Source: Acaryochloris thomasi RCC1774 (GTDB lineage Bacteria > Cyanobacteriota > Cyanobacteriia > Thermosynechococcales > Thermosynechococcaceae). From it: a stretch of 32,000 bases of DNA. The notes beneath the pieces were generated by a model that saw nothing but the letters and a program-made list of their open reading frames with translations, did not search any database and was not told the DNA's origin. The stretch covers positions 300,001 through 332,000 of the forward strand of contig NZ_PQWO01000001.1 in the NCBI RefSeq assembly GCF_003231495.1, in the 5' to 3' direction. The position numbers and the translations under genes are program-made. Position 1 is the stretch's first letter; the number at the start of each line of letters is the position of its first letter. This document shows positions 1 to 32,000 of this stretch, one piece after another.

Positions 1-413
1 AGAACAGTCAAATTTTCGTCTGCACGGGTAAAGCTGAGCTTTCGAGTCGCAGCCGCTGGTGTCACGTCCCATTCATCCAGAACAGTTTGGACAAAGTCAT
101 TGAGTTCCAGCAGCTGTCGGTTGAGTGACTGATATTTTGAGTAGTTGAGGATGCTATTAAGTAGCTCTCCAAGGTGATCGACCTCTGAGATCGCTAAATC
201 CAATCGCTCTTGAGAGCTGGGCTGCAGTTCTAGAGACTGAAAATGGTCTAGCGCCATCATCAGTGTGGTGAGCGGATTGCGCAGCTCATGCACCATCATG
301 GCTGAGAATGCACCCAGATCGGCCAGTCGCTGATGATGATAGACCTGCTCTGGATCCATCACCTGCTGTCTCGTCGCAAGCTGAGGGGCAATAGAGGGTT
401 TTATGCTAGACAT
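1..413 (-). CDS. Histidine kinase, N-terminal part only (gene continues past the left edge). It begins almost directly with the DHp/HisKA helix, with no TM or sensor domain.
   Basis: Manual minus-strand translation from ATG 413..411 gives MSSIKPSIAPQLATRQQVMDPEQVYHHQRLADLGAFSAMMVHELRNPLTTLMMALDHFQSLEL... The H-box HELRNPL lies about 43 aa from the start. The frame stays open to position 1. It is absent from the ORF track because it is truncated by the window edge. Confidence 0.7.
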   Translation of the reverse strand, partial: MSSIKPSIAPQLATRQQVMDPEQVYHHQRLADLGAFSAMMVHELRNPLTTLMMALDHFQSLELQPSSQERLDLAISEVDHLGELLNSILNYSKYQSLNRQLLELNDFVQTVLDEWDVTPAAATRKLSFTRADENLTV

Positions 414-443
414 AATTTCTCTCACTAGGATCCAAATAAATAT

Positions 444-587
444 TCAAGCGGGAGCGAGGAGGCTGAAGTTCATATTGGGAGCTGAAGCAGATGCTTTGGC
501 TGCAATGGCGGCTGGTTCTGCAGCGGCGGTTGGCCCCGTTGTGATCATCAATAGAGCAGCAATGCCTGGAGAGAAGAAGCGATGCAT
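444..587 (-). CDS. Possible unannotated 47-aa small protein with a Sec-signal-like N-terminus
   Basis: ATG at 587..585 and TGA at 446..444, below the ORF-track size cutoff. Translation: MHRFFSPGIAALLMITTGPTAAAEPAAIAAKASASAPNMNFSLLAPA. A GGAG lies about 10 nt upstream of the ATG. There is a hydrophobic core followed by an AAA motif. The composition is Ala-rich, so it could be a GC-driven artefact. Confidence 0.25.
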   Translation of the reverse strand: MHRFFSPGIAALLMITTGPTAAAEPAAIAAKASASAPNMNFSLLAPA

Positions 588-690
588 AGGAAGTCAGCTC
601 CGTGTGGGTGGGTGGACGAAAAGAAATGCTTGCGTCAATCCTACAAAATTGGCCTTCGCACTCTCTGAAAAATCTGCGAGGAACAGAAAA

Positions 691-1596
691 TTAGACCCAT
701 TGGCTGTGAAGCTGAGGGGGGATCCCTACACTATGGACTGATAATGGCGGGATAGAACACTTGTTGCGATAGGTCTTGGGGGTGGTGCCGGTGAACCGAC
801 GGAACTGAACGATGAAGTGACTTTGATCATAGAAGCCGCACTCTAAGGTAATGTCGGCAATGGATAGATCCGTTTCAGCTAACAGCTGCTTTGCTAAGTT
901 GATCCGCTGCGAGAGAATGTATTGATGGGGCGATTGGCCCACGGCATCTTTGAAGACGCGGGAAAAATGAGAGGGGCTCACGCCATAGATATCGGCAAGA
1001 TCGGCAATTTTGAGGTTTTCGTCAATGCATCGATGAATATGGTTGAGAACAGGAGCTAGCTTTGAAATCGCAACCCCTCCCTCAGATCCAATGGGTACAA
1101 TATCAGCCTGGGCATATTTGGCAATCAAGTGAACCGCGAGTAGCTTGACCAGCATCGTGCGATATAGATTAGAGACCGAGCAACGCTCAGTCAGCCAAGG
1201 CCGGAGCATCTGAGCGACAGAGCGGATTGTTTCATCTTCGAGAGCATAGTGACCGGTGAGACTCCAGTGAGGGCTGCGCAGCACCTCATGGGTTGTACGG
1301 ACGATGAACTGAGGGTCTAAAAAAATCTGCATCAGTTCACTCGGTTCAGCAAGCTGAAGGGCATGGGACTGCTGAGCCGGAATGATACATACTTGCTCAG
1401 GACAAAGCATTTCTTGTTGCTGATCTTGGGCCTCCTGCCACGTCAGGTTTGCGACAGTCCTGCCGAAAGGCACTAAGATTTCGACCTGCTCATGACACTC
1501 TTGCGGCCAGTCTGTCGGTGCTGCGGCACAGTAAAAAATACTGTAGCCGTCAAATTCATAGGTCTCTGAAGACTGTGGTGGAGGGGTGTCAGTCAT
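691..1596 (-). CDS. AraC-family transcriptional regulator (N-terminal cupin-like domain plus C-terminal double HTH)
   Basis: 301-aa ORF. The C-terminus IADLADIYGVSPSHFSRVFKDAVGQSPHQYILSQRINLAKQLLAETDLSIADITLECGFYDQSHFIVQFRRFTGTTPKTYR is the classic AraC/XylS HTH_18 signature. Confidence 0.9.
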   Translation of the reverse strand: MTDTPPPQSSETYEFDGYSIFYCAAAPTDWPQECHEQVEILVPFGRTVANLTWQEAQDQQQEMLCPEQVCIIPAQQSHALQLAEPSELMQIFLDPQFIVRTTHEVLRSPHWSLTGHYALEDETIRSVAQMLRPWLTERCSVSNLYRTMLVKLLAVHLIAKYAQADIVPIGSEGGVAISKLAPVLNHIHRCIDENLKIADLADIYGVSPSHFSRVFKDAVGQSPHQYILSQRINLAKQLLAETDLSIADITLECGFYDQSHFIVQFRRFTGTTPKTYRNKCSIPPLSVHSVGIPPQLHSQWV

Positions 1597-1780
1597 GGCT
1601 AGCCAGATGAAGCAATGAACCTATCCTAGAGATATTGCTCTCCGGCCACGACTAGCCAGAAGCCTGACTTTTTACACAGTCACCAGTAGGGAGCTATCTC
1701 TACTGGGTAAGCGGGTGGCATCCATAGCGATGGGTGGGGAGGCACCCTAACCGATCGGCTAGGTTGACAGGCGTTGACTG

Positions 1781-2419
1781 CTAGTCATCTAGACGCACAA
1801 GGCCCCGGCGCAGTGCGGCAATCACAGCTTGGGTACGGTCGTTGACGCCCAGCTTCTGAAAAATATGGTTGATGTGAAACTTGACGGTTCCCTCAGAGAT
1901 GTTGAGAGCTTTGGCAAGGGCGGGGGTGCTGGTGCCTAACACCATCAGATTGAGAACGTCCTGTTCTCGTTCAGTTAACTCTTCGGTATCCATTCGCTCA
2001 GCCAGTTTGAGAGCGACGTTTGGAGGCAGGTAGCGTTTGCCTTTGTGAACTGTACGAACGGCATCGACGAGATCTTCAAAATCAGCATCCTTAAGAATGT
2101 AGCCTCTGGCTCCGGCCTGCAGCCCTCGGTAGATATCTTCGTCGGTGTCGTAAGTGGTGAGAATAATAATGCGAGCGTCGGGGCTGTATTCCCGAATACG
2201 GGTAATGGCTTCGACCCCTTCTAGGTTGGGCATCCGAAGATCCATGAGGGTGATGTCGGGCTGATGGGTGGCATAGAGGGCGACGGCTTCGAGGCCATCC
2301 TTGGCTTCGGCAACAATGGTAAAGTCGGGCTGGCGCTCCAGGATGGAGATGATGCCTTGACGAACGATGCCATGATCTTCAGTGACCATAATCGTGATGG
2401 GAGTTGCGGCAGTCGTCAT
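1781..2419 (-). CDS. NarL/FixJ-type response regulator (REC plus LuxR-type HTH)
   Basis: 212 aa. REC motifs are present: TEDH, ITLMDLRMPNLEG (acceptor Asp), IIILTTY and GYILKD. The C-terminal segment LTEREQDVLNLMVLGTSTPALAKALNISEGTVKFHINHIFQKLGV is a LuxR HTH. The start lies 17 nt after the stop of the HisKA_3 kinase. Confidence 0.95.
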   Translation of the reverse strand: MTTAATPITIMVTEDHGIVRQGIISILERQPDFTIVAEAKDGLEAVALYATHQPDITLMDLRMPNLEGVEAITRIREYSPDARIIILTTYDTDEDIYRGLQAGARGYILKDADFEDLVDAVRTVHKGKRYLPPNVALKLAERMDTEELTEREQDVLNLMVLGTSTPALAKALNISEGTVKFHINHIFQKLGVNDRTQAVIAALRRGLVRLDD

Positions 2420-2436
2420 AGGGGCAAAGCTCTAGG

Positions 2437-5400
2437 TTACGGGGATAGAGGGATAACAATATCGAGGGTGGTACCAATATTTGGGGTGCTGAGTAGTTCA
2501 AAAGTGCCCTCAAAGTGGGCGGTACGTTCACGAATACCCAAGAGACCAAAGCCACCTTTTTGGGAAAGTTGGGTAGTGTCGAAGCCCTTGCCATTGTCTA
2601 TGACGCGGAGCTGAACTTGTTGTTGATTGGGTTGTGAGGTGAAACTCAGGGTAAGGTCAAGCTGAGTGGCTTGGGCGTAGCGTAGGGTATTGGTAACGGC
2701 TTCTTGGCTGATACGTAGCAGGTTGAGTTGAATATCATCCGGAAGGGGAATGGGATCACCTTCGAGATAAAAATGGGTTTCGAGGCCCGTGTCACGGGTC
2801 GTTTGGGTTAGGGTTTTGCGGAGGGCATCGGGAAGGGCATCGGTTTCTAGGGCGGCGGAGCGAAGAGAACGGACGGAGCGGCGCGCTTCAGAGAGTCCGG
2901 CACGGGCAAGGTCACGAGCGCGCCGGATATAGGTTTGGGCTTCATTGAAGTCTTCGAGGGTGGGTTCTGCTCCGTTTGCGGGGGTGGTGATGCCACGCAC
3001 AGCTTCGAGCTGCAAGGAAACACCAGTAAAGGTTTGAGCCAGAGTGTCGTGAATTTCGCGAGCGAGACGGTTCCGTTCGTTGACAAGGGCCGCACTTTGG
3101 TTTTGCTCTGCCAAACGGGTGAGCTGAATCGCAAGGGTGGCTTGGTTGGTGAGGGCTTGAATAAACTCAAGCTGACCATCGGTGAGACTGGTGCGATCTC
3201 GGAAGGCGAAGCCGATGAATCCAATGGGTTGATTACCGGCTTTCATGCGGGCGCAAGCCACATCACGATGCCCCTCTCTACGATGCCAGGGTATGCTCTC
3301 TGGCCACCAAAGGCTAAGCTCGCTCTCGTCCCAAGAGCCTAAGTCATCGAAGGTTAAGGGATTTGGAGCATCCAATATGGCCTGCCATGCTCCGGTCAGA
3401 TCTGCCGGGAAGGGATGTCGAAACATATCAGGGTCGGTGGGAGTAGCCCCCATATAAATATGACCGTCCTTAACTGCACAATGCTGTTTAAGCGTATGGG
3501 TTTCAGCATCATAGAGAAAAAGGTGCGTCTCACAAGCGCTGGTTTGCTGGGCAAGTTCTGCCAAAAGCAATCCTAGAAATTCATGTAATTCAGGATTTTC
3601 CGCTAAGGCCCCAATGGTTCGATTCAGGGATTCGTTGGCTTTAGCGAGTTCGGTAGCCTGTTGTTGGGCTGCTTGTTCTCGTTCTTGCTGCAGTAGAACA
3701 TCGCGCTCAGCCTGTTCTCGTTCGGCCCTCATCTGATCTCGATAGATAGCGCTGCCGATGCAGGTGGCGGCGGTGTTGAATACGGCGAGTTCTGCTGGGG
3801 TCAACTGCCTCACTTCTTTACAGTGATCCATGAACATGAGGCCCCAAAACTCAGCCTCAACAAACATGGGTACAGCATAGGTTGAGAGGGTATTGAGTTC
3901 TTGCATGGTGCTGCGGAAGGGTTCGTCTAACTCAGCGACGAGCCCCCCGACCCAGTGGTCTGCCATGAGTTGTCTAGACCAGTTTTCAAACAGGTTGGCG
4001 GGAAGCTGATTGATCTCGGGGTCAACAATTTGAGGGAGAGTGTTGGGGGAGTCCCATTCGTAGAGAATGCGAAAGTATCCTAAGCCAGTAGGTTCTGAGA
4101 AGTGCTGCATGATGCCGATGCGATCGCAACCCAAGTTCACCCCAATGGTCTTAAGCGCAGCATCAACGCTGGCACCCACATCAGCATTAGCAAGCAACTC
4201 GCTGGCAGCCGCAGCAGTGGCGTCTAGCCAACGCTCTCGGGTCGAAAGAATTTGGTTGGCAGTTTCAAGTTCAACCGCACGGGCCGCACGTTCATGGGCG
4301 AGCAAAACTTCACGTTCAGCTGCTTCGTGGGCCTTTCGGGTCAGGAGTTCTGCTTGACGCAGCTGCTCGCGTTCAATAGCACCGCCAATGCAAGCAGCTG
4401 CCGTTTCTAGAGCTGCAAATTCAGCAGATATTCGTTGCGGGCTTCCCTGTCGATCAGAAAATCCTAGCATTCCCCAGTACTGCCCTGCGACAAAGATAGG
4501 AATACCATGCCTAACCTGAATGCCCGACTGAACTGAAAGTTGACGGAAAGCCTCAGGCATTTCATCTAGCGTGGCACTGAAGTTATGTCCTCGGCAAAGC
4601 AGTTGGTGCCATTCCCAAGCCTGAAGACAAGGTCCCTGCTCCAAAGGTTGCTCTGGGGTCGCTCGAGAGCCCCCTTGCTCAACGTCCCACTTGTACAAAA
4701 CAGCCCAGCGGAGAGAGGCCGGATCCTCAGGATCACCTGTCGTTTGTACAATGCCAAATTCATTGGTGTTGAGGGCTTCACCAACGGTTTGCAACACTAA
4801 GCTCACGGCTTGCTCAAAGTCTTCACTGGCGAGCAGAGAACTGGCCGCTGATGCCGTAGCCGCTAAAATGCGATCTCGCTTCTTGAGCACCAAATTATGA
4901 TTTTCGAGTTCAGTGGCGCGCAGGTTGGCTGCCGCTTCACGTTCTTTACGGGTCAGATCACGCTCAAGAGCGTTGCCGATTGAGGTAGCCGCCGTCTCTA
5001 AAACAGCAATTTCGGCCTCGCTCCAAACTCGCTCATAGATGCAGTCATCGAGTCCTAGTAAGCCCCACCATTCCCCTTCGACAGTGATGGGGACTCCGAC
5101 CAAGGAAAGCGCTTGGCCCTGGTCTCGTTTATCTAATCCATCAAGTTCGCTGGCTAGAAATTGGGTAGAGCGCCCTGCTTTGAGTGGGGCGGTTAGGTGG
5201 TCAGGGAATGCGTTGATGGGGACTGGGAATCGGCCACCCGCCTCCCGTTTTGTGGGAATGCCTGGAGCATTCCATTCGAGGGTGAGGTTGAAGATCAGTT
5301 CGTGGGTTTGCTCATCTTGTGAGTTTTGTAAGATATAGGCGCGGCATTGCCTTGTCCCTTCCCCTAAGATTTGCAGCATCGCGGGAAGAGCGGTGGAGAG

Positions 5401-8400
5401 ATCTTCGGTGGCAACTAGGCACTGGGCAGCAGCGTTAACGCTGTTGAGGAGACTGTCTCGCAGCTGTAGCTGCTGATTAAAGGTTTCCAGTTCAGTCGTG
5501 CGGGCTTGGGCAGCAGCTTCACGTTCTTTGCGAATGCGATCGCGGTCAATGGCGTTACCGATGCAGTCTGCCACCGTTTGCAGGGCAGCGAGTTCAGCGC
5601 TACTTCGCAGTCGTTGTTGGCGGCAGTCCCCAAACACGATCGTTCCCCAATAGTTGCCGCGCAGGATAATCGGAACGGAGTGTAAGGTTTGCACACCCAC
5701 AAAGGTCATGCTGCTGCGGAAGGGTTCTGTCATCTGCTCAGTTAACAGGCTAAATCCGTCTCCCCTTTGATGCAGGGCATAGAGCTGTTCGGCTCCGGCA
5801 TAGCTGCCCTGCATCGGCTCAGGATCGTGGATCTGAGCAACGGGTGTAATTCCAGGGGCTGTCCATTCATTAATGACGCGCCAGTGTCCTGGTTCTGTCT
5901 CAGTGAGATCTGCAAGATTTTCAGCAATGCCAACGCGATCGGTGCCCACGGCTTCACCAATGATTTGCATGGCTTCATTGAACGCTGTATCGAAGTCTAT
6001 GTCGGTGAGCAGGACATTTGAGACTGCTGCAGTGGCTTCCAGAATTAGATCACGCTCTTCTAAGGCTTGATTGTACGCCTCTAACTCTGTTGCTCGGATT
6101 AGAATAGCGGCCTCACGTTCTTTACGAATGCGATCGCGATCAATAGCATTACCAATACAGTTGGCGAGGGTTTTGAGAGCTTCGAGTTCAGCTTCACTGC
6201 GGCGAGTTAACTGGTGACAGTCATCAAAGGCAATTACTCCCCAAAAATTGTTGTCCACGTGGATGGGAATAGCGTAGGTAGACATAACGCCCAGCCCCAA
6301 TTGCTCGCTGCGAAAGGGTTCAGGTAGTTCATCAACGATGCCGCCAAAGGCATCTCCTCTTCGCAGAGCATCAACCGCAAATTCCATACCGCTGTCGCTG
6401 ATCCGTGCGAATGCAGGCAGATCCATTTGTCTGGGTGTGTTGTGGGTATTCCATTCATACAAGAATTGGTGATAGCCGGACTCTTGCTGAGAGATTGCTT
6501 CAAAATGCTCTCCCAAGTTGATGCGATCAACCTCTAGACCTTCACCGACAATTTGGAGGGCGGTATGGATGGCGCTGTCAAAGTCAATGGCTGTCAACAT
6601 CACGTTAGCAGCGGCGGCTGTCGCCTCTAGGATGCGATCGCGTTTCTCTAAAACTAAATTGTGGTTTTCCAACTCAACAGCACGAGTTTGGGCAAATTGT
6701 TCTCGCTCAAGTAATACATTCCGTTCGGCGGCTTCGCGAGCTTTGCGGATCTGTTCGCGTTCAATCGCGTTACCAATACAGCTTGCTGCCGTCTTGAATA
6801 CCGCTAGCTCCGCATCTGTTAGAAGTCTCTTTTCGCAGCAGTGATCAGTTCCAACGACCCCCCAAAAGCTACCTTCTACAAAAATAGGAATATTGTGTAC
6901 GGCCTGGGAGCCAACTTCTTGCTGCAGCTGTCGGAAACGTTCAGAGAAGTTATCGATTGTCTGCCCAAATGCCTTCCCATTAAGGTTGCGATAATACCAA
7001 TCTTCTATGCTCCAATCTTGCCAGCTGATATCCTGTAGACCTTCATAGTCAGACGTTTGTGAACTAATACCCGGTGAATCCCATTCGTACAGAATTCGCA
7101 AGAACCCGAGGGTTTCACCGACTGGATCATTGAATTGTTGAGCAACGAAAGCGCGATCGCATCCTACACTTTCGCCTAAGACTTGCAATGCTGAACTGAC
7201 TGCCGTATCAAAATCGCCATCACTGAGCAAGATATTTGAGGCCGTTGCTGTCGCTTCAAGGATGCGATCGCGTTTCTCTAAAACCTGATTGTGTGTTTCT
7301 AGCTCAGTGGCGCGCGTTTGAGCGAACTGTTCACGCTCTTTGATCACTGCTGTTTGTTTCGTTTCTTCAGCAAGCTGAGCCATTTGAATGGCAAGACCAG
7401 CTTGATCTGCAAGAGCGAAGATCAGTTCTTTCTCTTCAGGGGTAAGACTGTTTTTATCCGTGAAAGCTAAACCTAGCCAGCCGATCGCTCGATCGCCTGC
7501 TCTAAGGGCCAGTGCTGCCGCCTCTTGATGCCCCATCTGACGATGCCATTCCAAGGTTCCTGGCCAGAAGAGTGGCTCATCACTATTCATGCTAGCTAGG
7601 ATGATTTCCCTTGACTCACACATTAGGGCGTATGCAGGTGTGATGTTTGCAGGCACAGGAGCATGAAAAATTGGAGGGTCATGTTCAGCAGAGCCAGTTG
7701 TCATTTGGCCAAATCTGACGGATAGTCGCTGAGACAAAGTATCTGTCTTTGGATCGTGGAGAAAAATATGGCCTGCTGCTGCGCCAACTTGCTGGTTAAT
7801 CGTATCGACGACATGGCCCAAGAACACATCCAAATCATGTTCACTGGCTAACCGATTGAGGCTGTCTTTGAGAACGTTGCTGACCTGAGATAGCTCAATG
7901 GCCCGTTGCTGGGAGATGCGATCGCGTTCTTCAAGCAACGCTACCCGTTTAGTTTCTTCTGACAACTGGGTTAGCTGGATGGCCAAACTCATTTGGTGGG
8001 CCAGCGCGTAGCCCAGCTCAATTTGTTCATCGCTGAACTGCTGCGACTGGGGCAGATAAATCACCAGTGACCCAAAGGACGTTCCTCCCAAAGTCACCGG
8101 AATATTGACCTCCCGATGGGGCCGTACTCCCTGACGTTCGCACCAGCGCAACAACCTTGGATATACCTCAGCAACTAAGGGATCAGCCGCCAAATCATCA
8201 ATTAAGAAATGAGTGAGCCGTTCCTGAAGTTGCTCCTCATTGACCAGTTCTGACAGCACGGCAAACCCTTCAAGGCCAGGGTGCCCAGCCAGTTGCTCAG
8301 CAGTTGCAATTTCTCCCTGAACTGCAGCCTGCTCTATGTAGGCCACACTTTGTTCACTATGATGCCAATATTCAACTAAGGGCGCATTAAACTGCTGCGA

Positions 8401-10923
8401 TGCTGCCTGCAATACATAGCCGATGAAACGCTCTAACTCTGGCTCAGCAGCCAATGTATCTAATGTCTCTTTGAGAACATCGTTTGCTTTGGCCAGTTCT
8501 GCAACCCGATTTTGGGCCGCCTGTTCCCGCTCCTGAACAATTGCAGACTGTCGACTCTGTTCAGCTAAGTGAGTGAGCTGAACAGCTAAAGCGACCTGAT
8601 TGGTGAGGGCATAGCCTAGCTGTACTGCATGCTCTGAGAATGTTTGTCCTTCAGGTAATAAAACAGCGATTGACCCATAGGACCGATCGCCAAGGATAAC
8701 CGGAAAGTTAATTGCTTTATCTACGGGGTGAGTTACGCCATGCTGTTCACACCAAGTCCATACGTTTTGCACAATAGGAGAAGCAAATGGATTGTTGAGA
8801 GAAAAATCTGCCTCAATATGCTGAGTACGATGCAAAAGTTTTTCGTTATGGATTAATGGCGGCGGCACCGGAAAACCCTCAACGCCGTGATGCCCTACAA
8901 GCTTTTCACTGACTAAGATTTCTCCATTTACAACAGCCAGCTCTAGGTATGCAGTTTTATCTTCATGCCGCCAGTATTCTAAAAGAGGTGCATTGAATTG
9001 CTGCGCAATGGCTTGCAATACGTAGCCCAAAAAACGTTCCAGCTCTGGCTCAGTTGCCAATGTGTCTAAGGTTTCTTTGATGACATCATTAGCTTTGACA
9101 AGTTCTGTCACTCGGTCTCGGGCTGCCTGTTCGCGCTCTAACAACACATTGCGCTCGGCAGCTTCGCGGGCTTCGCGATTTTGTAGCTCTGCATCACGAA
9201 GTCGTTCGCGTTCAATAGCACTTCCAATACAGTCGGCAACAGTTTTTAAAACCGCTAGTTCAGCATCGCTTCGCTGTCGTGATACGCGACAATCGTCAAA
9301 GTAAATAATGCCCCAGTAGCGCCCCTGCAGCAGGATAGGAACCACGTGCATTGACTGTACGCCAATCTTTTGTTGAATATTGTGCAAGGGTCCGGATAGA
9401 TCATCGATCAAGAAACTAAATCCTTCGCCCCGAATAAACTGTGCATAGTGTTCTGCAACGCCTTCATAGGAACCCTGCATCAGTTCAGGATGATGTCTAT
9501 GTGCAACCAAGGCGGTGTGGGGAGAGTTCCATTCATAGACAACCTGCCACAGCCCAAAAGATGTCTCTGACGGATTTTCAAGATGTTCAACGATGCCCAC
9601 CCGATCGGTGTCAACGGCTTCCCCAACAATTTGCAGGGCTGTGTTGACAGCCTGATCAAAGTCTTCAATCGTGAGCAGAATATTTGCCGCCGCTGCTGTG
9701 GCTTCTAAGATGCGATCGCGCCCTTCTAAAACCTGATTGTGGGCTTCTAGCTCAGTCGCACGGGCCAAGGCAGTGGCTTCCTTTTGTTTTAGATTGCGAT
9801 CGCGTTCAATCGCATTCCCGATACAGGTCGCCGCCGTCTCTAAAACTGCAATTTCAGCATCAGACCAAACTCGCTCTGTAGTGCAGTCATCAAAACCCAG
9901 TACGCCCCACCACTGACCTGCCACCGAAATTGGAACCGCGACTAAGGATTGAGTTTGGCCCGCTACATTTACATCTCGTGCAACACCATCAAGGTCGCGA
10001 GTTAGAAGCTTGACCACTTGCCCTTGCGACATTGACTCGACAAGATGTGATGGGAAGGCATTCATTGCAAGAGGTAACGCATCGGCAACCACCGTCGAGG
10101 CAGGAATGCCGGGTGTTGTCCACTCGTAAGGGAGAGCCCAAAGAATCTCTTTTGTTTCAGGATCGAGAAGATTCTCAAACACATAAACTCGGTCTTGCTG
10201 AGTTCCTTCCCCTAAAATCTTGAGTGCTTCATGAATGGTCTGAGCAAAATCCTCACTGGCCACCAAACATTGTGCTGCCGCATTGACGCTGTTGAGTAAT
10301 GCATCCCGCTGCTGTAGCTGCTGGTTAAAGCTCTCCAAATCAGCCAGACTTGCTCGCCGCTGCAGCGCTCCTGCAAAGTTGGCTGCCGCCGTCTCAAGTA
10401 CCGCAATCTCTGCCTCGCTCCACACTCGTGCAGTGGTGCAGTCATCAAAGCCAAAATTGCCCCAATATATACCTTGTATAAAAATCGGCACCGTCAATAC
10501 TGACAGCGCCTGTTCTTGTTTCTGTTTCGCTTGGCCGGCTGCTGACATTTCCTGGGCCAGCTTTTGTACTGAGCGACCAGCCTTTAGCTCATTGAGCCAA
10601 TCGCGATAGCCGTCAATTTCGCTATACAACATCGGGTATTGGCCCGATATTTCACGACTTTTCACGACCTCTGGGACGGTCCACTCATAGGGGCAGGTCG
10701 CAAATTCTCTTTGGGTTTGAGGATCAACGTGGTTTTGGTAGATGAAGATGCGATCTATGCCAGCGGAGGTTGCGATCGCATCCAACGCCCCGTTCACTGC
10801 CGCATCAAAATCTGCGACAACTAAGAGCCGCCGTGCTGCTTCGGCGACCCCACTCAGCAGCGCATCTCGTCGCTGCGGCTCATCGGGTGGAGAGGGTAAA
10901 TGTCCGTTCGCCGTCGCAGTCAT
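2437..10923 (-). CDS. Giant multi-GAF sensor histidine kinase: 13 tandem GAF modules, then HisKA_3, then HATPase_c. No TM segment.
   Basis: One uninterrupted 8.5-kb ORF. The track start at 10941 is a TTG, and the first ATG is at 10923 (MTATANGH...). The GAF C-terminal signature (VPI..G..WG..FDDC....W...E...L...A..IG.AI.R, or the variant G.L..AF......L......L...LA.Q..LAIQ...LAE) occurs 13 times. The C-terminus has LAREIHDTLAQTF (HisKA_3 H-box, His codon at 3049-3051) and VIDNGKGF...GGFGLLGIRER (HATPase). Confidence 0.95.
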   Translation of the reverse strand: MTATANGHLPSPPDEPQRRDALLSGVAEAARRLLVVADFDAAVNGALDAIATSAGIDRIFIYQNHVDPQTQREFATCPYEWTVPEVVKSREISGQYPMLYSEIDGYRDWLNELKAGRSVQKLAQEMSAAGQAKQKQEQALSVLTVPIFIQGIYWGNFGFDDCTTARVWSEAEIAVLETAAANFAGALQRRASLADLESFNQQLQQRDALLNSVNAAAQCLVASEDFAQTIHEALKILGEGTQQDRVYVFENLLDPETKEILWALPYEWTTPGIPASTVVADALPLAMNAFPSHLVESMSQGQVVKLLTRDLDGVARDVNVAGQTQSLVAVPISVAGQWWGVLGFDDCTTERVWSDAEIAVLETAATCIGNAIERDRNLKQKEATALARATELEAHNQVLEGRDRILEATAAAANILLTIEDFDQAVNTALQIVGEAVDTDRVGIVEHLENPSETSFGLWQVVYEWNSPHTALVAHRHHPELMQGSYEGVAEHYAQFIRGEGFSFLIDDLSGPLHNIQQKIGVQSMHVVPILLQGRYWGIIYFDDCRVSRQRSDAELAVLKTVADCIGSAIERERLRDAELQNREAREAAERNVLLEREQAARDRVTELVKANDVIKETLDTLATEPELERFLGYVLQAIAQQFNAPLLEYWRHEDKTAYLELAVVNGEILVSEKLVGHHGVEGFPVPPPLIHNEKLLHRTQHIEADFSLNNPFASPIVQNVWTWCEQHGVTHPVDKAINFPVILGDRSYGSIAVLLPEGQTFSEHAVQLGYALTNQVALAVQLTHLAEQSRQSAIVQEREQAAQNRVAELAKANDVLKETLDTLAAEPELERFIGYVLQAASQQFNAPLVEYWHHSEQSVAYIEQAAVQGEIATAEQLAGHPGLEGFAVLSELVNEEQLQERLTHFLIDDLAADPLVAEVYPRLLRWCERQGVRPHREVNIPVTLGGTSFGSLVIYLPQSQQFSDEQIELGYALAHQMSLAIQLTQLSEETKRVALLEERDRISQQRAIELSQVSNVLKDSLNRLASEHDLDVFLGHVVDTINQQVGAAAGHIFLHDPKTDTLSQRLSVRFGQMTTGSAEHDPPIFHAPVPANITPAYALMCESREIILASMNSDEPLFWPGTLEWHRQMGHQEAAALALRAGDRAIGWLGLAFTDKNSLTPEEKELIFALADQAGLAIQMAQLAEETKQTAVIKEREQFAQTRATELETHNQVLEKRDRILEATATASNILLSDGDFDTAVSSALQVLGESVGCDRAFVAQQFNDPVGETLGFLRILYEWDSPGISSQTSDYEGLQDISWQDWSIEDWYYRNLNGKAFGQTIDNFSERFRQLQQEVGSQAVHNIPIFVEGSFWGVVGTDHCCEKRLLTDAELAVFKTAASCIGNAIEREQIRKAREAAERNVLLEREQFAQTRAVELENHNLVLEKRDRILEATAAAANVMLTAIDFDSAIHTALQIVGEGLEVDRINLGEHFEAISQQESGYHQFLYEWNTHNTPRQMDLPAFARISDSGMEFAVDALRRGDAFGGIVDELPEPFRSEQLGLGVMSTYAIPIHVDNNFWGVIAFDDCHQLTRRSEAELEALKTLANCIGNAIDRDRIRKEREAAILIRATELEAYNQALEERDLILEATAAVSNVLLTDIDFDTAFNEAMQIIGEAVGTDRVGIAENLADLTETEPGHWRVINEWTAPGITPVAQIHDPEPMQGSYAGAEQLYALHQRGDGFSLLTEQMTEPFRSSMTFVGVQTLHSVPIILRGNYWGTIVFGDCRQQRLRSSAELAALQTVADCIGNAIDRDRIRKEREAAAQARTTELETFNQQLQLRDSLLNSVNAAAQCLVATEDLSTALPAMLQILGEGTRQCRAYILQNSQDEQTHELIFNLTLEWNAPGIPTKREAGGRFPVPINAFPDHLTAPLKAGRSTQFLASELDGLDKRDQGQALSLVGVPITVEGEWWGLLGLDDCIYERVWSEAEIAVLETAATSIGNALERDLTRKEREAAANLRATELENHNLVLKKRDRILAATASAASSLLASEDFEQAVSLVLQTVGEALNTNEFGIVQTTGDPEDPASLRWAVLYKWDVEQGGSRATPEQPLEQGPCLQAWEWHQLLCRGHNFSATLDEMPEAFRQLSVQSGIQVRHGIPIFVAGQYWGMLGFSDRQGSPQRISAEFAALETAAACIGGAIEREQLRQAELLTRKAHEAAEREVLLAHERAARAVELETANQILSTRERWLDATAAAASELLANADVGASVDAALKTIGVNLGCDRIGIMQHFSEPTGLGYFRILYEWDSPNTLPQIVDPEINQLPANLFENWSRQLMADHWVGGLVAELDEPFRSTMQELNTLSTYAVPMFVEAEFWGLMFMDHCKEVRQLTPAELAVFNTAATCIGSAIYRDQMRAEREQAERDVLLQQEREQAAQQQATELAKANESLNRTIGALAENPELHEFLGLLLAELAQQTSACETHLFLYDAETHTLKQHCAVKDGHIYMGATPTDPDMFRHPFPADLTGAWQAILDAPNPLTFDDLGSWDESELSLWWPESIPWHRREGHRDVACARMKAGNQPIGFIGFAFRDRTSLTDGQLEFIQALTNQATLAIQLTRLAEQNQSAALVNERNRLAREIHDTLAQTFTGVSLQLEAVRGITTPANGAEPTLEDFNEAQTYIRRARDLARAGLSEARRSVRSLRSAALETDALPDALRKTLTQTTRDTGLETHFYLEGDPIPLPDDIQLNLLRISQEAVTNTLRYAQATQLDLTLSFTSQPNQQQVQLRVIDNGKGFDTTQLSQKGGFGLLGIRERTAHFEGTFELLSTPNIGTTLDIVIPLSP
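3150..10870 (-). repeat. Intragenic tandem array of 13 modules, each about 600 nt (coiled-coil linker plus GAF), inside the giant kinase
   Basis: The WG...C/AF signatures fall at roughly 10445, 9890, 9295, 8670, 8075, 7470, 6850, 6225, 5630, 5045, 4460, 3825 and 3205, a spacing of about 555-635 nt. An exact 26-nt repeat, aggatgcgatcgcgtttctctaaaac, occurs at 6629-6654 and 7259-7284, exactly 630 nt apart. A related stretch begins at about 9711. Confidence 0.8.
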
Positions 10924-11468
10924 AGTCGCGCTTGCCAGCAATAGAGACAGTCAATCAGTGACTCGATTTTCTCATGCAGTGGCTTTCCTTATCTTGCTTG
11001 CACGTCCTGAAAGCCAGTGACAGTAGACTTATTCTAATGACCCACGGCGTATATGTTAATCTTGCCCATTACGGCAAAGCAGTCTACCTAATTCTTGTTG
11101 TCCTCTATTATATTCTTGCGAAATCGCTCCACACGTATTCCGTCATACAGCCACCGAGAGAGACGTGAAGCGCAGCATCATTTTGTTTTTAAAGCTGTAA
11201 TCCCAGCTATACACCCACAATTAGATCAAATCGCGGACCTATAGCCATCAGAAAGTTATATTCAGATTTTATCTCTGTCTTAGAGGGTAAAACTGCAGAA
11301 AACGCAAATATGAGATAGCTATCGGTGATTAGCGACCCTAGCCGATCGATAGGGAAACAAGCCTTGCGATCGCTCAGCAAACATCCTGCGTTTGCGGTAG
11401 TCGTGTTTTCTAGAGCTATCTCTGACGATGGTAGAAGTAATACCCCCAACCCCGATGGGAATATCGAC

Positions 11469-12047
11469 ATGCCACTCCAGGAAACGATGCCAACCATCAA
11501 AGATGTTGACCACACCCGAGGCTCGTTATCGGCAGCTCTATTAATGATGACCTATGGTGATTATCAATGTCCCCAGTCTGGAAAAGCCCATCAAGCGGTA
11601 GAAAGACTACGCCACGTCCTCGGTAATCAGCTATGCTTTATTTTCCGCCATTTCCCAAGACCCGAAATTCATGCTCAATCTCAGAAAGCAGCAGCCATCG
11701 CTGAGGCTGCCGGAAGCCAGGGTAAGTTCTGGGAAATGCACGACAAGCTATTTGAAAATCAACAGGCCCTCGATGATGCCTCTCTCGTCGCATATGCCGA
11801 TGAACTAGGACTGAATATCTGTCAATTTTTGCAAGAGATCGGCGGGCACGCCCACCACTCACAGATCCAAGCCAATGTGGAAAGTGGTCAACAGCAAGGC
11901 GTTCAGGAGACACCCACTGTGTTTATCAACATCCGCCAGAAAGGTGCGGTAAACATCGAGCCCTTTATCCAACAATTTTTGGATGTCATCGATCAGAGTG
12001 GTGACTGCACGTCCGTTATCAGAGCATCAGCAGTAGATCGGTCATAA
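11469..12047 (+). CDS. DsbA-family thioredoxin-fold protein with a monothiol CPQS active-site motif
   Basis: The ORF track gives 11325..12047. The likely real start is ATG 11469 (MPLQETMPTIKDV) or 11487. The sequence LLMMTYGDYQCPQSGKAH...FIFRHFP...AAEAAGSQGKFWEMHDKLF..Q.....L..YA..LGL....F......H...I....ESG...GV..TPTVFIN fits the DsbA/thioredoxin_4-like pattern. Confidence 0.75.
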   Translation: MPLQETMPTIKDVDHTRGSLSAALLMMTYGDYQCPQSGKAHQAVERLRHVLGNQLCFIFRHFPRPEIHAQSQKAAAIAEAAGSQGKFWEMHDKLFENQQALDDASLVAYADELGLNICQFLQEIGGHAHHSQIQANVESGQQQGVQETPTVFINIRQKGAVNIEPFIQQFLDVIDQSGDCTSVIRASAVDRS

Positions 12048-12178
12048 CAACAAGCCTAGGGCGGATGAGTTATAAGTCAATGACAGCCTCGCGAGATGCG
12101 GTCTACTTATCAACAAGGACAGCGCTAGGGGCTGCCACCATGTCAATCTCTTTTTACAGCATTGCTTCCACAGACGAA

Positions 12179-13309
12179 CTACCGACGGAGAATCGCGGCT
12201 ATAGGAACGTTATCAAAAGGCATCTGCTCCAAAATATGAACCTGCCCGCCCCGCAGCCAGGTCTGTACTGCGGCAAAATTTAATAGATCGTCTAGCTCCT
12301 CGACCCTACTTTTTTGCAACTCAATCTTGTCAGTCTGTGGATTGAAGCGACCCCAGATCTGTCTCCCAGCAGCCACGAATAAAGTCTCAACTTGGCCATT
12401 GTGAGCCGCTCGAACAATACCCTGTAAATCGGTATGGGTTTGCTCTGTTGAAGATAAATATCGGTATTGTGAGATCGCCTGTTGCTTCACGTGCTGAAAA
12501 TGGGGGGCAACCGTCTGCCAAGCGTACTGATGCAGTGATTCAGAACTGAGCAATTCTTGATTATCTGCTCTGCATGTATGAAGTATAGACGTACAGGGAT
12601 TAGCACGCTGATAAATAGAACACAGAGCTTCCGTCCCCATCAAGAGCAAAGGTATCTGCGGATCATGCCGCCAAGACATCACTCGCTCATTGATCTTTTG
12701 AAAGCGGCGAAAAATTTCACTATCTGCGCGGTCAAGCCCTTGTCTCTGATCAACAGGAGAATGGCTGATGGTACTGCGATCGTAACGTTGAAGTTGTTCT
12801 TCAAAATTGTCGCGGAGTAAGACTTTCGCAAGACTTTGAGGCACGTCCGCTAGATTAAGGGGTTCAATGGAGTGTTGAGTTGCCCGAAAGAGTCGGGGCT
12901 GATTTTGGTGCACCGCCAGAATTAAAAATTTCGTGTTCTCCGTGAGCAGTGGCAGCAAAGGTTTGAGATGAAAGCGATGGGTAACAATGGCCAAGGTTCG
13001 GAAACGGATGGGCAGTGAGTAGGTGCGAAATATCTCTGGACTACAGAAAATTGCCAGCCCCTGCCGCTGCTGCCCAAAGTCATGCTGCTCAATCAGTGCC
13101 TTCAATGATCTAAGCAGCGCCACGGCATCGAATGGGAACCATTTTCCGGTTGCGAGCTGGACCTGAACCTCGTTGAGTAGACGCCTCAAACGGATAGGAG
13201 CAGAGGGAGCCTGCTGTTCTGTCAAGTCAGTGGGCATATAGATCGAGACCCGGGGTCTACCCGTTGACTCCATCAATTCCTTTAGTTGGGTCTCATGTAG
13301 AAATGTCAT
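12179..13309 (-). CDS. Hypothetical protein, candidate bacterial eRF1/Pelota-like (baeRF-type) domain protein
   Basis: The ORF track start at 13330 is a GTG, and the first ATG is at 13309 (MTFLHETQLKELMESTGRPRVSIYMPT...). The N-terminal VSIYMPT...IRLRRLL, the mid-protein HRFHLKPLLPLL and the C-terminal LRGGQVHILEQMPFDNVPIAAILRR resemble baeRF families as I recall them. The C-terminal part matches the eRF1/Pelota domain-3 ending GG..AILR[YF]. This is recall only and no HMM search was run. Confidence 0.65.
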   Translation of the reverse strand: MTFLHETQLKELMESTGRPRVSIYMPTDLTEQQAPSAPIRLRRLLNEVQVQLATGKWFPFDAVALLRSLKALIEQHDFGQQRQGLAIFCSPEIFRTYSLPIRFRTLAIVTHRFHLKPLLPLLTENTKFLILAVHQNQPRLFRATQHSIEPLNLADVPQSLAKVLLRDNFEEQLQRYDRSTISHSPVDQRQGLDRADSEIFRRFQKINERVMSWRHDPQIPLLLMGTEALCSIYQRANPCTSILHTCRADNQELLSSESLHQYAWQTVAPHFQHVKQQAISQYRYLSSTEQTHTDLQGIVRAAHNGQVETLFVAAGRQIWGRFNPQTDKIELQKSRVEELDDLLNFAAVQTWLRGGQVHILEQMPFDNVPIAAILRR

Positions 13310-13708
13310 TGATGTAGATTGCCACGGCACTCACGCAAGTCATACTGGCACCGGGGACCGACTCTGCAATACTCTCTGAAGCTGCCGCAGCGCTGTAAAC
13401 CTCAAAATCCTGCCAACTAGAGATCCATAGCCTCACCGAGTTGCCGAAGCTGTGAATGTATCTATATACAATCTAGGAGAACAATGCCTGAGCAAGCATC
13501 CACCATTGGTTATAAATAGAACTAATACTTAGAATCCATATTTCTTATGTTTCTGAGCAAGCGGGCTTTCGAGCAGCTCAGCTCGCTTCTCGATTAATCA
13601 CCATAACTTTTGCGCATGTTTACCAGCACCGCCTGCTTTACAAAGTTATGGACCGTATACTGTGACTACCGTGCCCTGTCGATGTAAGTCGAGCGAAAGA
13701 ATGCCAGC

Positions 13709-16300
13709 ATGACCGATTCCCTACTCAGCAGTAGAATTTTAATCGTGGATGATTCGGAGAGTGATCGGGCGATTTGTCGTCGGTACTTAAAAGCGTCGAG
13801 AACTTGGAATTACGACATCTTGGAATGTGAGTTAGGAGCCGAGGCTCTGGCACTCTGCAAGCAAGAGCAGCCTGATATCGTACTGCTCGACTACCGATTG
13901 CCGGACACCAATGGCCTAAAACTTCTGCAAGATCTGATCGTACAACTAGAGATACCGCCCATTGTGATTGTGCTCACCAGCCAAGAGGATGAAGAAATTG
14001 CTGTAGCAGTCATAAAAAATGGTGCCAAGGATTACCTCATCAAAGGGCAGCTCACGCCAGAAAAACTAGAAAGGTCCATTGCCCGTGCCCTAGCGGAGCA
14101 AACCCTGCAGTCACAGATTCAGCGCCAGCGGCAGCAAAACGCGCTGTTTGCCGATCTGGCCTCGGGTATCAATCGTGCGGTTGAACTCTCACAAATATTG
14201 CAGGCTGCGGTGGATGGCGTTCGTCGATTGCTGAGGTGCGATCGCACCCTTATTTACCAGTTCGAACCCGACATGAGCGGGACCACAGTAGCTGAGTCAG
14301 TCTTACCAGAATGGAGCGCAACCCTCGGCTACCAGCTAGAGGACAATTGCTTCCAGGGGGCCCAAAGCTATCAAGCTGAGAAATATCTGCAGGGCCATAA
14401 GATGGCGATCGCAAACATTGCCGAGAGCCATCTGTCTGTCTGTCATATCAAGATGCTGCAGCGGTTTCAGGTCAAGGCCAGTCTTGTGGTTCCGATTATC
14501 GATACAGCAAACGTAACGGGTACGACCAGGCTGTGGGGATTGCTGATTGCTCACCATTGCCAGACGATACACAACTGGACTGCGGAAGAACTGAATTTGT
14601 TGGGTGAAATCTCGGTGCAGGTTGCGATCGCAACACAGCAGGCCGCACTGACCACAAGCTTGAAGATCAGCCTGGAAAAACAGCAAAAGACAGAACAAGC
14701 GCTGCAGCAAAATCAGACCCAACTGCAGGCGATCTTAGATAACGCCCCGTCGGTGATTTACCTCAAGGAACCGGAAGGGCGTCTTCAGCTCATCAATCAG
14801 GAATTTCAAACGATCTTTGGTCTCTCGGAAGCAGAGGCAATTGGCAAAACCGATGCTGAGCTATTTCCTCCAGAGGTCGCTGCTGAATTCGGGATCAATG
14901 ATCGCCAGGTTGTTGCTTCGGGCCAGCCCCTATTTACAGAAGAGGTTGTTCGGCAGACCGATGATGAATGGCATACCTACCTATCGATTAAGTTTCCGAT
15001 TTTCGACGCTGAGGGGCAGGTCGTTCAGATCGGCGGCATTGCCACCGATATCACTGAGCGCAAGCAAATGGAGCAGGCACTCAGAACCTATCAGGAACGG
15101 ATGCACCGCTTTACGGAGTCCGATTTGATCGGCATTCTTTTTGGCGATACCAAGGGGGGAATTCAGGAGGCCAACGACGAGTTTTTGCGCATTGTCGGCT
15201 ACAGTCGCCAGGAACTCAAAAACAATCAGGTCCGCTGGGATGACCTGACGCCACCGGAGTACCTGCCGCTGGACCAGGCTAGGATCGCCGAAGCGCAGAA
15301 ACGGGGAAGCTGTACACCTTACGAGAAAGAATATGTTCGCAAAGACGGCAGCCGCATTCCGGTCTTGATTGGCTATATCTTGATGGGAGAGACTCGTACC
15401 CAGTCTGCGGCTTTTATTCTCGACATTACCGAGCGCAAACGAGCCGAACGAGAGCTGCAGACCATTAATACAGAACTAGAGCAACGGGTCGAAGATCGGA
15501 CGGCGGAGCTGACGGCATCAAATGCAGACCTGAAAGCAGAAGTGGTGGAACGACTGGGCAGTGAGCGTCAACTGAGGCAGACCGCTGAACAGCTGAGCAC
15601 CTCTAATCGAGCACTACAGGACTTCGCTTATGTGGCCTCCCATGATCTGCAGGAGCCACTGCGTAAAATTCAGGCTTTTGGCGATCGCCTCACAGTGAAG
15701 TATGCTCCACAACTTGGGGACCAAGGACGGGACTACCTGCGGCGGATGCAGAGTGCGGCCCAGCGGATGCAGATCTTAATCGATGATTTGCTCGCTTACT
15801 CCCGCATTAGCACCCGGGTTCAGCCCTTCGAAGCCGTCAATCTTGACGACATTGTGCGCGGCGTGCTCTCGGATCTTGAAGCCCGCCTCGAAAAAACGCA
15901 GGGTCAGGTTCAGGTCAACGCGCTGCCCACACTTGAAGCGGATCCAGTGCAGATGCGACAACTGTTCCAAAATTTGATTGGTAATGCCCTCAAATTCCAT
16001 CAGCCAGGCATCCCGCCTCAGATCGTCGTTTCTCAGTCTGCTGCTGCAGAGCAAGAAGTAGAGCTGCAGATTCAAGACAACGGTATTGGGTTCAACACCA
16101 AATATCTAGACCGCATCTTTACCCCCTTTGAGCGTCTCCACAGTCGGTCTGCTTACGAGGGCACCGGCATGGGACTGGCGATCTGTCGTAAAATCGTTGA
16201 GCGCCATGGCGGTCAGCTCACTGCGATCAGCGCTGATGGCGAAGGTGCAACGTTCATCATTACCCTGCCCTATACCCAGCCCCACGATCATGAGCAGTAG
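13709..16300 (+). CDS. Hybrid sensor histidine kinase: REC, GAF (candidate DXCF-class cyanobacteriochrome), PAS, PAS, HisKA, HATPase_c
   Basis: 863 aa. REC: ILIVDDSESD...VLLDYRLPDTNG...VLTSQ...DYLIKG. GAF: DRTLIYQF...VAESV...LEDNCF...YLQGHKMAIANI...SVCHIKMLQRFQVKASLVVPI...LWGLLIAHHC. Two PAS domains each end in DITERK. The H-box is FAYVASHDLQEPLRKI (His codon 15641-15643). HATPase motifs: DNGIGF and GTGMGLAICRKIVERHGG. Confidence 0.95.
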   Translation: MTDSLLSSRILIVDDSESDRAICRRYLKASRTWNYDILECELGAEALALCKQEQPDIVLLDYRLPDTNGLKLLQDLIVQLEIPPIVIVLTSQEDEEIAVAVIKNGAKDYLIKGQLTPEKLERSIARALAEQTLQSQIQRQRQQNALFADLASGINRAVELSQILQAAVDGVRRLLRCDRTLIYQFEPDMSGTTVAESVLPEWSATLGYQLEDNCFQGAQSYQAEKYLQGHKMAIANIAESHLSVCHIKMLQRFQVKASLVVPIIDTANVTGTTRLWGLLIAHHCQTIHNWTAEELNLLGEISVQVAIATQQAALTTSLKISLEKQQKTEQALQQNQTQLQAILDNAPSVIYLKEPEGRLQLINQEFQTIFGLSEAEAIGKTDAELFPPEVAAEFGINDRQVVASGQPLFTEEVVRQTDDEWHTYLSIKFPIFDAEGQVVQIGGIATDITERKQMEQALRTYQERMHRFTESDLIGILFGDTKGGIQEANDEFLRIVGYSRQELKNNQVRWDDLTPPEYLPLDQARIAEAQKRGSCTPYEKEYVRKDGSRIPVLIGYILMGETRTQSAAFILDITERKRAERELQTINTELEQRVEDRTAELTASNADLKAEVVERLGSERQLRQTAEQLSTSNRALQDFAYVASHDLQEPLRKIQAFGDRLTVKYAPQLGDQGRDYLRRMQSAAQRMQILIDDLLAYSRISTRVQPFEAVNLDDIVRGVLSDLEARLEKTQGQVQVNALPTLEADPVQMRQLFQNLIGNALKFHQPGIPPQIVVSQSAAAEQEVELQIQDNGIGFNTKYLDRIFTPFERLHSRSAYEGTGMGLAICRKIVERHGGQLTAISADGEGATFIITLPYTQPHDHEQ
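14185..14650 (+). other. GAF domain carrying both cyanobacteriochrome cysteine motifs: DXCF (DNCF, Cys214, codon 14348-14350) and the canonical CH (Cys245-His246, 14441-14446)
   Basis: DNCF is encoded at 14342-14353 and VCH at 14438-14446. The two Cys are 31 residues apart. The surrounding context, [S]VCH...L..FQVKA.LVVPI followed by WGLL.AHHC, matches bilin-binding CBCR GAFs. Confidence 0.65.
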
Positions 16301-16751
16301 TCCACAAAGCCAATCTGTTCCCATTCTGATGGCAGAGGATGACGAGGACGATCGCCTCCTCACCCAAGAAGCATTCGTTGAAAGCAGTCTAATCAACCCG
16401 CTACACTTCGTTGAAGATGGCGAAGAACTTCTTGACTACCTGCACCAGCGAGGCCGCTATACCGACGCGACCCAATCTCCGCGTCCGGGGCTGATCTTGT
16501 TAGACTTAAACATGCCCAAGAAAGATGGTCGTGAGGCGCTAATCGAGATCAAGGCAGATAAGAGTTTGCGACACATCCCGGTGGTGGTAATGACCACTTC
16601 GAAAGCAGAAGAGGACGTAGTGCGCTCCTATTCGTTGGGCGTGAGTTCATTCATCATCAAGCCGATCACTTTTGAGCAACTTGTTGAAGTGATTCAGGGG
16701 CTGGGTCGCTACTGGTTTGAGATTGTAACCCTACCGTCGGGAGAAAGCTGA
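16290..16751 (+). CDS. Single-domain response regulator (CheY-like, phytochrome-associated Rcp1-like family)
   Basis: The ORF track gives 16128..16751. The real start is probably ATG 16290 (MSSSPQSQSVPILMAEDDEDD), which overlaps the upstream kinase stop (16298-16300) by 11 nt. The segment PRPGLILLDLNMPKKDGREALIEIK...IPVVVMTTS...SFIIKP...YWFEIVTLP closely resembles Rcp1-type regulators. Confidence 0.9.
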   Translation: MSSSPQSQSVPILMAEDDEDDRLLTQEAFVESSLINPLHFVEDGEELLDYLHQRGRYTDATQSPRPGLILLDLNMPKKDGREALIEIKADKSLRHIPVVVMTTSKAEEDVVRSYSLGVSSFIIKPITFEQLVEVIQGLGRYWFEIVTLPSGES

Positions 16752-16755
16752 CAAT

Positions 16756-17970
16756 ATGGTGGATCAGGCTATTCAGGTACTGCTGGTTGAAGATGACGAA
16801 GATGATTATTTGTTAATTCGTGATTTGCTCTCTGAAGTGCCAGAACAGCGGTTCCAGCTTGACTGGGTAAAGACATTTTCCGAGGCCGCCGATCAGATTC
16901 AGCGACAGCCCTACAGCGTTTATCTGGTGGACTATCGGCTGGGTGAACAAAACGGCCTGGAACTGATGGCGTTGGTCAATCAGCAGGATGCTCCGGCCCC
17001 GGAGATTATTCTCAGCGGTCAGGGCGATCGCAACTTAGATATTACCGCTCTCAAATCTGGCGCTGCCGACTACTTAGATAAAGCAGACCTACAGGCATCA
17101 CTGCTAGAGCATTACATTCGAGCCTCCATTGAACGGAATCGCGCTCAACTGGCGCTGCAGGAGAGCGAAAAAAGATATCGGGACCTCTATCAGCAGGAGA
17201 AATTACTGCGCAGTGAGCTTGCACGAGCCAACACGGAGCTAAAGGATTTTGCCCATACGGCCTCCCATGATTTGCAGGAACCCCTGCGGGCGGTCTCTGG
17301 ACATATTTCACTCCTGCAGGACAAGCTGTTCGACGATCGCTCTGTTTTGACGCAGGATGCTGAGGTTCAAGAGTATTTCGGCTTCATCGCTGCCGGGACG
17401 CGGCGGATGCAGACGCTGGTTCACGATCTGCTGGTCTATTCTCGGGTCGGGACGCGGGATCTGGTGCTCAAAGACGTAGACTGTGGCGAAAGCGTGGAAG
17501 ATGCGATCGCAAACCTCCACATCGCCATTACTGAAGCTAAAGCCGAGATTATTTACGATGATTTGCCTCATTTGCGGGCCGACGCCACTCAGATGATGCA
17601 GTTGTTTCAAAATCTAATCAGCAACGCCATCAAGTTTCGGCATCCTGACACCCCACCCCACATCACAATTCAGGCAGACCCCATTCCGGCCGCGCAGTGG
17701 CGCTTTAGCATCACCGATAACGGCATTGGCATTGACCTTGAAGAGTGCGATCGCATCTTTAAAATTTTTAAGCGGCTACATACGCAGCAAGAGTTCGCCG
17801 GTACCGGCATGGGTCTGACCGTCTGCGAAAAAATCGTAGATCGACACGGCGGCAAAATTTGGGCCGAGTCTCAGCCAGGGGCAGGAGCGACCTTTTGGTT
17901 CATTTTGCCGCAGAATCCCCCAGAGCGAATTGACCCCCCGTTGCCCAACCCACCGACGTTAGATGCGTGA
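16756..17970 (+). CDS. REC-HisKA-HATPase_c hybrid histidine kinase (the receiver is the only input domain)
   Basis: 404 aa, starting 4 nt after the preceding stop. REC: VLLVEDDEDD...VYLVDYRLGEQNG...ILSGQ...DYLDK. A coiled-coil linker follows. H-box: FAHTASHDLQEPLRAV. HATPase: TDNGIGI...GTGMGLTVCEKIVDRHGG. Confidence 0.95.
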   Translation: MVDQAIQVLLVEDDEDDYLLIRDLLSEVPEQRFQLDWVKTFSEAADQIQRQPYSVYLVDYRLGEQNGLELMALVNQQDAPAPEIILSGQGDRNLDITALKSGAADYLDKADLQASLLEHYIRASIERNRAQLALQESEKRYRDLYQQEKLLRSELARANTELKDFAHTASHDLQEPLRAVSGHISLLQDKLFDDRSVLTQDAEVQEYFGFIAAGTRRMQTLVHDLLVYSRVGTRDLVLKDVDCGESVEDAIANLHIAITEAKAEIIYDDLPHLRADATQMMQLFQNLISNAIKFRHPDTPPHITIQADPIPAAQWRFSITDNGIGIDLEECDRIFKIFKRLHTQQEFAGTGMGLTVCEKIVDRHGGKIWAESQPGAGATFWFILPQNPPERIDPPLPNPPTLDA

Positions 17971-18204
17971 TGCCTTCGGAGCACGAGTTGTGCAAGAGAT
18001 CCGCTTTTAATAGGAGGTCTCCTTTGTTAAAGCCACAGCAACTGGCGTTAGCCCAATTGCTGCAAAAAGGTGTTTGTGAGTTGCGCTCCTTTTGAGGCAT
18101 GATCCGCTTCGACAACCTAACCAGCCGGAGAAATCCTGCAAACTTCTAGCGATCGCTGGGCAATAGGCAGGACAGCCTGCACAGAATTTTATCGGGGACG
18201 AACT

Positions 18205-18233
18205 TTGACGCAAGTATATATCTCTAATACTAT
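18205..18233 (+). promoter_or_regulatory. Candidate sigma-70-type promoter (TTGACG, 17-nt spacer, TACTAT) upstream of the third kinase gene
   Basis: TTGACG at 18205-18210 and TACTAT at 18228-18233, with an exact 17-nt spacer. It lies in the 338-nt gap that interrupts the kinase cluster, about 75 nt upstream of ATG 18309. This is a motif match only. Confidence 0.3.
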
Positions 18234-18308
18234 CTTTACAATTCTGTAATATTGTTAAGATGGGCTTGATATGCCTGTCGAAAACGATCGCATCCGAGTG
18301 ATGAATCT

Positions 18309-19424
18309 ATGCCAGCCCTCTCAATCTTGGTCGTTGAAGACAGTCCTAGCGACACAAATCTACTGCGCCAAATTTTTATCCGCACAGGGCGGGTAGACTG
18401 GTCCCTGACGACGGCAGAACGTCTTAGCGAAGGTCTTGAAATTGCTCAGCAGTCTTACTTTGACGTCGTCTTGCTCGATCTTTCTCTGCCTGACTCTGAG
18501 GGACTAGAGACGGTCAGTACCTTTGTCGAGAGGGTACCCAAGCTCCCCATCGTGGTGCTCACCATTGCCGATGACGAACAACTGGCGCTCGATGCCATCC
18601 ACCAAGGCGCACAGGATTATCTGGTTAAAGGCGAAATTACCTCAGCGCTTCTGGTGCGGGCCATCCAGCACGGTATTGAGCGAGAACGACTGGTGCGCCA
18701 ACTACGGGAAGCCAACGCAGAACTGGCTTCGTTTAGCTACTCAGTGGCCCACGACTTGAGATCGCCCCTGCGGGCCATCGAAGGCATCAGTCAGGCGCTC
18801 AAAGAAGACTATGCCGATGTCTTAGACGAGCGGGGGATCGACTACACCGATCGGATTATCGATAGCACCACTCGACTCTCTCGCCTCATTGAAGATTTGT
18901 TGACCTATAGCGGCCTCGGGAAAGCGGAGCTATCGGTGGGTACGGTGGATTTAAATGTTGCGATCGCAGATGCCCTAACGCTAATTGAGACAGACATTGA
19001 GCAGCAGCAAGCCGAGATTAAAGTCGAGCCATCCCTGCCCTCTGTGAAGGGGAACCAACAGACGCTAGTGCAGGTGATCAGCAACCTGCTCTCTAACGCC
19101 ATTAAGTTTGTTCCCAAAGCCACCCAGCCCCATATTTACCTCCACGCAGAGCAAGTCGACTCACCCCCGCAGCGCTCCCAGTCCAGTCGTGATACCTGGG
19201 TCCGACTTTGGATAGAAGACAACGGTATCGGCATCGCCCCTCAACACCAGGAGCGAATTTTTGGCGTATTTGAGCGCCTCCACGGTCAAGAAAGCTATGC
19301 AGGCACCGGCATTGGTCTCGCCATTGTCAAAAAATGTATTGAGCATTTAGGCGGTAGAGCGGCCGTCGAATCCCAGCTCGGTCAGGGCAGTCAGTTTTGG
19401 ATTGAGCTACCAAAATCTCAGTAG
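18309..19424 (+). CDS. REC-HisKA-HATPase_c hybrid histidine kinase
   Basis: 371 aa. REC: ILVVEDSPSD...VVLLDLSLPDSEG...VVLTIADD...DYLVKG. H-box: FSYSVAHDLRSPLRAI. HATPase: EDNGIGI...GTGIGLAIVKKCIEHLGG. Confidence 0.95.
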   Translation: MPALSILVVEDSPSDTNLLRQIFIRTGRVDWSLTTAERLSEGLEIAQQSYFDVVLLDLSLPDSEGLETVSTFVERVPKLPIVVLTIADDEQLALDAIHQGAQDYLVKGEITSALLVRAIQHGIERERLVRQLREANAELASFSYSVAHDLRSPLRAIEGISQALKEDYADVLDERGIDYTDRIIDSTTRLSRLIEDLLTYSGLGKAELSVGTVDLNVAIADALTLIETDIEQQQAEIKVEPSLPSVKGNQQTLVQVISNLLSNAIKFVPKATQPHIYLHAEQVDSPPQRSQSSRDTWVRLWIEDNGIGIAPQHQERIFGVFERLHGQESYAGTGIGLAIVKKCIEHLGGRAAVESQLGQGSQFWIELPKSQ

Positions 19425-19487
19425 AGAAATCCGGCACAAATTAGTCCAGACAACCGCAACGCTCATCCAATACCTCTCTTAACAAAG

Positions 19488-19496
19488 TGTTACAAT
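19488..19496 (+). promoter_or_regulatory. Candidate extended -10 element (TGtTACAAT) upstream of the second single-domain response regulator
   Basis: tgttacaat at 19488-19496, about 105 nt upstream of ATG 19601. I found no convincing -35. This is a motif match only. Confidence 0.2.
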
Positions 19497-19600
19497 CTAG
19501 AAAACATTAGAAACAGCGCTTAGAGGTATCGTCCTCTGCTGTGCGGTGATTAACCAATTACTTGCTCGGTCTTACTCTCTTTCTAGGAATTTAAAGTCTT

Positions 19601-20056
19601 ATGAGTCAGCATCGCCCTACCGTTTTACTGGTCGAAGATGATGCAAATGATGTTCTGCTGCTGCGGCGTGCCCTTGCGAAAGCTCAGCTCGGTTCAGTTG
19701 ATTTAAAGACAGTGAGTGACGGAGATGCGGCGATTGCCTATCTCTCTCAGCAGGCACCTTACAACGATCAGGACAAACACCCGCTGCCCACCCTGCTATT
19801 GCTTGATATTAAGCTGCCCTGCCGTTCAGGGCTAGAGGTGCTTGAATGGATTCGACAGCAGCCTCAGCTCAAGCGTCTGCTGGTGATCATTCTGACAGGG
19901 TCCAAGGAGCAACCCGACCTTGAAAAAGCCTATGATCTGGGCGTAAACTCATACTTAGTGAAGCCTGGCATTTTTGCGGACCTCGTCGACCTAATGAAGA
20001 CCCTCCATAATTACTGGCTCAGTCTCAACGAGCATCCTCAGTTGTCCTTGACTTAA
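19601..20056 (+). CDS. Single-domain response regulator (phytochrome-associated type)
   Basis: 151 aa. The sequence TVLLVEDDANDVLLLRRAL...PLPTLLLLDIKLPCRSGLEVLEWIR...VIILTGS...NSYLVKP...YWLSLN has all phospho-acceptor pocket residues present. Confidence 0.9.
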   Translation: MSQHRPTVLLVEDDANDVLLLRRALAKAQLGSVDLKTVSDGDAAIAYLSQQAPYNDQDKHPLPTLLLLDIKLPCRSGLEVLEWIRQQPQLKRLLVIILTGSKEQPDLEKAYDLGVNSYLVKPGIFADLVDLMKTLHNYWLSLNEHPQLSLT

Positions 20057-20078
20057 TCTCTCTATCTCAGACAGCAGT

Positions 20079-22010
20079 ATGGCCCCAGTGCGGTTGCTTT
20101 TAATTGATGATAGCCCCAACGACCGCCTACTGGCTGTCCGGCAGCTAAAGCAAGAGTTCTCAGAGCTACAGCCATTAGAAGTCTGCGATGCAGAGGGGCT
20201 GACCCAAGCGCTGAACGAAAACCGCTTTGACATCGTGATTACCGACTATCAACTGCGCTGGACCACGGGACTTGACGTTCTCGAAGAAATCAAGCAGCGC
20301 CGTCCAGACTGTCCGGTCGTGATGTTCACCGGGACAGGCTCGGAAGAGATTGCCGTCACCGCCATGAAGGCGGGCCTAGACGACTACGTGGTTAAGTCGC
20401 CCCAGCACTACGTGCGGCTAGCTAAAGCCACTCAGATCGCTTGGGAGCGCACCCAACAGCAGCAGGCCCTCAAGGAGGCTGAAGAGCGTTATCAGCGTTT
20501 ATTTGAAGAAGTCCCCATTGGTTTATATCGACTCACCCGAGAGGGGAAGCTATTAGACGCCAACCGCCGCTTCCTAGAAATACTAGGTTACGAGAGCAAA
20601 GATGAGGTTTTAGCCACAGACGTCGTCAATGATTGCATTGCAACGGCGGCAAGCGGTCTGTGGACGGCTCAACTCGATGTCACAGACGCAACCCAGAGCG
20701 TTTCGACTCATCTCCGTCACCGCAGCGGAGATGAAATTTGGGTTCGCCACTACGTCCGTTTAGTTCGCAATCCGCAGGGGAACACACAGTATTACGAAGG
20801 CGCGATTGAAGATATTACGGCCTACCGTCGTACTGAATTAGAGCGTAATCAGCTTCTGATCAGCGAACGTAAGGCCCGTGCCGAGGCCGAAACGGCAAAC
20901 CGGGTTAAGGACGAATTTTTAGCCACGGTTTCCCATGAGCTACGCACCCCCCTCAATGCCATGCTGGGCTGGGTGCAGCTTTTACGGGGCGGCCAATTGA
21001 GTGAGGAGAAGTCTGCAAAAGCAATCGAGATTATTGAGCGCAATGCGATCGCACAAAATCAGCTAATCGACGACCTGCTGGATGTCTCTCGGATCATTCG
21101 CGGCAAACTCAAGCTGAAAGTGAAGGCTATTCCACTGCGAAACATTGTCAATGCCGCCTTAGATACGGTCCGTCACGCCGTTGAAAATAAGCAGATTCAG
21201 CTAGAAACCGACTTCGCTCCCTCCGTCACCTTAGTCAATGGCGATCAGGAGCGCCTGCAGCAGGTGTTCTGGAACCTACTCACCAATGCGGTGAAGTTCA
21301 CGCCAGAAGGGGGCAAAATTACGATCCGTGTTGAGAGTAAGCCAAATTGTGCTCAGGTTCAGATCGTTGACACTGGCCAAGGCATTGAGCCAGGGCACCT
21401 GCCCTATATGTTTGAACGCTTCCGGCAGGCCGATGAGTCCTCGACACGCCAAAAGGGGGGATTGGGGCTGGGATTAGCAATTGTCCGCCACTTGGTCGAG
21501 CTGCACGGTGGTGTTGTCACAGCAGAGAGTGCTGGAACCGGTCAAGGCTCTACCTTTATGGTTCAGCTACCGCTGTTCGATACCGTTCAGCCCCTAGCCC
21601 AAATTTCTTTGCCGGCCGATCAGTCTCTTCCTTCTTTAAAGAACCTGCAGCTCTTGGTGGTGGAAGACGAAGACGATGCCCGTGAGATGCTGACGCTGTT
21701 GCTAGAGCAATGTGGCGCTCAGATTTCAGCCGTGGGTTCAGTCTCAGCAGCGATGGCGCATTTGGCGCATCACACCCCGCACCTCATTATTTCTGACATC
21801 GCTATGCCGGTCGAAGATGGCTACACGCTGATCCGGCAGTTGCGAGCGGAGGGCAGACAGATAGTTGCAATCGCATTAACGGCCTACGCCAGAGAACAGG
21901 ACAAAACGGCAGCCCTCCAGGCAGGTTTTAATCATCATCTACCTAAGCCTGTGGACCCAAACCAGCTTGTTCAGCTGATCGCCAATCTTCGGCAGGCGGG
22001 AGAGATTTGA
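20079..22010 (+). CDS. Hybrid histidine kinase: REC, PAS, HisKA, HATPase_c, REC
   Basis: 643 aa, starting 22 nt after the upstream response regulator. N-terminal REC: LLLIDDSPND...IVITDYQLRW...MFTGTGS...DYVVKS. The PAS domain ends in EDITAYRR. H-box: FLATVSHELRTPLNAM. HATPase: VDTGQGI...GGLGLGLAIVRHLVELHGG. C-terminal REC: LLVVEDEDDA...LIISDIAMPVEDG...ALTAYA...HLPKP. Confidence 0.95.
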   Translation: MAPVRLLLIDDSPNDRLLAVRQLKQEFSELQPLEVCDAEGLTQALNENRFDIVITDYQLRWTTGLDVLEEIKQRRPDCPVVMFTGTGSEEIAVTAMKAGLDDYVVKSPQHYVRLAKATQIAWERTQQQQALKEAEERYQRLFEEVPIGLYRLTREGKLLDANRRFLEILGYESKDEVLATDVVNDCIATAASGLWTAQLDVTDATQSVSTHLRHRSGDEIWVRHYVRLVRNPQGNTQYYEGAIEDITAYRRTELERNQLLISERKARAEAETANRVKDEFLATVSHELRTPLNAMLGWVQLLRGGQLSEEKSAKAIEIIERNAIAQNQLIDDLLDVSRIIRGKLKLKVKAIPLRNIVNAALDTVRHAVENKQIQLETDFAPSVTLVNGDQERLQQVFWNLLTNAVKFTPEGGKITIRVESKPNCAQVQIVDTGQGIEPGHLPYMFERFRQADESSTRQKGGLGLGLAIVRHLVELHGGVVTAESAGTGQGSTFMVQLPLFDTVQPLAQISLPADQSLPSLKNLQLLVVEDEDDAREMLTLLLEQCGAQISAVGSVSAAMAHLAHHTPHLIISDIAMPVEDGYTLIRQLRAEGRQIVAIALTAYAREQDKTAALQAGFNHHLPKPVDPNQLVQLIANLRQAGEI

Positions 22011-22034
22011 AGGGAGCGTCTCCCAACATCTAAC

Positions 22035-23009
22035 CTAGCTCACTAAGTACGCCTGCAAATCTGATCGATGGTTTTTGCGCAGATAGGTGATCGCCTGACG
22101 CTGAAGCTGACGGACTCGCTCACGGCTAATATCAAGCTGATCACCGATAGCGGCGAGGGTCATGGGGGGTGTTCCGCCGAGCCCAAACCGCATCTCTAAA
22201 ACAGCTTGAGCGCGGGGCGTTAATTTTTCCATTGCCGTCTGCATGTCCCGCGAAAGTGAGGCTTTGCTCACGTAATCGTCGGGAGAGTCTCCCTCATCTT
22301 CAAGCAGTTCAATTAAATCGGTATTCTGCTCGGTGCCGACGCGCATGTCTAAAGATAGGGTCGGTCGAGCAACCTTTAGAAACTTACGGACTTTAGCCGG
22401 TTCCAGATCGAGTGCGGTGGCGACTTCTTCTGTCGTAGCCTTGCGACCCAGGCTTTGGGTCAGATTGCGCTGCGTTTTCTTGATCTTGTTGAGCTTCTCA
22501 ACGATGTGAATCGGTAAACGGATTGTGCGGGCCTGCTGGGCGATCGCCCGGGTCATGGCCTGCCGAATCCACCAGTAGGCATAGGTTGAGAACCGATAAC
22601 CCTGCATGGGGTCAAACTTCTCAACGCCTCGGTGCAGACCTACACTGCCTTCTTGAACCAGGTCCATCATGTCTAGATTGCGATTGAGATACTTCTTGGC
22701 AATGGAAACCACTAGACGTAGGTTCGCCCTGACCATTTTTTCCCTGGCCCGCTGCCCTTGCTTCATGATCTGCGTGAGTTCTGCTTCTTCGAGGTCCACA
22801 GCTTTTGCCCATGCGGCATGCGTCACCGGCCCCTCTGCCTCTAGCTCCTCTTTCTTAGCCAACACAGACATCATTTGCTGGACCTGCTTGCCGTAGATAA
22901 TTTCTTGATCGTGCGTCAAAAGCGGAACTCGGCCAATCTCGCGTAAATAAACGCGTACAGAGTCCGTTGAAGCTTTTGATGATCTTTGGCTGAGATTAGT
23001 CTTAGGCAT
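22035..23009 (-). CDS. RpoD/SigA-family RNA polymerase sigma factor, group-2 type
   Basis: 324 aa. Region 1.2: DSVRVYLREIGRVPLLTHDQEI. Region 2: ANLRLVVSIAKKY...DLVQEGSVGLHRGVEKFDPMQGYRFSTYAYWWIRQAMTRAI..QARTIRLPIHIVEKLNKIKK. Region 4: LTPRAQAVLEMRFGL...TLAAIGDQLDISRERVRQLQRQAI. It has no long region 1.1, which fits a group-2 sigma. Confidence 0.95.
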   Translation of the reverse strand: MPKTNLSQRSSKASTDSVRVYLREIGRVPLLTHDQEIIYGKQVQQMMSVLAKKEELEAEGPVTHAAWAKAVDLEEAELTQIMKQGQRAREKMVRANLRLVVSIAKKYLNRNLDMMDLVQEGSVGLHRGVEKFDPMQGYRFSTYAYWWIRQAMTRAIAQQARTIRLPIHIVEKLNKIKKTQRNLTQSLGRKATTEEVATALDLEPAKVRKFLKVARPTLSLDMRVGTEQNTDLIELLEDEGDSPDDYVSKASLSRDMQTAMEKLTPRAQAVLEMRFGLGGTPPMTLAAIGDQLDISRERVRQLQRQAITYLRKNHRSDLQAYLVS

Positions 23010-23081
23010 AAAAAAGGATAAAGGAGTACTACTTCTACGATATCGGATCTACGAATGAGGTACCTCTGTCTAGAGATAGAG

Positions 23082-24230
23082 TTAGATGGTCATCGGTGAA
23101 TCGATGTATACCATCGGCTCTGGCATGGTGAAGCGCAGATTGTAGGTCATCAGGCGTTTTGCCACTTCCTCATTCGCTAAATCGAGCAACAGCTTCCGCA
23201 AGCTCAGCGAGTCTTCACTCGAACCCATAATGAAGAAATTTACCCTAGCTCGGGTTCCAGGCCGGTCTTCTAAAGGGACAAAGCGAACGCGGGTACTGGC
23301 TTTATCGATACCCCCAAAGCCATCAACACTTTCTAGAATGGTCTGCTGAACCAAAGCCTCTTCCGCCTGTTCTAACGACTGCGAAAAATCAAGAAACAGC
23401 ATCGCCATTACCTTTTTGCCCCGTGTGATATTCTCAATCGCCTTACTGGCCATCACAGAGTTCGGCACGATGTAAACCGTGTTTCTGGCAACGGTGCGAA
23501 TCTTGGTAGAGCGAATGCCAATTGACTCAATGCGCCCATAAACATCATCGTTGTGGGGGTTGAAGTTTACGCGCACGTATTCTCCAGGTAGGTAGGGACG
23601 GTCCAGGTAAAGTTCGATGGTGCCGACAAGCTGCTCTAAGCCCTGTTTCGCGGCGAAGGCGACGCCCACGCCGCCGATGCCGATGCTGGCAGAGAGCGCG
23701 ACTAAGTTGAGCTGCAGCCCTCGGGCAAAGATTACGATCGTGAATAGAATAATCACAAAATTGATCAGCGTCTCGAAAATCAGCACCAGTTCATTGACTT
23801 CACCCCCCAGTCGCTGCACCAAATTGACAACGTAGAAACGAATCACGCGCTGGGCCAGCCGGGAGGCCAGCCACCCCATACTGATGGCCAAGGCCAAGTA
23901 CACAAAGAACCCTAAAAACCGATAAAAGTTTTCATACCGCCGCATCAGATTTGAACAGAGGGTGATGAAAGCAAAGGTACCGGTGGTAATCAGTGCATTA
24001 CGAACGGGACGAATGAAATCGCGGTAGATCGGCGGAATCCCGAGGGGCACTAAACGGTTAGCTAATCTCAGCAGTCCCCATAGCAGTCGCGGGAACGCCC
24101 GACCGACAAGGGGCGAAAGGACAGCGCCTAGCAAAAATAGCCCTAACCGGATACTGAGTTCAACGAGAAATTCACGAATGTCGCCGTTGATCTGAAACGT
24201 GTCCAGCAGAATTCTAAGGAGATCGGTCAT
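23082..24230 (-). CDS. Mechanosensitive ion channel (MscS family) protein
   Basis: 382 aa. The N-terminus has multiple hydrophobic helices. The MscS core is IGIGGVGVAFAAKQGLEQLVGTIELYLDRPYLPGEYVRV...GRIESIGIRSTKIRTVARNTVYIVPNSVMASKAIENITR. Confidence 0.9.
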   Translation of the reverse strand: MTDLLRILLDTFQINGDIREFLVELSIRLGLFLLGAVLSPLVGRAFPRLLWGLLRLANRLVPLGIPPIYRDFIRPVRNALITTGTFAFITLCSNLMRRYENFYRFLGFFVYLALAISMGWLASRLAQRVIRFYVVNLVQRLGGEVNELVLIFETLINFVIILFTIVIFARGLQLNLVALSASIGIGGVGVAFAAKQGLEQLVGTIELYLDRPYLPGEYVRVNFNPHNDDVYGRIESIGIRSTKIRTVARNTVYIVPNSVMASKAIENITRGKKVMAMLFLDFSQSLEQAEEALVQQTILESVDGFGGIDKASTRVRFVPLEDRPGTRARVNFFIMGSSEDSLSLRKLLLDLANEEVAKRLMTYNLRFTMPEPMVYIDSPMTI

Positions 24231-25399
24231 GAAGCATCGATGTTCATGGGCTGAGAAATGTCGGTGGTTTTCTCCTCTAACCGGAAGGCAATGCCGTATT
24301 CATGGAGGCGCTCGACGATATTCTCTTGGGCAATCTCTAGCAGGCTTTTACGCAGTTCCATAGAGTTTTCGGCGGCCCCGAGAATGAAGAAAACGATTTG
24401 TGCTTGCGTAATCCCTTTGCTCATAATCACTTCTTCAAAGGTAACCTGCGTGAGGCGATGATCAATGCCTAGAATATCGCGGGTGCTGCCGATGATTAGC
24501 TGCTGCACTAAGGCTCGTTCTTCGTCAGGAATCACCCGAAAAAAGGTTAGCTCCACAATTGAGATCACGCGCCGTGCCCGCGTTAGATTTTCGATGCTGG
24601 TTTGGGCCAGGTTGCTGTTGGGGATAATCACTAAGGTATTTTTGCCGGACAGCCTCACTTTTGTGGAGCGCCAGCCAATCGATTCCACCCGCCCTAAGGT
24701 GCGATCGGGAAGGTGGATATAGTCGCCCACCACGAAGGGCCGGTCGATGTATAAAGTGATGCTCCACAGTATTTGCTCTAGAACTTTTTGGGACGCAAAT
24801 GCGATCGCAACACTTCCCACCCCCAAACTAGCCGTCAAACCAAATACATTAATCCGGTGGGTTTCGGCAAACAAAAAGATCACAATCAGGACAATGACGG
24901 CGTTAGAGATGAACTTTGCCAGCACCAAAAGCTCACTATTGATCTTGGTCTGATCTTCAAGGGCCACCTCTAGCAGGTAGTTATCAAACAGAGTCTTGAA
25001 CAGCGCAAAGCCAAGAAAGATAATGCTAATCGCCACCAGCAGCCCCAACGGGAACTCCAGCAGCGGCAGGCCATAGCGATTGACCACAATTAAGATACTC
25101 AGGTCCGCCACCGTTAGCAGCACCGTCCAGATCACCCAGTCCTGATAGGGCCGCACAACCGTGCGATAGATCTCTTGAAACTCCGCCGAAGAGAACCGGT
25201 CCACCAGCAGGCGAAACACCGTTGGAATTTTGAGGTAGGACAGGCCGACAACCAGAAATAGCGCGATGGCAGCAACCAAACCCAGCAGCACCGTGAGGCC
25301 CGCATCTAGGGTTTGAGAGACGCCAAATACCCGCGTCAATCGCTGAGGCGTTGCTTGGGCAAAGGTCGCAAGAAGGGTCAATAAGGCGTAATCTATCAC
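24227..25399 (-). CDS. Mechanosensitive ion channel (MscS family) protein, tandem paralog of the downstream gene
   Basis: 390 aa with a GTG start at 25399. The core is LGVGSVAIAFASQKVLEQILWSITLYIDRPFVVGDYIHL...GRVESIGWRSTKVRLSGKNTLVIIPNSNLAQTSIENLTR. Its stop overlaps the next ATG (ATGA at 24227-24230). Confidence 0.9.
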   Translation of the reverse strand: MIDYALLTLLATFAQATPQRLTRVFGVSQTLDAGLTVLLGLVAAIALFLVVGLSYLKIPTVFRLLVDRFSSAEFQEIYRTVVRPYQDWVIWTVLLTVADLSILIVVNRYGLPLLEFPLGLLVAISIIFLGFALFKTLFDNYLLEVALEDQTKINSELLVLAKFISNAVIVLIVIFLFAETHRINVFGLTASLGVGSVAIAFASQKVLEQILWSITLYIDRPFVVGDYIHLPDRTLGRVESIGWRSTKVRLSGKNTLVIIPNSNLAQTSIENLTRARRVISIVELTFFRVIPDEERALVQQLIIGSTRDILGIDHRLTQVTFEEVIMSKGITQAQIVFFILGAAENSMELRKSLLEIAQENIVERLHEYGIAFRLEEKTTDISQPMNIDAS

Positions 25400-25674
25400 G
25401 GCCTAACTCTAAACGGGCACGGTCTCATTTGCTATTCCCCGCATTAAATCAGGATGGCCAAATACCCGTGAGCAGATGGAGATCAATCTTTAGCATTCTA
25501 TACACAAAGCCTGCAGCTCAGATACTACCGCTGGGAACCTAACTCAGGATAGCTACTCTGTCCTGGGGTAGAAGACAAAGATGACGGTCACATCATAGGA
25601 TTGCACTGCTGTTTACAGCGCTGGAGTCGTCGGCTGCTTTTGGCGCTACAGGCAGCTTGTGCTTTCATTGACCC

Positions 25675-26811
25675 ATGGCCCTTCTTAATCAACAGCTACA
25701 GCGCTGGTTGCCCACCGGACTAAAACAGTTCCTAGATCGTCTAGCGAACAGTGATGAAGCTGCCGAGCAACCAGAGGAAAACTGTGCCGATTTAACACCC
25801 GAGCAAATTGAACAGCTGTCTGAGGCCATTCAATCCCTCCCCAACCACCCCGTCAACCCAGAAGCCATCTACTCAGATATAAAAGCAGCACTAGAGCAAT
25901 GGCAGGCTAATCCCCAATCGTCTAACAATTCATTGGCAATTTTGAGCAGCCCTGGTGTTGCGATCGCAAATATCCTGGCCCATGACCTAGAACAGCAGCT
26001 AGCTGGACACGAGCCGCCCGTCCTTGTTCTAGCAACCGCTGATCGTGCTAGAGAATCCCATCAGATCGAATCTCTGTTAGAGCAGCGTATCCAGCAGACA
26101 GGTGCTGATCAAGATCGATGCATCGTCGTTATCCCTGACCTGAGTCAATGCTTCCTGCGGAGCGTCGATGGACTCTCTAGCCTAGATTTTTTGCAAGAGA
26201 CGCTTTTGCAGAATCCCTGTCGGTTTACGATTATGGGCCTCGATCCGGTTGCTTGGCACTACCTAGGGGTTGTGAGTCACCTTGCAACCTACTGTAGTCA
26301 AGAGCTATCGTTGCCCAAGCTAGAGGCCGATCAACTACAGGATTGGCTGAAGCCAGTGATCGACCAATTTCAGCTCCAGTTCAGCCGTCACTCAGCGCTG
26401 CAGAAGGCGACCAATGACTCCCCTGAGAGCCGCTACTTCAAGGAGCTGGCTGCTCTTTCAAACGGTAATCGCGTCGTAGCAGAGCAGCTCTTCCTCCAGT
26501 CCATTCACTCCGCTAATGATCGTCCTGAAGCATTAGAGCTAGGAGTACCCAAGTTACCGAACCTCCCCTCCCTTCAAGAAAGTGATAACTATCTGCTCTA
26601 CTCCCTACTCTTACATGGCGAGATGACGCTCTCAGCCCTCGCCGATAGTCTGGGGGAGGCCGTCCCCACACTTCGCTACCAAGCACAGGCTTTACAGCAG
26701 TCTGAAGTCATACTGCTGCGTGAAGACCGGCTAAGCATCAACCCTACTTATGACCCCGAACTCCGGCAGAGTTTAGCACTTAATAATTTTGTTATTGATT
26801 CCCGAGATTGA
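25675..26811 (+). CDS. Hypothetical protein: acidic N-terminus, degenerate AAA+/Arch_ATPase-like core and a predicted C-terminal winged helix
   Basis: 378 aa. LAILSSPGVAIANIL aligns to the pattern hhhhG.PG.GKT.h but lacks the G, K and T. CIVVIPDLSQCF looks like a Walker-B strand with Asp but no Glu. LSLPKLEADQLQDWL and LSNGNRVVAEQLF resemble lid-domain motifs. LLYSLLLHGEMTLSALADSLGEAVPTLRYQAQALQQSEVILLREDRLSINP resembles a wHTH. The stop TGA (26809-26811) shares its A with the next ATG. Confidence 0.75.
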   Translation: MALLNQQLQRWLPTGLKQFLDRLANSDEAAEQPEENCADLTPEQIEQLSEAIQSLPNHPVNPEAIYSDIKAALEQWQANPQSSNNSLAILSSPGVAIANILAHDLEQQLAGHEPPVLVLATADRARESHQIESLLEQRIQQTGADQDRCIVVIPDLSQCFLRSVDGLSSLDFLQETLLQNPCRFTIMGLDPVAWHYLGVVSHLATYCSQELSLPKLEADQLQDWLKPVIDQFQLQFSRHSALQKATNDSPESRYFKELAALSNGNRVVAEQLFLQSIHSANDRPEALELGVPKLPNLPSLQESDNYLLYSLLLHGEMTLSALADSLGEAVPTLRYQAQALQQSEVILLREDRLSINPTYDPELRQSLALNNFVIDSRD

Positions 26812-27695
26812 TGTCAATTTTTATATATTCTTTACCGCTAGCCCAGTCCACCAGCAATACAGCGAACCAAACCGCTGAAAAAGCAAAAGATATCCTGGCA
26901 CAGATTACAGCAGGCAAGGTCACTCGTGCCCTGTTGATCGTGCTGGCGGCTTACTTAGCCATTCAAATCTTCGACAAGCTAATCATTTGGCTATCGGAGC
27001 GAGTGCCCCGAGAATGGCGACTGCGTGTCAAGCAATTCTTGCCCTTTGTGCGCTTAGTCGTGATCTTGGTAGCAACGGCGTCCCTGATTGATCTATTTCT
27101 GAACATCAACCGCGAGAACCTACTAGCGATCACCGGAACTGCAGCAGTGGCCTTGGGCTTTGCATTCAAAGATTTAGTCAGCTCGGTAATTGCCGGCGTA
27201 TTCGGATTATTTGAAGCGCCCTATCGGATTGGAGACCGGGTCCAGATCGGCGACCACTATGGCGAAGTGATTGGCTACGGCCTCCGGGGTATTCGCCTGC
27301 AGACCCCCGACGACAGCGTCGTCACTATTCCCCACGGCCAGATTTGGACCAGCGCCGTTGTCAACAGCAACATGGGAAACCTGGAGGCGCAGGTGGTCAC
27401 GGAATTTTACTTTGCCCATGAGGTAGATGTAGTGCTGGCGAAGAAAATTTTATACAAAGTGGCCTACACCAGCAAGTACACCCAACTCAAGCTGCCGGTT
27501 CAGGTGATTATGCAGGAAAAGTCCTGGGGAACACTATTCAAGCTTAAGTGCTATCCCATCGATGCCCGCAACGAGTTTGTGTATAAAACAGACCTAATCA
27601 GCCGGGCCAAACAGGCTTTTGCCCGTCATCAGCTTCCCTATCCTCGTCTGCTCGATCTAGAATCTCGCGCCCAGCACACCTCAACCTCAAACTGA
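26811..27695 (+). CDS. Small mechanosensitive ion channel (MscS family) protein
   Basis: The ORF track start at 26808 is a TTG, and an ATG follows at 26811. There are three N-terminal hydrophobic helices. The core is LAITGTAAVALGFAFKDLVSSVIAGVFGLFEAPYRIGDRVQIGDHYGEVIGYGLRGIRLQTPDDSVVTIPHGQIWTSAVVNSN. Confidence 0.9.
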   Translation: MSIFIYSLPLAQSTSNTANQTAEKAKDILAQITAGKVTRALLIVLAAYLAIQIFDKLIIWLSERVPREWRLRVKQFLPFVRLVVILVATASLIDLFLNINRENLLAITGTAAVALGFAFKDLVSSVIAGVFGLFEAPYRIGDRVQIGDHYGEVIGYGLRGIRLQTPDDSVVTIPHGQIWTSAVVNSNMGNLEAQVVTEFYFAHEVDVVLAKKILYKVAYTSKYTQLKLPVQVIMQEKSWGTLFKLKCYPIDARNEFVYKTDLISRAKQAFARHQLPYPRLLDLESRAQHTSTSN

Positions 27696-27815
27696 AAGGT
27701 TCTCCCATATGGCGGCGCGCGTATTGATCAGGGTACTTAAACGGTTGACATCCTTTTGTGGCTTAGAGATTCCAAGTAGACCGGCATAATCAAGGCAAAG
27801 ATCCTGCTCTATGTG

Positions 27816-27941
27816 GTCCTCACCTCCAGCCCCTCTCCCAATATTTGGAGAGAGGAACAAGATCCCTGCGTTATCTGCTTTTCTCCCCCTTCGTCCGGTA
27901 TTAGGAGAGGGAGGCTAGTGGGGAGGGCTAGGTGAGCGACC
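27816..27941. repeat. Imperfect palindromic element of about 125 nt with nested CT-rich and GA-rich arms, lying between convergent genes (MITE/REP-like; may act as a bidirectional terminator)
   Basis: The outer arms ggtcctcacctccagcccctc (27816-) and gagggctaggtgagcgacc (-27941) are near reverse complements. Two inner hairpins are cccctctccca-atatt-tggagagagg (27830-27855) and ctccccc...ggagagggagg (27883-27914). This resembles the CCCCTC/GAGGGG-type intergenic repeats common in cyanobacteria. Confidence 0.5.
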
Positions 27942-28003
27942 TTGAATTCAATCAGAGATCTTAAAGCTAATTGGGCAGACCTCTTTAGCTCAGCCGATTG
28001 CTG

Positions 28004-29356
28004 CTACATCTGTTCAGCGATCTCTGCACCTAGCGTATTCTTCAAGAGGGCCGGTGGATTTCTGAAGACCAGCGTGTAGATATCTGTTGGCATCTCTATA
28101 TCAGCCTTTTCTAGCGACTCCTTGACCGTTTGAGCGACATCCGACGTCATCGCTAAAAACTCACCCCGCTGCGAGTTGACCCAGAAACGAACCTCTAAGT
28201 TGACGGTACTCGCCGCTAGCTCTCGCACCAGCACCTCCGGTACAGGGCTGCTCTCAACCAGCTCTTCTTGACTCACGGCAGCTTGAATCACCTGAACGGC
28301 TTCAGAAATATCAGCGTCATAATCAATGCCCACCATCACTGAGCTGCGGCGAATATTTGAGGCTGTATTATTGATGATGCTAGCCCCAAAAACCTCTTGA
28401 TTGGGAATGTAGACCATTCGGCCATCGTAGGTTTTCATAGTGGTGGCCCGCAGTTGAATCTGCGTGATCGTGCCTTCATAGTCTGAAATCACCACCTGAT
28501 CGCCCAGGCGGAACGGACGAGCTGCCAGCAAAATGACGCCTGAGATATAGTTGCTCAGTACATCCTTGAGGCTAAAACCAATGGCAACGCTGGTCAGGCC
28601 CAGCGCTCCTAGAAGCGCTCCAAAATCTAGGCCCAGAACCCCCAGAGCGATGACTAAGCCAACAATCCAAACACCGCCATATCCTAGCCGTCCGATCAAA
28701 ACTTCGGTGCTGCGATCGCCCTCTGTCTGCTGTGCCCAGCGAAAGGCAATATAACGGACACCGGTAGCTGCCCCCCAAGTCACGAGGACTACCAATAACG
28801 CCCCCACAAATGCAGGCAAGCTCTCGATTGCGTTTCGACTCAGTTGACGCACGGTTGTGTTCAGCCGCTGAACCACATCTATTGCTAGGGGAGGAGCTTC
28901 CAGAGACTGATTCAAGCGTTCAGTCCAGTTTTGGGCTAGATCTTCGACCGATAGACCATAGTCTTCTGCATCTTGGCCAGTCACCGTCATCAGAACACGG
29001 TTATTGAGCTGTAGCGTCGTCACCTCTCGCACGGCCTGGATAGTGACATCCCCAATCTCGTCACGAGAAAGAACGCTGGCAATTCGGCGATTGATAATCG
29101 CAGCCCGCTTGCTGGCCTCCAACTCAGAGAGGCTTCCCACCTGGAACACTGAGCGTCCCTTAACCACCACATCGGCAAAGTATTCAGTCGTATCAGGTTC
29201 TGAGGCAGGCGCGGTTATGGGTGGAGGCTCTTGACCCAGCGTTGGTGGAGCAGGCGCTCCGACGAGTAGCGCTGCAACGACCATCAGCGCTGCGCCTCCT
29301 CTGGCAATGGGTAGGTGATAAGCTACCGCAACGCCCAAAAATCGGTGTTTTACCAT
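28004..29356 (-). CDS. Mechanosensitive ion channel (MscS family) protein with a long N-terminal extracytoplasmic domain
   Basis: The ORF track start at 29383 is a TTG that abuts the upstream terminator T-tract. ATG 29356 (MVKHRFLGVAVAYHLPIARGGAALMVVAALLVGAPAP, signal-like) is more plausible. The core is LGLTSVAIGFSLKDVLSNYISGVILLAARPFRLGDQVVISDYEGTITQIQLRATTMKTYDGRMVYIPNQEVFGASIINNT. Confidence 0.9.
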   Translation of the reverse strand: MVKHRFLGVAVAYHLPIARGGAALMVVAALLVGAPAPPTLGQEPPPITAPASEPDTTEYFADVVVKGRSVFQVGSLSELEASKRAAIINRRIASVLSRDEIGDVTIQAVREVTTLQLNNRVLMTVTGQDAEDYGLSVEDLAQNWTERLNQSLEAPPLAIDVVQRLNTTVRQLSRNAIESLPAFVGALLVVLVTWGAATGVRYIAFRWAQQTEGDRSTEVLIGRLGYGGVWIVGLVIALGVLGLDFGALLGALGLTSVAIGFSLKDVLSNYISGVILLAARPFRLGDQVVISDYEGTITQIQLRATTMKTYDGRMVYIPNQEVFGASIINNTASNIRRSSVMVGIDYDADISEAVQVIQAAVSQEELVESSPVPEVLVRELAASTVNLEVRFWVNSQRGEFLAMTSDVAQTVKESLEKADIEMPTDIYTLVFRNPPALLKNTLGAEIAEQM

Positions 29357-29381
29357 ATCAACAAACGCAATGATTGACTGC

Positions 29382-29412
29382 AAAAAGCCCAGGCAACGGT
29401 GCTGCCTGGGCT
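29382..29412 (-). terminator. Rho-independent terminator ending the small-gene (CsbD) operon
   Basis: The minus strand reads agcccaggca-gcaccgt-tgcctgggct followed by ttttt. This is a perfect 10-bp GC-rich stem (29386-29395 paired with 29403-29412), a 7-nt loop and a T5 tract (29382-29386). It sits 32 nt downstream of the CsbD stop. Confidence 0.8.
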
Positions 29413-29443
29413 GGATACTTCTTAAACTGTGTAGAAGCGCGAC

Positions 29444-29626
29444 CTAATCTATCGCTTTCTTAATTTCGTCCTTGACGTTTTCTACAGAGTGGCGCGCTGC
29501 GGCTCCTTCCTGCTTAGCTTGTCCTTCGCTTACGTCTTTAGGGTTGCCGGTTACTTCACCAACGGCCTCTTGGACTTTTCCTTCGATGTTCTGAGCCGTA
29601 GCTTTGGCTCTGTCTTCTATACTCAT
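29444..29626 (-). CDS. CsbD-family small stress protein (60 aa)
   Basis: The internal ATG at 29626 is preceded by AAAGAGGTAAAGATC, which supplies an SD-like GAGG. MSIEDRAKATAQNIEGKVQEAVGEVTGNPKDVSEGQAKQEGAAARHSVENVKDEIKKAID fits the CsbD pattern (GK.KE..G..TG......G...Q..G). The longer track ORF (to 29674) lacks an RBS. Confidence 0.85.
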   Translation of the reverse strand: MSIEDRAKATAQNIEGKVQEAVGEVTGNPKDVSEGQAKQEGAAARHSVENVKDEIKKAID

Positions 29627-29677
29627 GATCTTTACCTCTTTGTCTCTGAAACAGGTTTGTCTGGCCCGAAACAACTT

Positions 29678-30040
29678 TTACTTGCCCATTGCAGACTTAG
29701 CAGTTTCCTGAATGTCGTCTGCTACAGTTGAACCCTCAGAATTGCTAGGGTTGTACATCTTACCCATGTCTGCTCGGCCCTGAACTTCGTTGAGTCCCTT
29801 CTTAGCCTTTGCCTGCACTGCCTTCATAGACTTCGGATCAGCATCAGGGTTTGCGGACTCTTTACTCTCTTGATAAATGCTGTCTAACTGAGCCGCACCA
29901 TCTGAGGGCTTACTGCTAGCACCACCAAAGGCTAGAGCAGGAGAGGTGTTAGCGGCAATGTACAAGGTGCAGACCAGCATTACGGCCACCAGCTTAGCGA
30001 CGCGGAGTAAAGACGTAAGCTTAGTAAAAATGAACTGCAT
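29678..30040 (-). CDS. Small secreted or anchored hypothetical protein (Lys/Ala/Gly/Ser-rich)
   Basis: ATG at 30040 (MQFIFTKLTSLLRVAKLVAVMLVCTLYIAANTSPALAFG...) with GGAG about 11 nt upstream. The signal peptide has an ALA-FG cleavage-like site. The remainder is hydrophilic and low in complexity. Confidence 0.6.
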   Translation of the reverse strand: MQFIFTKLTSLLRVAKLVAVMLVCTLYIAANTSPALAFGGASSKPSDGAAQLDSIYQESKESANPDADPKSMKAVQAKAKKGLNEVQGRADMGKMYNPSNSEGSTVADDIQETAKSAMGK

Positions 30041-30088
30041 AGTTAAATATTCTCCAATCAATGTACTTGAAATAAAACTTTCGGCCCT

Positions 30089-30514
30089 CTAGTTGAGTAG
30101 CCCTTTGACGCTATCGGTAATGCCTTCAGCAGCATCCTGAACTTCAGAACCGATATCGCCAGCTGTTCCCTGAACACGGCCTACATCTCGCTTGGCTTTG
30201 CCATCCAACTTCTTAGCGACGCCTTCAGCTTTATTCTGCGTATTGCCTACTCGACTTTGAACCTCGCCAGCAGCACCTTGTACAGCACCTTCTAGTTTGT
30301 TGCTAGTACCGGCACCGACGGTGGCGTCGAGATCTGACTTGGCCTTGCTGTCTGCTCTGCCAAAGAGGGCTGCCATGGGCTGCGTGGGTGATGCGATCGC
30401 AACTCCACCATCGAGTGGTGTACCCAGACTGACAGTGATTACTGTGGCGACTAGGAACAATCCTGTCAAAGCCTTGGCGGCTAACGATCGAATTTTTTTG
30501 CTTATAGGTTGCAT
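30089..30514 (-). CDS. CsbD-like domain protein with an N-terminal signal/anchor helix
   Basis: 141 aa, with GGGAG 6-7 nt upstream of the ATG. The N-terminus LAAKALTGLFLVATVITVSLG is hydrophobic. The C-terminal NKLEGAVQGAAGEVQSRVGNTQNKAEGVAKKLDGKAKRDVGRVQGTAGDIGSEVQDAAEGITDSVKGLL resembles repeated CsbD motifs. Confidence 0.7.
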   Translation of the reverse strand: MQPISKKIRSLAAKALTGLFLVATVITVSLGTPLDGGVAIASPTQPMAALFGRADSKAKSDLDATVGAGTSNKLEGAVQGAAGEVQSRVGNTQNKAEGVAKKLDGKAKRDVGRVQGTAGDIGSEVQDAAEGITDSVKGLLN

Positions 30515-30928
30515 AACTTGCTCCCAAAATATAGGTTGGACGACGAATCACCCGACAGCCGGGTCGGCTCAGCAATAGACCGTATCGTTCTTCAATACAG
30601 TTCTTGCGAAATAGAACAGATGACTGCTTCAGAGTGAAACAGAGATTGCCAGCTCAATCTGAAAATGCTGTTGAAACAAGACAGCGAACCAAGCTTGAGG
30701 CAGACCTCATTACATCCGCTGCATAGCTGCCTTTCTTTGAGCTGACATCAAGTTATCCTGTTCGGCTGAAGCCACACCTCTACCCTGAGATGGATCTCTA
30801 AGAAGCCTTGGGATAGACCGTGGCCTTACATCGCCTCAATCCGAAAACATAGTCCCTCGAAAGTGTAGGGAAGAGGCGCACATCACACAAACCGGATCTT
30901 TGCAAAACAGGCTGCTGCACAACGGTTG

Positions 30929-32000
30929 TTAGGGCTGAGGCACCCAGACTGAAATAGAGCCGCCCTGACAACGGAACTCAGCCCAGCCTTCTGCATTGGT
31001 TGTGACGGGCTCATCAACATGCTCGGTGAGATCGATATAGGTGCGATGGGGCTGACCGATCTCCATCCATTTGGTGCCGTCATCGCCGTTGCTGATCACC
31101 ACCGCCACACCGCCAGGATGTTCATCATTACCTAGCCTTGTCCAGCCAAGGCAGTTGGCGTGATCAAAGTAGTCATATTGGTCGCCATATGCGTAGGCTT
31201 GGCGGGCAGAAAGGAACTTATCAATCAGCCATTGGTGACTGTCTAACCAGATTTCGTATTCATTGCCGTCTTTGCCATAGTCTGTATAGTGAGCACCGTA
31301 ATAGTCTGCATAAAAGACGCAGGGGTACCCATCTCGGCGCAGCAGAATCAGCCCGTAGGCTAGAGGCTTAAACCAAGACTCTACAACTGATTCAAGAGCC
31401 TGCAGCGGTTGCGAGTCATGGTTTTCAACCAAGGTGACGGCCAGAGCGGGCTGCTGCTTGACGAGGGTGCCGTCGAAGATTTGTCGCAGGTCATAATTTT
31501 GCCCCTGCTTGCCCGCTTCGGTGAAGTTGTAGTGCAGCGGTGCATCAAAGAGCATGACATCACCCCCCGTAACTGAGACAAAGTGGTGGAGGGCTTCAAT
31601 CTCGTCAGACCAATACTCTCCCACGGCAAATAACTTTTTCCCTGACACCTGACGACAGTGGTTAAGCCAATCGGGAAAGAAATTAGCCTTTACATGCTTA
31701 ACGGCATCGAACCGGAATCCGTCAACTTGGGTAGTGTCTACATACCAAGCTCCCCAGCGCATGAGTTCATCTCGAACCTCAGGATGCTCCATGTCTAGAT
31801 CACAGCCCATGAGGTAGTCAAAAACACCTTTTTCTAGATCGACATTGTTGTCAAAGGCTTTGCCTTCAAACAGGTAGACTGCCTGTTGTTCATCGTTGTA
31901 GGCGTTGTAGTCTACTGCATCGAAGTGCCACCAGTGCCATTCCATTTCGGAGTATTTGCCCTGCCGCCCTGGAAACGTATAGTGGGTCCAAACCTTAACG
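30929..32000 (-). CDS. GH13 alpha-amylase (cytoplasmic AmyA / B. licheniformis-like type), C-terminal ~357 aa; the gene continues past the right edge
   Basis: The frame stays open upstream of the track Met (…VKVWTHYTFPGRQGKYSEMEWHWWHFDAVDY…). Conserved GH13 regions are present: DGFRFDAVKH (region II), AVGEYW (region III) and LVENHDSQP (region IV). Confidence 0.9.
   Translation of the reverse strand, partial: VKVWTHYTFPGRQGKYSEMEWHWWHFDAVDYNAYNDEQQAVYLFEGKAFDNNVDLEKGVFDYLMGCDLDMEHPEVRDELMRWGAWYVDTTQVDGFRFDAVKHVKANFFPDWLNHCRQVSGKKLFAVGEYWSDEIEALHHFVSVTGGDVMLFDAPLHYNFTEAGKQGQNYDLRQIFDGTLVKQQPALAVTLVENHDSQPLQALESVVESWFKPLAYGLILLRRDGYPCVFYADYYGAHYTDYGKDGNEYEIWLDSHQWLIDKFLSARQAYAYGDQYDYFDHANCLGWTRLGNDEHPGGVAVVISNGDDGTKWMEIGQPHRTYIDLTEHVDEPVTTNAEGWAEFRCQGGSISVWVPQP

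Follow-up and report, generated by a model that had tools for sequence, protein, structure and literature searches.

How a sensory domain acts on a histidine kinase through helical linkers is a long-standing question, usually studied with one or two modules. The locus analysed here raises it in an extended form. The initial annotation of the window (the whole stretch of 32,000 nucleotides) described a single soluble kinase of about 2,830 aa, in which 13 GAF domains spaced some 200 aa apart precede one NarX-type core. How could so many modules act on one phosphorylation decision, and are they all sensors? We favour, with a probability of about 0.6, the reading that the protein is a rod-shaped, homodimeric, multi-input cytoplasmic kinase whose signals travel down a helical spine, and for such a rod we infer dimerisation, coiled-coil pairing, ligand binding and the integration of signals along the spine.

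Gene, modules and kinase core

The open frame is uninterrupted from 10941 to 2437 on the minus strand (2437..10941), with 2,834 codons counted from an in-frame TTG at 10941, a start that would add six residues to the 2,828-aa product of the ATG at 10923; positions of modules and domains are given below in the TTG numbering. The 2,828-aa sequence is identical to the deposited PZD74977.1 / WP_110984283.1 of Acaryochloris thomasi RCC1774. The protein is labelled there 'GAF domain-containing protein' or 'DegS' and is uncharacterised. What is new here is the distinction of two module types, the continuous helix between GAFs, the discrete linkers, the photoreceptor ancestry, the orthologue-specific pockets and the whole-module differences between strains. 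The features of the locus are as follows.

11031..11059, minus strand: promoter-like site TTAACA-17-TAGAAT, weak, about 108 nt upstream of the kinase ATG
2437..10923, minus strand: gene for the poly-GAF sensor histidine kinase (ATG at 10923, stop codon 2437-2439)
10339..10905, minus strand: GAF module 1, type A (aa 13-201); orthologues P0002 82%, P0006 69%
9760..10344, minus strand: GAF module 2, type A (aa 200-394)
9166..9756, minus strand: GAF module 3, type A (aa 396-592); without clear orthologue
8488..9111, minus strand: GAF module 4, type B (aa 611-818); divergent, WC replacing the WH motif of the family
7879..8505, minus strand: GAF module 5, type B (aa 813-1021)
7288..7902, minus strand: GAF module 6, type B (aa 1014-1218); WH...GH motif retained
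6718..7308, minus strand: GAF module 7, type A (aa 1212-1408)
6094..6678, minus strand: GAF module 8, type A (aa 1422-1616); P0002 orthologue 83%
5500..6090, minus strand: GAF module 9, type A (aa 1618-1814); orthologue 86%
4918..5496, minus strand: GAF module 10, type A (aa 1816-2008); orthologue 91%, dN/dS 0.05
4327..4914, minus strand: GAF module 11, type A (aa 2010-2205); without the DDC cysteine and without clear orthologue
3700..4275, minus strand: GAF module 12, type A (aa 2223-2414); orthologue 78%
3028..3657, minus strand: GAF module 13, type B (aa 2429-2638); adjoins the core, its last helix leading into the DHp
2851..3078, minus strand: HisKA_3 dimerisation/phosphoacceptor domain (aa 2622-2697); H-box REIHD
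2443..2727, minus strand: HATPase_c catalytic domain (aa 2739-2833); N-box QEAVTN, G1 DNGKGF, G2 GFGLLG
1781..2419, minus strand: NarL/LuxR-type response regulator of 212 aa (REC + GerE), starting 17 nt past the stop codon of the kinase

The promoter scan upstream of the kinase gave one match against a chance expectation of 0.6, which is not above chance, and the terminator scan at the gene returned no match beyond the chance level. A Kyte-Doolittle scan for transmembrane segments with a 19-residue average peaks at 1.46, no window exceeding 1.6, and this agrees with the description of a single soluble protein devoid of a hydrophobic transmembrane stretch.

Scanned as a whole, the protein matches Pfam GAF at 290 bits over 11 stretches. 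When the segments are scanned singly, all 13 match GAF or GAF_2 (PF01590 / PF13185), and 11 of them pass the gathering threshold. The other two, modules 4 and 11, fall short of it alone (22.5 and 21.1 bits), but score 208 and 156 bits by internal phmmer and are homologous to modules 5 and 3. Module starts lie 187-215 aa apart, with a mean of 201, and as unassigned stretches nowhere exceed 18 aa, there are exactly 13 modules. The profile searches thus recover the annotated count, boundaries and spacing, together with HisKA_3 and HATPase_c. For both types of module the secondary structure of the AlphaFold2 (AF2) models and the Foldseek matches agree with the GAF fold, and the order of the two types along the kinase is AAABBBAAAAAAB.

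That the array feeds a single NarX-type (HisKA_3, HPK7) core is likewise upheld, as both domains exceed their Pfam cut-offs (HisKA_3 52.2 bits against 24; HATPase_c 40.5 against 26.4) and the H, N and G boxes can be located, the phospho-acceptor histidine being aa 2631 (nt 3049-3051). By sequence and by fold the core matches VraS, DesK and DevS, with a TM score of 0.87 to the CA domain of VraS. The possibility of a NarX/NarQ nitrate sensor proper was rejected: the core alone scores 79 bits for NarQ (cut-off 553) and 70 for NarX (cut-off 578), the equivalog scores of the kinase overall are 70-98 bits against cut-offs of 450-578, and no transmembrane segment is predicted. The pairing of kinase and regulator genes recurs in relatives, at loci L002 and L005, and at L003 and L004 with a spacer gene between them; the 212-aa regulator is probably the cognate partner of the kinase.

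Short-read assembly could, in principle, shorten or lengthen a run of repetitive 600-nt units, so that the array might be mis-assembled; the gene might also be a decaying pseudogene. The DNA of the module repeats, however, is at most 73% identical between units, and the protein P0049 from an independent metagenome-assembled genome aligns collinearly to aa 1527-2834 over 1,306 aa (93% identity, 6 gaps); for these two reasons the 13-GAF array is no assembly artefact. Intact orthologous open reading frames of 1,571-3,147 aa occur in many assemblies, and dN/dS is well under 1, so that an artefactual origin is effectively refuted.

Ancestry and chromophore site of the modules

The modules had been annotated as apparently non-bilin GAF domains, and it holds that none of them has the bilin cysteine; they are nevertheless not generic GAFs but two subtypes of the cyanobacteriochrome (CBCR)/phytochrome lineage. 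The top PDB profile matches of type A are CBCR GAFs (E 2e-11 to 1e-4), the nearest solved relatives being miRFP670nano (2e-11), the far-red CBCR 6oap, NpR6012g4, Slr1393g3 and AnPixJ, while type B aligns to the GAF of SyB-Cph1. Judged by sequence, both module types are Cys-less descendants of this bilin-binding lineage.

Across 309 family modules (220 of type A, 89 of type B) Cys is never found in the canonical bilin column of the alignment, nor does any pocket helix contain a CH dipeptide. In type A this column is Pro in 145 of 220 modules, and otherwise Ala, Ile and similar residues; its neighbour is Phe in 116, with His outside the eight commonest residues. The equivalence of the columns rests on gap-free HMMER alignments to 6oap and miRFP670nano; hhalign against a Cys-His GAF encoded in the window places CH in an insertion and not opposite Pro-Phe, the region being without Cys either way. 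A DXCF motif, searched for in the kinase, is absent. Since the Cys-His pair has been lost, the modules are probably not covalent-bilin photoreceptors. The type A profile matches 3,286 cluster representatives at E <= 1e-30, and the CBCR GAF lineage thus includes a large radiation without the chromophore cysteine.

Two further assignments were rejected. Type B is no PHY domain, as no module matches PF00360 at E <=0.1 and the type B model has no tongue hairpin, that is, no hairpin insertion between the last strand and the last helix. Binding of cyclic nucleotides was dismissed on the grounds that the NKFDE motif, also in a relaxed variant, is absent from the whole protein by regular-expression search. 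The bona fide Cys-His GAF of the window is encoded by the gene at 13709-16300.

The poly-GAF family and its linkers

It had been suggested that 13 GAFs in series stand at the extreme end of known architectures. This did not hold, as relatives of the same design carry 14 modules (P0003, P0004, P0005) and 15 (P0001, 3,147 aa), and the module number across the family ranges from 2 to 15; the 13-GAF kinase is an unusual member of a cyanobacterial poly-GAF family and is not unique. No description of this family was found in literature searches on 10-14 GAF domains, on Acaryochloris GAF, on HisKA_3 with GAF in cyanobacteria, or on NpF2164. When genome contigs were searched with type B plus core, no family member was among the matches listed, which were distant kinases of many phyla at 31-43% identity; the patterns EIHDTLAQ and RIxQEAxTN of this search are generic to HisKA_3 kinases. 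The kinase-proximal module is of type B in 25 of the 28 complete relatives, and type B plus core, with a mean column identity of 73%, is far better conserved than the array. Two A. marina-type loci with flanks about 95% identical have 13 and 14 modules and so differ in whole modules.

Seven modules (1, 2, 8, 9, 10, 12 and 13) can be matched one-to-one with orthologues from other species, at 64-91% identity and with dN/dS of 0.05-0.14 (where synonymous sites are unsaturated) against 0.06 for the core; for the other six, no orthologue in the closest relative exceeds 56%. In the pocket region identity is 64.5% among orthologues and 20% among paralogues. On sequence grounds, the specific conservation of the seven is consistent with individual functions. 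To speak of 'thirteen ligand-binding modules', as was initially done, is an assumption, six modules being without a clear orthologue even in the closest relative; these six, taken with the range of 2 to 15 modules and with the differing counts of strains whose flanks are 95% identical, imply that many modules may be dispensable for sensing.

The modules are joined in a regular manner. A zipper-like helix with the motif ELxxxNxxL opens 12 of the 13, in line with the heptad-like connectors of the initial annotation, and in type B its Asn is kept in 87 of 89 modules and its Leu positions in 87-89 of 89. The AF2 monomer model of modules 8-9 (pLDDT 93.2) shows the linker as one continuous 64-residue helix (model residues 179-242) bridging the two GAFs, which answers for this segment the proposal to look for unbroken linkers by structure prediction. 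The best fold matches of this model are the GAF-PHY of SyB-Cph1 and Cph2 and the GAF-A/B of PDE6. All three proteins form parallel dimers with a helical spine, and from the motif and from analogy with such dimers we infer that the zipper helices pair. The second AF2 model, of type B plus core, has a pLDDT of 78, and in it the junction from module 13 to the DHp is of low confidence (pLDDT <50 at residues 186-192). Linker lengths are discrete: 38 residues in 51 of 51 B-to-B linkers, 31 or 38 from B to A, and a few values from A to A, with 21 or 25 residues from the last anchor to the phospho-acceptor histidine. As the A-to-A linkers occupy several heptad registers, the rod is unlikely to keep a single rigid register from end to end.

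Signalling along the array, alternatives and known systems

If the protein is such a rod, the 13 GAFs would sit in series along a helical spine, each ending in a helix that passes unbroken into the first helix of the next, and the ELxxxNxxL(xxRDxxL) junction with its core Asn would favour a parallel, in-register homodimer. At the kinase end the final helix of the type B module 13 would continue into the DHp helix of HisKA_3, with the histidine a fixed 21 (or 25) residues on. A conformational change in a GAF could then shift the register of the spine or rotate it, and this might tip the balance between phosphorylating and dephosphorylating the neighbouring NarL-type regulator and so alter transcription. 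Because at least seven modules keep their own pocket sequence across species, several distinct inputs, small molecules or proteins, would be expected to be integrated.

The array might instead be mostly a structural rod, in which sensing is left to the module next to the kinase, or to a few modules, and the rest serve as a spacer, ruler or scaffold of about 60-90 nm (an estimate from about 5-6.5 nm per module), positioning the kinase or recruiting partners. The spread of module counts within the same architecture, the difference between the A. marina-type loci, the six modules without close orthologues and the superior conservation of type B plus core are all points in its favour, yet the anchor modules are under purifying selection that matches that on the kinase core, and the part most specifically conserved in each module is equivalent to a ligand pocket, which a pure spacer would not need; we consider this rod possible, if unlikely. 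At the other end lies a true multi-input processor, in which most of the 13 GAFs bind different metabolites, or tetrapyrroles non-covalently, and their states are combined along a coiled-coil 'bus' of that length into one phosphorylation output. This strong form seems to us distinctly doubtful; were it true, gain, loss and shuffling of modules between strains would reprogram the inputs, and the protein would be the longest signalling wire known in nature, and would offer a natural experiment on allostery over long distances.

The ancestry of the modules raises the prospect of a multi-chromophore sensor of light or of the pigment pool, with a bilin or another tetrapyrrole held non-covalently or through a non-canonical residue. 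Besides the kinship of type A with solved CBCR GAFs and of type B with SyB-Cph1, the EW, DR, VPI, WG and x-x-C motifs common to the kinase modules and the Cys-His GAF at 13709-16300 would fit such a sensor. The replacement of the cysteine and its neighbour by Pro and Phe, the absence of DXCF, and pockets just 20% identical between modules, which speaks against one common chromophore, make it improbable. Cysteines of another kind could make the array a thiol/redox sensor linked to its neighbour, a Thioredoxin_4/DsbA-like gene that adjoins the kinase in the window and at L001-L004: the Cys of the DDC motif is kept in 96% of the 220 type A modules and in 8 of the 9 of this kinase, and a second Cys (A-x-C-I-G) is present in 7 of the 9. 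The DDC Cys, however, corresponds to the 'NQC/HHC' motif of ordinary CBCR GAFs, and its conservation, being inherited, needs no redox role; the DsbA-like gene has the active site CPQS, not CxxC, and is missing at the Synechococcus PCC 7335 locus, and the loci that have it look closely related, so that the synteny may be simple inheritance. A redox sensor is thus very improbable.

Returning to the multi-input rod that we favour, the family offers a natural series of 2 to 15 modules for the study of long-range signalling, with discrete connector lengths, a type B adaptor next to the kinase in 25 of 28 relatives and some modules conserved across species. Fixed connectors and adaptor, conserved modules and whole-module differences between strains make the range, additivity and register-dependence of such signalling testable.

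Several known systems resemble parts of this design. Among cyanobacteriochromes and knotless phytochromes (Cph2, SyB-Cph1, NpF2164, AnPixJ) are found the closest GAF relatives by profile and, in the GAF-PHY of SyB-Cph1 and Cph2, the best superposition of the two-module model. These proteins typically carry several GAFs in one chain, NpF2164 having about seven, and the 13-GAF array is about twice the longest that we found described, the search on 10-14 GAF domains having returned none. The kinase differs from them in having neither the chromophore Cys-His nor a PHY domain or tongue, and in its HisKA_3 output where theirs is usually HisKA, MCP or GGDEF. DesK, VraS, LiaS and NarX-NarQ share the HisKA_3 + HATPase_c transmitter core and a NarL-type partner, but they are membrane sensors with transmembrane, HAMP or P-box inputs, whereas the 13-GAF kinase is without a transmembrane segment. 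In PDE2/5/6 and Anabaena CyaB1/CyaB2 (PDE6 and CyaB2 occur among the fold and sequence matches) a long helix connects GAF-A to GAF-B within a parallel dimer and passes the effect of ligand binding on to the catalytic domain; these enzymes have two GAFs and another output domain, and the present kinase lacks their NKFDE in every module. DosS (DevS) and DosT of Mycobacterium tuberculosis are likewise soluble, with tandem GAFs leading to HisKA_3 + HATPase_c and a NarL/LuxR-type regulator (DosR), though with two GAFs, of which GAF-A binds haem, in place of 13 of a photoreceptor-derived lineage. The ATP-binding domain and GAF-A of DevS are both among the PDB sequence matches, GAF-A matching type B marginally (E 0.013-0.024) over its last 55 residues only, the region of the C-terminal helix.

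A soluble kinase with 13 GAF modules

The minus strand at window positions 2437..10941 holds one open reading frame of 2,834 codons counted from TTG. From an ATG at 10923, its seventh codon, it encodes a kinase of 2,828 aa, identical to a deposited protein (PZD74977.1 / WP_110984283.1, Acaryochloris thomasi RCC1774) hitherto annotated as 'DegS' by Prokka and 'GAF domain-containing protein' by PGAP. Scanned whole, the protein matched Pfam GAF (290 bits over 11 stretches), GAF_2 and GAF_3, and single copies of two core domains:

aa 2622-2697: HisKA_3
aa 2739-2833: HATPase_c

An internal phmmer search of the kinase against its own segments resolved 13 modules, their starts spaced 187-215 aa apart (mean 201). 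Scanned singly, all 13 matched GAF or GAF_2, 11 of them above the Pfam cut-off; modules 4 and 11 fell below it, yet phmmer matched them to sister modules at 208 and 156 bits. Since no unassigned stretch exceeds 18 aa, the count is exactly 13. No transmembrane segment reached threshold in the kinase (Kyte-Doolittle, 19-residue average, maximum 1.46). The initial annotation, which described a single frame of about 2,830 aa with 13 serial GAFs every 200 aa or so, one terminal HisKA_3 core and no membrane span, was therefore right, and the feature is real.

That the array is an artefact is very unlikely. DNA identity between module repeats is at most 73%, over at most 161 nt, so assembly collapse is not a concern, and P0049, a partial protein from an independently assembled MAG, aligns collinearly to aa 1527-2834 with six gaps and 93% identity. 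Against the closest orthologue, single modules have dN/dS of 0.05-0.14 and the kinase core 0.06.

A word-indexed search recovered about 31 similarly designed proteins of 1,571-3,147 aa from Acaryochloris marina, Synechococcus sp. PCC 7335, Phormidesmis and marine cyanobacterial MAGs. Counted with purpose-built HMMs for types A and B (the two module types, described below), modules number 6-15 in this first set of relatives and 2-15 once matches from all 1.84 billion cluster representatives scanned are included. Sixteen retrieved proteins have at least 10; at the level of 50%-identity clusters, no more than about five do. The suggestion that 13 GAFs lie at the extreme end thus holds for the upper tail but not as a record, as three relatives (P0003, P0004, P0005) have 14 modules each and another (P0001) has 15. 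The kinase is an extreme array among already known soluble multi-GAF HisKA_3 kinases, of which DosS/DosT are closest in logic, the cyanobacteriochromes being closest to its GAFs in ancestry. It belongs to a sizeable, undescribed family; the literature search found no paper on this family or on proteins with 10 or more GAF domains.

Two module types of photoreceptor ancestry

The modules fall into two remotely related types (hhalign E 1.6e-5), ordered AAABBBAAAAAAB from the N- to the C-terminus: nine of type A (1-3, 7-12) and four of type B (4-6, 13). In a survey of 32 family proteins, which together supplied 220 type A and 89 type B modules, the type A motifs DR, EW, VPI, WG and D-x-C are near-invariant, with the Cys kept at 96%, while type B is marked by W..WH...GH and ALTNQATLAIQLTRLAE. 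Among type B copies, modules 4 and 5 (window 7879-9111, minus strand) diverge the most and are without close orthologues; they have W-C in place of the family's W-H (85% His), and the GH motif downstream is degenerate.

The best solved relatives of the type A profile are cyanobacteriochrome (CBCR) and phytochrome GAFs, led by miRFP670nano (E 2e-11) and including 6oap (a far-red CBCR), NpR6012g4, Slr1393g3, AnPixJ, TePixJ, RcaE, Cph2 and SyB-Cph1. Type B aligned with the GAF of SyB-Cph1 and, weakly, with CyaB2 and DevS GAF-A. In gap-free alignments the type A 'PEPF' / 'TEPF' lies opposite 'TECH' (6oap) and 'TECY' (miRFP670nano), the motifs that contain the chromophore Cys. None of the 220 type A modules has Cys in that column (145 have Pro), none of the 89 type B modules has it in the equivalent column, and a CH dipeptide is absent from the pocket helix of every module of either type. 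The earlier description of these GAFs as non-bilin accordingly stands as regards covalent attachment, there being no Cys-His, but not if it implies generic GAFs: judged by their profiles, the modules are Cys-less descendants of a photoreceptor lineage. At E <= 1e-30 the type A profile hits 3,286 cluster representatives, so the Cys-less type A GAF is widespread in shorter arrays.

A photoreceptor reading of the modules would draw on this ancestry, and is less likely given the missing Cys-His; no PHY domain was found in the modules by single-module profile scans or in the model of module 13 with the core. One ordinary CBCR-type Cys-His GAF is encoded in the same window, at 13709-16300. The Cys in the type A 'DDC' corresponds by homology to the one in 'NQC/HHC' of ordinary CBCR GAFs, and a redox-sensor reading of the modules is likewise less likely. 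Neither the NKFDE cNMP motif nor the DXCF motif was found in the kinase.

A predicted helical spine and non-equivalent modules

The helical connectors proposed in the initial annotation were recovered by AlphaFold2: in a model of modules 8-9, built from a 46-row alignment of A-A pairs (pLDDT 93.2, pTM 0.70), a single continuous 64-residue helix connects the two GAF folds. The best structural matches of this model are the GAF-PHY of SyB-Cph1 and Cph2 (knotless phytochromes), other phytochrome sensory modules and PDE6 GAF-A/B, all of which are parallel dimers on a helical spine. A zipper-like motif, ELxxxNxxL(xxRDxxL), opens 12 of the 13 modules, with Leu at successive d positions of the heptad and Asn at a; among type B modules, Asn is kept in 87/89 and Leu in 87-89/89. 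Linker lengths take discrete values across the family.

Linker lengths in residues, anchor to anchor or from the last anchor to the phospho-His
B to B: 38 (51/51 cases)
B to A: 31 or 38
A to A: commonest 17, 19, 24, 28, 35, 44, 46, 48, 51
Last anchor to phospho-His, terminal type B: 21 (18 proteins) or 25 (9 proteins)
Last anchor to phospho-His, last module type A: 29 (2 proteins)

The kinase-proximal module is type B in 25 of 28 complete relatives. In the model of module 13 with the core (pLDDT 78) the uncertainty falls exactly at the GAF-DHp junction, and structural superposition matches the core to VraS (TM 0.87, CA domain) and DesK.

Seven query modules (1, 2, 8, 9, 10, 12, 13) have one-to-one orthologues, 64-91% identical, in P0002, the closest relative (12 modules, AABBAAAAAAAB). 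Orthologues of these seven also occur in A. marina P0006, with identities of 57-77%. For modules 3-7 and 11 no orthologue in the closest relative exceeds 56%. The orthologue/paralogue contrast is largest in the pocket segment (profile columns 76-130, the equivalent of the CBCR chromophore pocket), with 64.5% identity between orthologues versus 20% between paralogues of the same protein. Between two A. marina-type loci (L003 4001-12274, L004 4001-12916) the flanking DNA is about 95% identical but the kinase interiors only 83%, and whole modules are inserted or deleted (13 modules, AAAAAAAAAABBB, versus 14, AABAAAAAAAAABB); the array is a hot spot of structural variation. Together these contrasts indicate an array in which non-equivalent modules, each conserved in its own right, occur alongside fast turnover of whole modules.

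The best-supported reading is of a cytoplasmic, probably homodimeric, rod-like kinase with several non-equivalent modulating modules. GAF domains would be strung along a zipper-like helical spine, type B would serve as a fixed adaptor onto the HisKA_3 core, and several modules, possibly by binding ligands whose signals are integrated along the spine, would tune the relative kinase and phosphatase activities on the adjacent NarL-type regulator. Of this, domain composition, the unbroken helix of the model, the discreteness of the linkers, selection and the operon were observed directly, and dimerisation, ligand binding and integration are inferences. The main rival, that most modules are structural spacers, gains support from the variable module number, and a pocket region conserved module by module speaks against it. 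There is no evidence yet of an unusual signalling mechanism; a kinase of this design is a good natural model of long-range signalling through helical linkers.

Surrounding genes

The regulator (REC + GerE) begins 17 nt past the kinase stop, in an operon arrangement. The pairing is repeated in two related loci (L002, L005), and three others (L001, L003, L004) have one or more genes in between; the stored contig of L006 stops before any regulator gene. A DsbA-like gene and AraC regulators recur near the kinase in Acaryochloris-type loci, and neither occurs in the Synechococcus PCC 7335 locus. The DsbA-like protein has CPQS where CxxC is expected, and its deposited starts conflict (240 versus 192 aa). 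This synteny counts as weak evidence.

11325-12047, plus: DsbA-like Thioredoxin_4 gene, divergent from the kinase; also in L001-L004
12179-13330, minus: 383-aa protein with bacterial eRF1-like domains (baeRF family 3/7)
13709-16300, plus: 863-aa hybrid kinase, REC-GAF-PAS-PAS-HisKA-HATPase (Prokka 'Cph1-like')
16128-16751, plus: stand-alone REC; listed TTG start overlaps the preceding gene
16756-17970, plus: REC-HisKA-HATPase
18309-19424, plus: REC-HisKA-HATPase
19601-20056, plus: REC
20079-22010, plus: REC-PAS-HisKA-HATPase-REC
22035-23009, minus: sigma-70 family gene
23082-24230, 24227-25399, 26808-27695, 28004-29383: MscS-family genes
25675-26811: 378-aa protein

The 383-aa protein, which from this start codon has no exact entry in the protein collection searched, shows a partial match, 118 bits where the cut-off is 330, to the NCBIfam 'AOC03_06830 family ribosome hibernation factor'. 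The hybrid kinase, 2.8 kb from the poly-GAF kinase, is a candidate cyanobacteriochrome, its GAF segment 'SVCHIKML...VVPI...LWGLLIAHHC' bearing the canonical bilin-GAF Cys-His; it opens a dense phosphorelay cluster, all on one strand (13709-22010, plus), which is followed by the sigma-70 family gene on the opposite strand. Beyond this, four MscS-family mechanosensitive channel genes lie inside 6.3 kb (23082-29383), and amid them is the 378-aa protein, without a Pfam match and named an ArsR-family regulator by NCBI.

Follow-up and report, generated by a model that had tools for sequence, protein, structure and literature searches.

A candidate two-cysteine cyanobacteriochrome GAF domain in a probable PPHK-type dual-sensor histidine kinase of Acaryochloris thomasi RCC1774

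The window analysed here, i.e., the whole stretch of DNA of 32,000 nucleotides from Acaryochloris thomasi RCC1774 (contig NZ_PQWO01000001.1, positions 300,001 to 332,000), harbours a sensor kinase gene. Its product of 863 residues matches A. thomasi RCC1774 PZD74988.1 / WP_110984286.1 with 100% identity in a full-length protein search. The domain order REC-CBCR-PAS-PAS-HK, which the first-pass annotation had read from the letters, agrees with the Pfam assignment (REC, GAF, two PAS, HisKA and HATPase_c), and the GAF domain that it had put at 14185-14650 falls at nt 14183-14632 in the Pfam assignment. NCBIfam holds no specific family for this kinase. The features of the gene and of the genes that follow it are given below in the coordinates of the window.

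13709..16300 (+): kinase gene, 863 aa, REC-GAF(CBCR)-PAS-PAS-HisKA-HATPase (ORF translation, Pfam)
13736..14071 (+): REC domain, residues 10-121 (Pfam; aligned with the REC of PPHK)
14072..14182 (+): REC-GAF linker, modelled as one unbroken helix (residues 117-156) from REC alpha5 into the GAF
14183..14632 (+): cyanobacteriochrome-type GAF, residues 159-308 (Pfam, PDB sequence matches, AF2 and Foldseek)
14342..14353 (+): DXCF motif, Asp212-Asn213-Cys214-Phe215, aligned with D492-P-C494-F of TePixJ
14363..14371 (+): clade-specific three-residue insertion, about Gln219-Ser220-Tyr221 (alignments)
14396..14401 (+): His230-Lys231, with His230 at the position of TePixJ Arg507 (alignment)
14441..14446 (+): Cys245-His246, the Cys of the canonical bilin-attachment site with its adjoining His, aligned with C522-H523 of TePixJ
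14720..15433 (+): pair of PAS domains, the first at residues 338-453 and the second at 475-575 (Pfam)
15614..16276 (+): kinase core, HisKA (636-701) and HATPase_c (745-856) (Pfam)
16290..16751 (+): single-domain response regulator
16756..17970 (+): REC-HisKA-HATPase, Rec-controlled histidine kinase
18309..19424 (+): second REC-HisKA-HATPase kinase
19601..20056 (+): second single-domain response regulator
20079..22010 (+): REC-PAS-HisKA-HATPase-REC hybrid kinase

The kinase gene is the first of six kinase and receiver genes that form a relay. The first response regulator probably starts at ATG 16290, so that its first 11 nt lie within the kinase gene, and the same kinase/response-regulator arrangement is repeated at a further locus (L085). 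The relay ends near a gene for a group-2-like sigma factor. Within the 32-kb window no phytochrome gene was found, and promoter and terminator scans over 13300-22100 returned counts not above those of shuffled sequence. An antisense ORF (14336-14722, minus strand) inside the GAF-coding DNA is taken as spurious. The GAFs of a giant ORF in the same window (2437-10941) were also considered as further CBCRs and rejected, as they bear no detectable similarity to the GAF of the 863-aa kinase.

By motif position, the receiver domain has a complete active site comprising Asp14-Asp15, the phospho-acceptor Asp61 (nt 13889-13891), Thr90 and Lys112, and the phospho-accepting residue of HisKA is His645 (nt 15641-15643). 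Pfam detected neither PAS_2 nor PHY in the protein, and the cyanobacteriochrome (CBCR) class requires neither the PAS_2 knot nor a PHY domain. The LOV-type NCRFLQ motif is absent from both PAS domains.

Both the DXCF and the canonical CH cysteines described earlier are present, all the quoted peptides being found in the translation of 13709-16300. Cys214, the candidate second Cys for C10 of the bilin, lies in LEDNCFQGA (nt 14348-14350), and Cys245 lies 31 residues downstream, as had been stated, in HLSVCHIKM (nt 14441-14443). Alignment with a characterised DXCF GAF, that of TePixJ (reference sequence verified against PDB 3vv4), places both cysteines at the DXCF and canonical positions; the DXCF register is that of TePixJ, 17 residues past the Ser of a conserved AESV strand and with a conserved Trp at +5. 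Cys245 and His246 also line up with the canonical Cys of RcaE (residue 248, counted from the published Leu249/Phe252/Lys261 numbering) and its Leu249. The spacing of the two cysteines differs from the 28 residues typical of the class and found in the other DXCF GAFs retrieved, because a clade-wide insertion of three residues follows directly after the DXCF motif.

Conservation was assessed in the clade to which the GAF belongs, using 66 cluster representatives. CBCRs as a class typically have an acidic residue on the S2-S3 loop, a Tyr and the His of the AH motif in the bilin pocket, and their attachment Cys, usually followed by His, in the alpha3 helix. Among the representatives, Cys214 is found in 66/66 and Cys245 in 65/66, together with Tyr226 in 65, His282 in 62 and Asp212 in 60 (Glu in five others); judged from the alignments, both cysteine matches exceed chance, their columns being invariant or nearly so among relatives. 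The two departures from usually conserved residues that the first-pass annotation had pointed out, Gly229-His230 (GH) and Ala235-Asn236-Ile237 (ANI), are indeed there, but they are clade traits: His occupies position 230 in 56/66 members, with Lys/Arg next to it in 58/66, and Asn236 is shared by 19/66. GH is thus the clade norm and ANI is frequent in the clade, so that neither counts as a defect peculiar to this protein. Tyr replaces His246 in 11/66 members, and all five members with Glu for Asp212 carry Tyr at position 246, a pairing which, along with the Tyr246 variants as such, suggests that clade members have come to differ in their photocycle. A GAF search of the representative library, in which multi-GAF proteins were ranked by summed score, returned thousands of homologues, P0026 being the closest single-domain match (73% identity); A. 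thomasi also has a paralogue, P0085. A word-index search with the GAF gave short proteins only, and a contig scan with the whole protein gave generic kinase matches and no orthologue. Of the proposed TePixJ/Tlr0924 type, the DXCF motif in TePixJ register holds, whereas the lineage does not: on sequence grounds the GAF, at 31% identity to TePixJ, belongs to another DXCF clade, one that occurs in REC-GAF kinases. A partial literature search found no biochemical characterisation of the 863-aa protein or of any clade member.

The significant PDB sequence matches of the GAF are all bilin-binding GAFs (RcaE, 5e-32; PPHK, 1e-28; TePixJ, 8e-21), and so are the best 50 Foldseek matches of its AF2 model (pLDDT 91.0). 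The latter include PPHK, miRFP670nano, AnPixJg2 and TePixJ, the target-normalised TM-score being about 0.84-0.95 for single-GAF structures. When REC and GAF were modelled together (pLDDT 91.7), the PPHK chains matched over 312-317 columns with an E-value of 1e-34, against 1e-16 for the next match. In sequence, residues 8-315 are colinear with PPHK (E 1.7e-63, 39% identity), with a gap of only one residue in the linker. The closest solved relative is therefore PPHK (PDB 6oap), a REC-GAF dual sensor kinase, and not TePixJ. The earlier view of the domain as a candidate two-Cys photosensor is borne out, as far as alignments and models reach, by the TePixJ register, the near-invariant cysteines (66/66 and 65/66), the pocket residues and the match to the CBCR fold.

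The remainder of the protein appears to have a different origin. Its kinase core is 72% identical to that of a GAF-less kinase (P0028) versus about 32% for the ~590-aa REC-GAF-HK family, which was used for this comparison instead of full-length PPHK, and its PAS domains are 75% identical to those of the same GAF-less kinase. By these identities the gene is a chimera, in which a REC-GAF sensor module has been fused to an unrelated PAS-PAS-kinase. The ~590-aa relatives lie just downstream of a bacteriophytochrome and a response regulator in 5/5 loci checked, a setting which resembles the upstream photoreceptor reported for PPHK and which is absent at the locus of the 863-aa kinase.

We consider it probable (about 0.6) that residues 159-308 form a bilin-binding DXCF (two-Cys) CBCR GAF in a PPHK-type dual-sensor histidine kinase. 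Taken separately, bilin binding by a CBCR-type GAF is highly probable, while formation of a reversible adduct by Cys214 is favoured with more reserve; the 863-aa kinase is, in sum, a credible and fairly ordinary photoreceptor candidate. Since A. thomasi contains phycocyanin (PMC6002478), phycocyanobilin (PCB) is available to the host. By homology, PCB would attach autocatalytically through ring A (C3^1) to Cys245, and Cys214 would add its thiol to the C10 methine bridge in the 15Z dark state. Such an adduct splits the conjugated system and would therefore yield a violet/blue-absorbing state. Light would then drive 15Z-to-15E isomerisation together with elimination of Cys214, as in homologous proteins, to give a photoproduct between teal and orange, the exact colour of which is not predictable because it depends on whether or not PCB is isomerised to phycoviolobilin. 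The signal may reach the kinase core by way of the long C-terminal helix of the GAF (residues 292-329 in the model) and both PAS domains, and would there change the autophosphorylation of His645. Phosphorylation of Asp61 in the receiver, from which a 40-residue helix leads to the GAF as it does in PPHK, would provide the second input. The phosphoryl group would pass to the response regulator at 16290-16751, which is translationally coupled to the kinase, and probably on to the downstream Rec-kinase relay.

Several features count against the two-Cys reading. Arg507 of TePixJ, which contacts the C-ring propionate, is replaced by His230; the insertion after DXCF could displace Cys214 with respect to C10; the domain is only 31% identical to TePixJ; and the characterised relative PPHK, treated as red/green, has Tyr at the Cys214 position. 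An Arg of the Arg507 type is typical, though not universal, in DXCF CBCRs. The role of the position equivalent to His230 has been described, and AM1_6305g1 is photoactive with Gln there (bioRxiv 10.1101/2020.12.27.424465). Further, the second Cys serves both in C10 ligation and in PCB-to-PVB isomerisation (bioRxiv 10.1101/2020.12.27.424465; PMC7332365), and some DXCF CBCRs, such as the green/teal AM1_6305g1, keep it without forming an adduct (bioRxiv 10.1101/2020.12.27.424465). A bilin carried on Cys245 with no stable Cys214-C10 adduct is hence a serious though doubtful alternative, which would entail a one-Cys green/teal/yellow photocycle with no blue/violet dark state, Cys214 merely aiding isomerisation of PCB to phycoviolobilin or doing nothing. 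The AM1_1499g1/AM1_6305g1 lineage has lost reversible ligation in this manner while retaining the second Cys, and ligation in that lineage is restored by changing the His beside the first Cys to Tyr (bioRxiv 10.1101/2020.12.27.424465). The 863-aa kinase has His246 at that site, where the 11 clade members with Tyr include all five of the Glu212 type, and the insertion and His230 together may change the geometry of the pocket. Nevertheless, TePixJ makes the adduct with the same Cys-His pair. The 66/66 conservation of Cys214 fits either role and therefore does not discriminate between the two readings.

It is considerably less probable that the GAF is not a photoreceptor at all and acts instead as an apo or small-molecule-binding regulatory domain with structural or redox-active cysteines. 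The change of TePixJ Arg507 to His230 and of the Asp of the usual ADI to Asn236 would be in keeping with such a role, and Hasegawa et al. are said to have found, in 2018, that about 1/7 of DXCF candidates from A. marina did not bind chromophore. However, the pocket hallmarks Asp212, Tyr226, Cys245-His246 and His282 are all kept and conserved, every PDB sequence match is a bilin protein, the conserved Lys/Arg after His230 could assume the propionate contact, and the non-CBCR GAFs of ORF 2437-10941 are not detectably similar. Slighter still is the possibility of a protochromic green/red domain like those of RcaE and CcaS. RcaE is the top PDB sequence match of the GAF alone (E 5e-32) and has in common with it a 6-7 residue insertion after a strand. 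Against this, identity is 36%, RcaE has Val at the second-Cys position, and the protochromic triad of RcaE (Glu217/Leu249/Lys261) corresponds here to Asn213 (or Asp212)/His246/Ser258, with 0/3 kept; a neighbour-joining tree moreover does not group RcaE with the clade of the 863-aa kinase. Membership of the green/red lineage was rejected on the triad residues and this tree.

If confirmed, the two-Cys reading would make the 863-aa kinase a short-wavelength version of PPHK, the only structurally understood kinase with light-plus-phosphorylation logic, and would provide a spectrum for a populous clade of at least 66 sequence clusters that has apparently never been characterised and whose ~590-aa members, where examined, are mostly coupled to bacteriophytochromes. 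For A. thomasi, it would point to a likely light input into the six-gene kinase and receiver cluster. The variation within the clade (His/Tyr, Asp/Glu, His-Lys for Arg and the +3 insertion) offers natural mutants for second-Cys ligation, and the chimeric architecture implies that the REC-GAF sensor head can be transferred as a unit, a point relevant to optogenetic design. A bolder proposition, which we regard as unlikely, holds that the DNCF/QGHK clade, marked by the +3 insertion and His-Lys for Arg, is an uncharacterised CBCR sub-lineage with a photocycle of its own, having evolved to serve as the second colour channel of a module of bacteriophytochrome, response regulator and REC-CBCR-kinase, the head of which was transplanted in A. 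thomasi onto a foreign PAS-PAS-kinase. Were this true, the module would constitute a two-photoreceptor logic gate for red/far-red and short-wavelength light, the A. thomasi head would feed a multi-tier relay of two single receivers, two Rec-controlled kinases and one hybrid kinase, and the chimera would represent a natural rewiring of a light/phosphorylation logic module.

Among known systems, the GAF of TePixJ (PDB 3vv4, 4glq), the prototype blue/green DXCF domain, shares with the 863-aa kinase the Asp-X-Cys-Phe and Cys-His motifs in register, the Tyr before QG, the AH(H/Q)C motif and the GAF fold. It differs in sequence (31% identity), in Cys spacing (28 vs 31), in Arg507 in place of His230, in the lack of the 6-7 residue loop insertion past the VVPI strand and in having Leu instead of Phe253 (Cys+8); in addition, TePixJ is part of a protein of the methyl-accepting chemotaxis type, and the 863-aa protein is a kinase. 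RcaE (PDB 7ckv, 8k9o), green/red protochromic, shares the insertion past the VVPI strand. In the DXCF lineage of Acaryochloris marina, represented by AM1_6305g1 and AM1_1499g1, four pocket sites tune isomerisation and ligation (bioRxiv 10.1101/2020.12.27.424465); their equivalents here are His230 (Gln/Arg), His246 (His/Tyr), Leu250 (Leu/Tyr) and Ser258 (Asn/Thr). These proteins come from the same genus but have a Cys spacing of 28 and no REC link, and the published numbering of their second Cys (99 or 118), first Cys and Gln112 implies a different architecture.

PPHK of JSC-1 (PDB 6oap/6oaq/6ob8) comes closest to the A. thomasi protein: both combine an N-terminal REC and a CBCR GAF joined by a single long helix, the GAF model and the REC+GAF model alike have PPHK as their best structural match, and the REC active site is conserved. 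In contrast, PPHK, which is regarded as a red/green CBCR and has its Pg state at 562 nm, has no second Cys (its motif is Asp-Gln-Tyr-Phe), carries Arg at the His230 position and contains neither of the GAF insertions. The 863-aa protein has two PAS domains between the GAF and the kinase core, which in the PPHK type comes directly after the GAF. Shin et al. (PNAS, 2019) reportedly described PPHK as a logic OR gate for its light and phosphorylation inputs that cooperates with an upstream photoreceptor. The earlier suggestion that a photoreceptor would sit under phospho-control through its REC domain is supported, by analogy, by this solved precedent.

The ORF at 13709-16300 (+) encodes a kinase of 863 residues and contains every peptide quoted in the first-pass annotation; ORF translation, cysteine positions and Pfam domains agree with the coordinates, residue numbers and REC-CBCR-PAS-PAS-HK architecture proposed there (CBCR, cyanobacteriochrome), all of which were correct.

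Residues 10-121 (+): REC (Pfam)
Residues 159-308 (+): GAF (Pfam)
Residues 338-453 (+): first PAS (Pfam)
Residues 475-575 (+): second PAS (Pfam)
Residues 636-701 (+): HisKA (Pfam)
Residues 745-856 (+): HATPase_c (Pfam)
nt 14348-14350 (+): Cys214, in LEDNCFQGA
nt 14441-14443 (+): Cys245, in HLSVCHIKM

The protein is 100% identical to PZD74988.1/WP_110984286.1 of A. thomasi RCC1774, annotated as "Phytochrome-like protein cph1", while none of the NCBIfam equivalog models matched it at cut-off. A 128-aa antisense ORF within the GAF-coding region (14336-14722 (-)) is most likely spurious.

The most likely reading of the sequence is that the GAF is a candidate phycocyanobilin (PCB)-binding CBCR of the DXCF class, with a probability of about 0.85 for bilin binding. 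When 116 GAFs were aligned by MAFFT with TePixJ (the DXCF prototype, its sequence an exact match to PDB 3vv4), the green/red CBCR RcaE, the REC-GAF dual sensor histidine kinase PPHK and NpR6012g4, Asp492-Pro-Cys494-Phe495 of TePixJ aligned with Asp212-Asn-Cys214-Phe215, and Cys522-His523 with Cys245-His246. Cys214 and Cys245 thus occupy, as had been claimed, the DXCF and canonical positions in register with TePixJ. The register is gap-free N-terminal of the motif (in TePixJ and the window protein alike, the Cys follows the Ser in the conserved AESV strand by 17 residues), and both carry the conserved Trp at +5; the spacing between the two cysteines is 31 residues as against 28, with three extra residues directly after the DXCF motif (about Gln219-Tyr221). 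Significant matches in a PDB sequence search were bilin-binding GAFs without exception (RcaE, 5e-32; PPHK, 1e-28; TePixJ, 8e-21; further NpR6012g4, miRFP670nano, Slr1393g3 and AnPixJg2). Furthermore, the AlphaFold2 model of residues 144-324 (mean pLDDT 91.0) matched PPHK, miRFP670nano, AnPixJg2, TePixJ and further GAFs of CBCRs or phytochromes in Foldseek, with target-normalised TM-scores of about 0.84-0.95 for single-GAF structures.

From the phycocyanin and phycobiliprotein genes that A. thomasi RCC1774 carries (PMC6002478), it follows that PCB is made. Ring A of PCB would be anchored by Cys245, and Cys214 would add reversibly to C10, so that the dark state would absorb violet/blue light and the photoproduct longer wavelengths; light input through the GAF and phosphorylation of Asp61 would jointly control autophosphorylation of His645. 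The reversible Cys214 adduct is predicted with moderate confidence, and the colour is not predictable from sequence. The main rival, in which Cys214 is kept but non-ligating, as in the Acaryochloris marina DXCF GAF AM1_6305g1, is rather doubtful. A green/red mechanism of the RcaE type is very unlikely: the RcaE protochromic triad Glu217/Leu249/Lys261 (bioRxiv 10.1101/2020.12.08.414581) corresponds to Asn213 or Asp212, His246 and Ser258, and this mechanism is therefore excluded at the level of sequence. Ser258 occupies an Asn/Thr position that varies among the relatives described below (Asn 24, Ile 24, Val 15 of 66 representatives); Leu250 and Phe253 are present.

A full-length search retrieved many REC-GAF-HK proteins, about 570-620 aa long, and two proteins of 735-739 aa; the GAFs of these two share 53-72% identity with the window GAF. 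In a neighbour-joining tree the window protein groups with its homologues P0026 and P0027 inside a clade bearing the 3-residue insertion, next to a sister clade without it (DTCF...GHK); neither TePixJ nor RcaE was placed with the clade. Conservation among 66 cluster representatives with the insertion was as follows.

Cys214: 66/66
Cys245: 65/66
Asp212: 60/66 (5 Glu)
Tyr226: 65/66
His282: 62/66
His230: 56/66
Lys/Arg231: 58/66
His246: 55/66 (11 Tyr)
Residue 236: Asp 47, Asn 19

The first Cys is lost in one clade member (P0096). That the GAF is not a photoreceptor is unlikely. The GH and ANI deviations from the usual GR and ADI, raised in the first-pass annotation, are both present, but since His230 recurs in 56/66 and Asn236 in 19/66 they are lineage traits, not defects; the conserved Lys231 beside His230 is a plausible replacement contact. 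Tyr occupies position 246 in 5/5 members with Glu for Asp212 and in 6/61 others, and in another Acaryochloris DXCF lineage reversible Cys ligation is switched on by a His-to-Tyr change after the first Cys (bioRxiv 10.1101/2020.12.27.424465); the photocycle has therefore probably diversified within the clade. The clade thus offers natural variation, at 212 and 246, at positions that switch Cys ligation in that other lineage.

The kinase gene is flanked as follows.

12179-13330 (-): baeRF (bacterial archaeo-eukaryotic release factor-like) family gene, divergent, upstream
From 16290 (+): single-domain receiver, downstream
16756-17970 (+) and 18309-19424 (+): two adjacent REC-HisKA-HATPase kinases, downstream
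Between the second of these and the hybrid kinase: second receiver
20079-22010 (+): REC-PAS-HK-REC hybrid kinase, downstream
22035-23009 (-): sigma-70 gene, convergent, downstream

The receiver's probable ATG overlaps the end of the kinase gene by 11 nt (16290-16300) and the next REC-kinase starts 5 nt past the receiver's stop, which suggests a single translationally coupled operon. Up to and including the hybrid kinase, the cluster spans 8.3 kb and holds four kinases and a total of six receiver domains; the two REC-HisKA-HATPase genes have the layout of Rec-controlled kinases, as lately reported for LvrB (PMC13269768). The closest homologue, P0026, has the same baeRF/kinase/receiver/REC-HK order, its baeRF neighbour (L085 438-1668 (-)) being called as two ORFs. 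Four MscS-type mechanosensitive channel genes cluster just past the sigma-70 gene (23082-24230 (-), 24227-25399 (-), 26808-27695 (+) and 28004-29383 (-)). Elsewhere, a giant 2833-aa ORF (2437-10941 (-)) with at least six GAF matches, HisKA_3 and HATPase_c is followed by a NarL-type response regulator (1781-2419 (-)) and an AraC-type regulator (691-1596 (-)); none of its GAFs is detectably similar to the CBCR GAF.

No phytochrome gene was found across the 32-kb window. Five loci of ~590-aa clade members were examined (Acaryochloris sp. CCMEE 5410, Chamaesiphon polymorphus and three metagenomic organisms); each has the kinase gene immediately downstream of genes for a PAS_2-GAF-PHY-HK phytochrome and a single-domain receiver.

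L081: 1934-6587
L083: 5110-9770
L086: 2759-7770
L087: 3034-7806
L088: 2790-7767

These phytochromes are of the bacteriophytochrome type (N-terminal Cys in NCDREPIH) and the outer flanks differ, so that phytochrome, receiver and REC-GAF(DNCF)-HK look like a conserved three-gene, two-photoreceptor module. The REC and GAF of the window kinase (13709-14698) share 48-72% identity with this family and P0026/P0027, whereas its PAS-PAS and kinase part (14699-16300) shares 72-75% with P0028, a kinase for which Pfam records neither REC nor GAF, and its kinase only about 32% with that of the ~590-aa family. The protein is therefore a chimera, whose dual-sensor head was joined to another output module in the ancestor of P0025, P0026 and P0027.

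The closest solved system comes from [Leptolyngbya] sp. JSC-1: PPHK, listed as "dual sensor histidine kinase" (6oap/6oaq/6ob8), is the best PDB match to residues 1-330 and aligns over residues 8-315 (E 1.7e-63, 39% identity), the REC-GAF linker showing no more than a 1-residue gap. The AlphaFold2 model of residues 1-330 (pLDDT 91.7), in which an unbroken helix from 117 to 156 links REC to GAF, matched PPHK chains over 312-317 columns (E about 1e-34), single GAFs following at 1e-16. A BeF3- complex among the PPHK entries marks a phosphorylation-accepting receiver domain, and the REC of the window kinase has the full set of active-site residues (Asp14-Asp15, Asp61, Thr90, Lys112). Phospho-control of a photoreceptor, as proposed in the first-pass annotation, therefore has a precedent among solved structures. 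As Shin et al. reportedly described in 2019, PPHK acts as a logic OR on its light and phosphorylation inputs and works together with an upstream photoreceptor. Unlike the window protein, it has Asp-Gln-Tyr-Phe at the motif, carries Arg in place of His230 and is regarded as a red/green CBCR; among 150 GAF matches in REC-GAF proteins retrieved with PPHK as query, 78 have both cysteines and 20 a PPHK-like Tyr at the second-Cys position. No sign of prior characterisation of this sub-lineage was found in literature coverage short of key surveys. Both DXCF CBCRs and REC-GAF dual-sensor kinases have been described before; less ordinary are the signature of the clade, its consistent association with bacteriophytochrome operons and the transplanted sensor head in the window.

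Follow-up and report, generated by a model that had tools for sequence, protein, structure and literature searches.

The six genes g1 to g6 of Acaryochloris thomasi RCC1774 probably form, with confidence a little above even, a branched, light-triggered cascade of Rec-controlled histidine kinases built from two conserved modules. All six lie on the + strand of the window (the whole 32-kb stretch of DNA that was analysed) and together encode four kinase cores and seven receivers by Pfam, in the order REC-GAF-PAS-PAS-HK, REC, REC-HK, REC-HK, REC and REC-PAS-HK-REC (Table 1). A sequence-only reading of this DNA had proposed a receiver-gated kinase cascade. This explanation is the one best backed by experimental precedent, but the idea itself is already known and the order of the steps is suggested by analogy. 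Rec-controlled histidine kinases form a class that already has a name and solved structures; the cluster represents a longer variant of a known design, and kinases switched by other kinases are known from LvrA-LvrB-LvrC, BphP1-AgR/ExsG-ExsF, Lhf and DpxABC.

Table 1. Genes and long intergenic gaps of the cluster (positions in the window)
Feature	Position	Strand	Description
g1	13709..16300	+	863 aa; REC-GAF-PAS-PAS-HisKA-HATPase (Pfam)
g2	16290..16751	+	Rcp1-type single-domain receiver (Pfam REC only)
g3	16756..17970	+	REC-HisKA-HATPase, ortholog of cassette c3 (Pfam)
338-nt gap	17971..18308		Site of the second single receiver, c4, in other cassettes
g4	18309..19424	+	REC-HisKA-HATPase, ortholog of cassette c5 (Pfam)
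176-nt gap	19425..19600		g4/g5 junction
g5	19601..20056	+	Rcp1-type single-domain receiver, ortholog of module-B b2 (Pfam REC only)
g6	20079..22010	+	Hybrid kinase REC-PAS-HisKA-HATPase-REC, ortholog of module-B b3 (Pfam)

ORF and Pfam analysis confirmed the coordinates and domains previously read for the six genes, with the exception of the start of g2. The ORF listed for this gene (16128-16751, starting with TTG) was over-extended; g2 more likely begins with the ATG at 16290, giving an 11-nt overlap with the g1 stop. Alignment to CheY showed that D13, D57 and K109 are retained in all seven receivers, while position 87 is T in six of them and S in g3, and position 12 is D or E; the acceptor pockets are intact, as had been stated. 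The H, N, G1, F and G2 boxes could be read in all four kinase sequences. For g3 and g4, Pfam gave Response_reg, HisKA and HATPase_c alone, in agreement with the view that neither kinase has an input besides its receiver. No Hpt, HTH, GGDEF or other output family was detected at E<=0.1 in the six cluster proteins (Pfam), which bears out the earlier statement on HPt and output domains, and HPt was also missing from the other ORFs tested within the window. The conclusion drawn earlier, that output must use the single-domain regulators or the terminal receiver, is nevertheless a non sequitur, because the regulator can be unlinked (LvrC) or adjoin the cluster (LhfA) in the precedents and related loci carry REC-GGDEF. 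The lack of an HPt domain within the cluster would also be expected if phosphate moved along a genuine His-Asp-His-Asp relay, with the DHp domains of g3 and g4 standing in for HPt and accepting phosphate from a receiver in the manner of the DHp-like phosphotransferases Spo0B and ChpT. The ATP sites of Spo0B and ChpT are, however, degenerate, whereas the N, G1, F and G2 boxes of g3 and g4 are intact and the CA domain of g3 was modelled confidently (AF2). In addition, no phosphate passed between His and receiver within ExsG (PMC3899027) and LvrB autophosphorylates from ATP (PMC13269768), and a relay of this kind is considered highly improbable.

The two modules from which the cascade would be built were recognised in other genomes. 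Cassette A, as defined in this analysis, consists of sensor-HK / REC / REC-HK / REC / REC-HK (c1-c5) on one strand, and module B of b1 (REC-PAS-HK) and the core pair b2 (REC) / b3 (REC-PAS-HK-REC). The order of cassette A recurs in Myxosarcina GI1 and in five further assemblies with differing flanks. Genes g1-g4 are cassette A without its fourth gene, c4, the other four being orthologous, in order and on one strand, and g5-g6 are the conserved core pair of module B. Judging from this gene content, the second single receiver c4 was lost at the 338-nt gap; c4 and b1, like an HPt protein or an output regulator, may still be encoded elsewhere in the genome, of which the analysis covered 32 kb. Module B was found without cassette A in Pleurocapsa PCC 7319 (L088) and in the loci L171, L172 and L173, and cassette A without module B within 10 kb in L001, L084 and L085. 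Since each occurs alone elsewhere, the six genes do not make up a single conserved unit, and the cluster is a composite of two conserved modules lying side by side. The earlier question of synteny is thereby answered in part: the genes are not neighbours by chance, but their six-gene order is not conserved as a whole. Among six module-B loci of sufficient length, only three had module B within 10 kb of cassette A, and these represent two lineages. The modules adjoin in A. thomasi and in the related loci L003/L089; in L003/L089 the junction contains two opposite-strand genes, for an alpha/beta hydrolase and a REC-GGDEF protein, as well as b1 (REC-PAS-HK). The b2-b3 pair lies directly downstream of a receiver-first kinase in five of seven loci; in the cluster studied here this kinase is g4.

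Domains of g1 were located by Pfam as REC(10-121), GAF(159-308), PAS(338-453), PAS(475-575), HisKA(636-701) and HATPase(745-856). The GAF domain matched structures of RcaE, PPHK (6oap) and TePixJ, its best PDB matches being cyanobacteriochromes. Its canonical bilin Cys, C245, aligned with the Cys region of RcaE and did not vary among 20 relatives; 31 residues ahead of it lay a D-x-C-F motif (D212-N-C214-F215), at least 90% conserved in the same relatives. Both Cys motifs indicate that the domain is a predicted DXCF-type cyanobacteriochrome, which upgrades an assignment that had previously carried a question mark. Identity to c1, which opens cassette A, was 53-64% across residues ~300-860 of g1. 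Residues 1-310, in contrast, fall into a PPHK-like family of REC-GAF-HK proteins, whose members of ~575 aa were 48-58% identical to the N-terminus of g1. The sensor end of cassette A has thus been swapped in g1 for a PPHK-like REC and a DXCF cyanobacteriochrome. In the sister genome, a REC-GAF-PAS-HK occupies the place of g1. PPHK, from work of 2019, is described as a kinase under the control of both phosphorylation and light (cited in PMC8092228 and PMC11480761). PPHK and g1 share the tandem of REC and bilin-GAF (6oap matched the g1 GAF with E 7e-29, and the REC region matched the family), but g1 has two inserted PAS domains and a kinase core of the cassette-A lineage instead of the PPHK-family core.

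Gene g2 was 73-76% identical to the cassette gene c2, and g5 was 52-57% identical to b2 but just 33-41% to c2/c4. The PDB matches of g2 were RcpB 1k66 (E 1e-35), Rcp1 1i3c (3e-34) and 4zyl (E 5e-34), the last of which we take to be the Rpa3017 (LhfD) structure of Yang et al. 2015; g5 matched 5ic5, 4zyl and Rcp1 (E 3e-23 for Rcp1). In alignments both showed the alpha2-beta3 insertion and the C-terminal YW...P tail of phytochrome response regulators, indicating that g2 and g5 are Rcp-family members of the Rcp1/RcpA/RcpB type. Each follows a kinase with an ASHDLQEPLR-type H-box, as in Cph1-Rcp1 and CphA/B-RcpA/B; the latter are, however, plain two-gene pairs, whereas here the pairs are chained via REC-kinases. 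The kinase-contact region, i.e. the beta1-alpha1 loop/helix, read EDDEDD in c2 and in the N-terminal receiver of c3 (c3N), with an identity of 0.57 in this region versus 0.19 in the rest of the domain. In c4 and c5N it read EDSxSD, with an identity of 0.52 that is modest against the 0.46 of c4/c3N. As each single receiver has a contact region in common with the receiver that heads the kinase after it, branched transfer is supported. The receivers of g5 and g6N were also considered as co-substrates of one kinase; this was rejected, the contact region of b2 being closer to c3N (0.51) than to b3N (0.35).

The start of g3 lies 4 nt past the g2 stop, and its product was 60-61% identical to c3 in four genomes. 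For g4, identity to c5 was 49-54% (54-70% between the receivers), and the closest full-length relatives were P0361 (64%) and P0362 (59%). In both proteins the N-terminal receiver, with phosphorylatable residues, leads through a helical linker straight onto DHp-CA, as in Rec-HKs. The AF2 model of g3 showed the REC domain, one helix of 80 residues (114-193) running through His171, and then DHp-CA, with no extra domain; its top Foldseek match was LvrB (8vc9), and the kinase core matched the RpBphP2 HK (8f71). Full-length sequence matches of g3 and g4 to LvrB 8vc9 had E values of about 2e-17 at an identity of only ~23%, and the scores against NCBIfam NF047466 (LvrB) were 83 bits for g3 and 99.5 for g4, the cut-off being 500 bits. 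Both kinases thus appear to be of the same class as LvrB, but not of the same family. The linker between Lys and His measured 62 aa in all six g3 orthologs and 41 aa in all six g4 orthologs, a difference of 21 residues, or three heptads, and in 100 of 104 related REC-HKs the linker lengths fell in two heptad series. The g3 model and the fixed lengths together point to a continuous helical linker from the receiver to the H-box.

Fixed linker lengths argue for a regulated kinase output, and they bear on a different explanation, a sink or phosphatase network in which single receivers and receiver-kinases mainly drain or buffer the phosphate of g1, shaping kinetics or threshold of one photoreceptor output directed to an unlinked regulator. 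Such a network would suit a cluster without an output domain. LhfD (Rpa3017) is said to serve as a phosphate sink that the response can do without (PMC6879726), receiver phosphorylation turns ExsG off (PMC3899027) and a phosphatase-active symmetric state has been proposed by the authors of the LvrB study (PMC13269768). Nevertheless, the ATP-binding boxes are complete in all four kinases, the REC-HK orthologs are about 50-60% identical over their full length, and ExsG, LvrB and LhfE each phosphorylate a downstream partner, and we regard such a network as improbable. As LhfD is dispensable in vivo, the single receivers may still lack an output role.

The kinase core of g4 was 49-56% identical to b1 cores versus 45-49% to c5 cores. 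A chimera of a c5-type receiver and a b1-type core was therefore considered and dropped, because P0361 and P0362 show the same pattern, c5 cores form a sister group to b1 cores (44-56% identical versus 34-41% to c1/c3) and a core identity of 50-59% is common to many unrelated architectures.

Gene g6 is widely conserved in cyanobacteria, with more than 100 clusters ~50-57% identical over the full length, and was 52-54% identical to b3 in L088, L089 and L003. Its H-box is of a different type (SHELRTPL), and its core was only about 27-33% identical to the other kinases. The sequence-only reading had placed candidate promoters in the 338-nt and 176-nt gaps. Both gaps are real, but the sole promoter-like site in them was a sigma-70-like one at 18205-18233 (+), and the total of ten promoter-like sites was not above that in shuffles (6.6 +/- 2.5). 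No promoter-like or terminator-like site was called in the 176-nt gap, and terminator-like sites were found in neither. The division into about three transcription units may still hold, being plausible from the gap lengths. A remnant of c4 in the 338-nt gap was not detected by tblastn, and the small ORFs there were unconvincing. RNA elements and repeats were likewise discarded as candidates: there was no Rfam match in the whole window, and the repeats were shared coding motifs and GCGATCGC copies. The convergent neighbour at 22035-23009(-) encodes a cyanobacterial RpoD-family (group-2-like) sigma factor, which had been put forward speculatively as a target. This is unsupported, since the adjacency is shared only with the 92%-identical relative L087 and the sigma factor is absent beside module B in five other loci.

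Two or three independent and merely adjacent systems might also account for these genes, with g1-g3, perhaps together with g4, as one cassette-A pathway, g5-g6 served by an unlinked kinase and no transfer from g4 to g5/g6. This possibility, which we rate as doubtful but serious, is consistent with the solitary occurrence of both modules, with the two gaps that set the parts apart, with the deviating H-box and core of g6 and with the contact region of b2/b3N, which does not fit a shared kinase. It is opposed by the strand and order common to all six genes, by the adjoining of the modules in A. thomasi and L003/L089, by the position of b2-b3 directly after a receiver-first kinase and by the sister relationship of the c5 and b1 cores.

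Scans of genome contigs and metagenomes yielded mostly distant kinases among the matches listed and were used as a cross-phylum survey; one close locus, L090, was among these matches. In same-strand two-component clusters around related kinases (183 among the matches listed), at least three cores were found in 13 and at least four in 3; a cluster this kinase-rich is uncommon, yet not unique. The matches listed from 80 genomes of many phyla contained 60 kinase / single-REC pairs, 44 of which were followed by a third two-component gene. In 42 of these 44 the third gene was receiver-first (about 23 REC-kinases and 13 REC-output). Three-tier chains of the same order were also present among the matches listed from Acidobacteria, e.g. 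L013 and L042.

In the light-started cascade that we favour, the autokinase activity of g1 would be set jointly by blue/green-range light, by whether its N-terminal receiver is phosphorylated, a control also described for PPHK, and by the inputs of its two PAS domains. Phosphorylated g1 would serve two parallel substrates, g2 and the receiver of g3. Probably translationally coupled to g1, g2 might act as a sink, a buffer or a protein-binding effector. Phosphorylation of the g3 receiver would re-pack the long coiled-coil linker and thereby either activate the kinase core, as happens in LvrB, or shut it off, like that of ExsG; the precedents disagree about the sign of receiver control, which cannot be read from sequence. 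The g4 receiver would be the next substrate, controlled by g3 in the same way, the usual companion receiver c4 having been lost here. Placed where other loci have a REC-PAS-HK upstream of g5/g6, g4 may then pass phosphate to g5 and to g6 at its N-terminal receiver. No other link of the chain is weaker, and the step may not exist, as A and B occur alone and the gaps may part transcription units. Finally, g6 would phosphorylate its own C-terminal receiver, and the final output, which might be an HPt protein, a REC-output regulator or a protein partner, would be encoded outside the cluster. Order, sign of each step and output are suggested by gene order and analogy. What the sequence itself contributes to this explanation are the architectures, the intact catalytic and acceptor residues, the orthology to both modules and the LvrB-like build of g3.

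A more general reading, in which cassette A and module B constitute a three- to four-tier kinase-activates-kinase cascade, a counterpart of MAP-kinase cascades with an Rcp-type co-substrate at each tier and an exchangeable sensor, seems rather unlikely at present. If it were true, the Rcp-type co-substrate would set gain or threshold at each tier, and the sensor end would be exchangeable between ETR1-like, PAS or, as here, REC plus cyanobacteriochrome. The receiver of g1 itself could close a feedback loop in A. thomasi, and, once c4 and b1 had gone, two cascades that used to be separate would have been wired permanently into a single one. Rec-controlled kinases are common, while the studied cases (LvrA/LvrB, BphP1/ExsG and Lhf) are two-tier only, and our literature search brought up no account of two Rec-kinases placed in series within a conserved cassette, each with a single-domain receiver. 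The cassette offers a compact, all-soluble system for asking why bacteria chain kinases, be it for amplification, delay, sign inversion or signal integration. It also bears on the role of Rcp1-type receivers, a question standing since their discovery, and on how an exchangeable, receiver-gated bilin sensor of the blue/green range plugs into a fixed cascade. For the window itself the yield is more modest, namely the right annotation, the composite nature of the cluster and testable phosphotransfer predictions.

Among the known systems, LvrA -> LvrB -> LvrC is the one in which receiver phosphorylation forms a coiled coil and frees the CA domain (PMC13269768). LvrB and g3/g4 share the Rec / helical linker / DHp-CA build and an upstream kinase encoded adjacent, and the linker lengths of g3/g4 are quantised in heptads; they differ in the low identity (about 23%) and family score (83-99 bits versus 500) given above. 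The A. thomasi cluster has two serial Rec-HKs separated by Rcp1-type single receivers and takes its input from a bilin photoreceptor, and, unlike for LvrB, no Rec-anti-sigma partner is known for g3/g4.

In Rhizobium NT-26 / Agrobacterium, BphP1 phosphorylates AgR and the receiver of ExsG, which is inhibited thereby and itself phosphorylates ExsF (PMC3899027). This jointly encoded set of phytochrome-family kinase, single REC, REC-kinase and second single REC resembles c1-c4, and its branching from the photoreceptor to a single receiver and to the REC of the next kinase is the gene logic of c1-c4. ExsG, however, has an HWE-type core and is hexameric (PMC3899027), whereas the cores of g3/g4 are classical HisKA/HATPase of the bacteriophytochrome type (8f71), and in A. 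thomasi a further REC-HK continues the chain and the second single receiver is missing.

The Lhf system of Rhodopseudomonas palustris comprises RpBphP2/P3, the sink LhfD (Rpa3017) and then LhfE (Rpa3018, REC-HK), which acts on LhfA (REC-HTH) (PMC6879726). It shows the same order of photoreceptor kinase, single REC and REC-HK, and RpBphP2 8f71 is the closest solved core to those of g3/g4; it ends in an adjacent DNA-binding regulator, whereas the A. thomasi cluster has none. LhfE is redox-gated via Cys262 (PMC6879726). The c3-type kinases have a conserved Cys at His+67/72, which was considered as a possible counterpart of Cys262; the offsets differ, Cys262 lying at His+77.

In dpxABC of Fremyella diplosiphon, a DXCF-CBCR kinase, a single REC and a hybrid kinase are encoded, and all three genes affect pigmentation (PMC13492139). 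This set resembles the one studied here in its DXCF kinase, single REC and receiver-containing kinase, which follow one another in the same order, and it is conserved across cyanobacterial orders (PMC13492139, PMC4752607). DpxC is a hybrid kinase with 0-3 PAS domains, and DpxA members are >67% identical (PMC13492139, PMC4752607). Compared by description, DpxA has 474 aa and GAF-HK only, whereas the 863 aa of g1 include an N-terminal REC and two PAS domains, and in A. thomasi, unlike in dpxABC, three more two-component genes follow.

The six plus-strand ORFs of the cluster (g1 to g6) lie where the sequence-only reading had placed them, and each of its domain calls was confirmed by Pfam. At E≤0.1, Pfam detected no Hpt, HTH or GGDEF domain and no further output family in the six proteins, which bears out the earlier view of a cluster without an HPt or output domain. 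The acceptor residues of the receivers, previously judged intact, were likewise found by alignment: equivalents of CheY D13, D57 and K109 are present in all seven, with T or S at position 87. H, N, G1, F and G2 boxes were complete in all four kinases by sequence reading. Translation of g2 most likely starts at an ATG that overlaps the g1 stop by 11 nt, and the end of g2 is followed after 4 nt by g3; g1 to g3 therefore look translationally coupled. The gaps of 338 nt and 176 nt, which had been thought to carry candidate promoters and to divide the cluster into about three transcription units, are real. A consensus scan revealed only one promoter-like site (18205-18233), no terminators in either gap, and no more promoter-like sites in total than in shuffled sequence, so that three transcription units are at most a plausible arrangement.

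Coordinates of the cluster genes and of neighbouring features in the window
Feature	Position	Strand	Content
AraC-family regulator	691-1596	-	same strand, after 2834-aa sensor
REC-GerE regulator (NarL/LuxR-type)	1781-2419	-	same strand, after 2834-aa sensor
Giant sensor, 2834 aa	2437-10941	-	at least 10 GAF, HisKA_3/HATPase_c kinase end
baeRF family 3/7 gene	12179-13330	-	bacterial eRF1-like
g1	13709-16300	+	REC-GAF-PAS-PAS-HisKA-HATPase (Pfam)
g2	likely start ATG 16290	+	REC only (Pfam)
g3	16756-17970	+	REC-HisKA-HATPase (Pfam)
g4	18309-19424	+	REC-HisKA-HATPase (Pfam)
g5	19601-20056	+	REC only (Pfam)
g6	20079-22010	+	REC-PAS-HisKA-HATPase-REC (Pfam)
MscS-family gene	23082-24230	-	
MscS-family gene	24227-25399	-	
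MscS-family gene	26808-27695	+	
MscS-family gene	28004-29383	-	

The GAF domain of g1, for which a cyanobacteriochrome had been queried, is indeed of this type, with RcaE, PPHK, NpR6012g4 and TePixJ as its best structural relatives. Its canonical cysteine C245 was invariant in 20 relatives, and the D-x-C-F motif (D212, C214, F215) was at least 90% conserved in them. By structure and sequence match, the REC-GAF tandem corresponds to the one in PPHK (6oap), which is described as a kinase responsive to both phosphorylation and light (PMC8092228, PMC11480761). The tandem falls within a large family of cyanobacterial REC-GAF-HK proteins of about 575 aa. Among the matches to g1 residues 1-334 was P0250 (54%), an A. 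thomasi paralog of 570 aa with REC-GAF-HK architecture. The g1 protein itself was absent from them, although g3 and g6 of this genome are represented at 100% in the protein collection; the g1 gene may be annotated in another way or lack an entry there.

Orthologs of g3 (53-61% identity) lie in a five-gene cassette A of the order sensor-HK, REC, REC-HK, REC and REC-HK (c1 to c5), the flanks of which are unrelated across Myxosarcina GI1 and five further assemblies. BLAST identified g2 as c2 (73-76%), g3 as c3 (60%), g4 as c5 (~53%) and residues ~300-860 of g1 as c1 (53-64%), the N-terminus of g1 standing in place of the ETR1-like or PAS sensor ends of other cassettes. The c4 gene is missing in A. 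thomasi exactly where the 338-nt gap lies, and no remnant of it is left there. In the sister genome bin.17, genes encoding REC-GAF-PAS-HK, REC and REC-HK occupy the matching place beside the same baeRF gene. The latter is divergent upstream of g1 and is called as two ORFs in the sister genome (locus L170, 438-1668, minus strand).

The last two genes belong to a second unit, module B (b1, REC-PAS-HK; b2, REC; b3, REC-PAS-HK-REC), g5 being the ortholog of b2 (52-57%) and g6 that of b3 (52-54%), a widely conserved cyanobacterial protein. The b2 gene precedes b3 in 6/7 loci, and a receiver-first kinase (b1) precedes b2 in 5/7; in the window its place is occupied by g4. Six of the seven loci reach 10 kb upstream, the seventh (L087, a 92%-identical relative) being a 6-kb contig, and cassette A was found no more than 10 kb from module B in three of the six: the window and L003 and L089, two related assemblies. 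At the junction, L003 and L089 carry b1 together with genes for a hydrolase and a REC-GGDEF protein, and A. thomasi has the 176-nt gap. Both gaps thus coincide with sites of extra genes in related loci. The six genes are accordingly conserved in pieces and not as one unit. The main rival explanation treats A and B as independent systems that are neighbours only by chance; it is less likely than a joint cascade but a serious possibility. The alpha/beta hydrolase and REC-GGDEF genes between A and B lie on the opposite strand (L003 12879-15175 and L089 4031-6251, both minus); the REC-GGDEF protein could give such cascades a c-di-GMP output. No REC-GGDEF gene occurs in the A. thomasi window.

The suggestion that the neighbouring convergent sigma factor might be a target found no support, as this neighbour occurs only in the window and in L087. 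Directly past it, four genes of MscS-family mechanosensitive channels lie within 6.3 kb, the first two of which keep their order in L087. On the other side, ~3 kb from the cluster, the 2834-aa sensor may be a giant photoreceptor made up of multiple cyanobacteriochromes and coupled to a DNA-binding output of its own.

Both g2 and g5 are receivers of the phytochrome-response-regulator type and carry the insertion and C-terminal tail of that family in alignment; among solved structures they come closest to RcpB, Rcp1, RcpA, chain 4zyl and bacteriophytochrome response regulators. The kinase cores of g1, g3 and g4 are of the bacteriophytochrome type (closest solved core RpBphP2, 8f71), and both g3 and g4 matched the Leptospira Rec-DHp-CA kinase LvrB over their full length. 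In the AlphaFold model of g3 (mean pLDDT 81), the last receiver helix runs unbroken from 114 to 193 through His171, followed by DHp helix 2 and the CA domain, and the top Foldseek match was LvrB. A coiled-coil signalling helix predicts heptad-spaced linker lengths, and these were found: the receiver Lys and the H-box His are 62 residues apart in 6/6 g3-type orthologs and 41 in 6/6 g4-type orthologs, a difference of exactly three heptads, and the series 41/48/55/62 and 46/53/60 cover 100 of 104 related REC-kinases. Relative to all other c3 orthologs, five residues are inserted into the loop joining DHp helices 1 and 2 of g3 (KLFDDRSV region, residues ~193-201, window ~17332-17358). The c3-type REC-kinases of L001, L003, L084, L085, L089 and the acidobacterial L086_c1 carry a Cys at phospho-His+67; in g3, with its loop insertion, this is C243 at His+72 (window ~17482-17484), and c1, c5 and b1 have Leu there, in a V-D-x motif. 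Of the NCBIfam models, LvrA gave g1, g3 and g4 their best match, with scores far under its cut-off. As g4 aligns to LvrA 470-818, a receiver and second kinase core, LvrA itself may harbour a fused Rec-HK akin to these proteins.

The earlier proposal of a receiver-gated kinase cascade was partly supported; neither the single six-gene unit nor the sigma link was upheld. On balance, the cluster is probably a branched Rec-controlled kinase cascade started by a blue/green-range photoreceptor. With light, its own receiver and PAS domains as inputs, g1 would phosphorylate g2 and the g3 receiver; g3 would act on the g4 receiver, g4 possibly on g5 and the N-terminal receiver of g6 (a step suggested by position only), and g6 on its own C-terminal receiver, with the output encoded outside the cluster. 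The beta1-alpha1 segment is the kinase contact in solved kinase-receiver complexes, as in the HK853-RR468 structure. Each single receiver has it in common with the receiver of the kinase that follows, which supports branching: c2 and the N-terminal receiver of c3 have EDDEDD, with an identity of 0.57 over CheY positions 11-24 versus 0.19 in the remainder of the domain. The c4 and c5 receivers have EDSxSD (0.52 over positions 11-24), a signature that is not clean, since c4 and the c3 receiver also reach 0.46; for b2 and the N-terminal receiver of b3 it fails altogether. A network acting solely as a phosphate sink is improbable, and the use of DHp domains as HPt domains still more so, because ATP-binding boxes and full-length sequences are conserved.

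Eighty listed loci with related kinases, taken from many phyla with a single genome for each species, were surveyed with purpose-built receiver and kinase-core profiles. They held 60 pairs of a kinase and a single receiver, followed in 44 by a third two-component gene, which started with a receiver in 42 (~23 REC-kinases, 13 REC proteins with an output). Acidobacteria also have three-tier chains in the same order (e.g. L013, L042), and some chains of other phyla close in a REC-output protein (e.g. L044, L063). Clusters with at least four kinase cores made up 3 of 183 among the matches listed; such clusters are rare, yet the window is not unique. In an Acidobacteriia MAG (L086, 10001-19475), a similar alternating chain (REC-HK, REC, REC-HK, REC, PilZ, PAS-HK, REC) terminates in a receiver joined to the metabolic enzyme glycogen phosphorylase.

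Receiver-gated kinases are an established class, and the cluster thus represents no new principle. In Rhizobium NT-26, BphP1 has two phosphorylation targets, the single receiver AgR and the ExsG receiver; ExsG is inhibited thereby and itself phosphorylates the single receiver ExsF (PMC3899027). In Leptospira, LvrB is activated by LvrA: once its receiver is phosphorylated, the linker zips up as a coiled coil and the catalytic domain is released; the Rec-anti-sigma factor LvrC is its unlinked partner, and LvrB was proposed by its authors as the paradigm of 'Rec-HKs' (PMC13269768). Since LvrB is activated and ExsG inhibited, the sign of each switch in the cluster is not predictable. LH4 synthesis in R. 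palustris is controlled by RpBphP2/P3, the single receiver LhfD, described as a phosphate sink, the redox-gated REC-HK LhfE and the REC-HTH protein LhfA; the Cys of c3-type kinases recalls the redox-sensing Cys262 of LhfE, although the offsets differ (His185+77 there, His+67/72 here) (PMC6879726). The Fremyella operon dpxABC combines genes for a DXCF cyanobacteriochrome kinase, a single-domain receiver and a hybrid kinase; its conservation extends over many cyanobacterial orders (PMC13492139, PMC4752607). The Exs, Lvr, Lhf and Dpx systems share the gene grammar of g1 to g3; features of the present cluster that go further are a second Rec-HK placed in series, the conserved cassette of five genes, the receiver-gated photoreceptor on top and the junction with module B.
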